Assembly: GCA_035515795.1 (NCBI GenBank) | Contig: DATJAY010000028.1 | Coordinates: 5,296 to 69,295, forward strand | DNA length: 64,000 nucleotides | Source of the DNA: Candidatus Acidiferrales bacterium | GTDB taxonomy: Bacteria > Bacteroidota > Ignavibacteria > Kryptoniales > JAKASW01 | Reading direction: 5' to 3' | Part shown: positions 1 through 64,000 of the stretch, piece by piece | How the letters are laid out: each line of letters opens with the position of its first letter | Position numbering within the stretch: the first letter of the stretch is position 1 | The notes under the pieces: model-generated | Database searches by the model: none | The model's input: only the letters and a program-made list of their open reading frames with translations | What the model was told of the DNA's origin: nothing | Made by a program: the position numbers and the translations under genes

Positions 1-736
1 GGCAATGCGACGCGATAGGCGACCAGCCGTGCGCTTCTGAATTACGAGACCTCCCTTCCATTACCGCGTCCGGATTCCCAAAACCGTTGTACAGCCCCAT
101 GAAAGTTTCGCGGTCGGTGTCAAATCCGGCTACCGGAGAATTCACAGAATAAAAAGCGTAGTGGTTCCTCCGTTCTTTATACTCCGTTTTGTGGTAAATA
201 ACTGAGCCCACCACCTCAACTTCTCCGGTCGAGAAATTACGCTGGAAATTTGTCATATCGTCCAGCGCGTTCCATAGACACCATTCGACAAAGGAAAATA
301 CTTTGAACTTCTTTGCAGACTTCCCGTGGTTCGTGAGTCTCATCTTTTGCACTTCGCCCCAGAAATTCACAGGGACAAAATATAGAACTTCGGCTTCGAG
401 ATCGTTTCTCTTTCCTTTAACGATCGTGTATCCCAACCCATGACGGCACTCATAAGAATCGAGTTCGGTCTTCACCGGCTTCCAGCCTGGCGACCAGATG
501 GTGTCACCATCCTTGACATAAAAATATTTCCCGCCCTCGTCTATGGGAACGTTATTGTATCTAAAGCGTGTAATCCGTCTGAGCCTGGCGTCTTTAAAAA
601 AGCTGTAGCCGCCTGCAGTATTTGAAATGATGGAGAAAAACTCCTGACTACCCAAGTAATTTATCCACGGATAGGGTGTGCGGGGATTGGTGATCACATA
701 TTCCCTCGCCTTGTCGTCAAAGAAACCGTATTTCAT
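1..736 (-). CDS. Cellobiose phosphorylase (GH94), 5' part only; the gene runs off the left edge of the window
   Basis: Absent from the ORF track because it is open to the window edge. Reverse translation from the ATG at 736 gives [74 protein letters not shown]...[13 protein letters not shown]. This matches the N-terminal pattern I remember for characterised clostridial cellobiose phosphorylases. Confidence 0.85.
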
Positions 737-902
737 GTTCTCTCTTTGCCTTTAGTTGCGGAAAAACTGTTCTTGTCCTGGACGTCCAAAAGAGTCTTTC
801 GGGGTATACCTGGATCGCCCAACACAGCGCCAACCGCTTAAGCTATTATTATTTTCCCTTTTTTTCCAGTCTTATGTTCTGTTAGCGCTATCAACAATTA
901 AC

Positions 903-937
903 AAAAAAAAGGCCCGACGTAGATTAATGTCGAGCCC
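903..937 (-). terminator. Rho-independent terminator downstream of the 972..1496 gene
   Basis: Minus strand reads GGCTCGAC-attaatctac-GTCGGGCC (8-bp stem with one G-U pair), followed directly by TTTTTTTT. Confidence 0.6.
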
Positions 938-971
938 TTGTTGCCATCAACAGGAGGTGGAGAGAAAAACT

Positions 972-1496
972 TTAATAGGTAACCGTAACGGTCCAAGTAC
1001 CAGAGTAGCTGCCCGGAGTCTGACCTCCTGGAAGTGTGGATAATGATCCACCGAGCCAGAAATAGTAGTTGCCTGCAGAGCCAGACGTTCCGCTCAAAGT
1101 GACCGTTCCGCCAGAAGTGACCGCCGTCGAGCTTAATTGGTTCGATGATGAATTGGAACCATAAACACTCGGCGTAAATGTAATATTGGTTGCTCCGGCC
1201 TTTATTAGAGGATCATTGGCGTCGTATGTCACATGTATTAGCTGCCCGCCGTTTCCAGTCAACGTAATCATTGCTATGTTTCCCGGGCTTGAACCCACCG
1301 TGGCGCTTTGGGCATTCAATGAACCCGGGGTTGTCCCAGCGACGATAGTTCCAAAGTTCTCTTGTCCTGTCACTGCCGTGCTCAATCCTTGTATCACGCT
1401 GGCACTCAGGGGGACACTCGCACTTGCATTATTTTGAGCAAATGAGATCTCAAAGGTGCCAATGACAATCGCCGCGACAATCACTAACTTTTTCAT
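972..1496 (-). CDS. Secreted Ser/Thr/Gly-rich protein, DUF4402-like
   Basis: The internal ATG at 1496 gives a clean signal peptide, MKKLVIVAAIVIGTFEISFAQ. The longer 1598 start only adds a basic, non-hydrophobic leader. The C-terminus ...GSYSGTWTVTVTY fits my memory of the DUF4402 family; this is not verified. Confidence 0.5.
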   Translation of the reverse strand: MKKLVIVAAIVIGTFEISFAQNNASASVPLSASVIQGLSTAVTGQENFGTIVAGTTPGSLNAQSATVGSSPGNIAMITLTGNGGQLIHVTYDANDPLIKAGATNITFTPSVYGSNSSSNQLSSTAVTSGGTVTLSGTSGSAGNYYFWLGGSLSTLPGGQTPGSYSGTWTVTVTY

Positions 1497-1682
1497 AAGC
1501 AGCCTCCCGAAGATTTCTCTGGTATTGAAAATTTTTGATTCAAATATTTCTGTGTTCGAATTTCTTTTTCTGTGGTATGTCTTCAAATTCTTTTTCATAA
1601 CTACCTTGTGAACAACAAGACTCGTGCCGGAAACATAGTCAAATTTTGAAAGGAAAACGGATCCTTTTTGAGAAGCGAGACA

Positions 1683-1706
1683 CTCGGTTACGATTTCGTA
1701 ACCGAG
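1683..1706. promoter_or_regulatory. Perfect 10+10 bp inverted repeat, candidate operator or hairpin
   Basis: Sequence is CTCGGTTACG-attt-CGTAACCGAG. It lies in the divergent intergenic region between the gene starts at 1496 (-) and 2121 (+). No T-run follows on either strand, so it is not a typical terminator. Confidence 0.3.
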
Positions 1707-2054
1707 TAATTCTCAATGCGTGTATCCGGTTGGGACACAGCGATTAGAGAACGCACAGCCGTCATCAAAATGTGTCGTCGCTTCTAACCCTATCCGGCAT
1801 AATGCGTCGAAAATCATAACCGAGTTGTGGAAACGTGAAAAGACAAAATGCGCTGGTTGGAACTAATCTCAATCAGTTCTTTTTGGCTACTGATCGTGGA
1901 GGACAATCTTATGGGGCGGCACCCTGTCAAAGGATTTGCCTGGCATTGATGCTCTTTTTTATTTTCACAGCAGTATGTGAAGCGGCCGGGAATAAGTCTA
2001 TCACTGGTTTTCTAAGCGCAAGAACTCCTTGCGGCGGAAAATAGCCTAAATTTC

Positions 2055-2088
2055 ACATTTGCTTCACGCCTTCTTAACATTTGCTTCA
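2055..2088 (+). promoter_or_regulatory. Two perfect 12-bp direct repeats spaced 22 bp start to start
   Basis: ACATTTGCTTCA occurs at 2055-2066 and 2077-2088. The second copy ends 32 bp upstream of the ATG at 2121. Confidence 0.3.
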
Positions 2089-2120
2089 TTAATTACGTAT
2101 GCTAATCATAGAGATAATTG

Positions 2121-3263
2121 ATGAAAGAAGTGTTCGGAATAATTACAGGCATTGGACTAACGTACTACATCAGCCTGGTTGTCGCGACGGTTTTCAAGCT
2201 CTTTGTTTCTCGCCGCCGGCATGAACGTTCGCATATCGGCAATTTTCTCCCTCCGATATCCGTTCTTAAACCCGTGACCGGCGTCGACGGGAATCTCCGC
2301 AATAATCTTCTTTCATTTATAAACCAGGATTATCCTGAATTCGAGATCATCGTCGGTGTTCAATCATCAAACGACCCCGCAATCAAGCTCGTCGGGCAGC
2401 TTAAACAGGAATTCCCCTCGAAAAATATTCACATCATAATTAGCAACCAAACGCTCGGCTACAATCCGAAGATCAACAATCTTTACGGCATGATTTCCCG
2501 CGCCAAATATGATTATGCCATAATCAGCGACAGCAACGTCATTGTTGGGAGAGATTACTTACGCTCCAACATAAGTTACTTCGAAGACAGAGAAGTAGGA
2601 CTCGTGACGAATCTGATAAAGGGGATTGGCGGCGAAAGCGTCGGGGCCCTTTTTGAAAATCTGCATCTTAACTCTTTCGTAATTGGAAACGTGAGCCTTC
2701 TCGATCTCTTCCAAAGAAAAATCGTCGTTGGCAAGTCTATCTTCTTCAGGAGATCGCAGTTCGAACGGTTAGGCGGACTATGGGAACTGAGAAATTATCT
2801 CGCGGAAGATTACCTAATGGGAAAACTCTACAAGGAGAATGGATACAAGGTCGTAGTGGCACCGAATTTAGTATGCACTACTAATCATTCCTGGACAATC
2901 AAGCGATTCATCAACAGGCACACGCGATGGGCACAGCTAAGATGGAACTTAAACAAGACTGCTTACATCTCCGAGCTTTTATTTAACTTTCCACTCTTAT
3001 CTTTGATTTTCGCAATCGCATGCGGATTCTCTTATGAATCTTCCATGATCGCCGCGCTTTGCTGGGCGGCTAAAGTTATGGGCGACTCGTTGATGAATTC
3101 CCTCCTGAAAACCGGGCTTGGAGTGAGACATTGCTTAGCCGCGCCGTTCAAGGATTTGCTGATAGGGTTTCTCTGGATCGTCCCAATAGTGAACAGGAGA
3201 ACAAGCTGGCGTGGCACACCAGTGAGGATCGCACGCAACACGCTGCTTCTTCCGACGAACTAA
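2121..3263 (+). CDS. Glycosyltransferase, ceramide-glucosyltransferase-like (GT21/GT2, HpnI-like)
   Basis: N-terminal TM helix. PPISVLKPVTGVDGNLRNNLLSFINQDYPEFEIIVGV...NPKINNL...ISDSNV matches the GT21/HpnI pattern, followed by C-terminal TM helices. The ORF-track start at 2118 is TTG; ATG follows at 2121. Confidence 0.75.
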   Translation: MKEVFGIITGIGLTYYISLVVATVFKLFVSRRRHERSHIGNFLPPISVLKPVTGVDGNLRNNLLSFINQDYPEFEIIVGVQSSNDPAIKLVGQLKQEFPSKNIHIIISNQTLGYNPKINNLYGMISRAKYDYAIISDSNVIVGRDYLRSNISYFEDREVGLVTNLIKGIGGESVGALFENLHLNSFVIGNVSLLDLFQRKIVVGKSIFFRRSQFERLGGLWELRNYLAEDYLMGKLYKENGYKVVVAPNLVCTTNHSWTIKRFINRHTRWAQLRWNLNKTAYISELLFNFPLLSLIFAIACGFSYESSMIAALCWAAKVMGDSLMNSLLKTGLGVRHCLAAPFKDLLIGFLWIVPIVNRRTSWRGTPVRIARNTLLLPTN

Positions 3264-3357
3264 ATAATAAATTGTGGATTTTCAATCCCCCGCCTTACCG
3301 TCAGGACAGGCTTGAACATAAGCCAAGCATCGCCTGGCTTGCCAATCAAGAGCTCGT

Positions 3358-4572
3358 CTAACCCCCAACAAGTTCATCAATTGCAATGCTTCCATTCTTC
3401 GGAAGTTTAGTGAATCCGTTCTCAGCAATTTCGAGCAATAACCCCTTACGCCTGCTTTTCTCAAGCCAGCGCGGGAAATCCGAGGTGGGTACCATGTTTA
3501 CGGCACAATCATTTTCAAAAAGATAGTCCCTGTTTTTTTCTTCATGCGCTCCGATTGGCGGAAGGAACACAAGCGGTATCCCCAACGCCGCATAAAATAC
3601 CATCTCGCTGGGCTTGGTAATCATCACATCGGTCGACTTTAATGCCGCATTGAATTCGTCAAAAGCGGCAAATACATCTTCATGGTACATTATCTCCGCA
3701 TACTCCAGTTCTTCTATCCCGTAATTGATAAATATGTTTTCCGCGTTTCTCAGCGCGCGGCTGTTGTCACCGCATGATACTATTAAGCGCAGGGTCCCTT
3801 CTTTCAGGTCTTCGTGAATCGCCTTCACCAAATCTGCAAGCACGTTAGAATATGCACCTGCTCCGCTGAACGGGAACATTATTGTCATGGGCAAAGTCGA
3901 ATCATTCTTCAGCCTGGCCTGTCGGACATCGAAATCTCGCTCGACGACTCTGAGATCGCGCCCTCCGGTGTTTGTCGTCGGCAGCGGAAATCCGGTGACG
4001 AAAATTTTTTCTCGTTCCACCCCATAAGAAACCAGTCTATCCGCAGAAGACGGGATCGGAACAAAGTATTTCAAATCATACTTCTTTGGTTCGACCGGCA
4101 CCCACACCCTATGGAAATCGGTATCGCACAGCAGGAGAAAATTTTCTCCCGGATAGCCATGGTACACCGAGAGCATAGCGGGCATGTAGAAAGTGTGAAG
4201 CAGCCTCATTTTGTTTCTGTTGAGCACTCTAAATAACTCATCCCCCGCACCGAACCTTTGCATCATTCGAATGAAGCGCGACGGGCCTAAGGACGGAGGG
4301 GTGCCATTCTCCGGTATTACCATTAAGCTTTCAAACCAATCGTAGAAAACGCTGCTCTTGCTTTCTTTGTCGCGGGACCCGTAGGTGTGAACCGCCTGGC
4401 TTGACCTCCAGACAAATTCATCGACACCGTTGAGGTAAGGCTTTTGATCTACTCTCAGAATTGGCGAACGGCTGTACGATGCGATATTATGTGCTGCCCT
4501 GAGATGACCGAATCCCATGTAGGCAGTAGTGACCAAATATTTATGATTCGAGAATTGCTCCGGCGTATTCAT
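3358..4572 (-). CDS. GT-B fold glycosyltransferase, MGDG-synthase/GT28-like
   Basis: N-terminal TTAYMGFGHLRAAHNIA resembles the GxGH motif of MGDG-synthase-type enzymes. C-terminal DVMITKPSEMVFYAALGIPLVFLPPIGAHEEKNRDYL resembles the KPGG...E...P...GQE.N nucleotide-sugar binding segment. Confidence 0.5.
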   Translation of the reverse strand: MNTPEQFSNHKYLVTTAYMGFGHLRAAHNIASYSRSPILRVDQKPYLNGVDEFVWRSSQAVHTYGSRDKESKSSVFYDWFESLMVIPENGTPPSLGPSRFIRMMQRFGAGDELFRVLNRNKMRLLHTFYMPAMLSVYHGYPGENFLLLCDTDFHRVWVPVEPKKYDLKYFVPIPSSADRLVSYGVEREKIFVTGFPLPTTNTGGRDLRVVERDFDVRQARLKNDSTLPMTIMFPFSGAGAYSNVLADLVKAIHEDLKEGTLRLIVSCGDNSRALRNAENIFINYGIEELEYAEIMYHEDVFAAFDEFNAALKSTDVMITKPSEMVFYAALGIPLVFLPPIGAHEEKNRDYLFENDCAVNMVPTSDFPRWLEKSRRKGLLLEIAENGFTKLPKNGSIAIDELVGG

Positions 4573-4694
4573 AAGCTCGATTTGTTCTAACGGAAGGCAA
4601 GAGGATAACTACAGTCGTAAATATACACACAGCGACAGAAAGTTGCAAAGACATAAAGCAAATGGTAATGACTCAGTTTCGTTTCCATTGTAGG

Positions 4695-4752
4695 GTCATT
4701 CCGGCGAAAGCCGGAATCCAGCCTTCTGGATGCCAGCTTTCGCTGGCATGAC
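4695..4752. repeat. 58-nt three-hairpin cloverleaf element (intergenic repeat-like)
   Basis: GTCAT|TCCGGC-GAAA-GCCGGA|ATCCAG-CCTT-CTGGAT|GCCAGC-TTTC-GCTGGC|ATGAC. All stems are perfect, there are no linker nucleotides, and it folds the same way on both strands. Confidence 0.6.
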
Positions 4753-4839
4753 ATCTCCTCTTTTGTTTGAACATCCAAAATGAGTCACCACCAAGCAAAT
4801 AGCCCCATCTGCGCCTATGTACCTTTGCCACCCAGATTA

Positions 4840-6552
4840 TCAATCTCCAGCATTTACTGAATATCTCTTAATCTTTTGAGTCGTCGTCTTCGGAAATTCC
4901 TGGTCGCGGAGGTGAAACTTTTTTATCTGTTTGTAAGTCTGCAGCTCGCGATTCACTTTTCTTACTTCACCGTCGACCACGTCATGGATCAATTCAGGAG
5001 TAATCTGAACTCCCTTCGTCTCCGAGAGCTCGATAAACGCTTCTGCATCGACGACAATTTGCGCGCCTATGATTTCACCTTCTTTTTCATCGCGTTCGCC
5101 GAAGACCATGCTTTCCATGATAAACGGACTTCTATTCAGGACATCCTCGATCTCTTCCGGGAAAACGTTTTTCCCGCTTTTGGATATTATGACATTCTTT
5201 TTTCTGCCGTTGATATGAAGAAACCCATCCTCATCGACAAAACCGAGGTCACCCGTCTTGAACCATTCATCTTCAAAGGTCTCTGCCGTTGCCTTTTCGT
5301 TCTTATAATATCCGCTCATGACATTTGGACCCTTCGCACATACTTCTCCGTTCCCGTCCTGATCGGGATTGGCAATTCTTATCCGAACATGCGGCAGAGG
5401 CAAGCCCGCTGCATCGTCTTTGAAGTTAGTAAGCTTGTTCAGTGTCAGTATGGGTGAGGTCTCGGTAAGACCGTAACCTTGCACGAAACCGAATCCGAAC
5501 TCGCGAAGTCCTTTCGCTACCACCGGATCTGGTGCCGCACCACCGGCTATGAAACATCGGATAGAGCCTCCAAATCGGTTATGAATCTCTCTGAAGATAA
5601 TTTTCTTCGAACCTTTCCAGCCGATTCTTTCGAGAATATCAGTCGCTTTTATCATAGGCCGAATGAGCGGCGCAACCAGTTTTTTCTCCTTTATGCCGCG
5701 ATAGACTGCCTTGAACATTTTGTCGTAAAGAAGAGGGATTGCAAGGAGAATTGTTGCTTGAGATCTCTGCAAATCCTCAACGACTGTCTTCAGGGACCTG
5801 GCGAAAAAGACCGATGAACCGCCATACAGCGGACACAACATGCCGCAGGTGCATTCATAAGTATGATGCATCGGGAGGATTGAGAGGAACCTGTCCGTAG
5901 GAAAAATTCCAAACTGTGCCACCATGTCCATGAGGTTTGAGGCGAGATTTTTCTGGCTGAGCATTACACCTTTCGCCCTCCCGAGCGTGCCGGAAGTGAA
6001 AATGATTACAGCCATCTCGTCGGGATTTATCTGCGGGAGCTTCGACAACTCGACAGCGTAACTCCTGTTTATGAGTTCCGTCATCGAATGGAAGCCGCCC
6101 TCATGCTTCTTCAAATCCATGCTGATATAGTGCTTGAGATGCTTGAACGACGATTTCTTTTCTCTGAGCATCGGCTCGAATGTTTCAGAGAAAACTATCG
6201 CGCTTGCTTCCGACTCATGGAGGATATTCAGGATTTCATTTACACCCAGATTCTTATCAACGGGCACGACGACAAGGTTAAACGCCATGGCCGTCAAATA
6301 ACTGATCGCCCATTGTACACGGTTCTCTCCGATCACCGCGATGTGGTCCCTTTCCTTGATGCCGAGATTCCTGAGCGCAGCACCGAAGCGCAAGACATTA
6401 TCAAGAAGTACGTTGTAGCTCACTTTAGAAATCGGAGTTTCATTGAAATCCTCCAAAGCTAATTTGCTCCCGTACCGACGCGCAGAACCGATGACCATAT
6501 CCTGGATCGACTCGATATGCGGGACATCAAACAACGGAGTATCTTTTCTCAT
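4840..6552 (-). CDS. Long-chain acyl-CoA synthetase (AMP-forming ligase)
   Basis: AMP-binding motif IIFTSGTLGRAKGVMLSQKNL, then GYGLTETSP and WFKTGDLG...GRKKNVII. I chose the ATG at 6552; a GTG at 6582 would add 10 codons. Confidence 0.85.
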   Translation of the reverse strand: MRKDTPLFDVPHIESIQDMVIGSARRYGSKLALEDFNETPISKVSYNVLLDNVLRFGAALRNLGIKERDHIAVIGENRVQWAISYLTAMAFNLVVVPVDKNLGVNEILNILHESEASAIVFSETFEPMLREKKSSFKHLKHYISMDLKKHEGGFHSMTELINRSYAVELSKLPQINPDEMAVIIFTSGTLGRAKGVMLSQKNLASNLMDMVAQFGIFPTDRFLSILPMHHTYECTCGMLCPLYGGSSVFFARSLKTVVEDLQRSQATILLAIPLLYDKMFKAVYRGIKEKKLVAPLIRPMIKATDILERIGWKGSKKIIFREIHNRFGGSIRCFIAGGAAPDPVVAKGLREFGFGFVQGYGLTETSPILTLNKLTNFKDDAAGLPLPHVRIRIANPDQDGNGEVCAKGPNVMSGYYKNEKATAETFEDEWFKTGDLGFVDEDGFLHINGRKKNVIISKSGKNVFPEEIEDVLNRSPFIMESMVFGERDEKEGEIIGAQIVVDAEAFIELSETKGVQITPELIHDVVDGEVRKVNRELQTYKQIKKFHLRDQEFPKTTTQKIKRYSVNAGD

Positions 6553-6602
6553 CTGCGGAAATCCTTTCTTAAAAGGAGGCACATGGTGCCTTTGTCCCTT
6601 GT

Positions 6603-9600
6603 TTAGAAATACACCTTAATGGTCGCCACCGAATTTTTCTTTGTCATAAGATTGACGTGATTCCCTTTGAACGGAACGGGATTCCCGTCGTCTTCGAGGA
6701 AACTTGACTCGACAACTTTTTTCGGAGTCATCGGTAAAACCAAATCGGCATTTGAATCCTTCCCGACCGCTTCGTACCACTGAATTACCCATGCATTGGA
6801 CCTCTCGGCAACTTTTGCGATCGTGAGGACAAGATTCGACGGTGTCAATTGGATAAATGAATGACTCAACGGCAGGTCGCCTTTATGAATCGTGCCAACA
6901 AATGCAATAAGGGGATAGTTATACTGATAAGCTTGGTGGACCGTCCCGCCGTCTTTCCATGTACCATCATGCGAGTAAATTGCGTATTTAATTTCGTGCT
7001 CGCCGCGATCGGCCGTCGGATCGGGCCAAACCGGTGAACGAAGCAGCGACAATCTCATCGTGCTTCCCCTCGTGTCGTAGCCGTATTTGGCCTGGTTCAA
7101 AAGGCTGACACCAAATCCGTTGTTCGACATATCTGCCCAGCGCTCCGCTGGAACTTCAAACTTGGCTCTCTCCCAGCTGTTCGTTGGGATCGTGTGGCGT
7201 ACAATTGAGCCGTAAGGAATTTCGTATGTTGCCAGAGAATCCTGCACGTCGAGCGGGAATGCCACTTTGAGCATAACGTGAGTCTCCCACCAATCCGCAT
7301 CGAGTCCGAAATCTACGCGGTCAACGCCGTTGTACAAAATTATGTCCTGGTTGAAGAACGAAGACGGGAAATTGTCGGTCGGGAAAACGCCGACCTGTCC
7401 CGGCCTGAGAAAATCTCTACAGACTCTCAACACGACTCTTACCGGTCCCTTCTCGACGACTTCAACTTTTCTCAACTTGGACGGATACTCGACGCCGGTA
7501 AAGCCGATGTTCCAGGCATCCCACTCTTTCGGGTTGTCTTCCAGGAATTGAAGACGATTTCCTTCGCCGGTTAAGACTTCTCTTTTATTCCTTTTGTCAT
7601 AAATATTTTTGACCCAGCCGGAATCAGGATCTATCACGACTCTGTAAAATTGATTCTCCAAAAAAGTTGTATCGATCTCCAATTGTTGAGACGCAAGGTT
7701 TTGCGTCTTCGCGTCGGGTTTTACGTCGCGAAGTTCGTAGACCTTGTAACCGAGAGAAGGAACGCTGTCGGCTACGAAAATTATCTCACGAGAATATTCA
7801 CTCTTTTGAACGATCTGAGACGGAACTTCTCTTCCGCCGGAATCAAAAATCGAATAATAACTCGACTCGCCTTTCCCGCTGGCAGCATATTCAGGGGGAA
7901 GTTCCAATTTCACCACGTCGGTCCTCGACCATGACAGCGGGTTGAATACGACAATCGGCTTGCTCTCAACCATTGTCCTCCTCACGATCAGAGTATCCCC
8001 AAAATGGAGTTCGCCGACCACGGTCTTCCCCTTGATGGCCGAGGTGTTGATGTGTTCCTCGATTCGTTCAAGAGAGCCGTCGAGTTGATACTTGCCGATT
8101 TCATTCACCTTCTTGTATCTCTTTGCGGCGTCGATGTAGTTCTCACGAATGCCAGAACCGGGAAGGATATCGTGAAACTGGTTGAACATTACGTCCCGCC
8201 AGGCGGTTTCCAAATCCCGGTTGTTATAATCTCGGTCGTAGATTGTGGCAACTGTGGAAAATTTCTCCGCAGTGGTCATCAACACTTCAGATTTTCTGTT
8301 CGACTTTTTCGTCTCGGACTGCGTAGTGAATGTGCCCTGATGATATTCCAAATAGAGTTCGCTGTCCCAAACCGGGAGCTTCGATATGTCCTGACTCTTC
8401 AGCCACTTCAGGTAATTCGTCACTGTCCCGAATTCAACCTTCGGATAAATGTCAAGCGTCTTCAAGCGGTCTATTCTCTCCATCATTTCCAGAGAAGGAC
8501 CGCCGCCGTGATCTCCAACTCCGAAAAGGACCATCATGTCAGCGAAACCTGTATTAGCTTCGAATTGCCGCAGCCAGTCGACGAGTCGATACGGATTTGA
8601 AATTTCATTTACATAGTCAAATGGAAAATAACTTAATATCCTGGATCCATCAGGAGACTCCCACCAGAAGACACGGTAAGGAAAAACGTCCGTTTCGTTC
8701 CAGCCGATCTTTTGCGTGATGAAGGCATCGATCCCGGCGTTCCGGTAAAATTCAGGCATGTTCCAATCATAGCCGAACGAATCGGGGTTCCACCCTATCT
8801 TTGCTTCGACGCCCAAGTTTTTCTTGAAATAATTTTGCGAGTAGAGAAGCTGATGCATCCACGATTCTCCGCTCGGCAGGTTGCAGTCAGGCTCGATCCA
8901 CATTCCGCCGACCACTTCCCATCTGCCGTCTTTCACGCGCTGCTTTATCCCGTTGAACACATCGGGATAATTCTCTTCCATCCAATTATAATATGCAGCG
9001 GCACTCTGGGCGTAAGTCAAGTCGGGCCTGGCATCCATCATGTGCAAGACCGAGGCAAAGGTATTTCGACAGACTTGAACAGTTTCAATGTATCTCCACA
9101 ACCAGGCAGCATCGATATGAGCGTTTGAAACAAAATACAAGGTGTACTGTTTCACGAATTCGCTGATCGGTTTTAGTTTCGGACGAACCGAATTGACGGA
9201 GACAACGAACTTCGTATCATCTCCCGTCTTCAACGCATCGACATTGATTTCGCCCGCAAGCTTCTGAAGGAGATCGTTCAACCTTATTTTTTCATCGCGA
9301 TCCATCTTTGACTTATCGATATGAGGATCAACCCTGACCCTCGCATTCGTCTGGTAAGTATCAAAGCTGAGAATCTTCTGTCCGACTCTAAAACTCAATG
9401 CAACATCGCGCATCATGTCGGGAATTTCGTTGATTACTCCGCTGCGCAATTCTGCTTGCAAGAGATGAATCATCGCACCGCCGTTCACAGCTTTGATCGC
9501 GATGACGAACCGCATTCCCGGCCTTGCATTGTCGGTCAACACAAATTCTTTGGTAAACGGGAAATAACCTTTGCTTTCGCCGTTGATCCACATGTATCCG

Positions 9601-9965
9601 TAGTTATCGAGCGTCACGAGTAGACCGATCTTGCCTTCGACCGGTCTCCCGAAAATGCTGTCCGGCAGAACGAAAGCTTTTCTTATCCAGCAGGAATCAT
9701 CATCGATTTCATCACCAAGTCTCTTGTTATCCCACAGCGAGTCGTCAAAATCCAAGGAAGTGGGATCTCCTTTTACGGGGTTGCCTAGATCGGGGCTAAC
9801 TTTCCAATTATCTACAGAAGCCGTCGCAGCAAGAGAATCGAGTGAAGAAGAAAGTCTATCTACGTTTGATTGCCGGGAATTTGCGGATGGATTAGTTTGT
9901 GCTCTTCCGTAGGAAAGAGTTGCGAACAGCGACAAAAAAAAGGCAAATCGGCAAAGGAATTTCAT
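6603..9965 (-). CDS. GH38 alpha-mannosidase with signal peptide and an N-terminal jelly-roll-like extension
   Basis: GH38 core motif FVSNAHIDAAWLWRYIET, then GGMWIEPDCNLPSGES and FHDILPGSG. Signal peptide MKFLCRFAFFLSLFATLSYGRAQ runs from the ATG at 9965, which has GGAGG 8 nt upstream. The 9980 ATG is an alternative start. Confidence 0.85.
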   Translation of the reverse strand: MKFLCRFAFFLSLFATLSYGRAQTNPSANSRQSNVDRLSSSLDSLAATASVDNWKVSPDLGNPVKGDPTSLDFDDSLWDNKRLGDEIDDDSCWIRKAFVLPDSIFGRPVEGKIGLLVTLDNYGYMWINGESKGYFPFTKEFVLTDNARPGMRFVIAIKAVNGGAMIHLLQAELRSGVINEIPDMMRDVALSFRVGQKILSFDTYQTNARVRVDPHIDKSKMDRDEKIRLNDLLQKLAGEINVDALKTGDDTKFVVSVNSVRPKLKPISEFVKQYTLYFVSNAHIDAAWLWRYIETVQVCRNTFASVLHMMDARPDLTYAQSAAAYYNWMEENYPDVFNGIKQRVKDGRWEVVGGMWIEPDCNLPSGESWMHQLLYSQNYFKKNLGVEAKIGWNPDSFGYDWNMPEFYRNAGIDAFITQKIGWNETDVFPYRVFWWESPDGSRILSYFPFDYVNEISNPYRLVDWLRQFEANTGFADMMVLFGVGDHGGGPSLEMMERIDRLKTLDIYPKVEFGTVTNYLKWLKSQDISKLPVWDSELYLEYHQGTFTTQSETKKSNRKSEVLMTTAEKFSTVATIYDRDYNNRDLETAWRDVMFNQFHDILPGSGIRENYIDAAKRYKKVNEIGKYQLDGSLERIEEHINTSAIKGKTVVGELHFGDTLIVRRTMVESKPIVVFNPLSWSRTDVVKLELPPEYAASGKGESSYYSIFDSGGREVPSQIVQKSEYSREIIFVADSVPSLGYKVYELRDVKPDAKTQNLASQQLEIDTTFLENQFYRVVIDPDSGWVKNIYDKRNKREVLTGEGNRLQFLEDNPKEWDAWNIGFTGVEYPSKLRKVEVVEKGPVRVVLRVCRDFLRPGQVGVFPTDNFPSSFFNQDIILYNGVDRVDFGLDADWWETHVMLKVAFPLDVQDSLATYEIPYGSIVRHTIPTNSWERAKFEVPAERWADMSNNGFGVSLLNQAKYGYDTRGSTMRLSLLRSPVWPDPTADRGEHEIKYAIYSHDGTWKDGGTVHQAYQYNYPLIAFVGTIHKGDLPLSHSFIQLTPSNLVLTIAKVAERSNAWVIQWYEAVGKDSNADLVLPMTPKKVVESSFLEDDGNPVPFKGNHVNLMTKKNSVATIKVYF

Positions 9966-10111
9966 CTTGCGACCCTCCATTTAAAGGATGAATCAGAACC
10001 TCAACCGCAAGCTAAGACTGCCGACTAATTTCGCCTTTTTTCTTTTGCGAAGCAATCTCACAACAAAACATGTGAAGTGTCAATCGAGAATGCCCGGAGG
10101 AAGTCCCCGGT

Positions 10112-12934
10112 TCAGATCCAGCTTTTCTTCAACAGAACGGTCTTCACAAATTGTGTGAGAGTCACATAGGACAGCAAAGTCATGAACAAGATGGGCCAAT
10201 ATAACACGGGAAGGGCCACCAACCCTAGCGAAGACGCAAACGGAGAGAACGGAAGCCAGATTCCGAAGGCGATAATAATTCCCGTGGTTATCATCAGCGG
10301 CACGCTTGGACGGCTTTGCAAGAATGGAATCTTATTCGTCCGTATGACATGGATGATCAGAGTCTGTGTCATCAACGACTCGACGAACCAACCTGTCTGG
10401 AACAGCGAGGCATGTACCGGGTTCCAGCAATAAAAAATATAGAGCATCACAAAGTATGTCGTATAGTCGAAAATCGAACTTATAGGACCGATGAAGATTA
10501 TGAATTTCCTAATTTCATCTATAGACCAGGGTCTCGGCCTCGTGATCTGTTCCGGATCAACGCTATCGGTCGGGATTGGAATCTGCGATATATCATAGAG
10601 AAAATTATTTGTCAGAATTTGTATCGGAGCCATCGGCAGAAAAGGAAGAATCGCGCTTGCGCCCAGCACGCTGAACATGTTTCCGAAATTGGAACTTGCG
10701 CCCATCCTGATGTACTTCAAAATGTTGTTGAATACTTTCCTTCCCTCCAGCACTCCTTCTTCGAGCACCATCAAACTCTTCTCGAGCAGGATAATATCGG
10801 CAGATTCCTTGGCAATATCGACCGCAGTATCAACTGAGATACCGACGTCCGCCACGCGGAGCGCAGGCGCGTCGTTAATGCCATCCCCCATAAATCCGAC
10901 GACATGCTTTCGCTGTCTCAGAACATCGATAATTCGCTTCTTATGCGTGGGAGAAAGTCTCGCGAAAAGCGTCGTCCTCTCCGATGCTTCCGCCAGCTCT
11001 TCGTCCGACATATTTTCAATTTCATTCCCGATCAAAGTATATTCCGTAGAAAGGCCCACTTCATGGCACACTTTTTTGGCGACAAGATCATTGTCTCCCG
11101 TCAAAACTTTTACCGCAACTCCGTGCTGCTGCAGCGCGCCAATCGCCGGTGCCGTGGTTTCTTTAGGAGGATCGAGAAATGCGAGATATCCCTTCAAGAC
11201 AAGATCTTGTTCTTCATCTTTTGAATAAGCAGGTTTTTTTTCTACATCCTTGAATGCGACCGCGAGGACGCGAAATCCGTCCATGCTCAACCTCTCGTAT
11301 TCCTCTTTCAAATCTTGAATGAGGACCGGGTCCATCGGAAGTATGTCGCCTTCCAGCTCGAACCACGTGCACCGCTTGAAGATCTCTTCGGGCGCACCTT
11401 TAGTGAGCAGCCTGTATTCCTCCTTGGGCGAACAGACAACTACCGACATGAGGCGGCGGGAAAAATCAAAAGGTATCTCGTCAACTTTTAAATAATCCGA
11501 GATCGATACTACTTTTTTCACTTCTTCGTGTTGAAGGACAGCGCGGTCTAGAACGTTTCTAAGCCCGGTCTGGAAATGGCTGACGAGAAACGCATCTTTT
11601 AAGACTTCATCGTCTTCCTTTTGTACCACATCGCAATGCTGTTCCAGTATGACATGATCCATCGTCAGTGTGCCTGTCTTGTCGGTGCACAAAACATCCA
11701 TGGCGCCGAAGTTCTGAATTGAATTCAAACGTTTGACGATCACCTTTTTTCGAGACATCAGCATTGCCCCCTTTGACAGGCAAACCGAAACGATCATCGG
11801 GAGCATCTCAGGAGTCAGACCCACTGCAACTGCAAGAGCGAAGAAAAACGCTTCGATCCAATTGTGTTTCGTCAGCCAGTTTATGAGAAAGACGGTCGGC
11901 GCCATGAAAAAAATAAACTGGATCATCAATACGGTAAACCGGTTGACACCCTTGTCGAAGCTCGTCTCGACCGGATGGGCCGTGATGCTTCTTGCCATCT
12001 GCCCGAAGTATGTATTCGAACCCGTGTTGACCACAACCGCGGTGGCACTTCCGCTTTCCACACTCGTGCCTAGATAGCAAATATTGGAAAGTTCCAGCAG
12101 CGAATCCTTAGACTCCGGCGCGTCAAATTTTTCCACCGGCATGGATTCGCCTGTGAGCGACGCTTGAATGATAAATAAATCTTTGGATGAAACAATTCTG
12201 ACATCTGCCGGAATCATATCCCCCGCAGCCAATTTCACAACATCGCCAGGCACAACTTCCTTAAGCGGAATTTCCACCTCCTGTCCGTCGCGAAGGACCG
12301 CAGTGGTGACTTTAATCATCGCCTTCAACGCAGCCGCCGCTTTATCCGCCCGCGACTCCTGTATGAACCTCAATGCCACGCCCATAACCACCATGCCCAG
12401 CATCACGACCCCCGATCTGACATCTTCCGTAGCAAATGCTATCACCGCGAGTATCGACAACAGTATGACCAGCGGATTCCTTATGGAATCTAAAAATCGC
12501 GCCCAGCCTCCATGCTTCTTCTCCTGTGCCACCTCATTGAATCCGTGTTCCTCTATACGCTTTTCAATTTCTTCCTGAGGAAGTCCGGAAGGCTGAGTCT
12601 CCATAGATCTGTATACTTCTTCCGACTGAAGCTTCGACGCTTCAATCACGCGCTGTGCAGAAGCAGATTTAACGCTCGACCTCGAAAAACCCTCATCGGC
12701 CTTATTGATGCCGTTGCTTTTTAAGATCGAAAATAATTTTTCCAGACCGGTAGTTCTTATGTTTTTTCCGTTTACCTGTGCCATGATAATTCTTTCTAGG
12801 ACAAAGAGGCAGAAATTTCTTGAAAATTTAATTCCGATTTTCAAAAGATTCCACACATTCCCGGAAAATTCGAGATTTGTCGAGCCGGAAACGCTCGAAG
12901 TCGTAAATCCTGGATTTGGAATTTTCTCCGACAT
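10112..12934 (-). CDS. mgtA: Mg2+-importing P-type ATPase
   Basis: Contains DKTGTLT, TGDN, GDGINDAPAL and TGES, with ten TM segments, and is MgtA-like over its whole length. The start is ambiguous. The ATG at 12934 has AGGAG 9 nt upstream. The ATG at 12784 (MAQVNGK...) fits the E. coli MgtA length better. The 13006 start overlaps ispE. Confidence 0.9.
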   Translation of the reverse strand: MSEKIPNPGFTTSSVSGSTNLEFSGNVWNLLKIGIKFSRNFCLFVLERIIMAQVNGKNIRTTGLEKLFSILKSNGINKADEGFSRSSVKSASAQRVIEASKLQSEEVYRSMETQPSGLPQEEIEKRIEEHGFNEVAQEKKHGGWARFLDSIRNPLVILLSILAVIAFATEDVRSGVVMLGMVVMGVALRFIQESRADKAAAALKAMIKVTTAVLRDGQEVEIPLKEVVPGDVVKLAAGDMIPADVRIVSSKDLFIIQASLTGESMPVEKFDAPESKDSLLELSNICYLGTSVESGSATAVVVNTGSNTYFGQMARSITAHPVETSFDKGVNRFTVLMIQFIFFMAPTVFLINWLTKHNWIEAFFFALAVAVGLTPEMLPMIVSVCLSKGAMLMSRKKVIVKRLNSIQNFGAMDVLCTDKTGTLTMDHVILEQHCDVVQKEDDEVLKDAFLVSHFQTGLRNVLDRAVLQHEEVKKVVSISDYLKVDEIPFDFSRRLMSVVVCSPKEEYRLLTKGAPEEIFKRCTWFELEGDILPMDPVLIQDLKEEYERLSMDGFRVLAVAFKDVEKKPAYSKDEEQDLVLKGYLAFLDPPKETTAPAIGALQQHGVAVKVLTGDNDLVAKKVCHEVGLSTEYTLIGNEIENMSDEELAEASERTTLFARLSPTHKKRIIDVLRQRKHVVGFMGDGINDAPALRVADVGISVDTAVDIAKESADIILLEKSLMVLEEGVLEGRKVFNNILKYIRMGASSNFGNMFSVLGASAILPFLPMAPIQILTNNFLYDISQIPIPTDSVDPEQITRPRPWSIDEIRKFIIFIGPISSIFDYTTYFVMLYIFYCWNPVHASLFQTGWFVESLMTQTLIIHVIRTNKIPFLQSRPSVPLMITTGIIIAFGIWLPFSPFASSLGLVALPVLYWPILFMTLLSYVTLTQFVKTVLLKKSWI

Positions 12935-12974
12935 TGAATTGAACTCCTGATTTAATAGAATTATTTTAACCCGT

Positions 12975-13832
12975 ATGAAACTTCTCGCTCCGGCAAAAAT
13001 TAACATCGGCCTCCGCGTGATCCGGAAACGCTCCGATACATATCATGACATTGAAACGGTCTTTTATCCGATTCACCTTGCCGATGAACTGGAAATAATC
13101 GAATCGGACAAGCATGAGTTCTATTCGAACATTCATCTTGAAGCAGATGCAAACCTTTGTCTTAAGGCCCTGCACTTTTTCTGCGAGCGAACTGGAATCA
13201 ACGCAGAAGTCAAAATGGTTCTCAACAAAAATATCCCGATCGGGAGCGGGCTTGGCGGCGGCAGCTCCGATGCTGCCGCGGTCCTCCTCGCACTCCAGGA
13301 ACTCTACGGAAAACCTCTCTGTGAAATTGAACTTCACGACATCGCCGTCCAGCTCGGTGCAGACGTGCCATTTTTTTTGTCTCGAAAGAATGCGTCTGGA
13401 AACAGAGCGCCATCTTACGCAACCGGGAAGGGAGAAGTAATTGAACCGATCGATCTGAATATTACAGATTTCATCTTAACGGTAACCCCGAACCTTTCGG
13501 TCTCGACTGCCACCGCATATTCGTTGGTGAAACCGACAGGCGTTAAGCGCAAATTATTAAGAGATGTTTTGCTCGATTTAGGGAATCGTTATGATGCTTA
13601 CAAAGATGTCGTTGTAAACGATTTCGAGACTGAAATACTAAAAAAATTCCCAACCATCGGCGAAATAAAGGCGGAAATGTACAAACAGGGGGCCCAGTTT
13701 GCTCTGATGTCAGGAAGCGGAAGCAGCATCTATGGATTCTTTGGAACCAAAGAAGACGCTATCGAAGCACAGGAAATCTTGAATAGAAAATTCACATTGC
13801 AGGCAACAGACATAACGCCTCCTCATAACTGA
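12975..13832 (+). CDS. ispE: 4-diphosphocytidyl-2-C-methyl-D-erythritol kinase
   Basis: MKLLAPAKINIGLRV at the N-terminus, and the GHMP-kinase motif NKNIPIGSGLGGGSSDAAAVL. Confidence 0.9.
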   Translation: MKLLAPAKINIGLRVIRKRSDTYHDIETVFYPIHLADELEIIESDKHEFYSNIHLEADANLCLKALHFFCERTGINAEVKMVLNKNIPIGSGLGGGSSDAAAVLLALQELYGKPLCEIELHDIAVQLGADVPFFLSRKNASGNRAPSYATGKGEVIEPIDLNITDFILTVTPNLSVSTATAYSLVKPTGVKRKLLRDVLLDLGNRYDAYKDVVVNDFETEILKKFPTIGEIKAEMYKQGAQFALMSGSGSSIYGFFGTKEDAIEAQEILNRKFTLQATDITPPHN

Positions 13833-13963
13833 CAAGATGAAAAGGCGTGCAGGTTTGAAGAGTTCCGCATTGGGGAAGTTGCACGAATAATCTAAAGTAA
13901 ATTCTTAACCATATCACAATACTCCAAAAACAATGATTTAACATGCAATAAATAGATTAATGC

Positions 13964-14983
13964 ATGGAATCATGGAATACTTCATTTGCGACGCAGGGCA
14001 TTGAATCGGAAAACACAGGAGCCAAGTTCAAGATAGCGCATATTTCCGATACTCACATAAGCCCAGAATACAATAGACAAAACATTTTTAAGCTTAAAGA
14101 CCTCTTGGGGCAGATCGTCGACGAGAATTATGATCATGTAGTTATTACTGGCGATATTGCCGGCCACGCCGAAGAGCGGGACTTCAAATCAGTCAGGCGA
14201 ATTCTGAAATATTTCGGACTCCTCGATTATGAGAAGTTGACGGTGACGATCGGCAACCATGATGTCTTCGGAGGGGTTCATCGTGCGGAAGATTTACTGT
14301 CATTTGGAAACCATTGCAGATCTGTAAACTATGCGGAGAAAATAGTTCTCTTCGAGAAGGCGTTCAGAGAAACATTCCCCAAGAAAGTTTATGAGAGCCA
14401 AAGAGTGTTCCCCTTTGTAAAGATCATCGGACCCGCTGTCTTCGTCGGGATAAATTCGGTAAGACCATTCCATCCGTTGTTCAATCCGTTCGGCTCAAAC
14501 GGTCACGTCTCGGAACGTCAGCTGCAGGCGGTCGAGCGGATTCTCAGTCATCCTTCTGTGGAAGGTCTTGCTAAGATTGCGCTGATCCACCACCACTTTA
14601 ACAAATACAAACCGTATTCTTCTTCAATCGCGGACAGACTTTATCACGTTTTTGAATCTCAGACGTTGAAGCTCCATGAGCGAACAAAAGTAAAAGATGC
14701 TTTCAGAAAACTTGGAGTTGCCGGGGCGCTTCATGGGCACACCCATCTTGAAGAAATCTATTCAAGCGACGGAATTTTTTATTCAAGCACAGCACTAAAT
14801 CCGATCAGGGGCAAAACCGACATGAACGAATCGCCAAGAGCGGATCGGCTCGTCTTCAATGAGATCGCAATAAGCGAGAGTGGGACAATCACTTCAAAGA
14901 AACGGGGAATTCTGTTCTCCGACCGAATCTCTTCGGAACGAGAAGGATTAACCCAACCTCAGCATAACAGCACTGCGGCTTAG
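13964..14983 (+). CDS. Calcineurin-like metallophosphoesterase
   Basis: Motifs ISDTHIS, ITGDIAGH, IGNHDVFGG, IHHHF and HGHTH. Confidence 0.7.
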   Translation: MESWNTSFATQGIESENTGAKFKIAHISDTHISPEYNRQNIFKLKDLLGQIVDENYDHVVITGDIAGHAEERDFKSVRRILKYFGLLDYEKLTVTIGNHDVFGGVHRAEDLLSFGNHCRSVNYAEKIVLFEKAFRETFPKKVYESQRVFPFVKIIGPAVFVGINSVRPFHPLFNPFGSNGHVSERQLQAVERILSHPSVEGLAKIALIHHHFNKYKPYSSSIADRLYHVFESQTLKLHERTKVKDAFRKLGVAGALHGHTHLEEIYSSDGIFYSSTALNPIRGKTDMNESPRADRLVFNEIAISESGTITSKKRGILFSDRISSEREGLTQPQHNSTAA

Positions 14984-14989
14984 ACCTAG

Positions 14990-15010
14990 CCTTCTCCTAA
15001 CAGGAGAGGG
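14990..15010. terminator. Stem-loop between convergent genes
   Basis: CCTTCTCCT-aac-AGGAGAGGG (9-bp stem with one G-U pair). It sits between the stop at 14983 (+) and the stop at 15019 (-). No T-run on either side. Confidence 0.4.
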
Positions 15011-15018
15011 AACAAACC

Positions 15019-16014
15019 TCAAAGATTAACCGCCACATTTACTCGCGTTTGATAACCGAGGCCCTGCGGTAACGGAGTTACATCAACGCTGGTTTGAACA
15101 AGCTTGTTGTGCGCATGCGCCCAGATCGCGGCTTCGATGGCCGAAAGGAAATGGTTCGCTATGACCACTCCGATTGCCGTTCCGGCGACTGCGTAAAGAT
15201 TATTTGCCAGGCCGCGCTGTCCCATGTAATAATTGTCTTGACCTACCTCGACGCCATATTTGAGCTGCTCGTACGTAACAACAGTGTCCGTGGCCGCGGC
15301 AGGATTCCAACCTTCCCTAAACTGGGGATACTTTCCGATAAGTTCGTAGTACTGCTGGTCGCCGTACGGTGGAAGTTTATGGGTGAAAAACTGACCTGGT
15401 GTCGTCTGACCAAGGATGGATTCAATCTCGTTAAGTTTTCCAAAATCCACTTTCTGCCATGGTGCAGGTCCGTCGTTTACGAACATTTCATTCAACAAGT
15501 TCTGAGTTGCCTGGTCGGGGTTCGGATCCCAGGAATTAAAATTAAGCTTTATCCACTGAGCATAACGGAGAACGCTGTAATTGGCGTCCGCATAATTCTG
15601 GAAAAAAGTCGTCTGGTTATTTCCTTTGTTTATCCAGATAATATTTACTGCAATGGCAGCAGCCTCGATAGCAAGAAAGCCGGCGGCTGTGATATAGTTT
15701 ACCGTCCCGCCATTGTAAACCTGGCCTGCTCCGGGAACCACCAGAGAAAACAAACCCGCTTTCAGCGAAGAACGAGTCTCCAGCAAGTACAGCGAATCCC
15801 TGTGTGACAGACTTTCCGGCTGCGCTGCAATGCCGATCAATAAATCATGCCCCGTCATGCTTTGTCTCTCGAACGTTGCACCCGGGAAAAGATCCTGCGA
15901 CAAGACTCCCGTAAGTCTATCTGCAGACCGGCCAGCTTCTAAAAAGGGAACGCGGGATTGGGCCTCCGCCGATGCACCAATCATCAATAATAATAAGACG
16001 ATTAGCTTTTTCAT
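15019..16014 (-). CDS. Secreted or membrane hypothetical protein; last gene of the porU-porV cluster
   Basis: Signal peptide MKKLIVLLLLMIGASAEAQ. An internal hydrophobic segment, PGAGQVYNGG...AAGFLAIEAAAIAVNIIWI, reminds me of the DUF5683 PGxGQxYN motif; this is not verified. Confidence 0.55.
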   Translation of the reverse strand: MKKLIVLLLLMIGASAEAQSRVPFLEAGRSADRLTGVLSQDLFPGATFERQSMTGHDLLIGIAAQPESLSHRDSLYLLETRSSLKAGLFSLVVPGAGQVYNGGTVNYITAAGFLAIEAAAIAVNIIWINKGNNQTTFFQNYADANYSVLRYAQWIKLNFNSWDPNPDQATQNLLNEMFVNDGPAPWQKVDFGKLNEIESILGQTTPGQFFTHKLPPYGDQQYYELIGKYPQFREGWNPAAATDTVVTYEQLKYGVEVGQDNYYMGQRGLANNLYAVAGTAIGVVIANHFLSAIEAAIWAHAHNKLVQTSVDVTPLPQGLGYQTRVNVAVNL

Positions 16015-16112
16015 CTTTGAATCCTTTCTTTCACTTCTATTATGGTCTGTAGCCGGTTTTCCCCTTGTGTTCCCTCAGCCTGCTATCTTGGTGATCTCTT
16101 GCTTCTGTTCCA

Positions 16113-19100
16113 TCATTGCATCTCTTTGAATCCCTGTCTCCCGAAATCTATTATGTCGAACGAAAACGTCAAGCCAAAATAAAATCTCCATTCCTTTCCG
16201 TATGTGGCGCTTCCATATGGCACTCCTGTCTGGTAGTCGCGGAGCTGGAGTGTGAATTTATCCAATCCGTAACAGGCGTCGAAAAAAATCGCCGTCGGAA
16301 AAGCGTAGAACGAGAACCCGCTCATCCTCAATTCCCCGCCTAAGTCTCTTCTGAATTTCGTGCCGGTCACGGTACCGCTCCAGCAATTTCCGACATCGCC
16401 GAAACCCGAAAGATAAACGTCGCTCAGATAGAATTGAAGTAGCTGCTTGTCGACATCTCTGAAAAGCGGATATCTGTATGTGAGGTTCAATGTGAGCAGC
16501 TTGTTCCCGCCAATTGCGTAAAACGGATAGCCTCTCATCCCGATCAGGCCGCCGGCGTAAAAATTGTAGAAGTCGTTTATTTGCGGTCCAAAGGTGTAAC
16601 CGAGATGCAGTTTCGCAGCTAACGCGTCATCGTCCCTTAATAGTGGTACAGCAAAATAATTCATCAGCTCGGCCTGGAAAAAATTAGAAGGCTTATATAT
16701 CGGGATGATAAGACTCGACGCCTCCAGACTATCACTTAGTTTGTTCAATGCTGCTGAGAATCTGAGTCTCGTTTTGACTCCGAGCGGATTGATCCAGGAA
16801 TTCCTCGCAGGAGAGATCCCATCGAAATCGAACTGCGCATAAAAAGTTCTCCCGATGAAATAGACATATCCTAAAGATGACCACAGATATTCTGTCACGG
16901 TATCCTTAAATGCAGATTGTTCCACGTCATATCTATCGAAAGTAAATCCCAACGTCAAATTTAGAAAAGGAGAAATGATTTGTCCGCTGAACGCCCCATC
17001 GACCTCAATCAGATCGTAGGTAATCGCAACATTTGGAATCGTATCACCGCCGAGGTTAAAGGTTGCGGATGTCTGCCTCGTAAGATTGTACGCAGTTAAA
17101 GTAAACTTCGGAAAAATTCCAAGCGACGAGAGCCCCGGGATCCTGTCGTTGTAATCGAGCTGAAAAAAAATATCGCGCTCGAAAAGTTTGTTCAGTGTGA
17201 TCCCGCCGAAAATGTCATATTTCCCGATTACATCCTCGGAAGTGAAATACAGGCCTCCTTTCAATTCATCCAGGAAGCTCACATGGGGATTATAGTTGTC
17301 GAATAGGAGCACAGGATAGAACGACAGGCTGGTCGTCCTGCTGCTATATGGCTTCGACACATAAGTGGCCATTTCTTCGGATGACTTCTCGTGAGGCGCA
17401 TCTTGGGTTTGCGGAGCGATGCCTTGCGTATCCGTTGATTCTGCAATTTGCGATGCGGGTTCTATTTCTGCCTTGTATGCCGGCGGATTGGAAATCGGCG
17501 AAGCGCTCTCGATATCTGCTATTTTGTATCCATTCCATTGATACGAGGAACAAACAAGATCACCGCTTTTTGAAAACGTCGGCATGAACGCGCCTCCGAG
17601 GACATTCGTCAACGCTACTGTTGCTCCGCTGTAGAGATTCTCCTCATAAATATTGAATATTCCCGAACGATCGGATGAATAGACCAAACTGCTATCGTTG
17701 TCGGCAAAGATCGCATCGCGGGAGTCTTCGCCTCCCGGAGTCACAAATTTAACGGAGCTGTCCGCAAAACTATAAATGCCGATCTGCCGCGATGAGTCGA
17801 CGGAATAATCGAACGCAATCTTCGAACCGTCATTCGACCAGCGGGTCGAGTAAATCTGCTCGCCGTTTCCATAGTCCGTTAATTTCTTAATGCCGGAAAT
17901 CTTGTTCTCTGCAAGATCGACGTCGGCGCAAAACAGATTCAAGGTCCCGTCACTGCCGGCAACAAACGCGACTCTCCTGCCGTCGTGTGAAAGCGAAGAA
18001 TACTCCGCCCGTGATCCGTCAGTCAACCTCTCTTCATCACCGGTGGTCAAATTGTACGAATACAAATCGTAAAGGTCGTCCCAGTGCGGGTTGTGCCGGT
18101 CCAGCTTTGAATAAACCAGATAATTCCCGTCCGGAGACCATGAAAGCTCGCTCGCCGTGTGATCGGTCACTTCTTTCTCCGAACTGTCAGCAAGATTGTA
18201 CACGTAAATCGAGGAGGTTCCAAAATAATCATTATCTTTATTGGAGCAATAAGCTATCCTCTTCCCGTCGGGCGAAAACACCGGGAAGAGATTCGCGAAT
18301 CCAACGTCACGGATAATTCTCCCTTGATGCAATGCCTCGTTTATTTTTTCCGTCCTCGTTTCGTAATTCTCTTCCAAAAATTTTTCCCACTCACCATAAA
18401 CTTGCGTGCCCGATTTGCCAAGCACCTTCTTGAAAGCCTGATCGATCGATACTGCATCGATGGAGCTCATTGCATCCGACAGTTCTCTCAACACGCCGGA
18501 CCCATACTTGCCCGCCAGATAATGAACAAACGCAAAACCCGCGTTGTATGTAGATTCATTGCCGAGGCTCGTCTTGCCGAACCCTCCCATTTCCTCCAGT
18601 GTAAGCATCTTATGATTTAAAACGTACATCCGCAAAATCATATCGCGGTGCGTGTCCCACGTGTCATGCTCAAAATTCAGATGTGGAACGTTGTACTGCG
18701 CGACCCCTTCTGCAAACCACGCCGGGACAACTATCCCGCTCAGCGGATAACTTACGACGACATTCGGATAACCGTAAAGAACATCCGGCCTTCTCTCCGC
18801 TTCGTATCCGAGCCACTGGAGATAAATTGCGGGGAGCTGCCTGCCAAATTTCATCGCGGTTTGCATCTGGACATCGTGGGTGAATTCATGCGTCACGACA
18901 TCCCGCAGCCAATTGTGAGTGCCGCGGAGCGCGAAATCGAGGTTGGACGCCCAGATGTTGATCTTGTTATCGAAGAAATAAGTTTCGCCGTTCGAGTAAT
19001 CGTCGTTGTCCCAGATGACAAAGGAAACTTTTTGTGTCGGCTCATGATGGTACAGAGAGGTTACAGCCGGGTACATTTGTTCTGCAATTTTTGCAACGAG

Positions 19101-19343
19101 CTGTGCGGTCCGCTCTTCGCCGTCGTGATAATCGATATAAAAATGTTTCGTCTCGATCGTGTGCCAGTTTAACTCGGGGTGAATGAACTCGTCCTGGGCA
19201 AAAGCTGCGTTGCAGGAGCACGAGGCAACGTATGCATAGAGAAATAGTGTAAATGAGAAACGATGGAAGAGTGGAGAAAACCCTCGGGACTTGTCACTCG
19301 GATGTTTCAACATTTTGATAATCTTGCGGGAAAGCAATTTCAC
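16113..19343 (-). CDS. HExxH zinc-metallopeptidase / PD40 (TolB-like) beta-propeller / C-terminal beta-barrel fusion protein
   Basis: HEFTH lies at nt 18876-18890. PD40-type repeats: FSPDGKRIAY, WSPDGNYLVY, LSHDGRRVAF, WSNDGSKIAF. The long C-terminal region has alternating beta-strand character (…WRFYFGLTFSF). Signal peptide FTLFLYAYVASCSCNAAFAQ. The GTG start overlaps the upstream stop (GTGA). Confidence 0.7.
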   Translation of the reverse strand: MKLLSRKIIKMLKHPSDKSRGFSPLFHRFSFTLFLYAYVASCSCNAAFAQDEFIHPELNWHTIETKHFYIDYHDGEERTAQLVAKIAEQMYPAVTSLYHHEPTQKVSFVIWDNDDYSNGETYFFDNKINIWASNLDFALRGTHNWLRDVVTHEFTHDVQMQTAMKFGRQLPAIYLQWLGYEAERRPDVLYGYPNVVVSYPLSGIVVPAWFAEGVAQYNVPHLNFEHDTWDTHRDMILRMYVLNHKMLTLEEMGGFGKTSLGNESTYNAGFAFVHYLAGKYGSGVLRELSDAMSSIDAVSIDQAFKKVLGKSGTQVYGEWEKFLEENYETRTEKINEALHQGRIIRDVGFANLFPVFSPDGKRIAYCSNKDNDYFGTSSIYVYNLADSSEKEVTDHTASELSWSPDGNYLVYSKLDRHNPHWDDLYDLYSYNLTTGDEERLTDGSRAEYSSLSHDGRRVAFVAGSDGTLNLFCADVDLAENKISGIKKLTDYGNGEQIYSTRWSNDGSKIAFDYSVDSSRQIGIYSFADSSVKFVTPGGEDSRDAIFADNDSSLVYSSDRSGIFNIYEENLYSGATVALTNVLGGAFMPTFSKSGDLVCSSYQWNGYKIADIESASPISNPPAYKAEIEPASQIAESTDTQGIAPQTQDAPHEKSSEEMATYVSKPYSSRTTSLSFYPVLLFDNYNPHVSFLDELKGGLYFTSEDVIGKYDIFGGITLNKLFERDIFFQLDYNDRIPGLSSLGIFPKFTLTAYNLTRQTSATFNLGGDTIPNVAITYDLIEVDGAFSGQIISPFLNLTLGFTFDRYDVEQSAFKDTVTEYLWSSLGYVYFIGRTFYAQFDFDGISPARNSWINPLGVKTRLRFSAALNKLSDSLEASSLIIPIYKPSNFFQAELMNYFAVPLLRDDDALAAKLHLGYTFGPQINDFYNFYAGGLIGMRGYPFYAIGGNKLLTLNLTYRYPLFRDVDKQLLQFYLSDVYLSGFGDVGNCWSGTVTGTKFRRDLGGELRMSGFSFYAFPTAIFFDACYGLDKFTLQLRDYQTGVPYGSATYGKEWRFYFGLTFSFDIIDFGRQGFKEMQ

Positions 19344-22300
19344 TTAACGACGGCGATCTTGATGATTTTTACTTCATGGACCTTTGAAGAAATCGCTTCG
19401 ACCCTCGCAAAGTAGACTCCGCTTTGCACTCCGGCAACATTCCAGTCAACCTCCCCGTAAGTCCCTCCTGTCCCGTTCGCAGTTGGGATATCAGCGACCT
19501 TGCTGCCGGCAAAGCTGTAAACGCTGATCGAAACCTGTGCATCATGGTTCAGATAAAAACGGATTTTTGTCGCCCCGTTTGTGACCGGATTGGGCCAGTT
19601 ATAAACTTTCGGCATCAGACTAAGCGTATCGGTTATAGATGGCGGGATCGTTCGCGGAGCAGGCGCCTCGGTAATCGAGTTCGCGTGATTATTATCGCGG
19701 AGCAAATTCGCCCACAAAATGGAATTCGCCAAGTAGTTCCCTTTGAATGTCCAGCTGTACAAATATCCATCGAGGCCGATTGCATCGAGGTACAAATTCC
19801 CGCTCTGTGAGTCGTAAGCGAGCGCCGGACTTCCCGCAAGTCCGTCTCCGATGTTCACAGGAAAACCGGTGACAAGCTGTCCGGTCACACCGTTGAATGC
19901 GTAGATCGTCCCACCCTTTGTTCCGAAAATCACGTCGGCGGTATCGCCGGTCAACGCTGCGACCACGATAGAACCCACAATTCTATTTGCGTCTGGCGGT
20001 AGGACTTCACTCCCAACAGTAGAGATCGGAAAATGATTTAGTACGGCGCCGGTATACGAGATCGTGTAAACTTTGGTTTGCGTTGCGAAAATTATGTCGC
20101 GATTCCCATCGCCATCAAGGTCGGCAACGACTGGGCCGGAGATTATAGTGTCACCGGGGAAAGAAGTAAAGATTTTCTGAGAATTCCCACTCAAAGAATC
20201 GATATAAACGGAATTCAATGTCAGCCAAACCAGATAGGAAGAATTTTTCTGGAATAAGTTCGCAAATGAGATTCCGATTGGAACTTGAGGTACAGCCCCA
20301 CCTATCGGGGACGCCGAAACATAAACAGAGCTCGATTGACTTGAAATATTGTCCAAATTCGCCGACACAATACGACCACCGAAGTTCAATACTACATTGC
20401 TTGTATCGATCGCTGCACACTGAGACAAACTGCTTACCGCTGAACTCACGTTAAGCGGCTCATCAACCGAATTCTTTACAGGAGGCGGATAAGCACGACT
20501 GCCAAGATATTTACCTTTTGAAGAAAACACGGTCACAGAATAGTCGTCCGGTTCCACCGAAATCACTTTTGCGCCCAATGCCAACAGGGGCAAGCCTGCT
20601 TCATACAAAGGTAAAGAGTCTTTTGTCGCAAAGATCATATCCGCCGTTCCATCATGGTCGTTGTCGTGATCTACCAATCCGTAAAACACTGAATCATCCA
20701 TGGCGTACAGCGTGTCATTCACGCTCGAACCCGAAATAATCGGCTGAAATTTCCCGCCCACTTTCGAGAAGAATCCGGTCGAATCAAATCCGGCCGAACT
20801 CCCGTCCATATTGAATGTATACAGAGAGTCTCCGTTATTTGCGATAACCTGCAGTTTCCCGTCCGGGCTGATATGTCCGAATGTCGGGGATGAATTCTCT
20901 GTTGCTCCGTGAATATTTTTTGGAAAACCCGACGTGGCTGTGAAATTCGAGGCGATGGAGTCTACCGTTACATAAAATGTCATCAAGCTATCATGGCTAC
21001 TGAAGTTTGTGACGTAGATATGTGAATTCGCTTCGTTGTAACCGTCGGAGTTCGGCAAAGAAAATGGGGTGAACCAATCTGCAAGCGGATCATCGGAACT
21101 GTAAGGATTGGCATGACGGGCGGGATTCCCATTGTACCAGAAATCGGCAAACGAACCATCATAGTAATTTCCGCCGAAGATCGTCTGGATGTATCTCCCG
21201 ATTTCATTTGCGCCATGCGCCTCCATGACAGCGACTCCGCGATGAGCGGGATTTGCATTTACTGTGTTCGTCGACAGATTCTGGTCGATCACAGTTTGAT
21301 CTATATGCCAAACTAAAATTCCGCCGAAGTATGTCGTGTCCTGCGGGAGCGCCCAATCGTATTCATCGGCATCTGTTACAACTCCGTTTATGTTCTTGAT
21401 TTGCACACCGTCAAAATATCCCGACGCGGTCGCAAAAGTTATTTTCATCGTACTGTAACTGCCGTCGTAATAGCTCGTGACGTTTTCCCCGTCATGGTTC
21501 GCATCGCCTTCACGATTCTCCAGCAGGAAATACTCAGTCGAGCTGATCGGAATCTTGAGCGCAGAATATTTTCCCGTCGCATTCGCGTAAAGCTGGTATT
21601 GCGTCGCCTTCGATGGAGAGACTTCGGTGGGAGTTATCCACCCCAGATATGCCTTCTCCCATACGGATGGCTCTGGAGGGAAGATTCCGCCGTAAGAAAA
21701 AAATCCCTGGCCGTCCATCAAACCGAACCTGCCGATGCCTGTTACTCCCGTCTGAGTGTCGAACAAATCCGGCAGGCCAAGAAAACTGCCGAAGCTTGCG
21801 GCAAGAAGCCCGTTGATTCCAAGCCTCAGGCTATCAATGGGGAAATCTTCCCATTCAGGCATGATGATGGAATTATTGACATGAAAACTGCCGCCGTCGA
21901 CAGACTGTCCTCCATATCCGGCACCGAACATTTGTGCGAGGCTCGTCAGGTCCAGGTAAATTGAAGGGATATCGTAAGGAAGCGGATCGTAGCCGATTGT
22001 CGCGGTGAAATCGATGTCATGGCCTGAGCCCGCATGAAATATCACGAAACATTGATACTGGCTGAACGGGAATGTTCCGTGGTACAGGGAATCCGCCGTG
22101 TGCCACGAATCTCGGAAGAGGAGTCCTAAGTTATTTCCGTTCCCCGATTTCGGAGGCGAATAGTATTTTATTTGATGAGGCAGCGTAACGACGGAATCGA
22201 GTACCGTGTAATTTATGCTGTCCTTCCCGCCTGAAACTTTGTTAAAATAATTTTTCAGAAAGAGGAGATGGTTCTCGAAATACGTTTTATCATGCGGCGG

Positions 22301-22522
22301 TGAATCGATTCCGCTTCCCTGGCTTATCACCAGCTCTCCGTTGCCGCTAGTCAATGTATCTCTATCCGTTTGGAACTGTACCATGATGGCAAGGACATTG
22401 TAGGTACCAACCGCCGGGATTTTTTGCGGCCGTGCACCATGTGCTGCGGCAAGAGGATGACTCAGCTCCTGCCCGTGCAAAAAATCAGCCCGAAAAAGCA
22501 GCGCCGCGGAAGCAATTACCAC
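19340..22522 (-). CDS. M6 (immune inhibitor A)-like protein with a degenerate zinc site, FG-GAP/VCBS-like repeats and a T9SS C-terminal sorting domain
   Basis: M6-like landmarks: NVLAIMVQFQTD, FVIFHAGSGHD, LGLPDLFDT and FGLMDGQG. The HExxH position reads AASFGS (nt 21785-21799). Repeats DLDGDGNRDIIFAT and DHDGTADMIFAT. C-terminus YNWPNPVTNGATKIRFYL...GVYFARVEA...KIAVVK. Confidence 0.7.
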   Translation of the reverse strand: MVIASAALLFRADFLHGQELSHPLAAAHGARPQKIPAVGTYNVLAIMVQFQTDRDTLTSGNGELVISQGSGIDSPPHDKTYFENHLLFLKNYFNKVSGGKDSINYTVLDSVVTLPHQIKYYSPPKSGNGNNLGLLFRDSWHTADSLYHGTFPFSQYQCFVIFHAGSGHDIDFTATIGYDPLPYDIPSIYLDLTSLAQMFGAGYGGQSVDGGSFHVNNSIIMPEWEDFPIDSLRLGINGLLAASFGSFLGLPDLFDTQTGVTGIGRFGLMDGQGFFSYGGIFPPEPSVWEKAYLGWITPTEVSPSKATQYQLYANATGKYSALKIPISSTEYFLLENREGDANHDGENVTSYYDGSYSTMKITFATASGYFDGVQIKNINGVVTDADEYDWALPQDTTYFGGILVWHIDQTVIDQNLSTNTVNANPAHRGVAVMEAHGANEIGRYIQTIFGGNYYDGSFADFWYNGNPARHANPYSSDDPLADWFTPFSLPNSDGYNEANSHIYVTNFSSHDSLMTFYVTVDSIASNFTATSGFPKNIHGATENSSPTFGHISPDGKLQVIANNGDSLYTFNMDGSSAGFDSTGFFSKVGGKFQPIISGSSVNDTLYAMDDSVFYGLVDHDNDHDGTADMIFATKDSLPLYEAGLPLLALGAKVISVEPDDYSVTVFSSKGKYLGSRAYPPPVKNSVDEPLNVSSAVSSLSQCAAIDTSNVVLNFGGRIVSANLDNISSQSSSVYVSASPIGGAVPQVPIGISFANLFQKNSSYLVWLTLNSVYIDSLSGNSQKIFTSFPGDTIISGPVVADLDGDGNRDIIFATQTKVYTISYTGAVLNHFPISTVGSEVLPPDANRIVGSIVVAALTGDTADVIFGTKGGTIYAFNGVTGQLVTGFPVNIGDGLAGSPALAYDSQSGNLYLDAIGLDGYLYSWTFKGNYLANSILWANLLRDNNHANSITEAPAPRTIPPSITDTLSLMPKVYNWPNPVTNGATKIRFYLNHDAQVSISVYSFAGSKVADIPTANGTGGTYGEVDWNVAGVQSGVYFARVEAISSKVHEVKIIKIAVVK

Positions 22523-22535
22523 GGCGGTCGAAAAT

Positions 22536-23699
22536 CTAAAAATCAGCTTGCCCGCCCCAATTCAGACCTAACGAAAAGCGAAGTTGATTTGATAAAGGAT
22601 TATTCGGATCAAACGTGGATATATAACTGAAATCAAAATTGACAATTCCGAAATCAGTGATGTCATATCGAATACCGGCGCCAAATGTCATGAAGTCTCG
22701 CCCGCCAAAATTCGGATTTTCCCTGTAGTAGCCCCATCGAAGCGCGATGAGTCTCGGCTGACCGTACCAGTATTCCGCACCTAGGCTCAAGATAATTTCT
22801 TTCAAACCGCTGCCGTCGTTCCATGTAGTGATTAACGACTTTGGCAAAGGGTCGACGGTCCGGGGAATTGTGGTATCTCCCTGCACGATTACCGTATCCC
22901 CGATTCTTACGCGTACCATCGTCCTGCTTAAATCGAGGATGAAGTACAAATTGTTATAGTCACTTTTCAGCAGGTGAAGTGCAAGACCTGCCCTGAGATT
23001 TGTTGGAAGAGGATCCGCTTGGGCTCGATCGATATAATATAGGTTCGGACCTAAATTTGTAAGTGTTATACCCAAGCCGAGCCTATTATCAAAGTTTCCC
23101 ACAAAAGGCAGATCGAGTTTCTGCGGCCTATACAATAATCCCAAATCGAAGCTGACATCGTTGGCAATACCCGATCCCTGCTCGTTCTCAGTGCCTACCG
23201 GTGATAGGTCGCTTCTTATGAAACGGAAGTTCACGCCGAGTCCAATGTCGTCGGAAATCTGGGTGCCGTAGCCAAGTGTAAGAGCGCCCTCGTAGGCATG
23301 CCATGTCCCGATCGGGGTGGGACCGCTTGAATTTGTCTGCGTGAACTCGCCCAGGTTAAAAAAAGTTATGCTTGCCGCGACACTGCCCGACCAGTCTTCT
23401 AAATAATGACTGTAACTGAAGAAATTATAATTCAAATCAGAACTGAACTCCGGCAGCCAAGGAGCTTCCGAAAGGCCTACGTTATCTCCTTTTAAAAAAC
23501 CGAGTCCGCCGACGTTCCAGAAAATGGCAGAACCGTCGTCCGCCAAGCCTGTTCCTGTTTCTCCCATGCCGCCGGCCCGGGCGTCGGGGGAAATCAGAAG
23601 AAATGGGACAGCGGTGGTCTGCTGATTTTGCGAAAACGCATCTGAGTTCAACATTAGTACTACCATCGCAGCAACTGCCGCCAAAATAGTTGCCTTCAT
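22536..23699 (-). CDS. porV: T9SS outer-membrane shuttle/channel protein PorV (LptO)
   Basis: Signal peptide followed by the hallmark AVPFLLISPDARAGGMGETGTGLADDGSAIFWNVGGLGF. Beta-barrel character throughout, and it lies immediately downstream of porU. Confidence 0.85.
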   Translation of the reverse strand: MKATILAAVAAMVVLMLNSDAFSQNQQTTAVPFLLISPDARAGGMGETGTGLADDGSAIFWNVGGLGFLKGDNVGLSEAPWLPEFSSDLNYNFFSYSHYLEDWSGSVAASITFFNLGEFTQTNSSGPTPIGTWHAYEGALTLGYGTQISDDIGLGVNFRFIRSDLSPVGTENEQGSGIANDVSFDLGLLYRPQKLDLPFVGNFDNRLGLGITLTNLGPNLYYIDRAQADPLPTNLRAGLALHLLKSDYNNLYFILDLSRTMVRVRIGDTVIVQGDTTIPRTVDPLPKSLITTWNDGSGLKEIILSLGAEYWYGQPRLIALRWGYYRENPNFGGRDFMTFGAGIRYDITDFGIVNFDFSYISTFDPNNPLSNQLRFSLGLNWGGQADF

Positions 23700-23866
23700 A
23701 ACACATCACTCCTCAATTAGGGGTTTATAATAAAACGTTTCTAAAACACTTTCCACATCCATTTCCGACTGCAATCTTCGGAAAGCCCTCCATATCATCA
23801 AAATCGAACGCACGGAATCTCGCTTCGCGGCGACTGAATCACACGAGATATATGTTACCGTTCGGC

Positions 23867-26800
23867 TCATCTTAGGACCGCCATTTTTCCTATCGCCTCG
23901 CTGGTTTGCGATCCATCGACGGTCGACACAATCACTTTATAGAGATAAACGCCGTTCGCGAGACGGTTGCCGTCATCATCGAGACCGTTCCAGTCTATCT
24001 TTACGAACGTGTCGGTCAGCCCATACGCTTGAATTGTTTTAATCAATCTTCCACTCAATGTGAAAACTTTTATCTTCACATTAACCGGTTCTCCCGGCCC
24101 GCCGACAGCCGTTCTCTGAAATGTAAATGCAGTAGCATCCCTGAAAGGGTCGGGATAGTTGTAAACATTCATTAACGACAATTGCTGCGATGACTCCAAA
24201 TCAAATGCCGCACTTGCCTCTGCTGAATTATTGAAGACATCGAATGCATCCACCTCAACCGAGTGTTTGCCGGTGGAAAGCGCCATGGTGACGGGGAAAT
24301 TCACTGTACCATCTTGATAGGAGTCGACCGCTCCTACATAATAAGGACCGAGATCAACGGACTGCTGTCCATCGAAGGTTGCCTGCAAATTATGTCCGAC
24401 TCCCGCGTCGGATAGATTAATTCCATTGTCAGAATGCAGATCGACAATCAAATTTGGTTTCTCTGAGACGACGTCGCCGTCTCTAAAATTCCGAGAGTCC
24501 AGATAAATTTTTACGGTTGGAGCCTTGTGGTCGTTCACCGCGTTCGTATCGGTCCCGCCCACGACGACATTTCTCGTGTACCCTATCCCATCCGAACCGT
24601 TCGCCTGAAAATACAGCTCTATTTTTCCTGTAATGTTGCTGTATGATATGTCTTTCGGTATCACGGCTTTTGCATCAAATGTTCCATCTTTGATCGAGAT
24701 TTCTCCTCGGAAGAGTATAGAGCCTTGAGTACGATAAGTATAACTCAATTGCGGGATGTGAATGTTTTTGTCCGAATCATATATCGTAAGAAGAGCTGTG
24801 CCGTTGAAGTCATTCCAAACGGTTTTATCCGGGTGGTAAACCGTTCCTTTTATGTCAAGCTTGTCCAGTGCTCTTATCTGCTGCGTCTGCACCGTCAGAG
24901 ATTTTCCGTTCAAACTGTCGACAGCCGCCTGGTATTTGGGCAAGGCCAATCGCACGGTAGGATCGCCGATATAATTATACTTTATGTCATTGGGATCAGA
25001 ATAATAATCCTGCTTAGTCGCGAAGAAAGCGTCCCCGATCCGCGCCGCGTTTCGCAGACTATCCCTGGTGAACAAATGCTCAAAAAGATCTGAGTTCAGA
25101 TCAGAATTTAGGTTCTCAAATGTAACCCTCGTCGAGCTCACTGCTCCTATTGCGCCGCCCTTTTGAGAATTAAGGAGAAGTTCAGCGCCGCTCTGCGTTG
25201 CGGGATCATCGTCTCTTCCAAAATCACATGTGGCGGTGACAAACAGTGCGAGGGTCGTCAGATTATTGAGTTGCGGAATTGTCACGTCGTTTTCAAAAAT
25301 ATGTGTGTAAGACCAAACGTCTGGAGCTCCATGACCCACAAAGTTTACAACAAGAGTCCCCTCATTGATCTGGTTCACGAGATCTGCCGCTGCATCGGGT
25401 TTGCGGATGCCCTGAGTTGAGACGATGGTTGGATATGAAATCAAATATATTTTCCGCCTGTCGAGATCCGGAGGCGTATATGTTAAATTATTTGCCAGAT
25501 CCTCCGAATCGATCATGAAATCGGTAATCACACTGTCCGCAGTATTGTTATCGTGATCATCGCCGACGAATGTTACAAGATTTCTCCAACTGCCGTAGTT
25601 TGGATTTTGTTCATATTGTTGAATTTTGCTTACAATTGCGTTGGCATCCTGTTCGCTTCTTGCAGGCAGTCTTCCCAAAGACATAGAGATCCTCGAAGAG
25701 GTCAGGGAACCTTTGAAGTCTACGAAATAGTCGTCGGTGGCATAGCTATCAACCTGATCCAACGAATTATCCGATTCATAGGCTGGAACATATTCCGGGA
25801 GGCTGGCCACTTTGTTCTTATAATCATAAGTTCCGGCCCCGAAGAGAATGACGTAAGAAGGAATCTGCTGGTCATTTGAATAGACAAAGTTCAGATAATC
25901 TCGAATCGCGGTTGGGTCAGGAATTCCGCAAGCGAATTCATTGTATATATCCGTAGTTTTGACAACAATCGTTTTGAGCCCATCAAAACTCTGTTTGAAA
26001 TTCGCAAGCTGGTTCGCTTGTGATAAAAAATCGGGCGGGGTAATGATTATCAGGTCCGTACCGGAAACCTGGCCGCGAAGATCGGAGTTCTGAATTTGTG
26101 AAATGCCTCCTGCGGTCAGAAAGCCGTTCTCGCCAACGGCATAAAATCGTTTCGATGCCCCGGCAGCTGTCTGGATGCCGAACGAAGCCGTCTCACCGCT
26201 GATTGAATCGGGCTGTACCATGCTAACATTGGCAAAATCTGTTACATCGAAGACTCTTACGTTATTGCTGGAAAATCCCTGGACGGAATAATATACTGCG
26301 GCATTCGTGTCGGGAGCGTAGAAATTCAGGGCATCATTGAGCGCCTGAAATCTCCTTTTGTAAAAAATCTCGAACCAATCGACGTATCCTTTAGCTAACT
26401 GAGAATCCGAGTCATAAACGATTTTCAAAGCGCTCATATCATTCAAAAGATTTCCGGTGCCCGTGTAATCCGGCGTAGACACGGCTATAGCATAAGGGCC
26501 TTGATCGCTGTATGGACCTGTAATATCAACAACGCCGCCGTTAATTGTCCCCAGCTGAGTTCCGGTAGAGTTTTCATAAATGGTGAACCAGTTTGCCTCG
26601 TCGCTTCTCGACGCAAAACTCAGCCTGTACGTAATGGGCTGCGTCGGGTCCAATCCGTACAGCTTGTTAAGATATTCGACTGTGTTGACGCCTGCATTAT
26701 CTTGTGTTGACTTTTCAAGGATCGCACCGTACCAATCTTTGCCGGAACCTTGAAGGTTATAAAGTTCACTGTCCGCAGCAACCATCGACGTGAAATCTTG

Positions 26801-27868
26801 AGGCATATAGTATGACGATGAATGATAGCTTGGAGCTATCTGCATCCGCTTTCCGGCCTGCCCGCCATAGGTCATGAAGTAGTAGTTTGTCTCAGTATAA
26901 TAGTTCAGGTAATGATGGTATGTGTGTGCTGATGGATCGTAAGTCCATTCTCGCGGCGATTTTCCGTAAAATAATATGTAATCGGCGGGTTCAAAATTGT
27001 CCGTGCCGTCTGAATTTCCATTGAAAACATATATTGCGTTCTCCATGATATCGGCAGGCCGGGGGGAGTCCGGAGGCTCCGGCAATGCATCTCCGCCGTC
27101 GTTAAAAATTCTGATCGTGTTCAAATGGATACTGTCAACGGGAATTTTTGCGTCTCTCAGATTCTGATAAGTGAGCCTGTAAATTCCGCTCTGGGATATC
27201 GAAAGGCTGTACCATGGCCCTTGGGCAAGAACACTTGAGGTTTGAATTTTCTGAAATTGATTCCGAACGCTTCCCTTCACGATCGCATTTCGCACCTGCG
27301 AATAATTAACCAAACTCTCTAACAGCAACCGATCCGTACCGACTGCCTGGGCTGTAATGCCTGAGCCTGTCGAAGCAACTTGAAACACGACCCTTTTCAA
27401 AACCTTGTAGGAACCTGTTAGACTGTCATATAAAAAAGGATAGACTCTTATCATCGATACAAGATGCCGCCGTTGTTCAGACGGTGCGTCGTAGGAGACA
27501 AACTCAGATGCCGCGAACAACGCCCGTGCCGACGGCAGGCCGGAACTGCGCACAGGCCGCATCATGGAACGCGTCGAGTAATCCGTCTGAACTATTCGGA
27601 CATTAATTTGTCGGGAAAAAACCCCGACCATGACCGGTATGAACGTCTTGAGGTAGCCTGAGGAACTCACTTCCGGCACCGCATGATCAAACAAAAGCTT
27701 CAAATATGAAACTCCGCCTTGTTTAATTGTATCGGCACCGAACAAATCGGGAGTCACTTCGATCAGTGTTGAGCCGGCTCCTTCCGACAAAACCCGCATG
27801 TCCTGAGCAAAAGATAGTTGCGCAATGGCAGATGCCAGAAGAGCGTACGCGATAATTTGTGTTTTCAT
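23867..27868 (-). CDS. porU: T9SS C-terminal signal peptidase/sortase PorU (C25 gingipain-like)
   Basis: C25-type segment LIIITPPDFLSQANQLANFKQS...IYNEFACGIPDPTAIRDYL...YVILFGAGTYDYKN. Catalytic His in VNFVGHGAPDVW and Cys in LFVTATCDFG. CTD-like end ...NGVYLYKVIV...KMAVLR. Confidence 0.85.
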   Translation of the reverse strand: MKTQIIAYALLASAIAQLSFAQDMRVLSEGAGSTLIEVTPDLFGADTIKQGGVSYLKLLFDHAVPEVSSSGYLKTFIPVMVGVFSRQINVRIVQTDYSTRSMMRPVRSSGLPSARALFAASEFVSYDAPSEQRRHLVSMIRVYPFLYDSLTGSYKVLKRVVFQVASTGSGITAQAVGTDRLLLESLVNYSQVRNAIVKGSVRNQFQKIQTSSVLAQGPWYSLSISQSGIYRLTYQNLRDAKIPVDSIHLNTIRIFNDGGDALPEPPDSPRPADIMENAIYVFNGNSDGTDNFEPADYILFYGKSPREWTYDPSAHTYHHYLNYYTETNYYFMTYGGQAGKRMQIAPSYHSSSYYMPQDFTSMVAADSELYNLQGSGKDWYGAILEKSTQDNAGVNTVEYLNKLYGLDPTQPITYRLSFASRSDEANWFTIYENSTGTQLGTINGGVVDITGPYSDQGPYAIAVSTPDYTGTGNLLNDMSALKIVYDSDSQLAKGYVDWFEIFYKRRFQALNDALNFYAPDTNAAVYYSVQGFSSNNVRVFDVTDFANVSMVQPDSISGETASFGIQTAAGASKRFYAVGENGFLTAGGISQIQNSDLRGQVSGTDLIIITPPDFLSQANQLANFKQSFDGLKTIVVKTTDIYNEFACGIPDPTAIRDYLNFVYSNDQQIPSYVILFGAGTYDYKNKVASLPEYVPAYESDNSLDQVDSYATDDYFVDFKGSLTSSRISMSLGRLPARSEQDANAIVSKIQQYEQNPNYGSWRNLVTFVGDDHDNNTADSVITDFMIDSEDLANNLTYTPPDLDRRKIYLISYPTIVSTQGIRKPDAAADLVNQINEGTLVVNFVGHGAPDVWSYTHIFENDVTIPQLNNLTTLALFVTATCDFGRDDDPATQSGAELLLNSQKGGAIGAVSSTRVTFENLNSDLNSDLFEHLFTRDSLRNAARIGDAFFATKQDYYSDPNDIKYNYIGDPTVRLALPKYQAAVDSLNGKSLTVQTQQIRALDKLDIKGTVYHPDKTVWNDFNGTALLTIYDSDKNIHIPQLSYTYRTQGSILFRGEISIKDGTFDAKAVIPKDISYSNITGKIELYFQANGSDGIGYTRNVVVGGTDTNAVNDHKAPTVKIYLDSRNFRDGDVVSEKPNLIVDLHSDNGINLSDAGVGHNLQATFDGQQSVDLGPYYVGAVDSYQDGTVNFPVTMALSTGKHSVEVDAFDVFNNSAEASAAFDLESSQQLSLMNVYNYPDPFRDATAFTFQRTAVGGPGEPVNVKIKVFTLSGRLIKTIQAYGLTDTFVKIDWNGLDDDGNRLANGVYLYKVIVSTVDGSQTSEAIGKMAVLR

Positions 27869-27877
27869 TCTCCAACA

Positions 27878-27916
27878 ATAAAAAAGCCGAATACAGACCC
27901 TTGCACCGTATTCGGC
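27878..27916 (-). terminator. Terminator-like hairpin between tRNA-Glu and the porU start codon
   Basis: Minus strand reads GCCGAATAC-ggtgcaagggtct-GTATTCGGC followed by TTTTTTATT. The T-run ends about 10 nt before the porU ATG at 27868. Confidence 0.5.
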
Positions 27917-28071
27917 AAAAAGTTCATCAAAGGTCTATCACAGCACTTATTTTAAACCTTTAACGAACTTTCTATAAAATCTTTCCTTCTTGTATTTTTA
28001 AAATATAGCAGGAATATGAAACTCTGTCAAGGCGTAACGGATTTATCTCGACCCGGCACACAGCTCTTGAA

Positions 28072-28147
28072 TGGCGTCCCCAAGGGGATTTGAACCCCTG
28101 TTACCGCCGTGAAAGGGCGATGTCCTAGGCCACTAGACGATGGGGAC
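28072..28147 (-). tRNA. tRNA-Glu (anticodon UUC), CCA encoded
   Basis: Reverse complement is GTCCCCATCGTCTAGTGGCCTAGGACATCGCCCTTTCACGGCGGTAACAGGGGTTCAAATCCCCTTGGGGACGCCA. It folds as a cloverleaf with anticodon loop CTTTCAC. Confidence 0.95.
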
Positions 28148-28321
28148 AAAAAGCTCATAGTTTATAGCTCGCGGTCAAAAATTCCTGGCACAAGCTATTT
28201 GAGGAGTGCCTTCTTCAGAAAATAATTTAGAAGTCCTGAGCCGAAATTACAAGGAATCTTCAAGCCGAATGCTACATTCTATGACTAATGACCAGTGCGC
28301 CGCCCAGGCTGTCATGATCCG

Positions 28322-29065
28322 CTATTTCAGATTCGCATTCAAGAAAGCGAAAATATTCTCCCATGCTTCTGCCGTCTGCGTTTCATTATATACCGACGGA
28401 TTATTGGGATTCATAAATGCGTGGTTAACGCCCGGATAAACGTGAAACTCGATCTTCTTGCCCGCTGACTGCATAGCTTTCTTGAATGCCTCGCCCATTT
28501 TGGGCGTATATGTTTTGTCTAATTCCGCAAAGTTGCACAGGACAGGGCAATTGATCTGGCCGACAGCTGCGGCGGTCGTGTCAACGTTTCCATAATCGAT
28601 GACGCAAGCCGCCAGCTTCGGAAGCAACGTCGCAGCTTCAAACGAGTAAGAGCCGCCCATGCACCAGCCGATCACTCCGATCTTAGCAGTGTTAACATTC
28701 TCAATGGAAGCAAGATATTCGAATGCGGCTTTGAGATCCATCGCGCCTCGCTCTTTCGGCACCGACACCAACAATTTGTAAGCATCCTGCGGCGTCGAAG
28801 CAAGCGCTCCACGATATAAATCTATTGCAAGTGCGACATATCCTCTCGCAGCAAAATCTCTCGCATCCTGTTTCATCCAGTCTGTCAATCCCCACCATTC
28901 ATGGATAACAATCAACGCCGGATGTTTTCCGGCATCAGCCGGTTGGGCAAGATAGGCAGAGACGGTGTCGCTCCCGCTGACGTACTGAACTATGCTCGTC
29001 TTTATTTCAGCCGCATCGGCCAGCGAGACAAAGACTACACAGACAAACACAATGACTCCCTTCAT
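28322..29065 (-). CDS. Dienelactone hydrolase family protein (secreted)
   Basis: HPALIVIHEWWGLTDW, nucleophile motif GVIGWCMGGSYS, signal peptide MKGVIVFVCVVFVSLADA, and a strong SD (AAAAGGAGGAATCG-ATG). Confidence 0.85.
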   Translation of the reverse strand: MKGVIVFVCVVFVSLADAAEIKTSIVQYVSGSDTVSAYLAQPADAGKHPALIVIHEWWGLTDWMKQDARDFAARGYVALAIDLYRGALASTPQDAYKLLVSVPKERGAMDLKAAFEYLASIENVNTAKIGVIGWCMGGSYSFEAATLLPKLAACVIDYGNVDTTAAAVGQINCPVLCNFAELDKTYTPKMGEAFKKAMQSAGKKIEFHVYPGVNHAFMNPNNPSVYNETQTAEAWENIFAFLNANLK

Positions 29066-29180
29066 CGATTCCTCCTTTTTGATAACTACGAATTATCCAT
29101 TCGCGCTGTCATTCGCACGCGGATGGATTCGCTCTCACTATCCGGTAATTGCTGATTACTGCTCAATGGTAACAAAAAAT

Positions 29181-29510
29181 TCAGTTCTGCTCCAAAACTC
29201 TCGTGATCTTATCGACCAGCATCGACTTCGGTACTGCGCCTACGAGTTGTTCCGCAACTCTCCCTCCGTTAAAAATCAGGAGTGTCGGAATGCTCATTAT
29301 GCCGAACGTCATTGCGATTTCCTGGTTGGCATCGACATCGACTTTGGCAACCTTCAATTTGCCGTCATACTCCGCGGCGAGCTGTTCCACAACAGGGGCG
29401 ATCATTTTGCATGGACCGCACCATGCTGCCCAGAAATCTACCAGCACAGGCAGATTACTCTTTACGACTTCGGATTCAAAATTTTGCACATTTACAACGA
29501 CGGGTTTCAT
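29181..29510 (-). CDS. trxA: Thioredoxin
   Basis: 109 aa with VLVDFWAAWCGPCKMIAP and typical TrxA length. Confidence 0.95.
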   Translation of the reverse strand: MKPVVVNVQNFESEVVKSNLPVLVDFWAAWCGPCKMIAPVVEQLAAEYDGKLKVAKVDVDANQEIAMTFGIMSIPTLLIFNGGRVAEQLVGAVPKSMLVDKITRVLEQN

Positions 29511-29632
29511 TTAATTTCTTCCTTCAGAATTTTTTAAATTATTTTGCCTCCACCCGGAAGTTGCCAGTCTCGGACTCCGCATGAAATGAGATCTCGCCCG
29601 TTCAAAGACCAGACAGAAGCGTTAACCTGTGA

Positions 29633-32600
29633 TCACGAAATTAATCTCACGTTTTCCTTTCCAAAAAGGCCGAACAGTGCATCCACAAATTTCCGGTTAG
29701 GATCCACCGACTTATTCGATCTGAAAATTTTTGGCTTCCCATTTTCACTGTTAACGCTAAAGAAGATGGAACAATTCCCGGTAGAGTAATTCCCCAGCAT
29801 CTCCTTCAGCGAAACCAGACCCTCTTTGGAGTTGTCGCTTCTGTCAATAGAAACCGCTATACTTTTTGTCAGCTTTCCTGCGGCTTCTTCCATTGAGATT
29901 GCCTCGTTTGCCATAATGCGGACCGAGTCGCCATTTGATTCAGCCTTACCCGAAACCAGGACGATGGAATCGGCAAACAGCACGCCTTGATATTTTGAAT
30001 ATGCATCGGAGAAAAAAATCACATCGCCCTTCCCCGTAAAATCTTCCAGCTGGACGAAGGCCATGGTGTTACCTTTCTTGTCGATCTTCCGCCGGACATC
30101 GACCACAATCCCGGCCGCTTTCGCGCTCATCCCCTCGACTATGGAGCTTGAATCGCCAAGGCGAACATTTGTAAATGAATTGTATTCCTGCTCGAATCTA
30201 AGAAGCGGATGTCCGGATATATATACGCCGATCAATTCCTTCTCGCGATTTAGTTTCTCCCCCTGGCTCCATTCTTCAACCATCGACAGCGACGGATAAT
30301 TTACAAGTTTCTTCTGGTCTGCGCCCAGAATATCGAAAAGAGATGATTGGGAACTTGACTTGCTCTCCTGTATCGACTGGCCGAACTGTGATATGGTCTC
30401 GAATGAATTATATAATTGCGCCCGCCGGTGTCCCATGGAATCAAACGCGCCGGCTTGGACAAGGCTTTCAAGCGCCCGCTTGTTCACGGATTTCATGTCG
30501 ACACGGGAGACGAAGTCGAAAATATTTTCGAATTTTCCTCCGTCATTTCTTGACCGGATTATTTCCTCGGCTGCGCCGACTCCGACATTTTTTATCGCGC
30601 TCAGTCCAAATCTCAGCTTCCCTTCGGTCACCGAAAAATCGGCGAGACTCTCATTCACATCCGGCCCGAGTACGGTGATTCCGAGCTTTCTGCATTCGGC
30701 CAGAAGGAGGGTGGTCTTGTTCAGGTCGCCTATTTCGCTCGTGAGCGCTGCCGCCATGAACTCCGGCGGATAATAAGTTTTCAGATATGCGGTCTGGTAA
30801 GCGAGGACCGAATAGGCAACAGCATGAGATTTATTGAACCCGTATGAAGCGAACTTATCTATCAAATCGAAAATTTCTCCGGCGAGTTTCCTATCGATAG
30901 AATTCTTGATCGCTCCTTCGACAAAAAGTTTTTTCTGCTCCGCCATCAAGATTTTGTCTTTCTTTCCCATCGCACGGCGCATCATATCTGCCTGCGCGAG
31001 CGTGAATCCTGCAATCGCGCTCGCTATCTGAATCACCTGCTCCTGGTAAACCATGACACCGTAAGTCGGCTTAAGGATTTGCTCCATCTTAGGATGCAAA
31101 TATTCTATCGGCTTCCTTCCGATTTTCCTGTCGATGAAATCTTCTATCATTTCCATCGGGCCGGGTCGATACAGTGCATTCATCGCGACGACATCGTCCA
31201 TCGAGGTCGGGTTCAACTTCTTGAGGTACTCCTGCATCTTGGAACTTTCAAACTGGAACACGGCAACAGTCTGCCCGGCCGCAAAAAGCTCGTAAACTTT
31301 CGGATCGTCGTAAGGAATCCCGTCAAGATCGATTTCCTTTCCGTGATTTTCTTTGATCCGGCGGAGAGCGTCTTCAATTACGGTCAGCGTCCTCAGCCCT
31401 AAGAAATCCATCTTGAGAAGACCGATCTCCTCGAGGCTCTTGTACTCATACTCGGTGATGACTTCCGTCGAGGGCGTCTTGTAAAGCGGCACATAATCGG
31501 TAATTTTCCCGGGAGCGATCACGACTCCGGCGGCGTGCGTACCGACATTCCTGTTGGTCCCTTCGAGCACCAGCGAGTATTCGATAAGCTGTTTTATCTT
31601 CGGGTCGTTGCTCTCTTTCACCCAGCGAAGCTCGGGGATCGTATCGACCGCTTCGCGAAGCGGCGTGACCCGACCAAGGATAACGGGGATTTGCTTCGTG
31701 ATAGATTCAGTCGTCGAAAGAGAAATGCCGAGAACTCTTCCAACGTCTTTTAGGACGGCCCGCGAAGAAAGGGTTCCGAAGGTGACGATCTGGCACACCG
31801 ACTCCTCTCCGTATTTTCTCTTGACATAATCGATGACGAGATTACGTTTGTTGTCGGCGAAGTCGATATCGATGTCCGGCATCGAGACGCGATCGGGATT
31901 CAAAAATCTTTCAAAGAGAAGACCATACTTAAGCGGATCCACGTTCGTAATCCCGAGCGCATACGACACGATACTTCCTGCCGCACTTCCCCTCCCGGGA
32001 CCGACGCGAACGCCCATCTCACGAGCACTGTTTATGAAGTCCTGCACGACGAGAAAATATCCCGCAAATCCCATTTTCTTTATGACGACTATTTCATGGT
32101 CGAATCTTTTTCTAATATCAGGACTGATTTCGCCGTAGCGTTTGGTTAAACCGTCGTAGGCTAACTTCTCAAAATAATCTTCCGGACTCGACACCCCGGC
32201 ATCTGCAGGTATCGGAAATCGAGGCATCAAATCTTTTTTCAGCTCTAATTTCAAATCGCACTTATCCGCAACCTCCAATGTATTCTCTATGGCACCCGGC
32301 CCGAAATCATAGTCCGCGAATGCCCTTTCCATTTCCTCCTGACTCTTGAAATAAAATTCCGGAACTTTATACCGCAGCTCTGTGGGATCCTTCGTGCCGT
32401 TGCTGGACTGAGAGATATTCAGCAGAATATTATGCGGAATCGCATGTTCCTTTCTTAGATAGTGGCCGTCGTTCACCGCCACCATTTTCACCCCGATCTC
32501 CCTCGCAATCTTCGGAACGCTTGCGAGCACCCGTTTCTCTTCGTCGAGACCGTGGCTGTGAACCTCCAAATAATAATCTTCACCAAAGACATCTTTATAT

Positions 32601-33067
32601 TTCAGGGCGGCTTTTCTCCCGCTTTCGATATCTCCGTTGACTATCGGCTCAGATACCGGGCTGCTGAGGCACCCGCTCAGCACGATCAGTCCATCATGGT
32701 TTTCCGATAAGAGATCGAAGTCTACCCTGGGCTTGTAGTAATATCCTTCCAGATGTGCGATGGAGACCAGCTTGATGAGATTTTTATAACCTGTATAATT
32801 CTTCGCAAGAACCGTCAGGTGGTTGTATTCGTTTTTTTCGTTCCGCTTTCCCTTGGCGACATACATCTCACACCCAATTATGGGTTTGATACCAGCCTTC
32901 TTCGCAGATTTATAAAACTCAATCGCACCGAACAGAACCCCGTGGTCGGTCAAGGCGAGCGCGGGCATTTTGAACTCGACTGCGCGAGCAATCATGTCAT
33001 TGATCTGGGTCGCGCCGTCTAACAAGCTGTAATGCGAATGATTATGAAGATGAACAAACTGCTGCAT
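29633..33067 (-). CDS. dnaE: DNA polymerase III alpha subunit
   Basis: PHP domain start MQQFVHLHNHSHYSLLDGA, then GPGRGSAAGS, MPDIDIDF, and a C-terminal OB-fold region. 1144 aa. Confidence 0.95.
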   Translation of the reverse strand: MQQFVHLHNHSHYSLLDGATQINDMIARAVEFKMPALALTDHGVLFGAIEFYKSAKKAGIKPIIGCEMYVAKGKRNEKNEYNHLTVLAKNYTGYKNLIKLVSIAHLEGYYYKPRVDFDLLSENHDGLIVLSGCLSSPVSEPIVNGDIESGRKAALKYKDVFGEDYYLEVHSHGLDEEKRVLASVPKIAREIGVKMVAVNDGHYLRKEHAIPHNILLNISQSSNGTKDPTELRYKVPEFYFKSQEEMERAFADYDFGPGAIENTLEVADKCDLKLELKKDLMPRFPIPADAGVSSPEDYFEKLAYDGLTKRYGEISPDIRKRFDHEIVVIKKMGFAGYFLVVQDFINSAREMGVRVGPGRGSAAGSIVSYALGITNVDPLKYGLLFERFLNPDRVSMPDIDIDFADNKRNLVIDYVKRKYGEESVCQIVTFGTLSSRAVLKDVGRVLGISLSTTESITKQIPVILGRVTPLREAVDTIPELRWVKESNDPKIKQLIEYSLVLEGTNRNVGTHAAGVVIAPGKITDYVPLYKTPSTEVITEYEYKSLEEIGLLKMDFLGLRTLTVIEDALRRIKENHGKEIDLDGIPYDDPKVYELFAAGQTVAVFQFESSKMQEYLKKLNPTSMDDVVAMNALYRPGPMEMIEDFIDRKIGRKPIEYLHPKMEQILKPTYGVMVYQEQVIQIASAIAGFTLAQADMMRRAMGKKDKILMAEQKKLFVEGAIKNSIDRKLAGEIFDLIDKFASYGFNKSHAVAYSVLAYQTAYLKTYYPPEFMAAALTSEIGDLNKTTLLLAECRKLGITVLGPDVNESLADFSVTEGKLRFGLSAIKNVGVGAAEEIIRSRNDGGKFENIFDFVSRVDMKSVNKRALESLVQAGAFDSMGHRRAQLYNSFETISQFGQSIQESKSSSQSSLFDILGADQKKLVNYPSLSMVEEWSQGEKLNREKELIGVYISGHPLLRFEQEYNSFTNVRLGDSSSIVEGMSAKAAGIVVDVRRKIDKKGNTMAFVQLEDFTGKGDVIFFSDAYSKYQGVLFADSIVLVSGKAESNGDSVRIMANEAISMEEAAGKLTKSIAVSIDRSDNSKEGLVSLKEMLGNYSTGNCSIFFSVNSENGKPKIFRSNKSVDPNRKFVDALFGLFGKENVRLIS

Positions 33068-33068
33068 A

Positions 33069-33704
33069 TTAATTCATTAAAATAGGATAAAGTGTAAATT
33101 CGGTTATCGTATAATTGTCGAAAAGTGTGCGGAAATAAAGATCGACATTGTCGAACGGACTGTAAATCTCGATCGTGTGCCACCCTGCTGCAGCAGAAAT
33201 AGAAGGTGGAACATAATTCATTTCCTCGTCGTCAAATTTCAGCGTCGGCTTTCGTGTGCACCCGACGCAGCTTATCGACAAAGATGGATCATATGAAAAC
33301 TGCGTACTCTTCTCCTGCTGTGCCATGAAAAACGTTTTGCCGTCCACGTTCAAATAATTGTTGGCAACTTGGATCGAAACCGAGTCGCCTCCTATCAAAT
33401 ATAGCGGTAATCCGCGAACCCACATGCTCGCCCCGATCACATCGACATAGAACCATCCAGGCGAGACACCTTTCGCCAACACTCGTGAATGTCCGTGGCG
33501 GATTGAAATCCTATATGAGCCGCTCAGATCAAAATCAAAATCAATTTTAGAATCAACAGTAAAAATAGTTTTCGTTGTGTCGAACGGGTTCACCACGTAG
33601 TTATTAGAAACTCTGGAAAGGCCTATGCTTATCGAAGGTCTCAAGAACGCGCATGAAGATAATCCCAGAGAAAGAGCCGCCACAAATTTTAAGAAAGTAG
33701 TCAT
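33069..33704 (-). CDS. Hypothetical lipoprotein
   Basis: Lipobox-like MTTFLKFVAALSLGLSSC. No recognisable domain. Its stop lies 1 nt before the dnaE ATG. Confidence 0.55.
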   Translation of the reverse strand: MTTFLKFVAALSLGLSSCAFLRPSISIGLSRVSNNYVVNPFDTTKTIFTVDSKIDFDFDLSGSYRISIRHGHSRVLAKGVSPGWFYVDVIGASMWVRGLPLYLIGGDSVSIQVANNYLNVDGKTFFMAQQEKSTQFSYDPSLSISCVGCTRKPTLKFDDEEMNYVPPSISAAAGWHTIEIYSPFDNVDLYFRTLFDNYTITEFTLYPILMN

Positions 33705-33766
33705 CTCACCACTGACATGAATTTAACACATAATTCGACAACTTTTCTAACGGTTTCTGCAAATTT

Positions 33767-35188
33767 TCAGACACTTGTGTTCATGACAAGCAACTTCGGT
33801 TCGGTCATCTCGTTGATCGCGTATCGGACACCCTCTCGACCGAAGCCCGAATCCTTGACGCCGCCATACGGCATGTTGTCAATCCTGTAAGTCGGATAGT
33901 CATTTATTATGACGCCGCCGACTTCTATCTCGTCGAAAGCGCGGAAGATTTTCCGTGAGTCGTTGGTAAAAATTCCCGCCTGGAGTCCGAACCGGGTATC
34001 GTTGACCTTTTGGATCGCTTCCTCGAAAGCAGAATATTTATCCAGGACCGCAACAGGCGCAAATGCCTCCTCGCAATAAAGACTGATATTTGTGGGTACG
34101 TTTTCGAAAATGGTCGGCTCGATGACATTTCCTTCCCTCTTGCCGCCTGCCAACAGTTTTGCACCGGCGCCTTTTGCCTCTTCAATCCAGCTGAACGCAC
34201 GATCTGCTTCACCATGGCTTATCATCGGCCCCACGACCGTGTCATCATCAAGCGGATTACCAATTTTCAATTTCCTGGTCTGCTCTACGAACAATTCCCT
34301 GAACTTTTCGTACAAATCTTTATGCACGAAGATCCTCTGCACCGAGATGCAAATTTGCCCCGCGTTTGAGAATGCTCCAATAGCCAGTCGCTTCGACACA
34401 AAATCAAGATCGGCATCAGGCTCGACAACGGCGGCAGCATTTCCACCTAATTCAAGCAAGACTTTTTTCTTGGGTACCTTCGATTTTAAATGCCATCCAA
34501 CTTTCGGACTTCCTGTGAAGCTGAGCATCTTCACGCGCGGATCAGCGGAGAGTCTCTCTGCAATTTCATTGCTGCAAGAGACAACGTTGACCGCACCTTC
34601 AGGGACACCGGAGTCAGAGAAGATGCCGGCAAGCAAAATTGAAGTGATCGGCGTTTGTGGAGGGGATTTGTGTACCACAGTATTTCCCGCCGCGAGTGCC
34701 GGAGCGATTTTATGGGCAACGAGATTAAGCGGAAAATTAAACGGCGTAATGGTCGCCACGGGACCTATCGGGTAGCGCTTTACTATTCCCCATCGGTTCT
34801 CGGAGCCGGGTGCAATGTCGAGGGTTACAACTTCACCGGAAATTCTCGTGGACTCTTCGGCTGCAATGGAAAACGTCAGGACGGCCCTGTCAACCTCAGT
34901 CCTGGTATACTGGATCGGCTTGCCGGATTCCAACGTCATGGTACGGGCGATCTCTTCTTTCCGGCTCCGGAGTTGATCCGCTGTTCTTCGTAAAACTTCC
35001 GCGCGTCGGTAGGCCGGAAGCCTCCGGGTTGTTTCAAATCCTTTTTTGGCGGCGTCGACGGCCTCCCCGATCTCGACCTCCCCGGCCTGGAACACCTCGC
35101 CGACAAGGGAGCCGTCATAAGGATTGGTCACGGCCAAACGATCTCTCGTCTCAATCCATTTTCCGCCGATAAACAGTTTATATTCCAC
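33767..35188 (-). CDS. NAD(P)+-dependent aldehyde dehydrogenase
   Basis: ALDH motifs FTGSPKVG, LELGGNAAAVV and FSNAGQICISVQR (catalytic Cys), plus EEAFAPV. 473 aa. Confidence 0.9.
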   Translation of the reverse strand: MEYKLFIGGKWIETRDRLAVTNPYDGSLVGEVFQAGEVEIGEAVDAAKKGFETTRRLPAYRRAEVLRRTADQLRSRKEEIARTMTLESGKPIQYTRTEVDRAVLTFSIAAEESTRISGEVVTLDIAPGSENRWGIVKRYPIGPVATITPFNFPLNLVAHKIAPALAAGNTVVHKSPPQTPITSILLAGIFSDSGVPEGAVNVVSCSNEIAERLSADPRVKMLSFTGSPKVGWHLKSKVPKKKVLLELGGNAAAVVEPDADLDFVSKRLAIGAFSNAGQICISVQRIFVHKDLYEKFRELFVEQTRKLKIGNPLDDDTVVGPMISHGEADRAFSWIEEAKGAGAKLLAGGKREGNVIEPTIFENVPTNISLYCEEAFAPVAVLDKYSAFEEAIQKVNDTRFGLQAGIFTNDSRKIFRAFDEIEVGGVIINDYPTYRIDNMPYGGVKDSGFGREGVRYAINEMTEPKLLVMNTSV

Positions 35189-35272
35189 AGCGTGGTCCCT
35201 TAATTATAACCATCCGCTAACGTCGGGCGTTTTTACAAACGCGCCGGAACCTAAACACAGCCGGATACGCAG

Positions 35273-36967
35273 TCAGATTTTCAAAAAGCCTTTGACTTCA
35301 TCAAGCACGTCCGACGCTGCGACAACTTTTCGCTCGCCGGTCTTCCTAAACTTCAATTCAATTTTTCCCTGCTTCAAATTTCTCTCGCCGACAATCACCT
35401 GCACAGGCATTCCGAGAAGATCGGCATCCTTGAATTTGAATCCCGGACTTATGCCCTGCCTGTCATCGTAAAGAATCTCTATGCCTGATTTCGAAAACTC
35501 TCCGTATAGATTTTCCGCCTCCTGAACTACTTCTTTGTTGTCCATGTTGACGGAAATCAAGTGTACCATAAAAGGCGCAATCGACTTATCCCAGATTATC
35601 CCATCCAGATCGTGATTCTGTTCGATGTGGCAGGCTATGATTCTTTCGACTCCTATGCCGTAGCTCCCCATGACGATCGGCTTCTCCGTTCCGTCTTCAT
35701 CCAGATAATTCGCGTGAAGCGAGACGGAATACTTAGTACCAAGTTTGAAAATGTGGCCGATTTCGATCGCGTTTACGATCCGCAGCTTTCCTTTGCAATT
35801 CGGACACGGCTCGCCCGCGTCGATCGTTCGCAAATCATAATAAGCTTCCACCTTTGTGTCGCGCTTCAAATCGATGTGTGTGACATGATAATCGTCCTTG
35901 TTCGCGCCGCTGATCAGTTCGTTAGCGCCTTCGAGCCGTTTGTCCGCGATTATTTTAAATTCCCGCAGACCGATGGGGCCAATTGAGCCCGCATTTGCGC
36001 CGGTATATTTCGCAAGTTCTTCGGGTGCCATCGCGGATGCATTCTTTCCGATTGCGGTAAGAAGTTTCGCCTCGTTCAGCTGGTCGTTGCCGGACATCAG
36101 GATCAGGACAGGGGTGTCATCGACTTTATAGACAAGAGATTTGGCAAGTCTCTCAGTAGAAATCTTCAAGAATTCGCCGAGCTGATCGATGGTCTTGATA
36201 TTCGGCGTGTGAATTTCTTCCGGCATCTCAGAGCCATCGATCCTTCCAAGCGGCGCTACAGCGCTCGATGCTACTTCAAGATTTGCGGCATAGCCGCAAT
36301 TATCGCAAAGGGCACAAGTGTCTTCCCCATCGGGTGATTCGACCATAAATTCCTGCGAACCCGTACCACCCATCGCACCGCTCGATGCACCGACGATAAA
36401 AAATTTCAACCCGCTCCGCGAATAAATTTTTTTGTAAGCCTCTTTGTGAAGCTCATAACCTTTGTCGAGATCCTCGAAACTCCTGTCGAAGGTATACGAG
36501 TCCTTCATGAAAAATTGCCTTCCGCGGATAACGCCCGAGCGCGGGCGCGGCTCGTTCCTGAACTTCGTCTGAATCTGGTACCAGATTTTCGGCAGGTCGC
36601 GATACGATTTGATATTGTCTTTGGCGATCGTCGTGAAAACCTCTTCGTGCGTCGGTGCAAGGACAAAAGGACGATTCTTAACATGAAACAGGGTATCTCC
36701 GAACGACTCGACTCTTCCCGTCTGCTCCCATATCTCAACGGGATTGAGTGCGGGAAGCTGGAACTCCTGCCCGCCGATAGCGTCCATCTCCTGCCGTATA
36801 ATTTCCATGACTTTCTTCATGACACGCCAACCGAATGGAAGCCATGAATAGATTCCGGCCGACAGAGGGCGAATCAGTCCGGCCCTCACCATCAACCGGT
36901 GGCTCGCCATGGTCGCGTCAGCAGGATTTTCTTTCAGCGTAGGAAGAAAGTATGTGCTAAGTCTCAT
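35273..36967 (-). CDS. proS: Prolyl-tRNA synthetase (bacterial type with editing insertion)
   Basis: MRLSTYFLPTLKENPADATMASHRLMVRAGLIRPLSAGIYSWLPFG, FRNEPRPRSGVIRGRQF, and GSYGIGVER. Confidence 0.95.
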   Translation of the reverse strand: MRLSTYFLPTLKENPADATMASHRLMVRAGLIRPLSAGIYSWLPFGWRVMKKVMEIIRQEMDAIGGQEFQLPALNPVEIWEQTGRVESFGDTLFHVKNRPFVLAPTHEEVFTTIAKDNIKSYRDLPKIWYQIQTKFRNEPRPRSGVIRGRQFFMKDSYTFDRSFEDLDKGYELHKEAYKKIYSRSGLKFFIVGASSGAMGGTGSQEFMVESPDGEDTCALCDNCGYAANLEVASSAVAPLGRIDGSEMPEEIHTPNIKTIDQLGEFLKISTERLAKSLVYKVDDTPVLILMSGNDQLNEAKLLTAIGKNASAMAPEELAKYTGANAGSIGPIGLREFKIIADKRLEGANELISGANKDDYHVTHIDLKRDTKVEAYYDLRTIDAGEPCPNCKGKLRIVNAIEIGHIFKLGTKYSVSLHANYLDEDGTEKPIVMGSYGIGVERIIACHIEQNHDLDGIIWDKSIAPFMVHLISVNMDNKEVVQEAENLYGEFSKSGIEILYDDRQGISPGFKFKDADLLGMPVQVIVGERNLKQGKIELKFRKTGERKVVAASDVLDEVKGFLKI

Positions 36968-37048
36968 TTCAGTTGTCTGCTTTCAGCTCTCAGGTTTTAG
37001 GATTTTCCCGAAGGGATTCCTTCGGAAAGAGTTTCGAATTTGTTTTTG

Positions 37049-37122
37049 TGCCCCTGGCGTGACTCGAACACGCGACACAGAGTTTAGGAAACTCTTGCTC
37101 TATCCAACTGAGCTACAGGGGC
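37049..37122 (-). tRNA. tRNA-Arg (anticodon CCU), CCA not encoded
   Basis: Reverse complement is GCCCCTGTAGCTCAGTTGGATAGAGCAAGAGTTTCCTAAACTCTGTGTCGCGTGTTCGAGTCACGCCAGGGGCA. Anticodon loop is TTCCTAA. Confidence 0.95.
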
Positions 37123-37189
37123 AGGAATCCTTTACTAATTTATTTCTTCGAGGGAAGATTTACAATTGACGAAACGCTTGAAATCTGTC

Positions 37190-37232
37190 TCCCAAAACAA
37201 AAAAGCCGACCCGCGTTGAACACGAATCGGCT
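37190..37232 (-). terminator. Rho-independent terminator after the 37254..38267 gene
   Basis: Minus strand reads GCCGA-ttCGTG-ttcaa-CGCGgg-TCGGC, an imperfect extended stem, followed by TTTTTTGTTTT. Confidence 0.55.
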
Positions 37233-37253
37233 TTGAAAGGAAATCTTTCGGTC

Positions 37254-38267
37254 TTACTTATAAAGGAAGTATTGCACGATCTTTGCCAGGCGCGGATCTG
37301 CGGCCGGATATGCGTTTATCACATCCTGGTTGTGATAATCTGTCCACACGTAAGTGCCTGCACCGAGCGAGTTTTCAACGATGCAATAAATAATGGGGGA
37401 AGTTCCCTGGATATACGCATATGTTTTGGCGACTGCACTTGGAGGTAGATCGGTAAACTTCTCGTACCCCGACAAGTTTCTGGAGTCAGCTGAAACCCAA
37501 TTCAAAATTGCTCCGCCCACGTAAGCGTTAAGATTCGGGTCTATTATATGGATGGAATCCACGGATCCGTTTGGATATTGATCATCGTAATTCTGATAAT
37601 AGCCGGGGAATATTCTCTGCAGGTGATAGTAATTGTAGTGGCCGCCGAACACTTTTCCGCCGTTCGTTATGTAGCGTCCGTACTCGCGTGAAAGTTGAGC
37701 GTAATCGTCACCGCCTTCACTGCCGCCATCGCAGTCGGAGAAAACGAGAGTATAACCGGCAAGATAGCTCTGTGCTTTCACCGAGTCCGTGGCAATGTTA
37801 TTAATAAGGTCGGAGACATAGATCGAATCGTACCCGCCAAAGTTCAGAACCTTCAACACGTCTTCAGTCGCTTCGGCACTAGCTTGAACCACCAAAACCT
37901 TGAGTGCGGTGTTTCTCACAACTTGATGATTCCCGATGTTTGTACCGGTTTGGCTTGCTGAAACACTCGCGGTAAACGTCACCTGGAAGATGGCGCCGAG
38001 TTTGGCGACAAAAGTCTGGTTCCCTGCCGGTGCCTTTATCGTGGCTTTACCTGTCGTGTCGGTAACCGCCGCAAAAACCGAATCGTTATCGGCCTTACCC
38101 TGCAATTTGAAAATTGCACCGGCCTGAGGGTTCCCCGCAGGATTCAAGATCGTGGCAGTGACGGGATACAATGGTCCGTTACTCACGCTGTTTGAACTTT
38201 TCGAACAGCTTTCGAACAATACCACAGAGATGAGCAATAAAAATAGAATCGAAGATGTTCTTTTCAT
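37254..38267 (-). CDS. Hypothetical lipoprotein
   Basis: Lipoprotein signal MKRTSSILFLLLISVVLFESC. The N-terminal segment (TATILNPAGNPQAGAIFKL...TDTTGKATIKAPAGN) looks like a carboxypeptidase-regulatory-type Ig fold. The rest is unassigned. Confidence 0.55.
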   Translation of the reverse strand: MKRTSSILFLLLISVVLFESCSKSSNSVSNGPLYPVTATILNPAGNPQAGAIFKLQGKADNDSVFAAVTDTTGKATIKAPAGNQTFVAKLGAIFQVTFTASVSASQTGTNIGNHQVVRNTALKVLVVQASAEATEDVLKVLNFGGYDSIYVSDLINNIATDSVKAQSYLAGYTLVFSDCDGGSEGGDDYAQLSREYGRYITNGGKVFGGHYNYYHLQRIFPGYYQNYDDQYPNGSVDSIHIIDPNLNAYVGGAILNWVSADSRNLSGYEKFTDLPPSAVAKTYAYIQGTSPIIYCIVENSLGAGTYVWTDYHNQDVINAYPAADPRLAKIVQYFLYK

Positions 38268-38517
38268 GATGCCTCCTTATTATGAACCAGCAAATGTTCT
38301 GATTCGCGTTTTAAAAGATTCTTTTGGATTGCCAGAATTATTAATTTAATATAACATACTAATCAATCTTTTTCATGTGATTAATAGCACGGGTAGGAAA
38401 TCAAGCCTGATAAACAGTTAATATTCAAACGGTCCGCTTTTATATTTCGGTCTATCTTGAAACTGTCGGCAAATAGAGACAAATTTGTTACCGATTCAAG
38501 CCAACAGAGAGCAATTA

Positions 38518-39318
38518 ATGAAAACGGACCAAGCCGCGCAGACAAAAAGAGAATCCACAAAATCGCACTGGGAAAATTTCTGGTCGGAAAAAAAAGAAGT
38601 CCGCGAAGTCTATTCGAATGACGACCGTGTCCTGCGAAACGTCCTGAAAGTTGCAGATCTCAGGGGGAAACGCGTTCTCGAGATAGGGGCCGGAACGGGA
38701 CGAGACAGCTTCGGCATGGTGGAACATGGTGCGAGTGTGTTCATGCTGGACTACTCAAAAAATTCACTGAGCATAATAAACAGCATCGCGGCTCAAGAAA
38801 AAATCGACGTAAGTTCCATCGGCGGAAACGCATTTTCACTTCCGTTCCCCGACGACTCGTTTGACCTGGTTTTTCATCAAGGGCTTCTCGAACACTTTCG
38901 AGAAAATGATGCCAAAAACCTGCTGAAAGAAAATGTTCGGGTCGTTAAAAGTGGCGGGCTGCTTTTGGTCGACGTTCCTCAGCGGTACCACGTCTACACG
39001 GCAATGAAACATATTCTCATCGCACTCGACAAATGGTTTGCGGGCTGGGAACGAGAGTTCTCCATTCCTGAGCTCGACAGGCTTTTGCGATCGCTCGGGG
39101 TTGTACCAGTTTACCGGTACGGCGAGTGGATGTACCCGAGTCTTTTCTACCGGGTCGTGCGCGAAGGACTCGGAAAATTCGGGATAAAACTCCCGCTCAA
39201 TCCAACCCCCATCAGGGCGCTTGCAAATTTCCGCAGGAAAATTAGAGAAACACTCCGCGGGACTCCCATCATGCTCCACACTTCGCTGTCCTGCGGAATC
39301 ATCGCCAGAAAGCCTTAA
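38518..39318 (+). CDS. Class I SAM-dependent methyltransferase
   Basis: SAM motif I VLEIGAGTGRDS and post-I MLDYS. ATG at 38518; the 38485 start is TTG. Confidence 0.8.
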   Translation: MKTDQAAQTKRESTKSHWENFWSEKKEVREVYSNDDRVLRNVLKVADLRGKRVLEIGAGTGRDSFGMVEHGASVFMLDYSKNSLSIINSIAAQEKIDVSSIGGNAFSLPFPDDSFDLVFHQGLLEHFRENDAKNLLKENVRVVKSGGLLLVDVPQRYHVYTAMKHILIALDKWFAGWEREFSIPELDRLLRSLGVVPVYRYGEWMYPSLFYRVVREGLGKFGIKLPLNPTPIRALANFRRKIRETLRGTPIMLHTSLSCGIIARKP

Positions 39319-39347
39319 GACGTGGAATCAAAATTCAAAACGCAAAA

Positions 39348-40409
39348 TTGAAAATTCTCGTCATCGCTCTCTCCGGAATCGGGGACGCCCTCCTCTTCAC
39401 TCCCGCGGCATCGCTGATAAGAAAAAATTTTCCGGGAACCGGGATCGATGCGCTCGTCATGTTTAAGGGCGCAAAGGAAATTTATGAGCAGAGCGGACTC
39501 TTCGACAAAGTCCTCTTCCATGATTTTTTGAGCGCGCCAAAGACAGAGTCGCTGGGAGTTGTGCTCGGCCTTCGGAAAAAATACGACGCGTCTATAGATG
39601 TATATCCCTCGAATAGAAGAGAATATAATATCATACAATTCTTAATCGGTGCGAGAAAACGCGGCGCGGTCAGTTATCTGCGGCGTGATTCACTGGAGCT
39701 GGGATTTCTAAACAACGTTCGGCTGACGGAAAACGATCTGCTCCACAACGTTCAGGAAAATATTCGCATGTGCGAGAAGCTGCTGGATTTTTCCGCAGCC
39801 GAAGAGCCCGACCTTGTTTTACCGATCGACGAAAAACAGCAGGGAGATAAATACCTCGCAAATGCGGGCATAAAAGACTCAGATCTTGTGATCGGATTTC
39901 ATGCCGGTTCAGCGACTTTCAAAAACCAAGCGAAGAGACGATGGGAGCCGGAAAAGTTTTCAGAGCTGGCAAAATTGCTGGCGGAGAAGAATAATGCCCA
40001 CATCTTGATATTCGGGGGACCGGATGAAACCGACCTGAAAAATAAAATCCGGGACGGTTCAGGAACGCCGAGAGTTTTGATACCGCAAACGGAATCAATC
40101 CTAGCAAACGCAGCACTGGTAAAAAGATGCAGCATTTTCGTCACGAACGATTCCGGGTTGATGCACCTTGCTTCGGCATTGAAAATACCGACGGTGGCCA
40201 TAATCGGACCGACAAACACGAATTACATTCATCCATGGCACACCAGCTACGAGATCGCGTCGCTTTATCTTGATTGTTCGCCGTGCTTCTTCTACTCTCC
40301 CCGGCCGCTTACCTGCTCGCGAACGGATATAAAATTCAAATGCATCAAAGAACTTCCTGTTGAAATGGTTTACCAGAAAGTTATCCGCCTCCTGAATAAA
40401 AACATATAG
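39348..40409 (+). CDS. Glycosyltransferase family 9 (LPS heptosyltransferase-like)
   Basis: MKILVIALSGIGDALLFTPA, HAGSATFKNQAKRRWEPEKF, and TNDSGLMHLASALKIPTVAIIGPT. The start codon is TTG. Confidence 0.85.
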   Translation: MKILVIALSGIGDALLFTPAASLIRKNFPGTGIDALVMFKGAKEIYEQSGLFDKVLFHDFLSAPKTESLGVVLGLRKKYDASIDVYPSNRREYNIIQFLIGARKRGAVSYLRRDSLELGFLNNVRLTENDLLHNVQENIRMCEKLLDFSAAEEPDLVLPIDEKQQGDKYLANAGIKDSDLVIGFHAGSATFKNQAKRRWEPEKFSELAKLLAEKNNAHILIFGGPDETDLKNKIRDGSGTPRVLIPQTESILANAALVKRCSIFVTNDSGLMHLASALKIPTVAIIGPTNTNYIHPWHTSYEIASLYLDCSPCFFYSPRPLTCSRTDIKFKCIKELPVEMVYQKVIRLLNKNI

Positions 40410-40474
40410 GCGGTCCTTATCCGCCGATTTCCAGCCAAAGGCAAAGAACAGCGTGCTAATTGGTGTTCCTCCAC

Positions 40475-40503
40475 TTGACAAACACTCTGAAAAGAGTTAT
40501 CAT
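40475..40503 (+). promoter_or_regulatory. Sigma-70-like promoter (TTGACA, 17-nt spacer, TATCAT)
   Basis: TTGACA at 40475-40480, a 17-nt spacer, then TATCAT at 40498-40503. It lies about 220 nt upstream of the 40726 gene. Whether this lineage uses sigma-70 consensus promoters is not established here. Confidence 0.3.
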
Positions 40504-40529
40504 ATCATGGTACACGAAAGGAGAGCATC

Positions 40530-40694
40530 GTGAGGAGGATACTGAATTCCGAATTGTTGATTTTGCAGGCACCCTGCTCGGAGTGGTCGACCCGGAAGGC
40601 CTTACCTGCCAAAATTTTTCATTTCCCGCAATCCTGCGATGTTGCGGCCGCGTACGTCCCGAGCCGCCTGATTAAGCGCCTAATTTCAATCTAA
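40530..40694 (+). CDS. Possible 54-codon small ORF in the leader of the 40726 gene
   Basis: AAGGAG lies 6 nt before a GTG start. Translation: MRRILNSELLILQAPCSEWSTRKALPAKIFHFPQSCDVAAAYVPSRLIKRLISI. It is below the ORF-track cutoff and has no recognisable homology. The region could instead be a structured leader RNA. Confidence 0.2.
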   Translation: MRRILNSELLILQAPCSEWSTRKALPAKIFHFPQSCDVAAAYVPSRLIKRLISI

Positions 40695-40725
40695 AACTTA
40701 AGATTTCAAGGGAACGAGGCTGATC

Positions 40726-41157
40726 ATGGGAGCCATAAATGAAAGCTATTGGGAGACGTTCGTCGCCATCATGGCGGCATTTGCATTTCTTGCACTTCTT
40801 ATTGAGCGTGCGCTCTACCAGGTGTTTGATTCCAGGATTTGGAAATGGGTCGAGGCTTACCTGGATCGACAAACCGGGCTCGATTATTTTGACTTGAAAC
40901 CCTGGATTTCTGCCGCCGTCTCAATCGCAATCGTCTTTCAGTTCAATCTCGATATGGTTAGGACTATTTTCAATTCGACCGAATCCCATCCTCTATCGAT
41001 GATCATCACCGGGTTGTTTGTCTCAGGCGGAAGCACGGGTGTCTACAAGTTTTTCAAGCGTGCTCGTCAAGTCAAAGATGCCATGGCAGAGCAAAAGATG
41101 ACTCTGGTCAAAACCAACAAGCGAAGCCTCGCCCAAAAACGGGAAAACGAAACATAG
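40726..41157 (+). CDS. Small 3-TM membrane protein, unknown function
   Basis: Three hydrophobic helices (FVAIMAAFAFLALLI, ISAAVSIAIVFQF, LSMIITGLFVSGGSTGV) and a basic C-terminal tail. It lies directly upstream of the C1 peptidase. Confidence 0.6.
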   Translation: MGAINESYWETFVAIMAAFAFLALLIERALYQVFDSRIWKWVEAYLDRQTGLDYFDLKPWISAAVSIAIVFQFNLDMVRTIFNSTESHPLSMIITGLFVSGGSTGVYKFFKRARQVKDAMAEQKMTLVKTNKRSLAQKRENET

Positions 41158-41238
41158 GAATAACTGTTGCAGCCGAACGACCGACAATTTCAGAATTCAA
41201 CTATCAAATAACTCAAAGCCAAAAAGCAGGAGGATCAT

Positions 41239-42057
41239 ATGGCAAAGCGAAAGAAAGTATCCCGCGCGGGAAAATCGCGGAGCACACGAAAGACACAATC
41301 CGGCAAACTCGGCTACGGCTGGCTGCCCGATCTGCCGGATCACCGGGATCTCTTGTACGGACAAATTCGTCCGGCAATTGCCCCACTTCCATCTTCGATG
41401 GATCTTCGACCGACTTGTTCACCCGTTGAAAACCAAGGACAACTTGGAAGTTGTACGGCAAACGCACTGGTCGGCGCGCTTGAATTCTTGGAGAAGAAAG
41501 ACGGCATGAAACTCGTCGACCTGAGCAGACTCTTCATTTATTATGACGAGCGCGCCGTTGAACACACGGTAAAGTCAGATTCCGGCGCGCAAATCCGTGA
41601 TGGCATTAAAACGCTCGCCAAACAGGGAGTGTGTCCGGAAAAAGAATGGCCCTACAACGTCGCAAAATTTGCAGCCAAGCCATCAGCGAAGTGTTACAAA
41701 GATGCGCTCCAGCATGTTATCACTTCGTACCAGCGCATCCTGACGTTAGACGAAATGCGAAGCTGTCTTGCCGGTGGATTCCCATTTGTATTTGGGTTCA
41801 CGGTCTATGAAAGTTTCGAGTCGCAGCAAGTCGCGCAAACCGGGATCTTAAACATGCCACAGCCGGGCGAGAAGGTGATGGGCGGTCATGCGGTAGTTGC
41901 CGTTGGTTATGATGATTCACAGAAACGTTTCATCATACGCAATTCGTGGGGAGCAAGCTGGGGACAGCGCGGCTATTTTACAATGCCCTATGATTATCTC
42001 GCCGACAGAAATCTGTCGGATGACATCTGGACAATTCGAAGAGGCGAACACATGTAG
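41239..42057 (+). CDS. Papain-family (C1A) cysteine peptidase without signal peptide or CTD
   Basis: The catalytic set is intact: Gln and Cys in ENQGQLGSCTANAL, His in GGHAVVAVGYDD, Asn-Ser-Trp in IRNSWGASWGQRGYF. Strong SD (AGGAGGATCAT-ATG). The N-terminus MAKRKKVSRAGKSRSTRKTQSGK is highly basic and not hydrophobic. Confidence 0.9.
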   Translation: MAKRKKVSRAGKSRSTRKTQSGKLGYGWLPDLPDHRDLLYGQIRPAIAPLPSSMDLRPTCSPVENQGQLGSCTANALVGALEFLEKKDGMKLVDLSRLFIYYDERAVEHTVKSDSGAQIRDGIKTLAKQGVCPEKEWPYNVAKFAAKPSAKCYKDALQHVITSYQRILTLDEMRSCLAGGFPFVFGFTVYESFESQQVAQTGILNMPQPGEKVMGGHAVVAVGYDDSQKRFIIRNSWGASWGQRGYFTMPYDYLADRNLSDDIWTIRRGEHM

Positions 42058-42070
42058 TAAGCTCACAAGT

Positions 42071-42118
42071 CATGGCTCATAGATCGTGACTTCGTATCTG
42101 TGAGCCATGAAGTTTTTC
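42071..42118 (+). terminator. Rho-independent terminator after the C1 peptidase gene
   Basis: CATGGCTCA-(21-nt loop)-TGAGCCATG followed by AAGTTTTTC. An alternative pairing, GCTCACA/TGTGAGC, overlaps it. Confidence 0.55.
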
Positions 42119-42320
42119 TAAATACTTGGGAAGATATCATTTGTGGACTTGCCATTCCTGCATTTCGGTTTGACAAGTTCTTCGCGCTGAAAGTTTTTCA
42201 GTTGGAATGAAATACGTTTTCCGATACATTAAGATGTGTGTCACGGGTTTGTATGCAGCATAACTTCATGAAATACTACCATGTGAAGCAGAGATTACGA
42301 ATTCACGGTTGCGGACAGTC

Positions 42321-43634
42321 ATGAAGAAATTCATTTCAACACTCTTGATCCTGGTGCTCGCGGCAGATCTTCTAAATGCGCAGGGATCAAAAGTCACCAT
42401 AACCACTCACGACGGCGGTTGCCATACGTGGAGAATTCTTTTTGCCGACAGCAGTACACTTGTGGTCTGGAAAAGTGATTCGTCGTATGACGCTGACAAG
42501 ATCAGTGAATATGCAGCGCGGCTGTACCCTTCTGAGATAAATCGCATTATTGTTCCGAGACATAGCTGTTTGTGGGCCGGGGCAGGCATAGGTCTTTTGA
42601 CCGGCGCCGCGGTCGGAGCTTTTATAGGCTACTCTTCCGGCGACGATCCAGCCGATGAGTTTCTCAGCATGAATGCCAGCGAAAAGGCAGAACTAGCAGG
42701 AATCTTTCTCGGCCTCAGTGGAGCAATCTTCGGAGGAACTGTGGGTGCTGCGCACGGACTTGACGACGATGACTTCATCCTGAACGGACATCAGGAGAGA
42801 TACATTGCAGTATTGCCGGAGTTGCAGGAAAACGCCTTGTTTCAATCTACACCCCCGCCTGAGCTGCGTGATTTCATTTCGCGAAGCGCAGAGCCCTCTG
42901 TTCAAAGTCGCAGATTGACTTCTAATGAAATGAATCGATTACCCGAGCCTCCGATCCCAAGGGTCCATCTTTCGGTGAGTGGAGCGGTATCTATAACAGG
43001 ACCGGCGGGTGACAATCTCAATGCGGCATTTAATTCTTCCGGCTTCGGAGGAACGGTGAATGGCTGGCTTGGAACTGCATACTATCCAAGCAATTATGGG
43101 AATCCTTTTGCGTGGGATATTTCCAGCGACTATGATCTAGCCAGCAATATTCGGTTAGGATTGAGATACATTAGCGACATTGCAGAGCGGGATGTCGAGG
43201 GTCCGGATGAGGAAACCGAAGGCAGTCGCGGTATTTCTTACAGCTTGCTTTTAACATACGTAGCCTTACCTGTGGATAGTCTGCTTTCATCACGCTCCGA
43301 AGTTGCACTTGAGGCCGGTCCAAGTTTCAATTCGTTGTACGTCGGCGGGACGTTGTCTGCGGAGTATTTGTCCGCCGGATTCGTCTATACAGCAGTTCTG
43401 TTCCATGAGAGAAAGAACGTGTTGGGATATCAAGTTTGTGCCAGTTACGACTATTACTTTTCGCGCCACGTTTCGCTTCACTGTATGCTGAGTGGAAATT
43501 TCATCCCCTCGTCGGTTGATGTGCAGGAGGTACAATACACAAATCCTTCCAACGGTGAAACGAAAACGCTCAAGGCCCATTCCGTGAATTTTTCGGAGCT
43601 TTATATCTCCACCGGCATTCGATTCCATTTTTAA
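42321..43634 (+). CDS. Hypothetical outer-membrane protein with glycine-zipper segments and a C-terminal beta-barrel-like domain
   Basis: Signal peptide MKKFISTLLILVLAADLLNAQ from the ATG at 42321. Glycine zippers: GAGIGLLTGAAVGAFIGY and LAGIFLGLSGAIFGGTVGAAHG. The C-terminus ...LYISTGIRFHF ends in an aromatic residue, as OM barrels do. Confidence 0.55.
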   Translation: MKKFISTLLILVLAADLLNAQGSKVTITTHDGGCHTWRILFADSSTLVVWKSDSSYDADKISEYAARLYPSEINRIIVPRHSCLWAGAGIGLLTGAAVGAFIGYSSGDDPADEFLSMNASEKAELAGIFLGLSGAIFGGTVGAAHGLDDDDFILNGHQERYIAVLPELQENALFQSTPPPELRDFISRSAEPSVQSRRLTSNEMNRLPEPPIPRVHLSVSGAVSITGPAGDNLNAAFNSSGFGGTVNGWLGTAYYPSNYGNPFAWDISSDYDLASNIRLGLRYISDIAERDVEGPDEETEGSRGISYSLLLTYVALPVDSLLSSRSEVALEAGPSFNSLYVGGTLSAEYLSAGFVYTAVLFHERKNVLGYQVCASYDYYFSRHVSLHCMLSGNFIPSSVDVQEVQYTNPSNGETKTLKAHSVNFSELYISTGIRFHF

Positions 43635-43726
43635 TATGGCGATTCATCCTTATTGAAGATGGGTCAAGGAAATACCATATTCTTTTTTAAGGCTTCACAT
43701 CGGCCGGCTGTAAGCTATCCCCTTCA

Positions 43727-43749
43727 TTGAGTTGATTCTAAGAACTCAA
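43727..43749. promoter_or_regulatory. 7-bp inverted repeat upstream of the CDF transporter gene
   Basis: TTGAGTT-gattctaag-AACTCAA, ending 17 nt before the ATG at 43767. Confidence 0.25.
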
Positions 43750-43766
43750 CTCATCAAATTCCAAAG

Positions 43767-44720
43767 ATGGAGCCCGAGTACATTGCCGAGAAGTCTGTGT
43801 TCGTCGAAAAAGTTCATGTAGGAAGGCCGCTTCTTTACTCAATACTTCTAAACGGGTTGATTACAGTGGTGGAGCTGATCGGCGGCATTCTGTCCGGAAG
43901 CCTGGCACTCATCTCTGACGCGATGCACAACTTCAGCGACTTCATCGCGCTGATAATCAGTCTGATCGCCAGCCGGATGATGGACTGGGCAGGCAACACC
44001 AAGAAATCCTACGGCTACTTCCGTTTCGAAATCCTTGCGGCATTCATAAACTCCGTTCTCCTCGTTCTCATCGGCATTTATATAATTTATGAGGCGCTTG
44101 CTCGCTTTCGACATCCGGTGCACATCGATTCGGTAATGATGCTGATAGTAGCAATTGTCGGGTTAGCGGCAAATCTGTCGTCGGTTTTGCTGCTTCGCAA
44201 GCATAGAAGAGAAAATCTCAACATCAAGAGTGCCTTTCTCCATTTGATAACGGATACTCTGGAGTCCGGAGCTGTGATCGTCACCGCTGCAATTATCACC
44301 TTCATAAAATTTTCCTCGCTTGATTTGATCATGTCCGTCGTCATCGGCGTCTTCATCATAAAGAGTTCGTGGGACTTGCTGCTCGAATCGACCAACATCC
44401 TTACCGAAGGCTCCCCAAGAGGAATCGATCTCAACGAAGTGGGAAGCTTCATAAAGGATTTTCCGGGAGTCAAAGGGGTACACCATCTTCACATCTGGAG
44501 TTTGTCGTCCAATTTCCGCGCTTTGTCGGCGCATATCGTGGTCGATGACATGCAGCTCAGCCGCACTATTGAAATAACCTGGGAGCTAGAGCAGCAGCTT
44601 GCAGCGAGATTCAGCATCGACCATCCGACGTTCCAGCTGGAGACCCGGCTGAACCAAGATTGCGGCGAAGAATTGATTCCGCAGTATAAAGACGGAAACC
44701 GCAGATCAAAGACCTCTTGA
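43767..44720 (+). CDS. Cation diffusion facilitator (CzcD/ZitB-type) metal efflux transporter
   Basis: Six TM segments, SLALISDAMHNFSDF, HLITDTLES, and a C-terminal cytoplasmic domain with HHLHIWSLS. Confidence 0.9.
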   Translation: MEPEYIAEKSVFVEKVHVGRPLLYSILLNGLITVVELIGGILSGSLALISDAMHNFSDFIALIISLIASRMMDWAGNTKKSYGYFRFEILAAFINSVLLVLIGIYIIYEALARFRHPVHIDSVMMLIVAIVGLAANLSSVLLLRKHRRENLNIKSAFLHLITDTLESGAVIVTAAIITFIKFSSLDLIMSVVIGVFIIKSSWDLLLESTNILTEGSPRGIDLNEVGSFIKDFPGVKGVHHLHIWSLSSNFRALSAHIVVDDMQLSRTIEITWELEQQLAARFSIDHPTFQLETRLNQDCGEELIPQYKDGNRRSKTS

Positions 44721-47644
44721 TGAGTTCCAATCCACAAAACATTGAAAGCGACCTGAGAAAAAAGATCTCGGGTGAAGTACTCTTCGACGAGATTTCCCGA
44801 ACGCTCTTCAGCACGGATGCCTGCATGTACCAGATCAAGCCGCTCGGCGTCGTGGTGCCAAGGAATATCGAAGATGTCATCGAGACAGTCCGATATTGCT
44901 CCGAGCGGCAAATTCCGATTACGAGCCGGGGAGCCGGCACAAGTCTGGCCGGGCAATCGATCGGGAGCGGGATTATCCTTGTCTTCAATAAATATTTCCG
45001 GGAGATACTCGGCATCGATGAGGCAAAACAATCTGCAAGTGTACAGCCCGGAGTAGTTTTGGACAAGCTCGACAGATACCTCTTGCCGCATGGGGTTATG
45101 TTCGGTCCCGATCCATCCACAGGTAAGCAATGCGTCATCGGCGGAATGATCGGAACGAACGCGGCGGGTCCGCACACGGTTAAGTACGGTGCCACGAAGG
45201 ACAACGTGCTCGAGTTGAAGGTCGTTACGTCCGGGGGAGAACTTCGGACTTTTTCGGCAGAAGCGTCTGAAAACGAATTCATCAGGAAAGTGGGGGACAT
45301 CCTTCTCCCCCATAAGAACTTGATTGACAAAAGATTTCCGAAGACCTCGAAAAATTCTTCAGGCTACAACCTGAAGGACACGGTCAAAGACGGCGCGATA
45401 GACCTGACAAAACTGCTCTGCGGAAGCGAAGGGACACTCGGGATAGTCGTCGAAGCAAGATTAAAACTGGTCCGTCTTCCAAAAGAGAGAAGGAACCTGA
45501 TCGCATATTTTTCATCCTACGAATCGTGCGCCGCCGCCGCAAAAGATTCCTTGCAATTCGGTCCGTCGGCAGTGGAGATGCTGGACAAAACCTTCTCGAA
45601 CACGGCGCTCGGCATCGATCCGGTATTGGACGAGATACTTAAACAGAATTTCGTCTCGATAGTTATTTTTGAGTTTGAGGAAACAGAACCAGGTCTTGCA
45701 GAAGGGAAGATTTCCAGGCTATCCGAGCATCTCAAAATCCTGGGGTTAAGTCAAAGGCAGATCATGCCGCGCGACCAAAATGAGGCATCCAAACTCTGGC
45801 GAGTTCGCAAGGAAGCGTCCGCAATCTTTTACAAAATAGAAAAGCCCGGAAAGAAGACTTCGTTTGTGGAGGACGTTGCCGTCCCGATTGAAAGACTTCC
45901 GGTTTACCTGGTTGGTGTGCAGAGAATTCTCAAAAGATACGACCTGCAATGTGCTCTTTATGGCCACGCTGGCGACGGAAACACTCACACCATTCTCCTC
46001 CTCGATCAGAAGAACAGGGAGCATCTGGCGAAAATCGATCCGATCGCAAATGAAATTTATGATCTTGCAATATCCCTTGGCGGAACTCTGAGCGGCGAGC
46101 ATGGCGACGGACTCTTGCGAACTCCTTTCCTGTCCAAACTCTATGGCGAAGAGATTTATTCGCTTTTCAAAGGAGTGAAGGAAATTTTTGATCCGGACGG
46201 AATAATGAATCCGGGGAAAATCATCGGAAGCCAAAACGAGTCCGTCGTCCACGACCTACGTTATGGTGAAAATTACAGAAGAGTCGGAACGGCGACATCT
46301 CTCGACGAGGCTGACATGGCAAACGAGATAGAGAAATGCCATGGCTGCGGATTGTGCCTGAGTTACTGTCCGACAGCTCTCGCAACATTTGACGAGAGGG
46401 CGACCCCGCGCGCAAAAGGAAATGTACTTCGTGGAATTATAAGCGGGGGTTTGGACTCGGACATTTTGGGGAAACAGGATTTCAAGGATGTTCTCGACTA
46501 CTGCTTCAACTGCAAGCTTTGTCTTACAGAATGTCCAACGCAGATCGACATTCCCGGAATGGTGATCGAGGCGAAGACGATCTTTTTTGAAAAGACAGAA
46601 AAATCCCGACAAGATAAATTTATCAATCGACTCCCGATTTTTTCGGCCGCCGCTTCGGTTAGCCCGACGATCGCGAACCTGGCATCGGGTCTGAAGATTT
46701 TTCGCAAGCTTACAGAAAAGTTATTCGGCATCGACTATCGAAGACAGCTCCCCCTTTTCCACAAACCGCTTTTTAAACGAATTGGATTAAATAGAAAGAC
46801 GGAGACCCCCCAAGGCAGAGTCATTTACTTTTCCGGCTGCTTTGCAAACTACAATGACGTTACAGGCGAAGGACTTGCCGCAGTAGAAGTACTCAGGCGA
46901 AACCGGATTGATGTTCGAGTGCTCGACAGCCTTCGTTGCTGCGGGATTGCACGTATAACTACAGGGAGCAAAAGTGAGGTGATCCCCGATGCCGCGTGGA
47001 ACACAGCTCAGCTTGAAACTTACATAGATCAAGGCTTCGACATAGTTTTCTCCGCCCCAAGCTGCGCGCTGGCGGTAAAAGAAGATTATCCAATTTTGCT
47101 CGCTACCTCTTCTGCGGAAAAAGTCGCCGCACATTCATTCGAGCTCTCAGATTATCTTTCAGTACTCCATAAGGAAGGTAAACTTAACACGGACTTTGGC
47201 CCGATTGAAAAATCTGTTACATATCATAATCCGTGTCATTCGATTCCTCTCGGCGTAAGAAAGCAGCCGATCGATCTGATGCGACTCATCCCTGATCTAG
47301 AAATCTTAGAACTGGACGAGGATACCTGCTGCGGAATGGCGGGAACTTTCGGTTTGAAAAAACAATTCTATGATCTTTCAATGGAAGCGGGGGCAAATTT
47401 ATTCGACCAGATAAAGGACAGGAAGGTCGATTCCGTAATTACGACCTGCGGAACATGCAACATCCAGATTTCGCAAGGCGCAAACGTGAAAGTTGAGCAT
47501 CTCGCAAAGATCTTACTGGAAAGCTATAGGATGTACGACGGGACAGCAGGTCAGCACAAGAACGCGCAAAAAGGATTTTCAGATGAAGAAACCGTGTCAA
47601 AAATTTTGCAAACGGATTCCTTCGGGAAAAGCCTTATAGAATAA
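44720..47644 (+). CDS. FAD-binding oxidase fused to a 2x[4Fe-4S] / 2xCCG domain (GlcD-GlcF / D-lactate dehydrogenase-like)
   Basis: PCMH-type FAD domain (PLGVVVPRNIEDV...ITSRGAGTSLAGQS). Ferredoxin motifs CHGCGLCLSYCP and CFNCKLCLTECP. CCG motifs LRCCGIA and DTCCGMAGTFG. The ATG overlaps the upstream TGA (TGATG). Confidence 0.85.
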   Translation: MSSNPQNIESDLRKKISGEVLFDEISRTLFSTDACMYQIKPLGVVVPRNIEDVIETVRYCSERQIPITSRGAGTSLAGQSIGSGIILVFNKYFREILGIDEAKQSASVQPGVVLDKLDRYLLPHGVMFGPDPSTGKQCVIGGMIGTNAAGPHTVKYGATKDNVLELKVVTSGGELRTFSAEASENEFIRKVGDILLPHKNLIDKRFPKTSKNSSGYNLKDTVKDGAIDLTKLLCGSEGTLGIVVEARLKLVRLPKERRNLIAYFSSYESCAAAAKDSLQFGPSAVEMLDKTFSNTALGIDPVLDEILKQNFVSIVIFEFEETEPGLAEGKISRLSEHLKILGLSQRQIMPRDQNEASKLWRVRKEASAIFYKIEKPGKKTSFVEDVAVPIERLPVYLVGVQRILKRYDLQCALYGHAGDGNTHTILLLDQKNREHLAKIDPIANEIYDLAISLGGTLSGEHGDGLLRTPFLSKLYGEEIYSLFKGVKEIFDPDGIMNPGKIIGSQNESVVHDLRYGENYRRVGTATSLDEADMANEIEKCHGCGLCLSYCPTALATFDERATPRAKGNVLRGIISGGLDSDILGKQDFKDVLDYCFNCKLCLTECPTQIDIPGMVIEAKTIFFEKTEKSRQDKFINRLPIFSAAASVSPTIANLASGLKIFRKLTEKLFGIDYRRQLPLFHKPLFKRIGLNRKTETPQGRVIYFSGCFANYNDVTGEGLAAVEVLRRNRIDVRVLDSLRCCGIARITTGSKSEVIPDAAWNTAQLETYIDQGFDIVFSAPSCALAVKEDYPILLATSSAEKVAAHSFELSDYLSVLHKEGKLNTDFGPIEKSVTYHNPCHSIPLGVRKQPIDLMRLIPDLEILELDEDTCCGMAGTFGLKKQFYDLSMEAGANLFDQIKDRKVDSVITTCGTCNIQISQGANVKVEHLAKILLESYRMYDGTAGQHKNAQKGFSDEETVSKILQTDSFGKSLIE

Positions 47645-47926
47645 GCATGAACAGTTCCGCTATGCAGGTGAATTAGTTTTCTCCCTACTTTCGCATTTTT
47701 CTATCTCCCACTACGTAAAGCGGTCGACTAACATCTCCCGCTAAAAACCAACAGGGCTGCCCTCTTAACAATTTCTTCCTGAAAAGGCATTGTCCCCTTA
47801 ACCATCGCTTAATACCACTTCGGTATTTTGATCCGAGATTCGTCTGACGAATGGGTTCAGAGGGATAGACGTCTCACAGTCAAAGCGATTTCAAAAACTT
47901 GTTTCATTTTCATGGAAGAAGGGTTC

Positions 47927-50722
47927 ATGTTGAGAGTTAGTTGCGCGCTGCTTTTCTTAGTTTTGGCTGCATCGGAACAAATCGCAATCGGCGGAACGAT
48001 CAAGGGACATGTCAAAGAAACGAAGAGCAAATCTGGAATAGTCGGTGCCGCTGTGTTTCTTGACGGAACGAGCTTCGGTACGATGACAGATACCAGCGGT
48101 GCCTACGAAATTAGCGACGTGCCTGCAGGGAGCTATAAAATCTCGGCTTATGGAATTGGCTACACAAACGCCGGCGGGGACATAGATATTCCGAGTGACA
48201 CGAGCGTGCTTGTCAGAGATTTCACGCTAAAAGAAAACGCGATAACGCTTCGCGAGACCATAATCGAAGCAAGAGCAAACAACACGCTTGAAACAGCAGC
48301 AAGGGCCACGGAAAAAAACTCTGAAAACATCGTGAATGTGATCTCCGCGCAGGCAATCGAACAATCTACCGACCTCTCGGCGGCGGACGTCATGCAGAGA
48401 GTCTCCGGCATGTCGCTGATCCGCCAGCAGGGTGAAGCCCGCTATGTCGTGATGCGCGGACTCGAGCAGCAATACAACAATACTCTGGTCGATGGAATAA
48501 AAATACCGAGCCCCGAAGCCAAGGACCGCTTTGTACCTCTGGACATTTTCCCGTCATCGCTTTTTGAAAGGATAGAAGTTGAAAAATCATTAACGCCCGA
48601 CTTAGCAGGTGACGCAATAGGCGGATCAACCGACCTCATCCTAAGAAAAGCTCCACAGGACTTCACATTTTCGCTGAGTGCTGCAAGCGGATCAAGCTCC
48701 GGCGTCGTGGGGAGCGCTTTCAGCACCTTCGACAGAAGCACAGTAAATGATCTTGATCCTGAGCGACTGCACGGGACAGTGGACGATGAAAACCCCACCA
48801 CACAAATCAAACCACGTTACAATCCGACGCCCTCCGACTTTACGACCGCAAACTTGATATTCACAAACAAAGCTGCCCTCCCCGATGGCCTGCTTAATGG
48901 CCTTGTCGGCGATCGATTCCTCGACAACAGGTTCGGCATCATGGCCGCCGGTGCCTTTCAAAACACTTATGTCTATGTCCCCGTTCAATTTTATTCCGTC
49001 TCCTCAGACATCAACACGTTCGATCAATCCGGCCACCTAATCCCGTATCGTGCTGATTCAACAGATCAAAACTACTACACAAACAGGATGAGGGGCGGCG
49101 CAGTACTAAACGCAGACTTCATCGCGAGCGAGGGTCACGAGTTATCCGCGACTTACATGTATGTCGTTCAACAGGAAGCCCAGACACGCCATGAGACTCA
49201 AGTGACAATCGATGGTGAACGAGGAGCTGCCGATTTTACTTACTCACACCGCTCGGCACTGCGAACGCAGGATATCTCCAGCATTTCTCTTGGAGGCAGG
49301 CATTTCACAGATTCGCCCATATCGATAACATGGACACTTAATTACACGGATGCTTTGCAGGATCGACCGGATGAAGCTGAATATTCTGTCTATCAAAACT
49401 ACAATGCTCAGCATGTTTTGTCAGGCACGTTGGGATTAGCGGACATAACTCACGACTGGAGAAGGAATGACGATCGTCAGTATCTCGGGAAACTAGATGG
49501 AACATACCATTTGACGTCGGATGGTACGCAGACTTTCCAGGTCGGCATGGAGGCTCAGGGACTCCGGCGCGCAAATTATGAGGACGATTACAAACTAAAT
49601 CCGTATGTTTTCACCAGCGGTCCTTACGCTGGACACACAGAACCCTTTACAACAATCGATAGTGCTGTTGTGACCGTGTTTGGATACGGAACAACTTCAG
49701 GGACCTCCGTGTATGGATACCAGAACTATAAAGCAAGCGAAGTCCTTCTCGCATCATATTTTGAATACAAAGCAATCCTCGGCCAATTGCAGATTCTCGG
49801 TGGAATGAGATGGGAACAGGCTCATGACATATATAACACAATGGCGAATCCTGTAGATAGTCTCCGACAGGCAAATATTTTTATGGTCAACATCCTTCCC
49901 GGTATCCACTTCAGATATGAACTTACCCCGGAGCAACTTCTTCACTTTTCAGTGACTCAGAGCATGAGCCGCCCAAGTTATTTCGACTTGGTCCCTGCCG
50001 TTGATCGCTCGGACGAAAGCTCTTCGACCGGAAATCCGGGACTTCGTCCCGCTGTATCAACGAACGTAGATCTGCGATATGAATATTATCCAAACTCTAC
50101 TGACGTTTTTTCGGCAGGGGTTTACTACAAAAGAATAAAAGATCCTATCGAGGACGAATTCAACTCCATTGGAGTGGTGCTCAACACCACAAAGATTAAC
50201 GGCGATCCTGCCACCGTATATGGCTTTGAAGGCGTGATTTCAAAACACATAGGTAATTTCGGTGCAACAGTCAATTACGCTTATGTCATTTCAAAAATTT
50301 CAAGCATAAAGCAAGTCACCGTAGAAGACATAAATAGCGGTGACCTTACGCAATTGTATTACAAAGAAACGACGCCGCTTCCATCCCAGTCACCTCAAGT
50401 TGTTAACGTCATACTCTCATACGATAACCCAAATTGGGGAACAAAGTTAGAGCTCGCCTATAATTACACGGGAAAACGACTCCGTGCCGTTGCCCAGTTG
50501 GACGGTTACGACACATACGAAGAAGGAGTCGGACAGCTCGATTTTTCCGGCGAACAAACACTGTTGTTCAACCTGAAGTTAAATCTAAAACTAACCAACC
50601 TTACAAATGCCCAGGATATCACCGAAATAGAAACCGGAGAGTATCTCAAGCATGTACCGATAGTTGTCGAACGCGACCTAAACAAGATGGGGGGATCGGT
50701 TGGAATCAGCTATGATTTTTAG
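47927..50722 (+). CDS. TonB-dependent outer-membrane receptor with an N-terminal carboxypeptidase-regulatory-like domain
   Basis: Signal peptide MLRVSCALLFLVLAAS from the ATG at 47927. GTIKGHVKE...GAYEISDVPAGSYKI, then a plug region (DVMQRVSGMSLIRQQGEARYVVMRGL...NNTLVDGIKIPS), a long barrel, and the terminal ...GISYDF. Confidence 0.85.
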   Translation: MLRVSCALLFLVLAASEQIAIGGTIKGHVKETKSKSGIVGAAVFLDGTSFGTMTDTSGAYEISDVPAGSYKISAYGIGYTNAGGDIDIPSDTSVLVRDFTLKENAITLRETIIEARANNTLETAARATEKNSENIVNVISAQAIEQSTDLSAADVMQRVSGMSLIRQQGEARYVVMRGLEQQYNNTLVDGIKIPSPEAKDRFVPLDIFPSSLFERIEVEKSLTPDLAGDAIGGSTDLILRKAPQDFTFSLSAASGSSSGVVGSAFSTFDRSTVNDLDPERLHGTVDDENPTTQIKPRYNPTPSDFTTANLIFTNKAALPDGLLNGLVGDRFLDNRFGIMAAGAFQNTYVYVPVQFYSVSSDINTFDQSGHLIPYRADSTDQNYYTNRMRGGAVLNADFIASEGHELSATYMYVVQQEAQTRHETQVTIDGERGAADFTYSHRSALRTQDISSISLGGRHFTDSPISITWTLNYTDALQDRPDEAEYSVYQNYNAQHVLSGTLGLADITHDWRRNDDRQYLGKLDGTYHLTSDGTQTFQVGMEAQGLRRANYEDDYKLNPYVFTSGPYAGHTEPFTTIDSAVVTVFGYGTTSGTSVYGYQNYKASEVLLASYFEYKAILGQLQILGGMRWEQAHDIYNTMANPVDSLRQANIFMVNILPGIHFRYELTPEQLLHFSVTQSMSRPSYFDLVPAVDRSDESSSTGNPGLRPAVSTNVDLRYEYYPNSTDVFSAGVYYKRIKDPIEDEFNSIGVVLNTTKINGDPATVYGFEGVISKHIGNFGATVNYAYVISKISSIKQVTVEDINSGDLTQLYYKETTPLPSQSPQVVNVILSYDNPNWGTKLELAYNYTGKRLRAVAQLDGYDTYEEGVGQLDFSGEQTLLFNLKLNLKLTNLTNAQDITEIETGEYLKHVPIVVERDLNKMGGSVGISYDF

Positions 50723-50772
50723 TTTCACTGGAATGAATAGTAAAATCAACAATCACAATCAAAGGAGAAACA

Positions 50773-52272
50773 ATGTCAAAACTTTTAGTAATTGCTCTGC
50801 TCCCTTTTTTTGCAGCAGGAGCAGCATTCTCACAAGCGACACTACCAGATACGTTGGCGGGTTATGTGAAGGGAAAAACTGCACCCAACCATACATATGT
50901 TGTAAACGACAGCCTGTATGTTAACGTGGGTGACACCCTCACAATCAGCCCCGGCGACACGCTCCTAATGAAGAACAATCCTTCGACGGGCGCTGCATGT
51001 TGGATAGATGTCCTCGGAACCTTCATCTGTGAGGGAACATCGACAAACCGCATTGTGATCACGACTGCCTTTGTGGATTCTGCAAAACATCCTGGAATGT
51101 GGGGAGGCATCATTGGAGATTCTTGCAAATACATCAGCGTCAGGTTTGCAATCATTACCTGGGCGGGAGGCAATGACGCGTCGGGTCACGCTTATCGCAC
51201 ATTCGACATTTCTTCCGATGCCGCGAATACCACGAACACCGTCTTCACGGATAATGTGGTCGTGGGCACTGTTGATGACTGTATCGGTCTCCACGGGGGG
51301 AATGCAAGTGTTCTTCGCAACACCTTGAAATGGGTTGGTGCACCAGACGGCGATAACATCAACGTAAAGTCCGGTACGATCGGCGAAATTGCCTACAATG
51401 TCATCTGGGGAGCGGGCGGAAATGGAATCAAGATCAATGCTTCCACGACAGTCGCTCGCATAACCAATGTATGCATTCATAACAATACAATCGCTGCCGG
51501 GGGATGGCGCCGAATCGACGAACTCGGATACGGCATCCTCGTAGATGCAAGCGCGCGCGCTCAGATTTACAACAACATAATTGGTGATATGTACGGCGGA
51601 CTTGAGATTACAACAATAGCTGACACCTTGAGGACCGTCCATGATAACAACCTGTTCTTCTACTCAGTCGACAGTTTGAGCGGGACAGCACGCTACTATC
51701 CTTCCGACGGAGTCGGTAGACCTGCACCGGACGATATCTTTGATGTGAAAGCCAGTAACCTCTTTGTAAGTTACCAGCCATTTTTCACAAACGACTGGAA
51801 TACCCTTGATGGGTCAAATAATTACCACTTGCTTGGTTCATCTCCTGCTATAGGACACGGATTTACTCCGCCAGCTCCTACTTCCTCGAATCACTGGTGG
51901 AACCCATACTTCGTAAATGGTACGGATACATTGACATTGCCGGGTGATGCAAACATCGGAGCGTATGGCCTGCTTACGGCCATCGAAAATCAAAACTCCA
52001 ACGTCCCATCGAGCTTTATACTAGATCAGAATTATCCGAATCCTTTCAACCCTTCGACACAGATCAGTTACAGCATTCCCAGGAACGTCTATGTTTCGTT
52101 GAAGGTCTATAACGTCCTCGGTCAAGAAGTCAGCACGCTTTTTGCCGGCGAGCAGACCGTGGGCCAGCATTCGGCTACATTCGATGGCAGCAATTTCGCG
52201 AGCGGTGTTTACTTTTATCGTTTGGAAGCCGGTGCTAATTCTATCACAAAGAAAATGATATTGGTTAAGTGA
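50773..52272 (+). CDS. Right-handed beta-helix repeat protein with a T9SS C-terminal sorting domain
   Basis: Signal peptide. Repetitive N/G/I-rich beta-helix turns (NVIWGAGGNGIKINAS, IHNNTIAAGG, IYNNIIGDM). CTD: LDQNYPNPFNPSTQISYSIP...GVYFYRLEAG...KMILVK. Confidence 0.75.
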   Translation: MSKLLVIALLPFFAAGAAFSQATLPDTLAGYVKGKTAPNHTYVVNDSLYVNVGDTLTISPGDTLLMKNNPSTGAACWIDVLGTFICEGTSTNRIVITTAFVDSAKHPGMWGGIIGDSCKYISVRFAIITWAGGNDASGHAYRTFDISSDAANTTNTVFTDNVVVGTVDDCIGLHGGNASVLRNTLKWVGAPDGDNINVKSGTIGEIAYNVIWGAGGNGIKINASTTVARITNVCIHNNTIAAGGWRRIDELGYGILVDASARAQIYNNIIGDMYGGLEITTIADTLRTVHDNNLFFYSVDSLSGTARYYPSDGVGRPAPDDIFDVKASNLFVSYQPFFTNDWNTLDGSNNYHLLGSSPAIGHGFTPPAPTSSNHWWNPYFVNGTDTLTLPGDANIGAYGLLTAIENQNSNVPSSFILDQNYPNPFNPSTQISYSIPRNVYVSLKVYNVLGQEVSTLFAGEQTVGQHSATFDGSNFASGVYFYRLEAGANSITKKMILVK

Positions 52273-52304
52273 CAATCGCTACCCACAGAAAATGTTAATT
52301 AATT

Positions 52305-52344
52305 TCTCGATGCAATTCTCAAAAAATTGCATCGAGATTTTTTT
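52305..52344 (+). terminator. Strong rho-independent terminator
   Basis: TCTCGATGCAATT-ctcaaaa-AATTGCATCGAGA (13-bp perfect stem) followed by TTTTTTT. Confidence 0.85.
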
Positions 52345-52362
52345 GATCATCAAGGAGATTTC

Positions 52363-53277
52363 ATGAAACACAGGCTGTTTGCAACTCTAATGTTTGTTCT
52401 CATAACTGTCCGCTTCGGTTTTGCTCAACAACAAATCAACTCATCCGCTCGATTTCTCATTATCGGCGACTGGGGTGGATTTGCGTCAGAAAACCAAAAA
52501 GCGGTCGCGGCGGCCATGGGAAGAGATGCCGAGAAAAATCAGGATCAATTCGTCGTCACTGTCGGAGACAACTACCATGGAAAAGGAATCTCAAGCGCCA
52601 CTGACTCACGCTGGAAGACGGAGTATGAAGACATCTATTCCCATGCGTCCTTGCAAATACCATGGTATCCAACTCTCGGAAACCACGATTACGAAGGAAG
52701 TCCGCAGGCCGAACTTGATTATTCCAATTACTCAAAACGCTGGGATTTCCATTCGCGATACTATGCACAGGAAGAGAATATTGACGACTCGACGAAAATA
52801 CTTATCGTCCATCTTGACACTCCACCTTTCGTGACGGAATATCAGCAGCGCGATGAGCAATACCATGTCAAAGAGCAGGATCCGGCCAAACAGGTCCGCT
52901 GGCTCGACTCACTCTTGTCAGCATCTAATGATCGGTGGGTGATTGTCGTCGGCCACCACCCGATTTACTCGGCAGCACCGACACACGGAGACACTCCGGA
53001 ATTAATCTACGACGTACTTCCCGTCCTTGAACGCCACCATATCCCGGTCTATATTTGCGGCCACGATCACGTGATGCAACATCTTTGCGACAATGGAATC
53101 GACTTCTTCGTCTGCGGCGGCGGAGCAGAACATAGAGACGTCAACAAACGTCCGGATGTCGTATACGGCAAGGGTTCTCTCGGTTTTCTCTCAGTTACTG
53201 CGTACCGCGATTCGCTCAACTTCAGGATGATTGATGAAAATAGCGCAATTCTACACGAAGTGACAATAACAAAGTAG
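52363..53277 (+). CDS. Purple/tartrate-resistant acid phosphatase type 5-like metallophosphoesterase (secreted)
   Basis: Motifs GDWGG, VGDNYH, LGNHDY, VVGHHPIYS and CGHDHVMQH. Signal peptide MKHRLFATLMFVLITVRFGFAQ from the ATG at 52363, preceded by AAGGAG. The 52327 TTG start would include the terminator. Confidence 0.8.
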   Translation: MKHRLFATLMFVLITVRFGFAQQQINSSARFLIIGDWGGFASENQKAVAAAMGRDAEKNQDQFVVTVGDNYHGKGISSATDSRWKTEYEDIYSHASLQIPWYPTLGNHDYEGSPQAELDYSNYSKRWDFHSRYYAQEENIDDSTKILIVHLDTPPFVTEYQQRDEQYHVKEQDPAKQVRWLDSLLSASNDRWVIVVGHHPIYSAAPTHGDTPELIYDVLPVLERHHIPVYICGHDHVMQHLCDNGIDFFVCGGGAEHRDVNKRPDVVYGKGSLGFLSVTAYRDSLNFRMIDENSAILHEVTITK

Positions 53278-53322
53278 CAACGATACATGTAATCAAATTT
53301 CATAAGACTTGACAGGACCATC

Positions 53323-54231
53323 ATGAGATGCAAATTCAACCTTAGACTTTTACTCCTCTTTCTCGTTCTTGCACTGTTTCAAACCGAGCTTTTTGCTCAA
53401 CACAAAATAAAGATCGCTCTCTGGGGCGATTCGAGAGAAAACGCCGAGAACGCTTGCTCTGATATTGCACATATACTTCTATACAAGATCACCGATTGGG
53501 ATTTCCAGGTTCACTGCGGAGATTTCACACATGATGGCACAGATGCGTCGTGGCAGAGAACTCTTCATTATCCCGGAGTCGACAGCATTTTCGTCAAGGG
53601 GAAATTTTTCATGTGCACGAGCAACCATGAATTCAAAAGCAAAGACGGAGAAAAGAATTTTGACAAATACACCGCCGGGATATTGCCGACAAATTCAGCC
53701 AATGGATCGACACATTTTTATTCCTATCATGTTTCAAATGTCGATGTGATTTTCTGTGACGGGTATGCAACCCCAAAAGATGTGATGCAGCACTGGCTCG
53801 ACAGCCTCCTTGCCACAATTCCGAGCACCGACTGGATAATCGGCGTCTGGCACAATCCGACTTACGGCGATTTATCGTACAAAGAGAGCTATGCCGACAT
53901 TTGTATGCCGTGGGTCGAGAGTCTTTATAAACACGGCTGCAAGTTTATTTTCAACGGGCACGCGCATATTTATCTCAGGACGAAGCCTCTGCGTCCCGAT
54001 GGAACGGTTGACGAGAAGGATGGGATCGTGCACGTCATCAACGGCACAGGCGGCGCGAGTTTCAAGGATCCAACACCCGAAAGCGATAAGACAGCATTCA
54101 CTCCTTCGGGAAAATCGTTCCCATGCATAACTTTCATCACCTTCAACGGCAACAAGGCCGATCTCGAAACTGTCGACGCGCGACCAGGACATAACCTCCA
54201 GGTGATTGATAGTTACAAGTCAGAAAAATAA
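53323..54231 (+). CDS. Secreted metallophosphoesterase
   Basis: Signal peptide, then ALWGDSRE, HCGDFTHDG, SNHEF, VWHNPTYG and NGHAHIY. Confidence 0.7.
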   Translation: MRCKFNLRLLLLFLVLALFQTELFAQHKIKIALWGDSRENAENACSDIAHILLYKITDWDFQVHCGDFTHDGTDASWQRTLHYPGVDSIFVKGKFFMCTSNHEFKSKDGEKNFDKYTAGILPTNSANGSTHFYSYHVSNVDVIFCDGYATPKDVMQHWLDSLLATIPSTDWIIGVWHNPTYGDLSYKESYADICMPWVESLYKHGCKFIFNGHAHIYLRTKPLRPDGTVDEKDGIVHVINGTGGASFKDPTPESDKTAFTPSGKSFPCITFITFNGNKADLETVDARPGHNLQVIDSYKSEK

Positions 54232-54730
54232 CCACGTACATCAGAGTTAGATTTAGCAATAGCATCAACGCGATCTCTCCTTCCAAGGCAAGTAAAGTGC
54301 AACGGTCAAAACAATTAGGGTGACGAGATCCGTCAAGAAGGTTGCGTACTTAAATCTCATTCCTTTTCCGGCTTCTGAAACTGCTGAATATTCATGATGG
54401 CTATGTCGATCAAAATTCCTATTTATGGAGTTTTGACGCATTGAAAGCGCGTTTGTCACACGCATTTCCCTATCCATCGAAACATGTTCGCTCTTCATGC
54501 CATGGTCTGATCATATGGCGCCTATTTTTCCGGATGTCCTTTCCAGAAGCCGTTGTTCATCTTTTGTCGTTCCACTGAAACCTTCTTTGGAGTATCTCGT
54601 ACCTATCATTGTGTCACACCGCGGTATGCTGGAACAATGATAAACCCGCTATTTCGGCGCAAAGGGAATGTTTAATGATCGAAGCTTCCCTTTCATTTTG
54701 CAGGAACGTAAAATTTCAATTGAGGGAGAC

Positions 54731-55345
54731 ATGAAAAATTTTATTTTCGTTATTTTTTCTTTCGTGCTCACGGCGCAATTGTCAGCGCAGGAACAAACGC
54801 TCATCGATCAGCCAATTCAAAGCGGCGGCTACGGCGGGCCTGTTGTCAGATTTTCGGAGTTCAATAACAAGTTCGCTGTACTCGTCGGAGGTTACGGCGG
54901 CTGGCTGATAAATCATTCGTTTCTTCTCGGTGGAGGAGGTTACGGCCTTGTGAACAACATTATCGCCTCGCCTGCTGCACAATTGTACTACGGTGCAACG
55001 AGCGATCTCAGGACCCAGTTCGGATACGGTGGATTATTCTTGGAATACACAGGCGATCCGAACGCGCTCATCCACTACTCCGTCTCGACTCTCATCGGTG
55101 GCGGCAGTGTGAATTATGGATACTGGAACAGCTTCAGTCAGTCTTACTATGATGCCCTTTCACGGACGTCGACGGTCTTTGTGTTTGAGCCGGGCGTAGG
55201 CGCGGAGCTCAACATCACAAGATTTTTCAGGTTGAATTCAGGAGTCAGTTACAGGTTGGTGAGAGGGAGCGACCTGCCGGGAATAACGGATTCGGATATG
55301 TCTAACTTCTCAGCCTTTCTCACATTCAAGTTCGGAGCGTTTTGA
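54731..55345 (+). CDS. Small Gly/Tyr-rich outer-membrane beta-barrel-like protein
   Basis: Signal peptide MKNFIFVIFSFVLTAQLSAQ from the ATG at 54731. GGYGG repeats. Terminal FLTFKFGAF. Confidence 0.55.
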   Translation: MKNFIFVIFSFVLTAQLSAQEQTLIDQPIQSGGYGGPVVRFSEFNNKFAVLVGGYGGWLINHSFLLGGGGYGLVNNIIASPAAQLYYGATSDLRTQFGYGGLFLEYTGDPNALIHYSVSTLIGGGSVNYGYWNSFSQSYYDALSRTSTVFVFEPGVGAELNITRFFRLNSGVSYRLVRGSDLPGITDSDMSNFSAFLTFKFGAF

Positions 55346-55401
55346 TCCGAAATAACTAGGAGAAGATTAGAGACTTCTTTTCTTTTCCTACTTCTCCCTA
55401 T

Positions 55402-55430
55402 CCCCCGCCCTCGCGGGGGAATTTTATTTG
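55402..55430 (+). terminator. Rho-independent terminator
   Basis: CCCCCGC-cctc-GCGGGGG followed by AATTTTATTT. Confidence 0.75.
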
Positions 55431-55730
55431 GAGGATATCACATGATGCTGACGGGATCCGAGACATAAGCTGGAAATAGATGAATAGCGGATGGTACGAA
55501 GCGAACAACATTAACGCAGAACTTTCACTCGTCTTAACCGTGGCGCTGCACTACCCGCAGTTCTCACCAATCTTCTTCGAAGTAACCGCTATCCACCTTT
55601 TCGATTATCTTCCACACATAATTCCTCAAAAATCTAATTTGTTCTTACCTGGTACCGAGCTTTCCAGCGCCGATAAACATACGGCAGCTCAAGTCGTGAA
55701 GAACTCCACGGCTTGAGCCCGGGATTTTGT

Positions 55731-56480
55731 CTATTGCGCTGTCCTGCGGAATCCTGAGGCGGCGGCTTGTTCGTTCCACCGTTGACCATTAACTCCGATC
55801 GCGACGAGCCATAAGGCAAGCAATAATTCCGCAGCACCGGGTATCAGAATGTAAGGCACGAGATGCGTCTCGAATGCGGGTGAGATAAAGCCCGAGAAAC
55901 AATTGACCAGGTAGCACAAACCCGAAATTGCCAACAGCACCCCCAGAACTCGAGGAAGGAAAGTCGATCTGAAAATGAGGTAACCGATCAGGAGATTATA
56001 GGTTCCGAAGAGTACCATGTTGATGTTGTATCCCTGATCATAAAATTTGAGAAACATGAGAGCCAGCGCCTGCAGCTGATCCGTATTAAATGCGCTCAAG
56101 GACTGCGATCCTCCCAGAATAATCAAAGGGGCAAACTGAAAGACGCAGTTGAGACCCTGAATAGTACTTCCCACGAGGCTGAAGGTCACCGCAAGCACGG
56201 AAAGACTCCTGTTTACCGGTTTAAATAGGTTGTACAGAAGAAGTGCATACACGATATATAACAAGCCGATGATGTCGCCGACGAAAGCCAACCGGAACAA
56301 CAGATCGTGTGACAGTATGTTGTGCGCTGTAGCCGAGGCGTTCCAGTATACGACAAGCTGGCCGCGAACGACCGAGGCGAAACCTGTCGTCGTGGTTATC
56401 AGCGCAATCACTCCAGCCATCCTCGACTGGGAATGCGGCGATGCTCCTGCGATCCGATCCATCATTGTTGTCGTGCTCAT
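55731..56480 (-). CDS. Multi-pass membrane protein, DUF4386-like
   Basis: About six hydrophobic helices. N-terminus ...SRMAGVIALITTTTGF. The family assignment is from memory only. Confidence 0.55.
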   Translation of the reverse strand: MSTTTMMDRIAGASPHSQSRMAGVIALITTTTGFASVVRGQLVVYWNASATAHNILSHDLLFRLAFVGDIIGLLYIVYALLLYNLFKPVNRSLSVLAVTFSLVGSTIQGLNCVFQFAPLIILGGSQSLSAFNTDQLQALALMFLKFYDQGYNINMVLFGTYNLLIGYLIFRSTFLPRVLGVLLAISGLCYLVNCFSGFISPAFETHLVPYILIPGAAELLLALWLVAIGVNGQRWNEQAAASGFRRTAQ

Positions 56481-56701
56481 ACTCTCTCCTCACTATGCAA
56501 GTGATTGAAACAACTTTGTGCAAAAATCAGATTGGATTATGATAGTGACACACCCACTCTGACATGGATATTGAATTTCGTGCGTGGAATCTCCAAGCGC
56601 TGGCCTGCTCTTTTCGTCGTTGAACATCGATTATGTTGAGCCACATGTGAGGTGCTAAATCCGAAATACCGACTGCCACCTAACAGGATGCTTCCACTAC
56701 T

Positions 56702-57094
56702 CTATGCCATTGTGGCCGCTTTGCGAGGCGCTGAAGGCGACGGCTGCTTGAACACTACCGTCGTGAAGAACTCGATAATCAAACCGAACACCCCATTCAT
56801 GATGGCATTGCCCACCGGCACCGGTCCAGGTCCCATGTGCATGAAAAGGAAGTAGGAGAAGATCGACCCGACCAGCCATCCCATGATGGCACCGTTCCAG
56901 GCCCATCCTAACCTCAGCCCGGAGATAGCGATGGTAAAGCCCATGATGCCCCTGTTCATCAGCACCCAAATCAAATTGACAGGCGTAAACTTCAGGAAGC
57001 CGGCAGAGAATGCCGCAGACGCGCAGACCACACCCATAGCCAGGCCGAAAAGCGTGGCAATCACAATCCGTTTCATCGATACAACCGTGTTCAT
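56702..57094 (-). CDS. Small 4-TM membrane protein, unknown function
   Basis: I chose the ATG at 57094 (MNTVVSMKRIVIATLFGLAMGVV...) because AAGGAG lies 8 nt upstream. The longer 57247 start adds a non-membrane, Cys/Arg-rich leader. It is divergent from the MerR operon. Confidence 0.55.
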   Translation of the reverse strand: MNTVVSMKRIVIATLFGLAMGVVCASAAFSAGFLKFTPVNLIWVLMNRGIMGFTIAISGLRLGWAWNGAIMGWLVGSIFSYFLFMHMGPGPVPVGNAIMNGVFGLIIEFFTTVVFKQPSPSAPRKAATMA

Positions 57095-57437
57095 GTTTTG
57101 GTCTCCTTTTGCGAAATCTTGATTAAGTAAGAATGAAAAGCGAGTGATCCATGATAGGGACATACCTCGAGGTGCAACAAAGTCTCTGCAGCATGTTCTC
57201 TCATTTTCAGCTCCCTTCAAAGTTGTGACTCGGACGTAGAATGACATGACTTATCCCCACAGGAATAAGGCTCGTCATCTTTGTGACCGTACGGAGACCG
57301 CTCCTCGAATGTTTCGATTTACATTTAAAACGGGTTTCTTGCGGCGAAGAGTCTCTCGCATCTTTCCATCTGTGACTTTATTCCTCCTGATCTCACCCAA
57401 ATCCCTCAAAATACCGCATTTCTACCGGCATAACACT

Positions 57438-57453
57438 TGTATTTATAAATACA
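57438..57453. promoter_or_regulatory. Perfect 16-bp palindrome, candidate MerR-type operator
   Basis: TGTATTTATAAATACA, ending 24 nt upstream of the MerR-family ATG at 57478. Confidence 0.4.
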
Positions 57454-57477
57454 GGTCCCGAAATCGGGATCCTTGAT

Positions 57478-57936
57478 ATGCAAAGTCAGGAAACGCTCAC
57501 ACATTCCATCGGCGAAGTTGCAGAGATGCTGAAGATCTCTGTCGAGACCATAAGGCTCTACGAGCGGCGCGGGCTTACGCTCACGGTCAAAGACGATAAT
57601 AACCAGCGAACCTTTTCCGAGTCGGACATCGAGAGAATAAAATGCATTCGCACCGCGATCAACGACCACAAGATTTCTATCGAAGGGATCCGCCGCATTC
57701 AGTCGCTCGTTCCCTGCTGGGAACACATCAAATGTCCTGACGAGCAGCGCGTGAAATGTCCTGCATACCTCCGCAGCGACGCTGGCTGCTGGACGTATCG
57801 AGACAAGCAGGAAAATTGTTCATCACGGGATTGCCGGAGATGCAAGGTGTACCAGCTTTCCGGCGACTGCGAGAAAATCAAATCGCTTATTCACCACGAT
57901 GTAATGTCTTCTCTTAATTTAACAGACGACGAGTAG
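57478..57936 (+). CDS. MerR-family transcriptional regulator with an 8-Cys C-terminal domain
   Basis: HTH region SIGEVAEMLKISVETIRLYERRGL...RTFSESDIERIKCI. C-terminal PCWEHIKCPDEQRVKCPAYLRSDAGCWTYRDKQENCSSRDCRRCKVYQLSGDC. Confidence 0.85.
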   Translation: MQSQETLTHSIGEVAEMLKISVETIRLYERRGLTLTVKDDNNQRTFSESDIERIKCIRTAINDHKISIEGIRRIQSLVPCWEHIKCPDEQRVKCPAYLRSDAGCWTYRDKQENCSSRDCRRCKVYQLSGDCEKIKSLIHHDVMSSLNLTDDE

Positions 57937-57939
57937 CCT

Positions 57940-59508
57940 ATGAAAAAAATCTTTCTTCCGCTTTTCGTGCTGGTGGTCTTTGCCGTAATGGTTTTCACCG
58001 CGCTGCACAAGAACAGCGCAGATAATCCACCGCTCACAGTTTTGAAACAGCAATACTCTGTCAAGTCGACACCTTCGGTCGATCATTCATTGTTCCCCGA
58101 GCTCAAGAAAAAGTTCAGCAGCCCGCAGCAGGTGACCGCGGCATGCATATCCTGCCACAACGGTCGGGCCCAGGAAGTGATGCACTCGACCCACTGGAAC
58201 TGGACGCGGCTCGAATATATCGAGGGGAAGGGCATCAGGTCGATCGGGAAAAGAAATATCCTGAACAATTTCTGCATCGGCATTGCGGGGAGCGAGCAAA
58301 GCTGCACGAGGTGCCACGCCGGATACGGATATGCTAATACGGATTCTTATTTCAAAGACTCGCTCAACGTCGATTGTCTCGCGTGCCATGATAACAGCGG
58401 CACCTACATGAAGGCAAGCGAAAAAGCCGGTATGCCTGACAGTTCAGTCAACTTGAGCTTCGTGGCACAGCATGTCGGTAAACCGACGCGCACAAATTGC
58501 GGCGTCTGTCATTTCTTCGGCGGAGGGGGCAACAATGTGAAACACGGCGATCTCGAGCAGGCACTCTTCGATCCGACTCGCGACGTGGACGTCCACATGG
58601 CGACGGACGGGCTCGACATGCAATGTGTCGATTGCCATACCGCAAAGAAACACCAGATGTTAGGCAAAATGTATTCGGTATCATCGATGAACCGCAATCG
58701 CGTACAATGCGAGAGTTGTCATGGCACATTACCGCACAACGACGATGTCTTGAACGAGCACACAGTCAAAGTCGCCTGCCAGACGTGTCACATACCGGTT
58801 TTTGCGAAGGTGAATCCTACAAAAATTTATTGGGATTGGTCCACGGCCGGCAAACTGAAAGACGGCAAAGCTTATGTAGACGAAGATTCCAACGGCACCG
58901 ACAGCTATATGTCCATCAAAGGATCATTCAAATGGGGAAGAATGTTGAAGCCTGATTATGTCTGGTTTAACGGTACGGCATCCCACTATCTACTCGGCGA
59001 TACATTCAATGCGTCAAAGCCGCTTGAGGTAAATAAGCTGTACGGTAGTTATGACGATCCCGATTCAAAGATTTATCCCGTGAAAATTCATCGCGGGAAA
59101 CAAATCTACGACGTCGGATACAATTACCTTATTCAACCGAAGCTATACTCCGCAAAGAAAGGTGACGGCGGATTTTGGGCCGACTTCAACTGGCAGCGCG
59201 CCGCTGAAGAAGGGATGAAGCAGGTCAACCTGTCGTACAGTGGGAATTACGGATTCGCCCAGACGGAAATGTATTGGCCGGTCAATCACATGGTCTCGTC
59301 TAAAGAGCAAGCAGTCCAGTGTAACGAATGCCATACGCGCGACAACGGCCGTCTCGCGAGCCTTGATGGATTCTATCTCCCCGGCAGAGATTACAATCCG
59401 GTCGTTGAACACTTCGGCGCCGGACTGATTCTCCTCACTCTCGTTGGAGTTGTCCTGCATGGCGGTGGAAGGATTATGATGAGCCGAAAAGGAAAGGGAG
59501 GGAACTGA
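57940..59508 (+). CDS. Octaheme c-type cytochrome, tetrathionate-reductase (OTR)-family-like, membrane-anchored
   Basis: Exactly eight CxxCH motifs: CISCH, CTRCH, CLACH, CGVCH, CVDCH, CESCH, CQTCH, CNECH. N-terminal signal or anchor, and a C-terminal hydrophobic helix FGAGLILLTLVGVVL. Confidence 0.8.
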   Translation: MKKIFLPLFVLVVFAVMVFTALHKNSADNPPLTVLKQQYSVKSTPSVDHSLFPELKKKFSSPQQVTAACISCHNGRAQEVMHSTHWNWTRLEYIEGKGIRSIGKRNILNNFCIGIAGSEQSCTRCHAGYGYANTDSYFKDSLNVDCLACHDNSGTYMKASEKAGMPDSSVNLSFVAQHVGKPTRTNCGVCHFFGGGGNNVKHGDLEQALFDPTRDVDVHMATDGLDMQCVDCHTAKKHQMLGKMYSVSSMNRNRVQCESCHGTLPHNDDVLNEHTVKVACQTCHIPVFAKVNPTKIYWDWSTAGKLKDGKAYVDEDSNGTDSYMSIKGSFKWGRMLKPDYVWFNGTASHYLLGDTFNASKPLEVNKLYGSYDDPDSKIYPVKIHRGKQIYDVGYNYLIQPKLYSAKKGDGGFWADFNWQRAAEEGMKQVNLSYSGNYGFAQTEMYWPVNHMVSSKEQAVQCNECHTRDNGRLASLDGFYLPGRDYNPVVEHFGAGLILLTLVGVVLHGGGRIMMSRKGKGGN

Positions 59509-59509
59509 A

Positions 59510-60172
59510 ATGAAAAAAGAATACATCTACAAAAGGTTCGAACGCTTCTGGCATTGGACCCAGGCTGCACTCATCATATTTCTCGGTGTCACCGGATTCG
59601 AGATTCATGGGTCGATAAAGTTCTTTGGATACGACCAGGCAGTGAGATACCACGACATTGCTGCGTGGACCTTCCTTATCCTGATTGCATTTGCAATCTT
59701 CTGGCATTTCACGACCGGAGAATGGAAACAATACCTCCCTACCTGGAAAAACATGCGCGCGCAAGCCGAGTACTATGTCTTCGGAATCTTCAACAATGCG
59801 CCTCATCCGACAAAGAAGACTGTCCTGAGCAAATTAAATCCGTTACAGAAGCTCGTCTACGCTGGCTTGAAGGTGCTCGTGATTCCGGTAATGGTCCTCA
59901 GCGGGCTTGTATATATGTTCTACCGGTACCCCCAACGTTATGAAGTTCTCGCACTGAATATCAGCGGACTCCGGGTCGTTGCCGTGATTCACACGATCGG
60001 AGCATTCCTCCTCGTGGCGTTTTTCATCGCTCACTTATATCTAATCACGACCGGGCAGACGGTTACGTCAAACCTCAAAGCGATGATAACCGGATACGAA
60101 GATTTGCCGAAAGAACATGAGAATAAAACGGGTGAAATTATTTCAGAAAAATTTGGTGAGGTGACGAAATGA
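59510..60172 (+). CDS. Membrane cytochrome b subunit (PF01292-type, quinol-interacting)
   Basis: RFERFWHWTQAALIIFLGVTGFEIHG, HDIAAWTFLILIAFAIFWHF and VIHTIGAFLLVAFFIAHLY. Four to five TM helices with conserved His residues. SD AGGGAGGG upstream. Confidence 0.8.
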   Translation: MKKEYIYKRFERFWHWTQAALIIFLGVTGFEIHGSIKFFGYDQAVRYHDIAAWTFLILIAFAIFWHFTTGEWKQYLPTWKNMRAQAEYYVFGIFNNAPHPTKKTVLSKLNPLQKLVYAGLKVLVIPVMVLSGLVYMFYRYPQRYEVLALNISGLRVVAVIHTIGAFLLVAFFIAHLYLITTGQTVTSNLKAMITGYEDLPKEHENKTGEIISEKFGEVTK

Positions 60173-60690
60173 ATATAAAATATATGAACCCATATCTTGC
60201 CGGATTTTTTTTGGGCCTCGTATTGCTGGCAACGATATTTATTACCGGACGAGGTCTCGGAGCGAGCGGTGCGATCAAAGATGCCGTCATCGCAATCGCA
60301 GACGGCATCGCACCGAAACACACCGAATCATCTCCGTTCTTCGGGACGTATGTAGGTTCCGGAAAAGACAGCCCGCTTAAATCATGGCTCTTCTTCGAAA
60401 TCGTCGGCGTGGTGATAGGAGGATTCATTTCCGGATTGATCTCCGACCGGTTGAAGATCGTCACGGAGGCCGGCCCAAAAGTGAAGCCGAAAGTTCGCTG
60501 GATCTTTGCAGCGATAGGCGGCGCTTTGTTCGGCATCGGGGCACAGTTCGCGCGCGGCTGCACTAGCGGCGCGGCGTTGAGCGGAATGGCTGTCCTCTCG
60601 ACCGCAGGGTTCATAACGATGATCGCAATCTTCGGAACCGGGTATGCCGTTGCATTCTTCGGACGAAAGTTGTGGATACAGAAGGATTGA
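60169..60690 (+). CDS. YeeE/YedE family sulfur-compound transporter, half-size subunit 1
   Basis: GRGLGASGA and GAQFARGCTSGAALSG motifs. 173 aa, four TM helices. ATGA overlap with the upstream gene. Confidence 0.8.
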   Translation: MNIKYMNPYLAGFFLGLVLLATIFITGRGLGASGAIKDAVIAIADGIAPKHTESSPFFGTYVGSGKDSPLKSWLFFEIVGVVIGGFISGLISDRLKIVTEAGPKVKPKVRWIFAAIGGALFGIGAQFARGCTSGAALSGMAVLSTAGFITMIAIFGTGYAVAFFGRKLWIQKD

Positions 60691-60699
60691 GGTGAAACC

Positions 60700-61893
60700 A
60701 TGGGACCATTCGTACCTGATTTAATTTCCGACCAGCTGAATCTGGTCGTTGCTCTCATGCTCGGAATTGCATTCGGCTTCGTACTGGAACAAGCTGGATT
60801 TTCTTCATCCAGAAAATTAGCCGGCGTATTTTATGGATACGATTTTGCAGTGCTGCGCGTGTTCTTTACCGCCGCGGTGACGGCGGCAAGCGGTGTCATC
60901 TTGCTCGGCTATTTCGGACTTCTTGACACCGATGTCATTTATGTTAATCCGACATGGTTACTCCCCGCACTCGTGGGCGGAGCTATAATGGGTGTAGGAT
61001 TTATATTGGGCGGCTACTGCCCCGGCACGAGCGTCACCGCAGCGGCAATCGGTAAAGTCGACGGGATGTTTTTCATCGGCGGCGGACTTCTAGGAGTATT
61101 CGCGTTCGGTGAGCTATTTCCATTATACGATAAATTTTTCGACTCGACGTTTCTCGGCCCGACAAAAATCTTCGATTCACTCGGCGTATCACAGGGATTG
61201 TTTACGTTCATATTGATCGCGGTTGCGGTCGGTGCATTTGCAATTACGACAATTATCGAGAAAAGAGTAAACAAAACTGCGGCGCCTTCGCTGCAATTCA
61301 AACCGATGAAACATTTTGCGGCGGGGTTCGTGATACTCGCGCTTGGCATTCTGTTTGTCTTCCTGCCCGATCGGAAGACAAGCCTCATTGAAAAAGTCAC
61401 GTCTCAAAATTATATCGCGACTCATCCGACAGCGACAATGGAGGTCGATGAGCTTGCTTTTCGCATTGTCGATCAGGAACCCAATATCCGCATCATAGAC
61501 ATTCGTCAGCCCGCGGAATACGCCAAGCTCGCCTTACCCGGCTCGAGCAATATTCAAATGAACGACTTTTTCAGCAAGGATGCGGTCTCATCGTTCTCAC
61601 AGCGACATATGAAAAAGGTTATCGTCGGTGATAGTGAGGCGGAGGAACGCACTGCTTGTTTACTTCTGCATGAACTCGGCTACGAAAACCTTTCGGTATT
61701 GAAAGGCGGGTTTGATGAATTCAACAAGACGATCCTGAATCCGTCGATGTTTGTCCCCACCGGAACACGATGGGATGCCGATGTGAAGGAGTTCCGCGAG
61801 AATGCACGAATTGAGATACTAAAAATGATCGACGCCGACAAAGACAAGGCACCGCGAGAAATCAAGAAGAAAAAAATTCAGGGTGGGTGCTGA
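60700..61893 (+). CDS. YeeE/YedE half-size subunit 2 fused to a rhodanese-homology domain and a Lys-rich tail ending in GGC
   Basis: LEQAGFSSSRKLAG and GGYCPGTSVTAAAIG, then two extra TM helices. Rhodanese-like IRIIDIRQPAEY...KKVIVGDSEAEERTACLLLHELGYENLSVLKGGFDEF. Tail ...DKDKAPREIKKKKIQGGC. Confidence 0.8.
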   Translation: MGPFVPDLISDQLNLVVALMLGIAFGFVLEQAGFSSSRKLAGVFYGYDFAVLRVFFTAAVTAASGVILLGYFGLLDTDVIYVNPTWLLPALVGGAIMGVGFILGGYCPGTSVTAAAIGKVDGMFFIGGGLLGVFAFGELFPLYDKFFDSTFLGPTKIFDSLGVSQGLFTFILIAVAVGAFAITTIIEKRVNKTAAPSLQFKPMKHFAAGFVILALGILFVFLPDRKTSLIEKVTSQNYIATHPTATMEVDELAFRIVDQEPNIRIIDIRQPAEYAKLALPGSSNIQMNDFFSKDAVSSFSQRHMKKVIVGDSEAEERTACLLLHELGYENLSVLKGGFDEFNKTILNPSMFVPTGTRWDADVKEFRENARIEILKMIDADKDKAPREIKKKKIQGGC

Positions 61894-62029
61894 ACTGAAT
61901 GACGGCACGCCGCCGACAAAGGAGATGCACGCTTCTGCAGATCATTGGTTGCCAGACAATTCTGCGGGCGACGATCGGATGCTATCCCGAAAATGGCTTC
62001 GCCTTCCGCCTCGCCTCGAGTTCCCCAGT

Positions 62030-63226
62030 TTAATCTTGTCTGAAGTGACCTGAATTCGCGATGACCTCAGTCCCGGGCATCAGACTGCATTCGTAAATGC
62101 GAACGGTTCTGTCGAGACATTTCCTATAAACCTCTCCGATGCTCCCCTCAAATTCTTCGACCGAGCTATCCTCGACCAGATTTAATGTGCAGCCTCCGAA
62201 CCCACCTCCCATCATCCTTGCACCTAATACTCCGTTAATCCCCGACGCCGTATCTACGAGCAGATCCAGCTCAGCGCAGGACACTTCATATTTCTCCCTT
62301 GCTCCTTCGTGAGAGAGATAGAGCAGTTCCCCAAAACTTGCATAGTCACTCTGCTGGAGGTAATGCTTTGCGGAGTTGACGCGAATGTTCTCTTCGAGAA
62401 CATAGCGGCAGCGTTTGTAGACAACATCACCCAACTCAGCTGCGTGCTCGTCAAGCATTTCAAAGTCCACGTCACGAAGACTCTTCACCTGAGGGTCGTA
62501 TCTCCTCATTATCTGCACGCCGGTTTCGCACTGCTGTCTGCGAAGATTGTATTCTGAAGATGCAAGACTATGCTTCACACCGGTATCGCAAAGAATCACC
62601 TTAATATCTTTTCTGACAAAAGGTAAATAATCATATTCCATGTTTCTGCAGTCGAGATACAAAACCGATTTCCCTTTGCTAAACAGATTTGCAAATTGAT
62701 CCATGATGCCGCATTTGACCCCGACAAAATCATTTTCTGCCTGCCGCGCAAGTTCGGCCAATTCACCGCGTTCCAGTCCCAGGTTGAACATCATATCGAG
62801 CGCATAAGCCAATCCGGCTTCTAACGCCGCTGATGAGGACATCCCTGCTCCAATCGGGATATTTCCTGAAAAGACGCAGTCGAACCCCCCGATATGGCGA
62901 CCGCTTTTGTTTAGTTCGCTCACTATCCCGATGAGATAGTTCGCCCAGCTCTTGTTTGACTTTACCGGGTTTCTCACGTCAAACCTGAAATCATCATCAA
63001 AATCCAGAGTGTACAGCCTTGCTTCGGAATCATTCCTTGCATTTATCGCAAAATAAATCGCCCGGTCTATCGCCGAAGGAAGAACGAAACCTTCATTGTA
63101 ATCGGTGTGCTCGCCTATCAGATTTATTCTCCCTGGTGACCTGACTATCAATTGGCCATCGTTATGATTAAATAATCGCGCCGACTTTTCCCTTAACGAA
63201 TTAATTATTGTCTGTTCATCTTTCAT
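62030..63226 (-). CDS. galK: Galactokinase
   Basis: GRINLIGEHTDYNEGFVLP, the GHMP motif NIPIGAGMSSSAALE, and GARMMGGGFGGCTLNLV. Confidence 0.95.
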   Translation of the reverse strand: MKDEQTIINSLREKSARLFNHNDGQLIVRSPGRINLIGEHTDYNEGFVLPSAIDRAIYFAINARNDSEARLYTLDFDDDFRFDVRNPVKSNKSWANYLIGIVSELNKSGRHIGGFDCVFSGNIPIGAGMSSSAALEAGLAYALDMMFNLGLERGELAELARQAENDFVGVKCGIMDQFANLFSKGKSVLYLDCRNMEYDYLPFVRKDIKVILCDTGVKHSLASSEYNLRRQQCETGVQIMRRYDPQVKSLRDVDFEMLDEHAAELGDVVYKRCRYVLEENIRVNSAKHYLQQSDYASFGELLYLSHEGAREKYEVSCAELDLLVDTASGINGVLGARMMGGGFGGCTLNLVEDSSVEEFEGSIGEVYRKCLDRTVRIYECSLMPGTEVIANSGHFRQD

Positions 63227-63332
63227 AAATATCTAGCAGTTCCATGGTTCGTTTGTTTGCTTCCAGAAATCAAAATTATGTCCTTGTACTTTTGAATCCC
63301 GCGAGTTCCTGCACACGTATTCAAAACTTGAG

Positions 63333-64000
63333 TCATTTACCGACGATCGGAATGGATTGTGAGGGTGTAGCATGTATAGTAACCGTCGCCGATCTCAGAC
63401 CCTGGCTGTGCGCATCGAGTTTTATCTCGCCTGGATGGCGAGTGGATAATAATATCACCTCGCACTTTCCGTTGAATAGCATTCTTTGATAATTGCCGTC
63501 AAGATATTTGTCGGGCTCGTGACTGCTCGGATTGCCGTTACCAACCCCGATTATCGAACCCTCTCCTTCGGAACTGAAGTTGATCAGGTTACCGGCGGCG
63601 GGGACTTCTCTGCCAAGCGAGTCGACGGCAGTGACAGTGACGACGGAGACATCTTCGCCGTCTGCACGAATCGTATCGCGATCCGATGTGAGTTTGATGG
63701 CCGCGGGCTCTCCCGTAGTTTCTTCTTCGGTACTCATCTCCTTACCGTCCCGCCATCCCCATGCCTCAAGTGTTCCAAGTTCGTAGGGTACATTCCACTC
63801 AAGATGCGAATCTCGTGTCATTATTTTTCTTCCGAGACTCTTACCGTTTAGCAACAGCTCGACACTGTCGCAATTGCTGAAGCACCAGACATCTATCGAC
63901 TGGCCCTCTTTTCCCTGCCAGTTCCAGTGCGGGAAGATGTGCAGCACATTCTCACCGCTCCACCAGGACTGGTAATAATAGTAGTTGTTCTTAGGAAATC
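63333..64000 (-). CDS. GH2 family glycosidase (beta-galactosidase-like), C-terminal part; the gene runs off the right edge
   Basis: The reading frame is open to position 64000 (...FPKNNYYYYQSWWSGENVLHIFPHWNWQGKEGQSIDVWCFSN...). This is the typical post-catalytic GH2 segment, followed by an Ig-like region (ADGEDVSVVTVTAVDSLGREVP). The ORF-track GTG at 63947 is internal. Confidence 0.8.
   Translation of the reverse strand, partial: FPKNNYYYYQSWWSGENVLHIFPHWNWQGKEGQSIDVWCFSNCDSVELLLNGKSLGRKIMTRDSHLEWNVPYELGTLEAWGWRDGKEMSTEEETTGEPAAIKLTSDRDTIRADGEDVSVVTVTAVDSLGREVPAAGNLINFSSEGEGSIIGVGNGNPSSHEPDKYLDGNYQRMLFNGKCEVILLSTRHPGEIKLDAHSQGLRSATVTIHATPSQSIPIVGK

Follow-up and report, generated by a model that had tools for sequence, protein, structure and literature searches.

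Three genes that follow porU and porV (here P3, P4 and P5) are tightly and anciently linked to them, the same gene order recurring in more than 120 independent loci, which places the arrangement far beyond chance. The first of the three encodes a T9SS-dependent pseudoprotease, the second a propeller-containing peptidase built onto an Omp85-type barrel, and the third a small conserved protein. All three probably assist, in a way not described so far, the step at which T9SS cargo is trimmed and anchored.

The five-gene locus and its products

We analysed a 64-kb stretch of DNA (the window), in which five open reading frames run in the same direction on the minus strand, from 27868 to 15019, in the order porU, porV, P3, P4 and P5. 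The original prediction, made from the sequence, gave exact coordinates, strand, order and gaps for all five, and its domain calls for the cluster proteins were upheld by profile matches and an AF2 model. The features of the locus are:

28002-28030, minus strand: putative promoter, TTGACA-17-TATATT with a TG extension (best sigma-70-like match, by consensus only)
23867-27868, minus strand: porU, T9SS C-terminal signal peptidase/sortase, 1333 aa (NF033707, PF01364)
22536-23699, minus strand: porV, PorV/PorQ-family outer-membrane barrel, 387 aa (NF033709, PF19572)
19340-22522, minus strand: P3, T9SS-dependent M6-like inactivated metalloprotease, 1060 aa (NF052323)
21761-21802, minus strand: degenerate M6 zinc motif of P3, aa 241-254, AASFGSFLGLPDLF in place of HExxHxxGxxD (alignment)
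19358-19597, minus strand: type-A T9SS C-terminal sorting domain (CTD) of P3, aa 976-1055 (PF18962, TIGR04183)
16113-19343, minus strand: P4, WD40-Omp85-type protein, 1076 aa (Pfam, AF2, fold and motif evidence)
18876-18890, minus strand: HEFTH zinc-binding/catalytic motif of P4, aa 152-156 (alignment)
18708-18710, minus strand: third zinc ligand of P4, E212 in WFAEG (alignment)
16527-16541, minus strand: Omp85 loop-6-type motif GMRGY of P4, aa 935-939, counterpart of (V/I)RG(Y/F)
16389-16403, minus strand: Omp85 strand-13-type motif FGDVG of P4, aa 981-985, counterpart of (F/G)xDxG
15019-16014, minus strand: P5, conserved 331-aa protein with a signal peptide (65 aligned orthologues)
14990-15010, no strand assigned: short hairpin CCTTCTCC-TAACA-GGAGAGGG, within the 35 nt that separate P5 from a convergent metallophosphoesterase gene

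A gap of 167 nt separates porU from porV and one of 13 nt separates porV from P3; P3 and P4 overlap by 4 nt (GTGA, as read directly), and 98 nt lie between P4 and P5. The candidate promoter lies ~134 nt upstream of the porU ATG, and no convincing terminator-like site was found in any intergenic gap of the cluster. Taken with the common direction of the genes, the short gaps and the synteny described below, this makes one conserved envelope operon the best reading of the locus. A hairpin facing the convergent gene had been predicted at its end and is indeed present; its folding energy, however, cannot be distinguished from that of shuffled sequence (z = 0.22), which makes it weak as a terminator, and we dropped it as evidence for one. 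All five products carry signal peptides, each ending just before a Gln, the pattern described as the Q-rule (PMC5837995). The remainder of the window holds housekeeping genes and one unrelated CTD cargo, encoded 30 kb from the cluster, and neither further T9SS machinery nor PorZ or PorQ was found within these 64 kb.

PorU matches NF033707 with 955 bits (cutoff 420) over model positions 1-1094 of 1095, and its Peptidase_C25 domain (PF01364) is matched with E = 7.5e-90 over positions 2-374 of 374; relative to the model start, it has an N-terminal extension of ~210 aa. PorV scores 273 bits against the family model NF033709 (cutoff 90) and 103 bits against PF19572 (cutoff 27); it falls just below the cutoff of the equivalog NF033710 (241 bits, cutoff 250) and reaches only 66 bits with the PorQ model. 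Judged by these matches, the two proteins are true members of the T9SS sortase family and of the PorV family, respectively.

In the predicted layout of P3 (AF2 model, pLDDT 79), the signal peptide is followed by a dead M6-like domain, then by a beta-propeller region of the FG-GAP type (~aa 500-960), and the C-terminal part is a type-A CTD. Its full-length match to NF052323 (741 bits, cutoff 600), the loss of HExxH and the presence of the CTD (PF18962, Por_Secre_tail, 32.2 bits, cutoff 27; TIGR04183, 29.8 bits, cutoff 23) identify it, at the level of sequence, as a member of that family. HExxH has become A(S/N)xxS in 36 of 36 aligned orthologues, and GLPDLF is invariant in the same 36. With the two His and the catalytic Glu of HExxH substituted throughout these orthologues, none of its three catalytic or zinc-binding residues is left, and P3 is therefore a pseudoenzyme.

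P4 begins with a signal peptide, followed by a gluzincin domain (aa 60-335), a TolB/tricorn-like propeller (340-611), a disordered linker (612-660) and an Omp85-type barrel (663-1060). An alternative start of its gene is an ATG 30 nt further in. Pfam matches are PD40 and Peptidase_MA_2, the latter present in 37 of 37 family members. H152, E153, H156 and E212 are invariant in all 37 sequences, and the same H-E-H-E set is retained in distant relatives of 22-25% identity; the N-terminal domain is thus a predicted gluzincin (MA(E)) metallopeptidase with an intact active site. The propeller is akin to those of TolB, tricorn and the S9 peptidases, and TolB is the best PDB match to P4 both by sequence and by fold (Foldseek).

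In the AF2 model, ~16-18 long strands make up the C-terminal barrel, and strand 11 is followed by a loop that includes a helix. Both Omp85 lid-lock motifs, as defined in PMC4490367, are found in the barrel, in the right order and ~45 residues apart: GM(R/K)GY and (F/Y)xDxG are each present in 37 of 37 aligned sequences. Two orthologues (P0036, 31.7 bits; P0074, 27.7 bits) have barrels that exceed the gathering cutoff of PF01103 (Omp85); the window P4 itself is below that cutoff, and its barrel segment alone matched no Pfam family. No POTRA domain was matched in the 37 members, a known exception that defines the non-POTRA Omp85 subfamilies, including WD40-Omp85 (PMC4104836). We assign the barrel, on motif and profile evidence, to the Omp85 superfamily, and P4 as a whole to the WD40-Omp85 ('WD40-like') subfamily. 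We also considered whether P4 might export its own N-terminal domains in the manner of a type V autotransporter. The ~50-residue disordered linker would be compatible with this, but PlpD, the closest precedent as an Omp85 protein with an enzymatic N-terminal domain, keeps that domain in the periplasm (PMC11116518), and for this reason we set the autotransporter reading aside as possible but not preferred.

P5 starts with a signal peptide. A PGAGQ/ExY motif leads into a hydrophobic helix (aa 105-129), and beyond it come a soluble core, which is conserved, and another hydrophobic segment (aa 273-299). Its similarity to DUF5683 is confined to aa 82-119 and remains below the cutoff for membership (22.5 bits, cutoff 26.7). 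The signal peptide agrees with the earlier description of P5 as secreted; the two hydrophobic, helix-like segments suggest that it may be membrane-associated instead.

Conservation of the gene order

We counted synteny only over loci with enough flanking DNA for the gene concerned. P3 lies directly upstream of P4 in 93 of 93 loci, PorV is upstream of P4 in 85 of 85 and PorU in 73 of 76, and P5 is downstream in 99 of 102. The two giant genes are thus syntenic with porUV in related genomes, as the original prediction required. The flanking housekeeping genes are conserved in the six closest loci only. At two loci porU has been relocated, and porV-P3-P4-P5 are still together. Synteny of this kind speaks of linkage, not of mechanism.

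A related block exists in a second phylum. In Chitinispirillia (Fibrobacterota), genes for a PorV-family barrel, an M6i-like protein and a P4-like protein stand together, between unrelated housekeeping genes, at 15 of the 19 loci with room for them. The barrel contains an inserted PorZ-type Reg_prop propeller. PorU and P5 are absent from this block, and its conserved upstream 209-aa gene has no similarity to P5. The P3 relatives score only ~335 bits on NF052323 and lack a recognisable type-A CTD. Among the genomes with the block are those of Ignavibacterium album, Melioribacter roseus and Chitinispirillum alkaliphilum.

Neither PorV nor M6i is found near P4 relatives of ~30-34% identity or near a P4 paralogue in Chitinispirillia, so the P4 family is not intrinsically tied to T9SS. 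On one variant contig, the position of P4 is taken by a protein with a peptidase domain, propellers and a caspase-like C14 domain, and a second C14 gene lies alongside, which points to proteolysis as the conserved theme of this position.

Possible roles of P3, P4 and P5

The reading that we favour, while giving it somewhat less than an even chance, is that the three proteins are a conserved accessory module that serves the PorU/PorV sorting station and has a propeller-gated, Omp85-anchored peptidase at its centre. The operon would join PorU, the CTD peptidase/sortase, and PorV, a shuttle barrel that binds CTDs, with three accessory proteins specific to the lineage. As a T9SS substrate, P3 would most likely reside at the cell surface, docked through its CTD to the PorV-family barrel, and would serve as a binding or adaptor subunit. 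By analogy with characterised Omp85 proteins, the gluzincin of P4, gated by its propeller, would most likely be periplasmic; P5 would be a small partner. In tricorn, POP, DPP-IV and other peptidases gated by a propeller, entry is limited to unfolded peptides, and the position of the propeller beside the peptidase in P4 suggests that it, too, filters unfolded peptides by size. We therefore infer that P4 may be an oligopeptidase that clears or trims peptides of the sorting station (released CTDs, stalled cargo), rather than a PorQ-like anchor. Several observations count against this proposal. Members of the P4 family also occur apart from PorV and M6i. PorU cleaves CTDs at the cell surface, so that PorU and a periplasmic P4 would be on opposite sides of the membrane, and P4 keeps the FxDxG, 'insertase-type', form of the lid lock, which a mere anchor does not need.

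The original prediction suggested that P3 could be a lineage-specific counterpart of PorZ and P4 one of PorQ, so that the operon would encode a complete attachment complex, and named dedicated cargo as the alternative. PorZ, a propeller protein, keeps its CTD and supplies PorU with the anchor glycolipid, A-LPS; PorQ is the barrel that holds PorZ. P3 does share the general plan of PorZ, with a type-A CTD after a beta-propeller, and its gene comes right after porU-porV in strict synteny, in a window that has no other candidate for either protein. However, the PorZ model of NCBIfam (NF052228) did not match P3 with the threshold relaxed to E<=10, and no PorZ chain was found at E<=1 when its family profile was compared with PDB sequences. 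In Foldseek searches, run with full-length models, propeller matches dominated, and the searches carry no information specific to PorZ or PorQ; the matches of P3 were generic propellers, with PorZ not among the best 50. BT4663 (4a2m), which PorZ most resembles (PMC5121618), is among them and would favour the equation, but this match has a TM of 0.13-0.17 and lies amid generic propellers. Nor does P3 have the PorZ plan of two tandem seven-bladed propellers of the Reg_prop/BT4663 type, as its N-terminal half is the dead M6 domain and its propeller region is of the FG-GAP type. P4 matched neither the PorQ model NF033711 nor the family model NF033709; its barrel carries lid-lock motifs, which makes it Omp85-type rather than PorV/PorQ-type, and hhalign gave a probability of 0.6% between its profile and a 67-sequence PorV profile. 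An apparently active peptidase would also be needless in an anchor. In the Chitinispirillia block, the M6i-like and the P4-like gene stand beside a barrel of the PorV/PorQ family that already has a PorZ-type propeller, which further argues against reading the two genes as mere substitutes for PorZ and PorQ. We consider this equation improbable, and, judged by these comparisons, P3 and P4 are unrelated to both PorZ and PorQ.

A better candidate among the alternatives, though still an unlikely one, is that P3 is a conserved T9SS cargo with its own machine: P3, P4 and P5 would form a proteolytic or peptide-handling complex of the outer membrane, for nutrition or envelope maintenance, unrelated to secretion, and would lie beside porUV only because P3 needs both proteins for surface display. 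The standard cargo CTD of P3 is what would be expected, as are the P4 relatives that have no T9SS gene nearby, the two loci from which porU has moved and the lack of PorU in Chitinispirillia. Ordinary cargo genes, in contrast, are scattered, like that of the CTD protein 30 kb away in the window. A PorV-family barrel, in one case a specialised PorV/Q variant, is moreover kept beside M6i and P4 in two phyla, which suggests a dedicated physical partnership rather than use of a shared, general shuttle. Less probable than either of these two alternatives is that P4 acts as an Omp85 machine, either a BamA/TamA-like insertase or a TpsB-like translocase, whose task would be to assemble or export a neighbour (PorV, PorU, P3 or P5), with the propeller as a BamB-like scaffold. 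The conservation of both lid-lock motifs, with FxDxG in the form typical of BamA/TamA insertases, is consistent with such a function, and a fusion of BamA with BamB is the comparison that Heinz and Lithgow drew for the subfamily (PMC4104836). P5 is encoded directly downstream, like a two-partner substrate, but it is nothing like TpsA and is missing from Chitinispirillia. To our knowledge, POTRA domains bind the substrate in all known Omp85 machines, and P4 has none; this reading would also leave the invariant peptidase active site unexplained.

The accessory module of the sorting station can be given a bolder, rather doubtful extension: the PorV-family barrel, together with the M6-like pseudoprotease and the propeller-gated peptidase on its Omp85 anchor, may represent an ancient three-part station for T9SS sorting or processing that predates the split of Bacteroidota and Fibrobacterota and was later replaced by PorZ and PorQ in the well-studied Bacteroidia. 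If so, an Omp85-family protein would be a genuine T9SS component, and the orphan WD40-Omp85 subfamily would gain its first function. Nearly all that has been learned of T9SS biology, cargo processing and anchoring included, comes from Porphyromonas and Flavobacterium rather than from other FCB lineages (Ignavibacteria, Kryptonia, Fibrobacterota). No kind of comparative evidence points more strongly to missing components than a block that is invariably found with porV and usually with porU, across so many loci in two phyla.

Relation to known systems

We found no description of the operon in the literature on PorU/PorV, M6-like proteins, Omp85, Ignavibacteria, Kryptonia or Chitinispirillum, in line with the original view that the arrangement is uncharacterised. 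Its parts are less novel than that view implied, as P3 belongs to a curated NCBIfam equivalog and the architecture of P4 has been known since 2014 (PMC4104836). At the family level, P3 does not differ from NF052323. Its N-terminal domain matches the model of the M6 peptidases (immune inhibitor A), including the GLPDLxD segment, but has none of the three HExxH catalytic and zinc-binding residues of these enzymes.

In the attachment complex of Porphyromonas gingivalis, PorU-PorV-PorZ-PorQ, the first two components correspond to true family members that are adjacent in this window, and here, too, genes for a propeller protein with a CTD (P3) and for a barrel protein of the outer membrane (P4) lie alongside. 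P3, like PorU and PorZ, is a predicted T9SS substrate. P3, with its dead M6 domain and FG-GAP-type propeller, is not a PorZ homologue, the barrel of P4 is of the Omp85 type and joined to a predicted live peptidase, and P5 has no counterpart.

The WD40-Omp85 subfamily was described by Heinz and Lithgow in 2014, with members in the FCB group (PMC4104836). As in P4, these proteins combine an aminopeptidase-like domain, a TolB-like propeller and a POTRA-less Omp85 barrel, and the best templates in the supplement of that study were TolB, M1-aminopeptidase and BamA/TamA. Apart from the suggested BamA-BamB-like fusion, the study gave neither genomic context nor function; the linkage to porV, porU and an M6-like pseudoprotease, which is strict here, was not reported there and offers a first functional context for the subfamily.

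Tricorn, prolyl oligopeptidase and other S9 enzymes, and DPP-IV have a PD40/tricorn-type propeller beside a peptidase domain, as P4 does. Those enzymes are soluble and mostly serine peptidases, whereas P4 is a predicted gluzincin welded to an outer-membrane barrel. In PlpD, likewise, an Omp85 barrel is the membrane scaffold for an N-terminal enzyme domain; PlpD, however, keeps its POTRA, carries a patatin-like lipase domain and has no link to T9SS, whereas P4 carries a peptidase and a propeller. With P4, PlpD would no longer be the only case in which an Omp85 barrel has been turned into an enzyme scaffold.

Conservation of the porU–porV cluster

The five genes of the original prediction were recovered exactly in our ORF listing, with the same order and coordinates:

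Genes of the porU–porV cluster
27868-23867, minus strand: porU, encoding PorU (1333 aa)
23699-22536, minus strand: porV, encoding PorV (387 aa)
22522-19340, minus strand: P3, M6-like/propeller/type-A-CTD protein (1060 aa)
19343-16113, minus strand: P4, HExxH peptidase/propeller/beta-barrel protein (1076 aa)
16014-15019, minus strand: P5, signal-peptide protein (331 aa)

The spacing was also as predicted, with gaps of 167 and 13 nt, a 4-nt GTGA overlap (read directly) and a gap of 98 nt. The strongest promoter-like sequence in the region, with 11/12 positions matching and a TG extension, is found 134 nt upstream of porU, and no terminator-like sites were found within the internal gaps. The hairpin proposed 3′ of P5 is present, but its folding energy is ordinary (z = 0.22). 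Housekeeping genes flank the cluster on one side (MgtA, IspE, a convergent metallophosphoesterase) and on the other (a dienelactone-hydrolase-like protein, thioredoxin, DnaE, ProS), and the 64-kb window contains no further T9SS machinery genes outside the five.

The window has one CTD cargo gene besides the cluster (50773-52272, plus strand), encoding a 499-aa protein with a type-A T9SS CTD and directly following a gene for a TonB-dependent-receptor-like protein with a CarboxypepD_reg domain (47828-50722, plus strand); this pair (47828-52272) is a cargo locus separate from the porUV cluster. Genes for a papain-family (C1) cysteine protease (41239-42057) and a multihaem cytochrome with Cytochrome_cB and MtrC-like domains (57940-59508) are unrelated to it.

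We scanned the P4 family alignment against one genome per species and obtained at least 595 relatives, the best 80 loci of which belong to Ignavibacteria, Kryptonia, UBA10030 and related ‘Bacteroidota’ MAGs; another 45 loci of the same type came from a metagenome scan. Gene order and strand, followed by tblastn with the window proteins as queries, were constant throughout the related loci. When genome and metagenome loci with enough flanking DNA were counted together, P3 was found directly upstream of P4 in 93/93, PorV upstream in 85/85, PorU upstream in 73/76 and P5 downstream in 99/102, the order being retained while protein identities drop to ~33–45%. The neighbouring housekeeping genes are common to the six closest loci only, and the five genes are, therefore, a conserved unit. 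The expected linkage of both giant genes to porUV was thus decisively borne out. The comparison covered 64 kb of this genome and flanks of 10 kb in the others.

In two of the three loci lacking porU, a ~420-aa ORF overlapping the porV start stands in its place (L033, 3823-5085; L070, 4400-5665); the former has weak MOP-flippase/TuaB-like matches (23–26 bits), and no family match was found for the latter. A variant operon, on the contig of the P4-family member P0082 (ENA ERZ1426824), consists of PorU-PorV-P3, a 218-aa gene, a 1348-aa protein and a second C14 protein. The 1348-aa protein combines Peptidase_MA, tricorn-type propellers and a Peptidase_C14 (caspase-like) domain, and aligns with only 55% of P4.

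A protein identical to P4 is deposited under ‘Candidatus Acidoferrales bacterium’ (locus tag VLX91_11960). As the close relatives of P4 and of the neighbouring genes all come from Kryptoniota, Ignavibacteria or Bacteroidota MAGs, the Acidoferrales label of the source bin is probably wrong.

Domain organization of the five products

All five products carry a signal peptide with predicted cleavage just before Gln (SFA↓QD, AFS↓QN, LHG↓QE, AFA↓QD and AEA↓QS). These predicted sites fit the Q-rule, that is, Gln after the cleavage site in Bacteroidetes signal peptidase I substrates, a rule described as not general across the whole FCB group (PMC5837995).

PorU scored 955 bits on the equivalog NF033707 (cutoff 420) and its C25 domain is complete. 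Around 210 additional N-terminal residues precede the NF033707 match (which begins at aa 213), and this extension is kept in many relatives, whose tblastn alignments begin at aa 23. PorV passed the PorV/PorQ family model (273 bits versus 90), just missed the equivalog model (241 versus 250) and reached only 66 bits on the PorQ model. For P5, the sole family match was to DUF5683, below threshold. Conserved among the 65 orthologues aligned are the signal peptide, a hydrophobic helix preceded by a PGAG(Q/E)xY motif, another hydrophobic segment and a soluble core that is itself well conserved.

P3 matched NF052323, ‘T9SS-dependent M6-like inactivated metalloprotease’ (M6i), with 741 bits (cutoff 600), and its type-A CTD is above threshold. 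Across 36 aligned orthologues (identity down to 36%), the M6 motif HExxHxxGxxD has become A(S/N)xxSxLGLPD, with both His and the Glu lost in 36/36 and GLPDLF invariant. With the furthest-upstream canonical start (GTG, 22522), the signal peptide is short and carries little charge. The sequence upstream of this start and in frame with it, IGAGKLIFRFSTAV (window 22520-22560, minus strand), lacks ATG, GTG and TTG; with a CTG or ATT start it would provide a better signal peptide, overlapping the porV end.

P3 had been proposed as a PorZ counterpart. However, the PorZ model gave no match to it with E-values up to 10 allowed, its family profile had no PorZ match among PDB sequences, and fold comparison returned generic propellers (among them BamB, BBSome subunits and BT4663 at TM 0.13–0.17). 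PorZ is built of two Reg_prop/BT4663-like seven-bladed propellers and a CTD (PMC5121618), whereas P3 instead combines an inactive protease domain with a propeller of the FG-GAP type.

In P4, an invariant HE(F/Y)xH and an invariant Glu within WFAEG make up a gluzincin sequence signature, and Peptidase_MA_2 was detected in 37/37 family members; the domain looks like that of a working peptidase. The top PDB matches of the propeller, by sequence and by fold, are TolB, S9 peptidases and tricorn. A disordered linker then leads to a C-terminal barrel of ~16–18 long strands. Two orthologue barrels (47–48% identical to P4) scored above the gathering threshold of Pfam Omp85, with 31.7 and 27.7 bits, and GM(R/K)GY, followed ~45 residues on by (F/Y)xDxG, is present in 37/37 aligned family sequences. 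These are the two ‘lid-lock’ signatures of Omp85, where loop 6 carries (V/I)RG(Y/F) and strand 13 carries (F/G)xDxG (PMC4490367). Profile–profile comparison with a 67-sequence PorV profile gave 0.6% probability. Judged by its sequence, the barrel is of the Omp85 and not the PorQ type, and this, together with the apparent peptidase, speaks against P4 as the suggested PorQ counterpart.

Distant relatives of P4

By searching 1.84 billion cluster representatives with a profile, we found distant full-length P4 relatives, which keep HExxH and WFxEG at 22–25% identity across groups. A metagenome scan with these relatives, and names from a homology search, led to a Fibrobacterota clade (Chitinispirillum alkaliphilum, Chitinispirillales and Chitinivibrionales), where 15/19 loci with room contain a conserved block flanked by unrelated housekeeping genes:

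Genes of the Chitinispirillia block
Gene 1: 209-aa protein
Gene 2: 794-908-aa PorV/PorQ-family protein (L161, 3802-6186; L090, 3509-6235; L162, 3375-5801)
Gene 3: M6i-like protein, 1203-1322 aa (NF052323 ~335 bits, no recognisable type-A CTD)
Gene 4: P4-like protein

Neither PorU nor P5 was found within 10 kb of the block. The PorV-family protein has its first barrel strand(s) at residues ~27–96 and the remaining barrel from ~500; the insert between them contains Reg_prop repeats (PF07494, 49–55 bits, cutoff 20.4), whose matches to the NCBIfam PorZ model are significant, albeit far below threshold (35 and 30 bits). The protein looks like a single-chain barrel plus PorZ-type propeller.

No PorV or M6i gene was found near other P4 relatives (~30–34% identity) or a Chitinispirillia paralogue, and the flanks examined of seven P4-family genes (L089, L097, L100, L109, L126, L148 and L160; 27–44% identity to reference P4 proteins) contained no PorV, M6i or P5. 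The peptidase–propeller–Omp85 architecture thus also occurs outside the T9SS context, and the family is broader than its T9SS-linked branches.

Possible role of P3–P5

In Porphyromonas gingivalis, PorV captures CTD-bearing proteins leaving the translocon, and PorU removes the CTD. We tentatively favour P3–P5 as an accessory module of this PorU/PorV sorting station, quite possibly with a peptide-processing role. P3 would itself be exported through the PorV/PorU route; being a propeller-bearing pseudoenzyme, it would most plausibly serve as an adaptor or binding subunit at the cell surface, held through its CTD on a PorV-family barrel like PorU and PorZ. P4 would be anchored in the outer membrane via its Omp85 barrel. 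To our knowledge, N-terminal domains are periplasmic in characterised Omp85 proteins. In PlpD, the enzymatic N-terminal domain is periplasmic (PMC11116518). Given this shared topology, the gluzincin and propeller of P4 are probably on the periplasmic side. In tricorn, POP and DPP-IV, propellers of this kind control entry to the active site, and P4 may, by analogy, act on peptides that are unfolded, for example stalled cargo or signal domains after their release. The P0082 variant, which keeps peptidase and propellers beside its C14 domain, points the same way. What counts against such a role is that PorU cleaves on the external side of the membrane.

The proposal also has weak points, as it offers no role for P5 and leaves the conserved insertase-type lid lock without explanation. 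An Omp85 insertase or translocase role of P4 is suggested by the lid lock, and we consider it very improbable beside the peptidase-like domain. Conserved cargo accompanied by an independent outer-membrane protease complex is a rather unlikely alternative, consistent with the type-A CTD of P3 and with P4 relatives outside the T9SS context, and set against a PorV-family barrel being kept beside the M6i and P4 genes in two phyla. That P3 and P4 are analogues of PorZ and PorQ, as their position beside porUV might suggest, appears improbable: in Chitinispirillia a PorZ-type propeller-barrel lies beside the M6i-like and P4-like proteins, which argues that the latter two do something other than replacing PorZ and PorQ.

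The accessory-module reading concerns an arrangement originally thought uncharacterised. We found no description of the five-gene operon, or of a link between the Omp85 family and T9SS, in the open-access literature; the components, by contrast, are already catalogued one by one (PorU, PorV, NF052323 and the WD40-Omp85 families). Indeed, the whole architecture of P4 is that of an Omp85 cluster which Heinz and Lithgow (2014) called ‘WD40-like’ and to which they assigned no function; for its members from Caldithrix, Rhodothermus, Cloacimonas and others, the best templates are TolB, M1-type aminopeptidase and BamA/TamA (supplementary table, PMC4104836). On the reading favoured here, the porUV operon would be a T9SS sorting module whose accessory proteins are of another kind.

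Follow-up and report, generated by a model that had tools for sequence, protein, structure and literature searches.

We suggest that five genes within a 64,000-nucleotide stretch of DNA (the window) encode a quinol-driven, membrane-bound periplasmic reductase of S-S compounds, equipped with a carrier that bears a cysteine arm and a pore that works by cysteine relay; we put the probability of this reading at roughly 55%. The reductase is an OTR-family octaheme cytochrome c. This family is of interest because its physiological role has long been a puzzle, to which the link between OTR and the cassette described below is a testable clue.

The operon and its conservation

The operon spans 57478-61893 on the + strand, as do all features below except the palindrome. 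It consists of merR, the OTR octaheme cytochrome c, a cytochrome b, a PmpA-like protein and a PmpB-like protein fused to a rhodanese. The five open reading frames and their junctions (in gene order gaps of 3 nt and 1 nt, an overlap at ATGA and a gap of 9 nt) are confirmed on the window sequence, and the junctions support one compact operon, as proposed in the preliminary description. In a public gene call, the fourth gene starts at 60184, i.e., 15 nt later than 60169. The earlier domain assignments (MerR, OTR, PF01292 cytochrome b, split YeeE and rhodanese) are all upheld by HMM searches.

Cytochrome b directly follows OTR in 80/80 loci, taken from 80 species-level genomes of at least six phyla. 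The order OTR-cytochrome b-PmpA-PmpB is kept in 73 of the 74 loci that extend far enough, with OTR identities of 51-86%. This core spans Bacteroidota, Ignavibacteriota, Acidobacteriota, Kapabacteria, Chloroflexota, LCP-89, Delongbacteria and Armatimonadota, while the flanks are unrelated. A Kryptonia MAG has the identical gene order, also with unrelated flanking genes. As the order recurs amid unrelated flanks, both in this MAG and in the informative loci, the linkage is well beyond chance. Phylogenomic co-occurrence had been proposed earlier as a check, and with synteny thus conserved, the refutation tests that the preliminary description set for itself fail to refute it. Its statement that no described system links these components is true in part: the OTR-PmpAB-Rhd combination did not turn up in the searchable literature, but partial links have been published: Otr with a cytochrome b561 in an Ignavibacteriae MAG (PMC7509429) and, in 2022, a phsABC-pmpAB-sulfurtransferase cluster (PMC9324843).

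The first gene (57478..57936) encodes a MerR-family regulator of 152 aa (PF13411, E=1e-15) with an N-terminal HTH and the C-terminal 8-Cys domain seen before (residues 80-131, nt 57715-57870). The protein has nine cysteines in total, eight of them in this domain, and all are invariant among 24 homologues, some of them encoded upstream of Psr-type modules (L147, L135). Pfam gives no match at E<=1 for the C-terminal domain, which is without a known family. Every metal- and redox-MerR equivalog model scores far under its cut-off. The regulator had been regarded as a dedicated part of the system, which is not supported: a Cys-rich MerR directly precedes otr in 19 of the 80 genome loci and is displaced in two more (upstream in L023, downstream in L060), while a MarR-family gene fills the same position in 15 others. 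The MerR regulator is clade-specific, and MarR substitutes for it elsewhere. A perfect 16-bp palindrome, TGTATTTATAAATACA (57438..57453, unstranded), precedes the merR start codon by 25 nt. It is found, identical and at the identical position, in six loci (the window, L001, as well as L003, L004, L005, L006 and L081), whose MerR proteins are just 67-78% identical and whose flanks are unrelated. This palindrome is a candidate operator.

The reductase, its cytochrome b and the split channel

The second gene (57940..59508) encodes a tail-anchored OTR-family octaheme cytochrome c of 522 aa. It matches TIGR04315 with 588 bits (cut-off 375), PF11783 with E=1e-66 and the solved Shewanella OTR (1SP3) with E=3.5e-130 at about 48% identity; the best score is to OTR and not to the NrfA, HAO or MtrA models. 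The exactly eight CxxCH motifs, the N-terminal hydrophobic segment (signal or anchor) and the C-terminal TM helix (59413-59469) reported earlier are all present, together with one extra, non-haem cysteine, Cys112 (58273-58275). This free cysteine, the haem-2 ligand Lys104 (58249-58251), His507 within the C-terminal helix (59458-59460) and all 16 haem cysteines are invariant among 81 OTR homologues.

The third gene (59510..60172) encodes a dihaem cytochrome b membrane subunit of 220 aa, of the FdnI/HyaC/PhsC type. PF01292 scores 100 bits (cut-off 30), and the best NCBIfam match, PhsC, scores 105 bits, under its cut-off of 204. Four histidines (His15, 66, 161 and 175) are arranged as in FdnI, the two in the last helix being spaced by 14 residues. 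Three more (His33, 48 and 99) are likewise conserved, and all seven histidines are 99-100% conserved among 80 homologues. The quinol-type dihaem partner proposed earlier is supported.

The last two genes encode complementary halves of a YeeE/YedE channel, both matched by PF04143, in line with the heterodimer suggested in the preliminary description. The PmpA-like protein (173 aa, 60169..60690) corresponds to the C-terminal half of full-length YeeE and matches profile positions 176-308 of 310. Residues 1-186 of the PmpB-like protein (60700..61257) correspond to the N-terminal half plus an H7-like fifth TM and match positions 10-195. In this half, five hydrophobic segments are conserved, the N-terminus is acidic and the loop that follows TM5 is basic. 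Both Cys loops quoted earlier are present and invariant. In PmpA it is RGCTSG (77 homologues), where pore Cys131 (60559-60561) is equivalent to S. thermophila YeeE Cys293 at the periplasmic mouth. In PmpB it is GG[YF]CPGTS (68 homologues; GGYCPGTS in the window), where pore Cys107 (61018-61020) is equivalent to YeeE Cys91 on the cytoplasmic side. Halves and cysteines are mapped according to PMC11582611 and PMC7449682.

The Gly-Gly-Cys arm and its predicted location

The rhodanese-homology domain fused to the second YeeE half (residues 245-345, 61432..61734) scores well over the PF00581 cut-off (44.7 bits against 22, E=1.9e-11), and its predicted structure is confident (pLDDT 85-91). However, the preliminary description overlooked three features of this protein: the missing rhodanese catalytic cysteine, an invariant C-terminal GGC and a sixth TM that separates the YeeE half from the rhodanese domain. 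In the active-site loop, VIVGDSEAEER, a serine aligns with the catalytic cysteine of HP1203, and the domain contains no conserved cysteine among 68 homologues. It is followed by a helical linker and a Lys-rich tail (61735..61890) ending in Gly-Gly-Cys (61882-61890; stop codon 61891-61893). A GGC end is found in 73 of the 78 downstream ORFs from 83 OTR-derived loci, seven of these with 1-2 extra residues. In 86/107 full-length cluster representatives (<50% identity) the protein ends in [G/E/S][G/A]C plus 0-3 residues, and the mean net charge of the 12 residues before the terminal motif is +3.4. The only invariant cysteines of PmpB-Rhd are pore Cys107 and terminal Cys397 (68 homologues). Selenocysteine read-through at the tail was considered and rejected, since stop codons are mixed among homologues.

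The N-terminus of YeeE lies outside, with a reversal of the topology at helix H7 (PMC7449682). The sixth TM helix of PmpB-Rhd (residues 205-222, 61312..61365) is predicted to carry the following domain to the periplasm. Six TM segments are conserved among the homologues, and they show a positive-inside bias (7.2 versus 1.5 K+R). The sixth is hydrophobic across the family, and the loop preceding it (186-205) holds 4.2 K+R versus 1.9 D+E. The predicted structure model places a helix at 202-221, the membrane part of the AlphaFold monomer being unreliable. Nine metagenome loci and L056 carry Rhd-GGC as a separate gene whose product begins with a signal anchor; in these split versions, the gene break falls within the loop before the sixth TM, and in the downstream protein a basic N-terminus leads into that TM. 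Lipoprotein rhodaneses (with a lipobox) inside OTR operons likewise end in GGC, and in L070 a GGC lipoprotein rhodanese replaces the PmpAB cassette. Because of the six TMs, the positive-inside rule, the signal-anchored split versions and the GGC lipoproteins, the Rhd-GGC domain is probably located in the periplasm, beside OTR, a well-supported prediction.

This bears directly on the model of the preliminary description, in which periplasmic OTR reduces free tetrathionate with quinol electrons, the split YeeE imports thiosulfate and a cytoplasmic rhodanese tail processes it, for assimilation or further reduction. The reductase and import steps still fit the data: tetrathionate is an in vitro substrate of OTR, thiosulfate is taken up by full-length YeeE (PMC7449682), the operon keeps its gene order, and in sediment microcosms tetrathionate induced the otr of an Acidobacteriota MAG 36-fold (PMC8528874). 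However, handling of thiosulfate by the rhodanese after import is not supported, as the catalytic cysteine is absent from all 68 homologues, the sixth TM, the charge bias and the split and lipoprotein versions put the domain in the periplasm, and the reactive residue is the GGC cysteine. Further, the cassette is also used with Psr/Phs-type enzymes, which do not form thiosulfate, and a profile search finds no cytoplasmic TusA/YeeD-type partner in the operon. The complete model is therefore unlikely.

Substrate, direction and known systems

Among 50 informative metagenome loci, the PmpA/PmpB-Rhd-GGC cassette comes after a TAT-exported Psr/Phs-type molybdoenzyme in 32 and after OTR in 10; in seven, PmpB has no adjacent reductase, which counts against the reductase reading. 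In L011 and L089, OTR-type and Psr/Phs-type modules are divergent neighbours. In a third architecture, this cassette is paired with a multihaem::cytochrome b fusion and an OTR of 45% identity. From the reuse with Psr/Phs-type molybdoenzymes we argue that the substrate of OTR here is a sulfur and not a nitrogen compound, which supports the sulfur-related role proposed before. Two other cases are independent links between OTR and a protein with a C-terminal cysteine: monohaem cytochromes c ending in …QPxTCG in Shewanella-type otr operons (5/5), and soxY-S3/soxZ adjoining otr in lucinid symbionts (PMC11237559).

In the reading we prefer, menaquinol would be oxidised by the dihaem cytochrome b, and electrons would pass to the haem chain of periplasmic OTR, kept on cytochrome b by its C-terminal tail-anchor helix. 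The terminal cysteine of the basic flexible tail (…KKKKIQGGC) would covalently capture or present the sulfur substrate, candidates being inorganic S-S compounds, e.g. tetrathionate, polythionates and polysulfide. This tail would hang from the catalytically dead, periplasmic rhodanese-like domain tethered to the PmpB channel subunit. OTR could then cleave the S-S bond reductively at Lys-ligated haem 2, with invariant free Cys112 nearby, and regenerate the thiol. The PmpA/PmpB heterodimer, as a split YeeE with one pore cysteine towards each membrane side, may move the sulfur product or intermediate, either thiosulfate or sulfane sulfur, through the membrane by a cysteine relay, with the GGC arm serving its outer mouth, and the Cys-rich MerR would switch the operon in the window's clade. 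Covalent arm loading, substrate identity and transport direction are what we infer here. The pocket around haem 2 of Shewanella OTR is reported to be positively charged (PMC4484225); it might repel a Lys-rich arm, which counts against this mechanism. Also against it, tetrathionate respiration in Shewanella ANA-3 proceeds without OTR according to a 2026 study, and the enzyme's in vitro activity is low with tetrathionate compared with nitrite and hydroxylamine (PMC12949373). The induction of otr by tetrathionate in sediment (PMC8528874) speaks for this reading.

The system could also run in the oxidative direction: OTR or a Psr-like enzyme would oxidise sulfide, polysulfide or thiosulfate by SoxXA-like conjugation onto the GGC arm, with electrons going to quinone and PmpAB importing sulfane sulfur for the cytoplasm, as proposed for SoxT1A. 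The SoxY-like tail of the carrier, soxYZ beside otr in sulfur-oxidising symbionts (PMC11237559) and sulfur import for oxidation by YeeE-like SoxT proteins (PMC11582611) agree with this. However, no cytoplasmic sulfur-oxidation genes (sHdr, Dsr, TusA, DsrE) recurrently adjoin the module in the neighbourhoods of the OTR loci, and MAG analyses describe the hosts as fermenters or anaerobic respirers. A potential of +198 mV is too high for reducing menaquinone, the typical quinone in these anaerobic lineages of the FCB group and the Acidobacteriota. The potential of the tetrathionate/thiosulfate couple is close to this value (cited in PMC8528874), and we consider the oxidative direction quite improbable.

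Selenium or another chalcogen is a very doubtful substrate. The reductase and arm would here handle selenite, e.g. as an arm selenotrisulfide, and the YedE-like pore would move selenium. YedE relatives are linked to selenium, and Srr, the only known respiratory selenite reductase, is Psr-like, its operon encoding 38- and 45-kDa rhodanese-domain proteins (review PMC12481199), the latter about the size of PmpB-Rhd. However, matches to selenium YedE and rhodanese selenoprotein models are weak, all far under cut-off, the tail has no selenocysteine signal, and otr in sediment responds to tetrathionate (PMC8528874). The module also abounds in ordinary soil, sediment and aquifer settings, in which sulfur intermediates far exceed selenium. 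Finally, that OTR is a nitrite/hydroxylamine reductase for DNRA or detoxification, with sulfur-transport genes merely co-located or for haem/cysteine supply, is highly improbable: OTR prefers nitrite and hydroxylamine in vitro, with low tetrathionate activity (PMC12949373), and otr serves as a DNRA marker (PMC11879220), but the linkage holds across phyla and three divergent OTR architectures, the cassette is shared with a sulfur-type molybdoenzyme, and no nitrogen-cycle genes recur around the OTR loci.

The proposed reductase resembles several known systems in its parts. In the FdnH/FdnI and HyaA/HyaC pairs a tail-anchor helix sits on cytochrome b, and we propose the same for OTR and its cytochrome b; Shewanella-type OTRs (455-476 aa) are soluble and lack the C-terminal extension and anchor. 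The best PDB matches of the rhodanese domain are to the Alr3790 domain, which is also Cys-less. For the GGC tail, the covalent sulfur-carrier cysteines of SoxY, DsrC and Sud are the proposed model, and the C-terminal GGC after a Lys/Arg-rich linker can be likened to the SoxY carrier arm.

The octaheme cytochrome operon and its conservation

The five genes of the module lie on the plus strand at 57478-61893. They encode a MerR regulator (57478-57936), an octaheme cytochrome c of the octaheme tetrathionate reductase (OTR) family (57940-59508), a cytochrome b (59510-60172), a PmpA-like protein (60169-60690) and a PmpB-like protein fused to a rhodanese-homology domain, PmpB-Rhd (60700-61893). The junctions are, in order, 3 nt, 1 nt, a 4-nt ATGA overlap and 9 nt. 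Reading frames and junctions are present where the preliminary description had placed them, and its domain calls (MerR, OTR, cytochrome b, two PF04143 halves and rhodanese) are all upheld by HMM scans. A scan of 57100-62100 for sigma-70 promoters and terminators gave no sites above those in shuffled sequence; the consensus is probably not applicable to this lineage.

The sequence is from an 84-kb metagenome contig, and its closest relatives are Kryptonia/Bacteroidota-type MAGs. In one Kryptonia MAG, whose OTR is 79% identical, the same five genes occur in the same order among entirely different neighbours. A scan with the OTR alignment, using one genome per GTDB species, gave 80 loci with 51-86% identity from Bacteroidota, Ignavibacteriota, Acidobacteriota, Kapabacteria, Chloroflexota, LCP-89, Delongbacteria, Armatimonadota and others, including five cultured strains (Mariniphaga anaerophila DSM 26910, Gaoshiqia sediminis A06, Sunxiuqinia rutila, Saccharicrinis sp. 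FJH62 and Lutibacter sp. TH_r2). The cytochrome b gene directly follows the OTR gene in all 80 loci, and the OTR-cytochrome b-PmpA-PmpB core is found in 73 of the 74 that have enough downstream sequence to be informative. The gene set, whose retention in relatives the preliminary description had named as a check, is therefore syntenic, and this conservation together with the Kryptonia MAG shows that the arrangement is more than chance.

Apart from MerR and MarR regulators, no neighbouring family recurs in more than 8 of the 80 loci, and none of those that recur is related to sulfur or nitrogen metabolism (haem lyase, TusA, DsrE and nitrogen-cycle genes were looked for). Upstream of the module, on the minus strand at 55731-57247, are genes for two small membrane proteins, a DUF4386 protein and a protein of 130-181 aa that belongs to no family. 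In the other loci neither gene accompanies the module, and a connection with it is improbable. Further upstream, at 50773-52272 and in its neighbourhood, a T9SS Por_Secre_tail protein and a TonB-dependent receptor point to a Kryptonia/Bacteroidota-like organism, as do the closest homologues. An identical YeeE-Rhd protein has nevertheless been deposited from a MAG with the label Ca. Acidoferrales, which may be a binning or labelling mismatch.

The regulator is a MerR protein by its HTH (PF13411, 57.7 bits vs a cut-off of 21.6, E=1e-15), while all equivalogs of the known subtypes MerR, CueR, ZntR, SoxR, HspR and NmlR score at most 44 bits against cut-offs of 105-417. Its C-terminal domain (57715-57870) has no Pfam match at E<=1 and carries eight cysteines in the pattern PCW-x4-C-x7-CPA-x7-CW-x8-C-x4-C-x2-C-x8-C, invariant in 24 homologues; it is an unclassified sensor domain, possibly Fe-S or thiol based. 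The regulator had been proposed as a dedicated part of the system. However, the Cys-rich MerR is immediately upstream of otr in only 19 of the 80 loci (two further copies are displaced), and a MarR-family gene stands upstream in 15. What is conserved is therefore the core of four genes, and merR is a clade-specific addition. The Cys-rich MerR is also found upstream of Psr-type modules. A perfect 16-bp palindrome, TGTATTTATAAATACA, is located at 57438-57453, 25 nt upstream of merR, and is identical in six loci with unrelated flanks; it probably serves the Cys-rich MerR as its operator.

The assignment of the cytochrome c to the OTR family, for which a comparison with other multihaem families had been asked, is clear: it scores 588 bits against TIGR04315 (cut-off 375) and E=1e-66 against PF11783, whereas the next-best multihaem models reach at most 42 bits. 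Residues 55-468 align to the Shewanella enzyme 1SP3 (phmmer E=3.5e-130) with about 48% identity. The protein has exactly eight CxxCH motifs, as first described, and no variant motifs; all eight are invariant in 81 homologues. K104, which aligns with Lys56 of 1SP3, the ligand of the catalytic haem 2, is likewise conserved throughout the homologues, and is predicted to be the haem 2 ligand here. C112 is the single extra cysteine. The C-terminal transmembrane helix (residues 492-510), which has a basic cytoplasmic end, is conserved in the 81 homologues. With this helix the protein is not soluble and periplasmic as the type member is. The predicted tail anchor marks a subfamily variant of OTR, and is compatible with membership of the family.

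The cytochrome b matches PF01292 (100 bits vs a cut-off of 30). Dihaem members of this family have four haem-ligand His residues on TM1, TM2 and TM4, two of them on TM4, and H15, H66, H161 and H175 form this four-His pattern of FdnI/HyaC-type subunits, at 99-100% conservation. The PhsC equivalog (NF011582) scores 105 bits, below its cut-off of 204. Seven His residues are conserved in total, i.e., three (H33, H48 and H99) beyond the need of two haems. The tail helix of OTR contains an invariant His507 (59458-59460) near its cytoplasmic end, and together with the extra His residues of the cytochrome b it could form an additional haem or quinol site. The tetrathionate/thiosulfate couple is near +198 mV (cited in PMC8528874), and from established knowledge electron flow from menaquinol to tetrathionate would therefore be favourable.

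The split channel and the rhodanese tail

The two half-size YeeE/YedE proteins match opposite parts of PF04143, PmpA-like at profile positions 176-308 (C-terminal half) and PmpB-like at 10-195 (N-terminal half). This agrees with the published assignment of PmpB-type and PmpA-type proteins to the N- and C-terminal halves of YeeE (PMC11582611) and with the split YeeE first described. The pore cysteines C131 and C107 are invariant. A PDB profile search with the PmpB alignment did not reach the YeeE structure, and the residue mapping onto YeeE is based on Pfam coordinates and literature. The TsuA/YeeE thiosulfate-transporter equivalogs NF052577 and NF041049 score 43 vs a cut-off of 400 bits and 21 vs 645 bits, respectively, and the operon has no TusA-like gene.

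The rhodanese domain matches PF00581 (44.7 bits vs a cut-off of 22.2) and is modelled by AlphaFold with a pLDDT of 85-91. In an alignment of 68 distinct full-length PmpB-Rhd homologues, the pore residue C107 and the last residue, Cys397, are the only invariant cysteines, and no Cys is conserved inside the rhodanese domain. The active-site loop reads VIVGDSEAEER, with a Ser at the position of the catalytic Cys of HP1203, and does not match CxxGxR[ST]. For these reasons it is a non-catalytic rhodanese-homology domain. Its nearest structural relatives by sequence, the Alr3790 domains, are also Cys-less. The processing of an imported product by a rhodanese tail, as originally proposed, is therefore not upheld: the catalytic Cys is lost and a C-terminal Gly-Gly-Cys is invariant instead. 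A subset of Psr-associated Rhd-GGC proteins (L096, L098, L110, L112, L128 and L142, all loci from other genomes or metagenomes) has a conserved Cys pair, C-x5-8-[RK]-[IV]-P-G-x-x-C, which may form a periplasmic disulfide in these otherwise Cys-free domains.

In the window the protein ends in …KKKKIQGGC. Among 78 downstream ORFs extracted from the OTR-derived loci, 73 end in GGC (66) or in GGC plus 1-2 residues (7) after a Lys/Arg-rich stretch, with the variants GGC, GGCG, GGCS and GGCGG; in the other five a frameshift or a truncated contig is the apparent reason for the deviation. As an unbiased check, 1.84 billion cluster representatives were searched exhaustively with a profile, which gave 2822 clusters at E<=1e-3 and 375 at E<=1e-30. 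The best 150 clusters include 107 full-length representatives, 86 of which end in [G/E/S][G/A]C plus 0-3 residues, and a further 7 have …GC within the last five residues. The combination of PmpB, a transmembrane segment, a dead rhodanese and GGC is thus a large uncharacterised protein architecture. The tail is probably flexible, as the pLDDT is below 50 at residues 386-397.

The stop codons that follow GGC are mixed across the family (TGA 52, TAA 46, TAG 37; TGC-TGA in the window), and the sequence after the stop is unconserved. GGC is therefore the true C-terminus, and selenocysteine read-through is ruled out. So are a GlyGly-CTERM sorting signal, since no transmembrane segment follows the GG, and a ThiS/MoaD-type GG terminus, since there is no beta-grasp domain.

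On which side of the membrane does this tail lie? Full-length YeeE, as seen in its crystal structure, has its N-terminus outside; H1-H6 also finish on that side, H7 returns across the membrane, and H8-H13 both start and finish inside (PMC7449682). The PmpB-Rhd family has six conserved hydrophobic segments, an acidic N-terminus and a strongly basic loop between segments 5 and 6, with a mean K+R of 7.2 in the loops predicted inside vs 1.5 in those predicted outside. From this charge bias and the six segments, segment 6 would run from inside to outside and place Rhd-GGC in the periplasm. The AlphaFold monomer contains a helix at 202-221 and a confident rhodanese fold, but its membrane part, with a mean pLDDT of 64, is too unreliable to decide the topology.

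Three independent observations also argue for the periplasm. (i) In L056 and nine metagenome loci the gene is broken exactly at the basic loop, and the separate Rhd protein begins with a basic N-terminus and a hydrophobic signal anchor, after which come Rhd and GGC. (ii) Rhodaneses with lipobox signal peptides, ending in …GGC, are found inside OTR operons in L079 (10344-11399), L072 (5752-6870) and L070 (6926-7444). These lipoproteins keep intact catalytic Cys loops, and in L070, a Labilibaculum MAG, the lipoprotein stands in place of the PmpAB cassette. (iii) The catalytic partners, i.e., OTR and TAT-exported PsrA-like subunits, are periplasmic. A periplasmic Rhd-GGC is a well-supported reading of these sequences, and the cytoplasmic location first implied for the tail is not supported.

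Sharing of the cassette and the proposed mechanism

The cassette, PmpA/PmpB-Rhd-GGC, is not restricted to OTR operons. In the Acidobacteriota locus L011, a second PmpA/PmpB-Rhd pair, ending in …GGGC, comes right after a TAT-signal molybdopterin oxidoreductase (its best match, PhsA, stays under the equivalog cut-off with 496 bits), a ferredoxin with four clusters and an anchor of the NrfD type. Psr/Phs-type and OTR-type modules stand back to back and divergent on Acidobacteriota-type contigs in L011 (2211-7856, minus strand, and 8001-11964) and L089 (662-9185), each module with its own cassette. A metagenome scan with the PmpB-Rhd alignment gave 80 loci: 32 beside Psr/Phs-type genes, 10 beside OTR-cytochrome b, one beside both, 7 with no reductase visible, and 30 on contigs that are too short for a decision.

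The cassette thus serves two periplasmic, quinol-linked reductases that are not homologous to each other, and one of them is from a classic family that reduces polysulfide, thiosulfate or tetrathionate, so that the OTR of the module would also act on sulfur. This sharing is the strongest argument for a sulfur compound as its substrate. As the cassette is common to both enzymes, it should act on something common to both, which suggests an S-S-bonded substrate or a sulfane intermediate more than thiosulfate specifically.

Other OTR contexts are more varied. In a third architecture (L151 at 3228-9227, also L155 and L161), an OTR of about 45% identity without tail anchor precedes a 915-aa fusion of a multihaem cytochrome c and a PF01292 cytochrome b; PmpA and a PmpB-Rhd ending in SGGCG come next. 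The locus L056 has a second cassette (12122-17534), in which PmpA and a 196-aa PmpB are accompanied by an Rhd that is encoded separately, has a signal anchor and ends in GGCS. This cassette adjoins a two-domain rhodanese lipoprotein, a Crp/Fnr regulator and a 474-aa multihaem cytochrome c that no NCBIfam model matched. Shewanella-type OTRs (455-476 aa, no tail anchor) follow a monohaem cytochrome c (106-109 aa) and DUF3373 in Shewanella, Marinobacter, Ferrimonas, a Desulfuromonadales MAG and one other MAG; at two further loci the OTR is alone. All five of the small cytochromes c (L084 3814-4140, L085 3900-4226, L087 3887-4216, L168 2822-3142 and L170 2690-3010) end in …DS(D/P)QPxTCG with a penultimate Cys, an ending reminiscent of carrier arms. 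Lucinid symbionts have a divergent soxY/soxZ pair next to otr (PMC11237559). With Rhd-GGC, the …TCG cytochromes c and soxY, most of the OTR operon types examined thus encode a periplasmic protein with a Cys at its C-terminal tip.

We suggest that a quinol-driven OTR reduces S-S-bonded sulfur held on a cysteine arm, in concert with a cysteine-relay pore, and put the probability of this at roughly 0.55. Electrons would pass from menaquinol to the cytochrome b and on along the haems of OTR. The thiolate at the C-terminal end of the basic arm of PmpB-Rhd would attack an S-S-bonded sulfur compound and the arm would be loaded; with tetrathionate, simple thiol chemistry would give Cys-S-S-SO3- and thiosulfate. 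The bound species could then be cleaved reductively by OTR at haem 2, which would free the arm. The PmpA/PmpB pore, with Cys131 at its outer mouth and Cys107 facing inwards, would move the product or sulfane sulfur across the membrane. The tethered arm would serve the outer mouth, as cytoplasmic YeeD serves YeeE on the other side.

It can further be speculated that the OTR family, and a subset of Psr/Phs-type enzymes, act physiologically on sulfur bound to the C-terminal Cys of a dedicated periplasmic carrier arm and not on free oxyanions. The arm would take the form of Rhd-GGC fused to PmpB, a lipoprotein rhodanese-GGC, a cytochrome c ending in …TCG (Shewanella-type) or SoxY (symbionts). We regard this generalisation as tentative. 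If true, the Sox carrier principle would have a counterpart in the reductive direction, linked to a cysteine-relay pore, and this would explain the weak tetrathionate reduction by purified OTR and why the role of OTR has been unresolved since 2004.

Other mechanisms are less probable. The preliminary description combined an OTR-type reductase and its regulator with a thiosulfate importer whose rhodanese tail processes the imported product. Its parts list and its sulfur theme stand, but the role and the location it gave the tail do not, and as a whole the model is unlikely. An oxidative, Sox-like direction would suit the SoxY-like arm, while electron flow from menaquinol to tetrathionate is the favourable one; we consider such a direction quite improbable. 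We give a selenium-handling system little credence. A nitrite or hydroxylamine reductase with unrelated neighbours is hardly credible next to a core kept in nearly all informative loci. The rest of the probability is assigned to mechanisms outside those listed.

Reduction of arm-bound sulfur by OTR would bear on a question that has been open since the structure was solved in 2004, namely the physiological role of OTR. According to the authors of a 2026 genetic study its function was never established; they found OTR dispensable for the tetrathionate respiration of Shewanella ANA-3, where a role related to sulfite was suggested (PMC12949373). In sediment microcosms the otr of an Acidobacteriota MAG was up 36-fold with tetrathionate (PMC8528874). 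The otr qPCR primers of Flieder et al. match none of the loci collected here, so this tetrathionate-induced gene is not tied to the present OTR clade. An Otr-cytochrome b561 cluster has been mentioned for an Ignavibacteriae MAG (PMC7509429). In the literature searched, the coverage of which is incomplete, we found no publication linking OTR to PmpAB and no mention of the GGC tail, the dead rhodanese or its periplasmic placement.

Metagenomic work takes otr as a marker of tetrathionate reduction as well as of nitrite ammonification. Among tail-anchored OTRs, the largest clade, common in Bacteroidota, Ignavibacteriota and Acidobacteriota of soil, sediment and aquifer, appears hard-wired to a sulfur channel and a putative cysteine-arm carrier. 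The annotation of otr genes in such modules would shift towards the cryptic sulfur cycle and away from the nitrogen cycle. An arm-bound substrate is our suggestion for the missing ingredient of OTR biochemistry, and the function of OTR is now directly testable in the cultured strains that carry the module.

Comparison with known systems

The closest described gene clusters are the phsABC-pmpAB-sulfurtransferase clusters of Ca. Electryoneota, Ca. Lernaellota and Caldithrix abyssi, one with a fused PmpB, whose function was called "unclear" (Williams et al. 2022, PMC9324843). As in the window, PmpA, PmpB and a rhodanese-type protein follow a periplasmic quinol-linked reductase. However, that reductase is a molybdoenzyme, while here it is a haem enzyme, OTR with its cytochrome b; a missing catalytic Cys, a GGC tail or a periplasmic location is not reported there.

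The OTR of Shewanella oneidensis (SO_4144, PDB 1SP3, TIGR04315) shares with the window protein the eight CxxCH motifs, Lys56 (= K104) and the free Cys64 (= C112). It is soluble, its electrons are believed to come from CymA via STC, and it is encoded in a cytochrome c-DUF3373-OTR operon without cytochrome b and without YeeE. The window protein, in contrast, adds a C-terminal tail-anchor helix with an invariant His and has a dedicated cytochrome b.

By analogy, this pair is built like other PF01292 cytochromes b with a tail-anchored periplasmic subunit. FdnGHI and HyaABC/HydABC also have a periplasmic electron-transfer subunit with a single C-terminal transmembrane helix beside a four-helix dihaem PF01292 cytochrome b. 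Their partner is an Fe-S subunit and here it is an octaheme cytochrome c, and in the window module electrons are expected to flow from quinol outwards. The tail helix of W. succinogenes HydA reportedly contains an essential His.

With YeeE/YeeD (TsuA/TsuB), PmpAB and YedE1E2, the channel shares PF04143 and two essential pore cysteines (Cys91 and Cys293 equivalents), and the window halves are proposed to pair as a heterodimer, as has been proposed for PmpAB. Unlike YeeE, it has no Cys22 equivalent, and the module lacks the cytoplasmic TusA-like partner, YeeD or PmpC. Instead, PmpB adds two transmembrane helices and the predicted periplasmic Rhd-GGC, on the opposite side of the membrane from YeeD and PmpC.

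Sud is a periplasmic rhodanese-like polysulfide-sulfur transferase that feeds covalently bound sulfur to the quinol-linked PsrABC. The rhodanese domain matches Sud of Wolinella succinogenes (PDB 1QXN) weakly (E ~0.015). Sud is soluble and has the canonical Cys in its active-site loop, while in the window protein this Cys is absent and a Cys is found in the C-terminal tail.

The likeness to SoxY is of another kind. The sulfur-carrier arm of SoxY is typified by a flexible tail that ends with Gly-Gly-Cys, and a reactive Cys within the last few residues is common to PmpB-Rhd, SoxY (SoxYZ; C-terminal GGCGG swinging arm) and the DsrC arm. Further shared with SoxY are the Gly-Gly before the Cys, the flexible tail, the (here predicted) periplasmic location, and a gene beside haem enzymes that make or break S-S bonds; some PmpB-Rhd tails read …VKVTTGPTKKGGCG. 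HMM scans of the PmpB-Rhd protein gave no SoxY or SoxZ family match. The fold is unrelated, rhodanese-like and not Ig-like, there is no SoxZ partner, and the carrier is membrane-tethered. The resemblance would thus be one of function and not of family: PmpB-Rhd may work like SoxY, with a putative loading of sulfur on an arm that is fixed to the membrane.

Follow-up and report, generated by a model that had tools for sequence, protein, structure and literature searches.

The canonical MerR-type activators MerR, CueR, SoxR and BmrR possess a long antiparallel coiled coil and bind operators that lie in the 19-20 bp spacer between the -35 and -10 boxes of their promoters. SoxR, besides its long coiled coil, carries four cysteines in a short C-terminal motif and activates a long-spacer sigma-70 promoter. 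HspR and GlnR/TnrA, which are not known to contain a cysteine-rich domain, are under the control of protein partners, TnrA of glutamine synthetase and HspR of DnaK. Sensors of reactive sulfur species, namely CstR, SqrR/BigR and FisR, have come mostly from aerobes and pathogens, and the way in which anaerobic bacteria of sediments and wetlands switch among tetrathionate, thiosulfate/polysulfide and sulfide pathways is little understood. Excerpts of PMC7315123 describe these three persulfide sensors as controlling sulfide-oxidation and YeeE operons and FisR as a sigma-54 activator that works at a sigma-54 promoter.

The window (the whole stretch of DNA analysed, 64,000 nucleotides) contains an ORF on the + strand (57478..57936) encoding a protein of 152 amino acids, here termed the MerR-CW regulator. 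Judged by its sequence, this protein is a MerR-superfamily head joined to an uncharacterised putative sensor module and placed in an unusual promoter setting. The head is a MerR-type winged helix-turn-helix (residues 10-75, 57505..57702, + strand), identified by fold matches and by Pfam (MerR_1, 57.7 bits, E = 1.2e-15, residues 10-75; MerR, 38.2 bits; PF13411/PF00376), in agreement with the preliminary description of this locus, which had proposed an eight-cysteine tail fused to a MerR DNA-binding domain. A word-index search gave 164 homologous proteins at E <= 0.001, with identities of 57-100% over 86-100% of the query among the matches listed; some of the close homologs are named as Ignavibacteriae, Kryptoniota or Bacteroidota. 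An exhaustive search matched 791 cluster representatives at E <= 0.001 and 170 at E <= 1e-10, many of them covering both halves of the regulator at 30-55% identity. HspR models were the best-scoring NCBIfam DNA-binding models for all 45 of the 45 relatives searched and the HspR model NF047375 headed all NCBIfam matches to the regulator itself, but the HspR and TnrA models all stayed below their cut-offs on the regulator (44.3 bits versus 105 for NF047375 and 25.2 bits versus 140 for TnrA). The SoxR model and several models of metal-sensing MerR proteins gave weak matches to the N-terminal domain.

An AlphaFold model of the whole regulator, calculated with a 45-sequence alignment, has a pLDDT of 88.7 and a pTM of 0.80, with mean pLDDT values in ten-residue blocks of 91-98 over residues 11-100 and 74-91 over residues 101-150. 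The predicted recognition helix comprises residues 22-30 (+ strand, within 57505..57702). The helix that follows the DNA-binding domain spans residues 68-75 only and leads directly into the cysteine-rich part, and the long coiled-coil dimerisation helix of classical MerR proteins is absent from the model. In this respect the modelled regulator resembles HspR and GlnR/TnrA, which likewise have a winged helix-turn-helix followed by only a short helix, and differs from MerR, CueR, SoxR and BmrR. In fold searches with VIA-align wide, the N-terminal domains of GlnR, SoxR, TipAL and TnrA were tied at Z scores of 8.7-9.4 (overall range 8-9.4), and Foldseek against the PDB gave matches to the N-terminal domain that include HiNmlR and CadR. 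Both whole-model searches returned matches to MerR N-terminal domains, with none covering the cysteine domain.

These results bear on a reading of the regulator as a classical MerR/SoxR-type activator, which would occupy the over-long spacer between the -35 and -10 elements of a sigma-70 promoter and untwist the DNA on oxidation of a cluster. The MerR-family DNA-binding domain, the weak matches to SoxR and metal-sensor models and the place of SoxR among the tied top folds (Z = 8.9) are all in keeping with it, and the likeness extends to the plan of the protein, in which a cysteine-based sensor ([2Fe-2S] in SoxR, putative here) follows a MerR head. We nevertheless consider such an activator very unlikely: the long dimerisation helix is missing from the model, the SoxR model TIGR01950 reaches 29 bits against a cut-off of 116.9 and covers residues 10-79 only, and the upstream DNA, described below, is poorly suited to it.

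Beyond the head lies a cysteine-rich, two-CW-like putative sensor domain (residues 79-131, 57712..57870, + strand), delimited by cysteine conservation and by profile-profile comparison. The ORF translation bears out the earlier count of eight cysteines, with two Cys-Trp pairs about 24 residues apart, within residues 80-131 (57715-57870): the cysteines occupy positions 80, 86, 94, 104, 114, 119, 122 and 131, and the pairs are formed by residues 80-81 and 104-105, a spacing of 24 residues. Among 25 close homologs, C80, C86, C94, C104, C119, C122 and C131 are invariant and C114 is present in at least 90%; when 45 homologs down to 27% identity are compared, C80, C94, C104, C119 and C122 are invariant, and C86, W81, W105 and Y125 are each found in at least 90%, so that chance does not account for the pattern. 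An alignment of 126 tail sequences retains C119 in 121, C122 in 118 and Y125 in 116, while the 100% occurrence of the first four cysteines in that alignment arises because the regular expression that selected the sequences demanded them. In the AlphaFold model the cysteine region forms several very short helices, followed by a final C-terminal helix (residues 131-147, 57868..57918, + strand) marked by conserved columns; I134, K135 and L137 are conserved in the 25 close homologs, and the helix may have a role in dimerisation or packing. When the cysteine domain was folded alone the pLDDT was 54, and because of this value that model was left out of the fold searches. A search of the ESM Atlas gave no usable match for residues 76-152, and when the PDB was searched by sequence, profiles built from the tail and from canonical two-CW domains found no match at E values up to 10.

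The preliminary description had likened this tail to the two-CW domain and had suggested a search with the corresponding NCBIfam model as a check. That model, NF045718, an 80-position domain model named 'two-CW domain-containing protein', scored the regulator at 11.6 bits (E = 0.28), short of its curated cut-off of 35 bits. It matched 14 of the 45 relatives at E <= 1, with a best E of 0.0031, and a genuine stand-alone two-CW protein elsewhere in the same genome scored 76.3 bits. Comparison of profiles with hhalign, using the 126 tail sequences and 126 canonical two-CW sequences, gave a probability of 96.1% (E = 2.8e-9, score 41.5, 50 columns), against a score of 10.6 for a reversed template and scores of no more than 13.4, with probabilities of no more than 2.1%, for 60 column-shuffled templates. 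A second comparison, made with two other alignments, gave 85.8% (E = 5.4e-6) and paired C80, C86, C94, C104, C114, C119 and C122 of the tail with the seven two-CW cysteines. The tail shows the seven-cysteine order, the two Cys-Trp pairs and the terminal C-x2-C-x-[FY]Y of two-CW domains.

On account of the profile-profile scores and the seven paired cysteines, we read the tail as a two-CW domain with three shortened loops. The tail and NF045718 share the CWE-x3-C start, the CPA motif, the second CW and the final C-x2-C-x-[FV]Y; the tail, however, has about 52 residues where two-CW domains have about 78, three of its loops are shorter and the GREPGG and NGGR stretches of two-CW domains are absent from it. 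The earlier suggestion therefore holds at the level of profile kinship (96.1% and 85.8%) and fails at the NCBIfam cut-off (11.6 versus 35 bits), and by its sequence features the tail is best described as a divergent relative of two-CW domains and not as a member under the curated rule.

Proteins of about 100 amino acids that consist of a canonical two-CW domain are common (3167 matches), and the domain also occurs in fusions with chemoreceptor, histidine-kinase, Ser/Thr-kinase/PP2C, PilZ, CheW, STAS, cyclase and rubrerythrin domains. The motif had been said to lie at the N-terminus of signalling proteins; this is the case for 74 of the 120 fused proteins listed, in which it starts within the first 40 residues, but in 45 it is found elsewhere, often at the C-terminus of chemoreceptors. 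The tail of the regulator comes after a DNA-binding domain, whereas two-CW domains stand alone or join kinase or chemoreceptor domains. Because it is joined to so many signalling output domains, and in variable positions, the two-CW domain appears to behave as an input module. A literature search by name and topic found nothing in print on the two-CW domain or on a MerR-CW fusion, consistent with the earlier remark that no function is established for the domain.

The tail could alternatively have a structural task only, as a zinc module that stabilises the dimer, with the signal arriving from a partner protein or through a sigma-54 activator alone. HspR and GlnR/TnrA, the nearest relatives of the DNA-binding domain, are governed by protein partners, the cysteine domain of the model stands in place of the dimerisation helix, and the extra receiver domain of some relatives (eight REC fusions) could take the signal. 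Yet the parent two-CW domain recurs on many signalling output domains, as is typical of input modules, and in four operator subfamilies the domain has stayed associated with sulfur operons; a purely structural role thus strikes us as quite unlikely.

A perfect 16 bp palindrome, TGTATTTATAAATACA, is located just upstream of the regulator gene (57438..57453) and is its predicted operator, on the evidence of its uniqueness and conservation. It occurs once in the 4.08 Mb genome, where the next best sites have three mismatches, and with up to four mismatches it is found in 42 of 46 upstream regions of related loci. In about 37-40 of the 42, the ATG lies 3 nt after the palindrome. The ends of the palindrome, TGT...ACA, are like those of the TnrA/GlnR site. 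Its outer bases vary among subfamilies together with residue 23, which begins the predicted recognition helix: in a tally of 76 genes, glutamate at this position accompanies TTGTAT in 28 of 30 genes, histidine accompanies TTGA[TC]A in 14 of 15 and proline accompanies CTG-type sites in five of seven, while glutamine occurs with mixed sites. This association, in which the counts ignore kinship, is as expected if the regulator recognises the palindrome directly.

Adjoining the palindrome upstream, and overlapping it, is the element GGCAT-N5-TTGT (57427..57440, + strand), which resembles a sigma-54 promoter, with GG in the -24 region and TTG in the -12 region. Sigma-54 promoters have GG at -24 and TTGC at -12, one helical turn apart, and the C at -12 is normally invariant. 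The GGCA element has the spacing of such promoters. In 42 aligned upstream regions its two G residues are kept in 42 and 41, the following C in 37 and the A in 41, and the T-T-G in 41, 40 and 41; the mirror positions across the dyad are unconserved, so that the GGCA element is not part of the palindrome. A count of the pattern GG[CT]A-N6-[TC]TG within 100 nt upstream found it at 70 of 75 family genes, as opposed to 47 of 669 control ORF starts at the same loci, and two of the five family genes without it are one base off. The element stays constant while the operator changes among the subfamilies. The base after TTG at -12 is T in the group of the window, A in many paralogs and C in others, and the canonical TTGC is present in some subfamilies and in locus L046.

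The genome encodes RpoN (413 bits) and about 16-18 sigma-54 activators; none of the activator genes is on the contig of the window, and an activator gene is near two of 47 loci. Intergenic sites of the form [TC]GGCA[TC]-N5-TTGCA are present elsewhere in this genome, and strict sigma-54 consensus sites showed no genome-wide enrichment over spacing controls. An excerpt of PMC4045070 offers a sigma-54 promoter for comparison, CGGCACGATTATTGCT, lying just upstream of the start site and served by an activator site centred at -101. At the present loci the candidate activator site is an inverted repeat, TTC[AC]CA-N4-T[GA][AG]GAA, about 67 nt upstream of the GG; it attains a score of at least 8 at 25 of 41 loci versus 101 of 820 shuffles, the repeat having been picked after the data had been viewed, and it is missing in the window and in its six closest relatives.

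Other promoter types were also considered for this region. A scan of the + strand upstream of the regulator found no sigma-70-like hexamer pair; a sigma-70 promoter composed of TGGCAT (-35) and TATAAA (-10) was rejected, since its spacer would measure only 13 bp. No copy of TAnnTTTG, the Bacteroidetes-type promoter motif, was seen by eye in the upstream sequences of the window and its relatives. Since the ATG falls 3 nt past the palindrome in most loci, transcription must start within or before the palindrome, and this is what the sigma-54 reading predicts, with a start 4-8 nt before the ATG. Counting against that reading are the T or A at the -12 position, the scarcity of activator genes near the loci, the lack of genome-wide enrichment of strict consensus sites and the absence of the inverted repeat from the window and its closest relatives. 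Taking these observations together, we lean towards a sigma-54 promoter.

For the MerR/SoxR-type activator, the upstream region offers one point of support, in that the centre of the palindrome, TATAAAT, resembles a -10 box. Against this, no hexamer pair of the sigma-70 type was detected on the + strand, the would-be -35 positions are unconserved, and with the ATG only 3 nt past the palindrome in most loci there is no space for a -10 box downstream. An excerpt of PMC4045070 leads one to expect MerR-type sites centred near -23, between the two boxes; there, as far as that excerpt goes, the MerR-type and the sigma-54-dependent regulator are two separate proteins. The canonical activators bind within the spacer of such boxes, which the MerR-CW locus lacks. 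The coiled coil, the four-cysteine motif and the long-spacer sigma-70 promoter of SoxR are thus none of them seen in the MerR-CW system, and the comparison with SoxR made in the preliminary description does not hold up: the model has no long coiled coil, the upstream region has no -35/-10 pair and the score on the SoxR model is far below its cut-off.

The regulator is the first gene of a predicted five-gene operon on the + strand. It is followed by an octaheme c-type cytochrome of the tetrathionate-reductase family (57940..59508; Pfam PF11783, eight CXXCH motifs; TIGR04315, 588 bits versus a cut-off of 375), which starts 3 nt after the stop codon and so substantiates the earlier placement of the regulator upstream of a respiratory cytochrome. 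Next come a membrane cytochrome b (59510..60172; Pfam Ni_hydr_CYTB, E = 1.5e-28), whose nearest model is that of the thiosulfate reductase PhsC type (NF011582, 105 bits, below the cut-off of 204), a YeeE/YedE-type sulfur transport half-protein (60169..60690; Pfam Sulf_transp, E = 4.7e-17), and a second YeeE/YedE half joined to a rhodanese-like domain and ending in GGC (60700..61893; Pfam Sulf_transp and Rhodanese). The gaps between successive genes, from the regulator to this rhodanese-fused half, are 3, 1, -4 and 9 nt; the operon ends with the gene at 60700..61893, and the next gene beyond 61893 is on the opposite strand.

This arrangement was compared with 46 related loci drawn, by close alignment, from species-representative genomes. 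The octaheme cytochrome is directly downstream of the regulator in 38 of them, and in three of the eight loci without an adjacent octaheme gene the sequence stops less than 300 nt past the regulator. The full set of four downstream genes occurs in 33 of the 46, and the genes upstream of the regulator are not conserved. Elsewhere in the family, variant palindromes belonging to paralogs with other recognition-helix residues precede other sulfur enzymes. Among the related loci that depart from the usual order, L052 and L054 encode a type III sulfide:quinone reductase (660 and 651 bits versus a cut-off of 525), the former also having DUF1641 and DsrE-like genes; L053 has a different octaheme cytochrome, L026 has genes for a methyltransferase, a peroxiredoxin and a NifX-like protein, and L055 adjoins a TtrA-like molybdoenzyme that scores below the cut-off.

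When 301 genomes of the phylum were searched with a profile, the MerR-CW family turned up in 32, all belonging to the class of the window. Of the genes that follow the regulator in the 29 loci returned from this search, 13 encode a PhsA-like molybdoenzyme (307-388 bits, the sequences being truncated at the locus end; the full-length cut-off is 694), nine an octaheme cytochrome, four a type III sulfide:quinone reductase and two a DsrE2-like protein (about 90 bits, below the cut-off); one is a 95-residue ORF without assignment. By these assignments, 28 of the 29 loci point to inorganic sulfur chemistry. The locus counts come from related genomes and are hence not independent samples; even so read, the genomic context of the family strongly suggests sulfur chemistry.

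The same neighbourhoods bear on a further alternative, an FNR-like sensor of oxygen or general redox state, in which an oxygen-labile Fe-S cluster would report anoxia and license anaerobic respiration operons without sulfur itself being the signal. Most of the controlled enzymes are indeed anaerobic respiratory reductases (octaheme cytochromes and PhsA-like enzymes), the seven conserved cysteines could carry a cluster and the DNA of the window occurs in wetland metagenomes, with four wetland DNA runs listed for it. All of the identified targets, however, are sulfur-compound enzymes, and no nitrate, fumarate or DMSO system is among them in the loci examined; moreover, the sulfide:quinone reductase and DsrE2-like targets have their place in the oxidation of sulfide or the transfer of sulfur, and not in anaerobic respiration. 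We therefore think a general sensor of this kind unlikely.

The MerR-CW regulator is probably an undescribed sulfur or redox sensor. Of its possible modes of action, we regard as evenly poised the proposal that it is a self-controlling repressor of the HspR/GlnR kind, in which a cysteine- or metal-based sensor for reactive sulfur acts as the gate. The regulator would bind the palindrome as a dimer and, because the palindrome covers positions -12 to +1 of the predicted promoter, would repress its own operon; the choice of repression over activation is made from the operator position only. Autoregulation by a repressor, as opposed to a SoxR-like activator, is suggested by this operator position together with the HspR-like head and the missing coiled coil. 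The cysteine module would probably hold a metal or Fe-S centre, or else reactive thiolates, and its modification by reactive sulfur species (polysulfide or persulfide, tetrathionate and related oxidants) would loosen DNA binding and turn on the genes for sulfur respiration, the positive drive coming from a sigma-54 activator with a gene of its own. Reactive (sulfane) sulfur, or a close oxidant, would be the most economical signal, since every identified target handles sulfur compounds, these being tetrathionate, thiosulfate/polysulfide, and sulfide or bound sulfur.

A repressor of this type would have functional analogues in CstR, SqrR/BigR and FisR, which, as described in excerpts of PMC7315123, are also cysteine-based and act at operons for sulfide:quinone reductase, rhodanese and YeeE/YedE proteins. 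Their folds (CsoR, ArsR and AAA+ activator) are unrelated to that of the MerR-CW regulator, in which Pfam finds no CsoR, ArsR or AAA+ activator domain, and the analogy is one of function only. If the proposal is right, all of these sulfur operons would be served by a single type of regulator whose operator code can be read, and the MerR-CW family would open a first way to the function of the two-CW domain, a module found on thousands of chemoreceptors, kinases and second-messenger proteins. Should the sigma-54 reading be true, a MerR-type protein would here act at a sigma-54 promoter, which is unusual.

A broader and more doubtful interpretation is that the two-CW domain is a widespread cytoplasmic sensor of sulfane sulfur or redox state with a metal-thiolate or Fe-S centre, and that MerR-CW proteins are the first MerR-type regulators dedicated to sigma-54 promoters, gating or assisting the formation of the open complex, each paralog having its own operator variant. 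Direct gating is suggested here by the overlap of the operator with the -12 element and the region of DNA melting, and a MerR-style distortion of the DNA might even assist open-complex formation. The operator variants would, on such an interpretation, keep the tetrathionate, thiosulfate/polysulfide and sulfide operons apart.

Two smaller features set the window apart from its nearest relatives or extend the family. Alignments of the upstream regions reveal a 21 nt insertion between the palindrome and the ATG (57457..57477, + strand), which the six closest loci lack, their ATG being 3 nt past the palindrome. A search of 56600-57600 against Rfam gave no match, and a hairpin scan identified a small hairpin, CCCGAAATCGGG, inside the insertion (57457-57468, + strand). 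Variants of the family also occur with an N-terminal receiver domain (eight REC fusions were checked) or with an OmpR-type or LuxR-type domain.

Two blocks upstream of the sigma-54-like GGCA promoter element (57427-57440, plus strand) are conserved between the window and the upstream regions of its six closest relatives (L010-L015). The first, (A)TGTGGCGAAG(A/C)G, lies ∼95 nt upstream of the element and the second, TGTGACTTTATTCCTCC, lies ∼50 nt upstream, together falling at ∼57340-57405 in the window. Across these seven loci no conservation of the two blocks was found at the protein level, and a search of Rfam gave no match for either; they might constitute an activator site or some other regulatory element. 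Many related loci (L016-L054) carry an inverted repeat, TTC[AC]CA-N4-T[GA][AG]GAA, at a fixed distance of ∼67 nt before the GGCA element, a location that suits a candidate sigma-54 activator site. The repeat scored at least 8 in 25 of 41 loci versus 101 of 820 shuffles, a comparison in which the motif was picked after the data had been seen.

Between the predicted operator, a 16 bp palindrome (57438-57453), and the start codon of the MerR-CW regulator gene (57478-57936, plus strand), comparison with the six closest loci revealed a 21 nt insertion, CCCGAAATCGGGATCCTTGAT (57457-57477), that is present in the window only; in the other six the palindrome is separated from the ATG by 3 nt. The insertion contains a hairpin with a 4-bp-loop, which appeared terminator-like on the minus strand in a scan of the upstream DNA.

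The MerR-CW unit (a MerR head with a Cys-rich two-CW-like tail) recurs behind other N-terminal domains: a receiver domain in eight relatives (P0196, P0197, P0202, P0215, P0218, P0229, P0240 and P0270), an OmpR-type winged helix in P0233 and a LuxR/GerE helix-turn-helix in P0232. Some genomes contain several paralogs, with four in G261, two in G189 and a tandem pair preceding a sulfide:quinone reductase gene in G289 (locus L068, contig C2, ∼40.5-41.6 kb), and the operator variants of the paralogs in these genomes are unlike one another. The matches also included P0137, a 623-residue protein with about eight MerR-type helix-turn-helix repeats in tandem.

Further along the operon, the YeeE/YedE-rhodanese fusion (60700-61893, plus strand) ends in Gly-Gly-Cys preceded by a Lys-rich stretch. 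At locus L033 (8459-10066) the octaheme cytochrome match ends at ∼218 residues and is joined directly to the YeeE-rhodanese gene. Neither cytochrome b nor the first YeeE half is encoded there, an arrangement that looks like an internal deletion.

The window's own genome also encodes a genuine stand-alone two-CW protein of 88 residues (L001:1462-1728, at ∼102.9 kb of contig C25, minus strand; 76.3 bits), in which Cys-Ala replaces the second Cys-Trp. Its gene has two neighbours which, judged by eye, encode a small protein of heavy-metal-associated type on one side and a large, glycosyltransferase-like membrane protein on the other. Seven methyl-accepting chemotaxis proteins (P0426, P0429, P0441, P0442, P0444, P0463 and P0486) carry the canonical two-CW domain (NF045718) at the extreme C-terminus, on the cytoplasmic side, and more than one copy is found in 29 of the 120 fused proteins listed.
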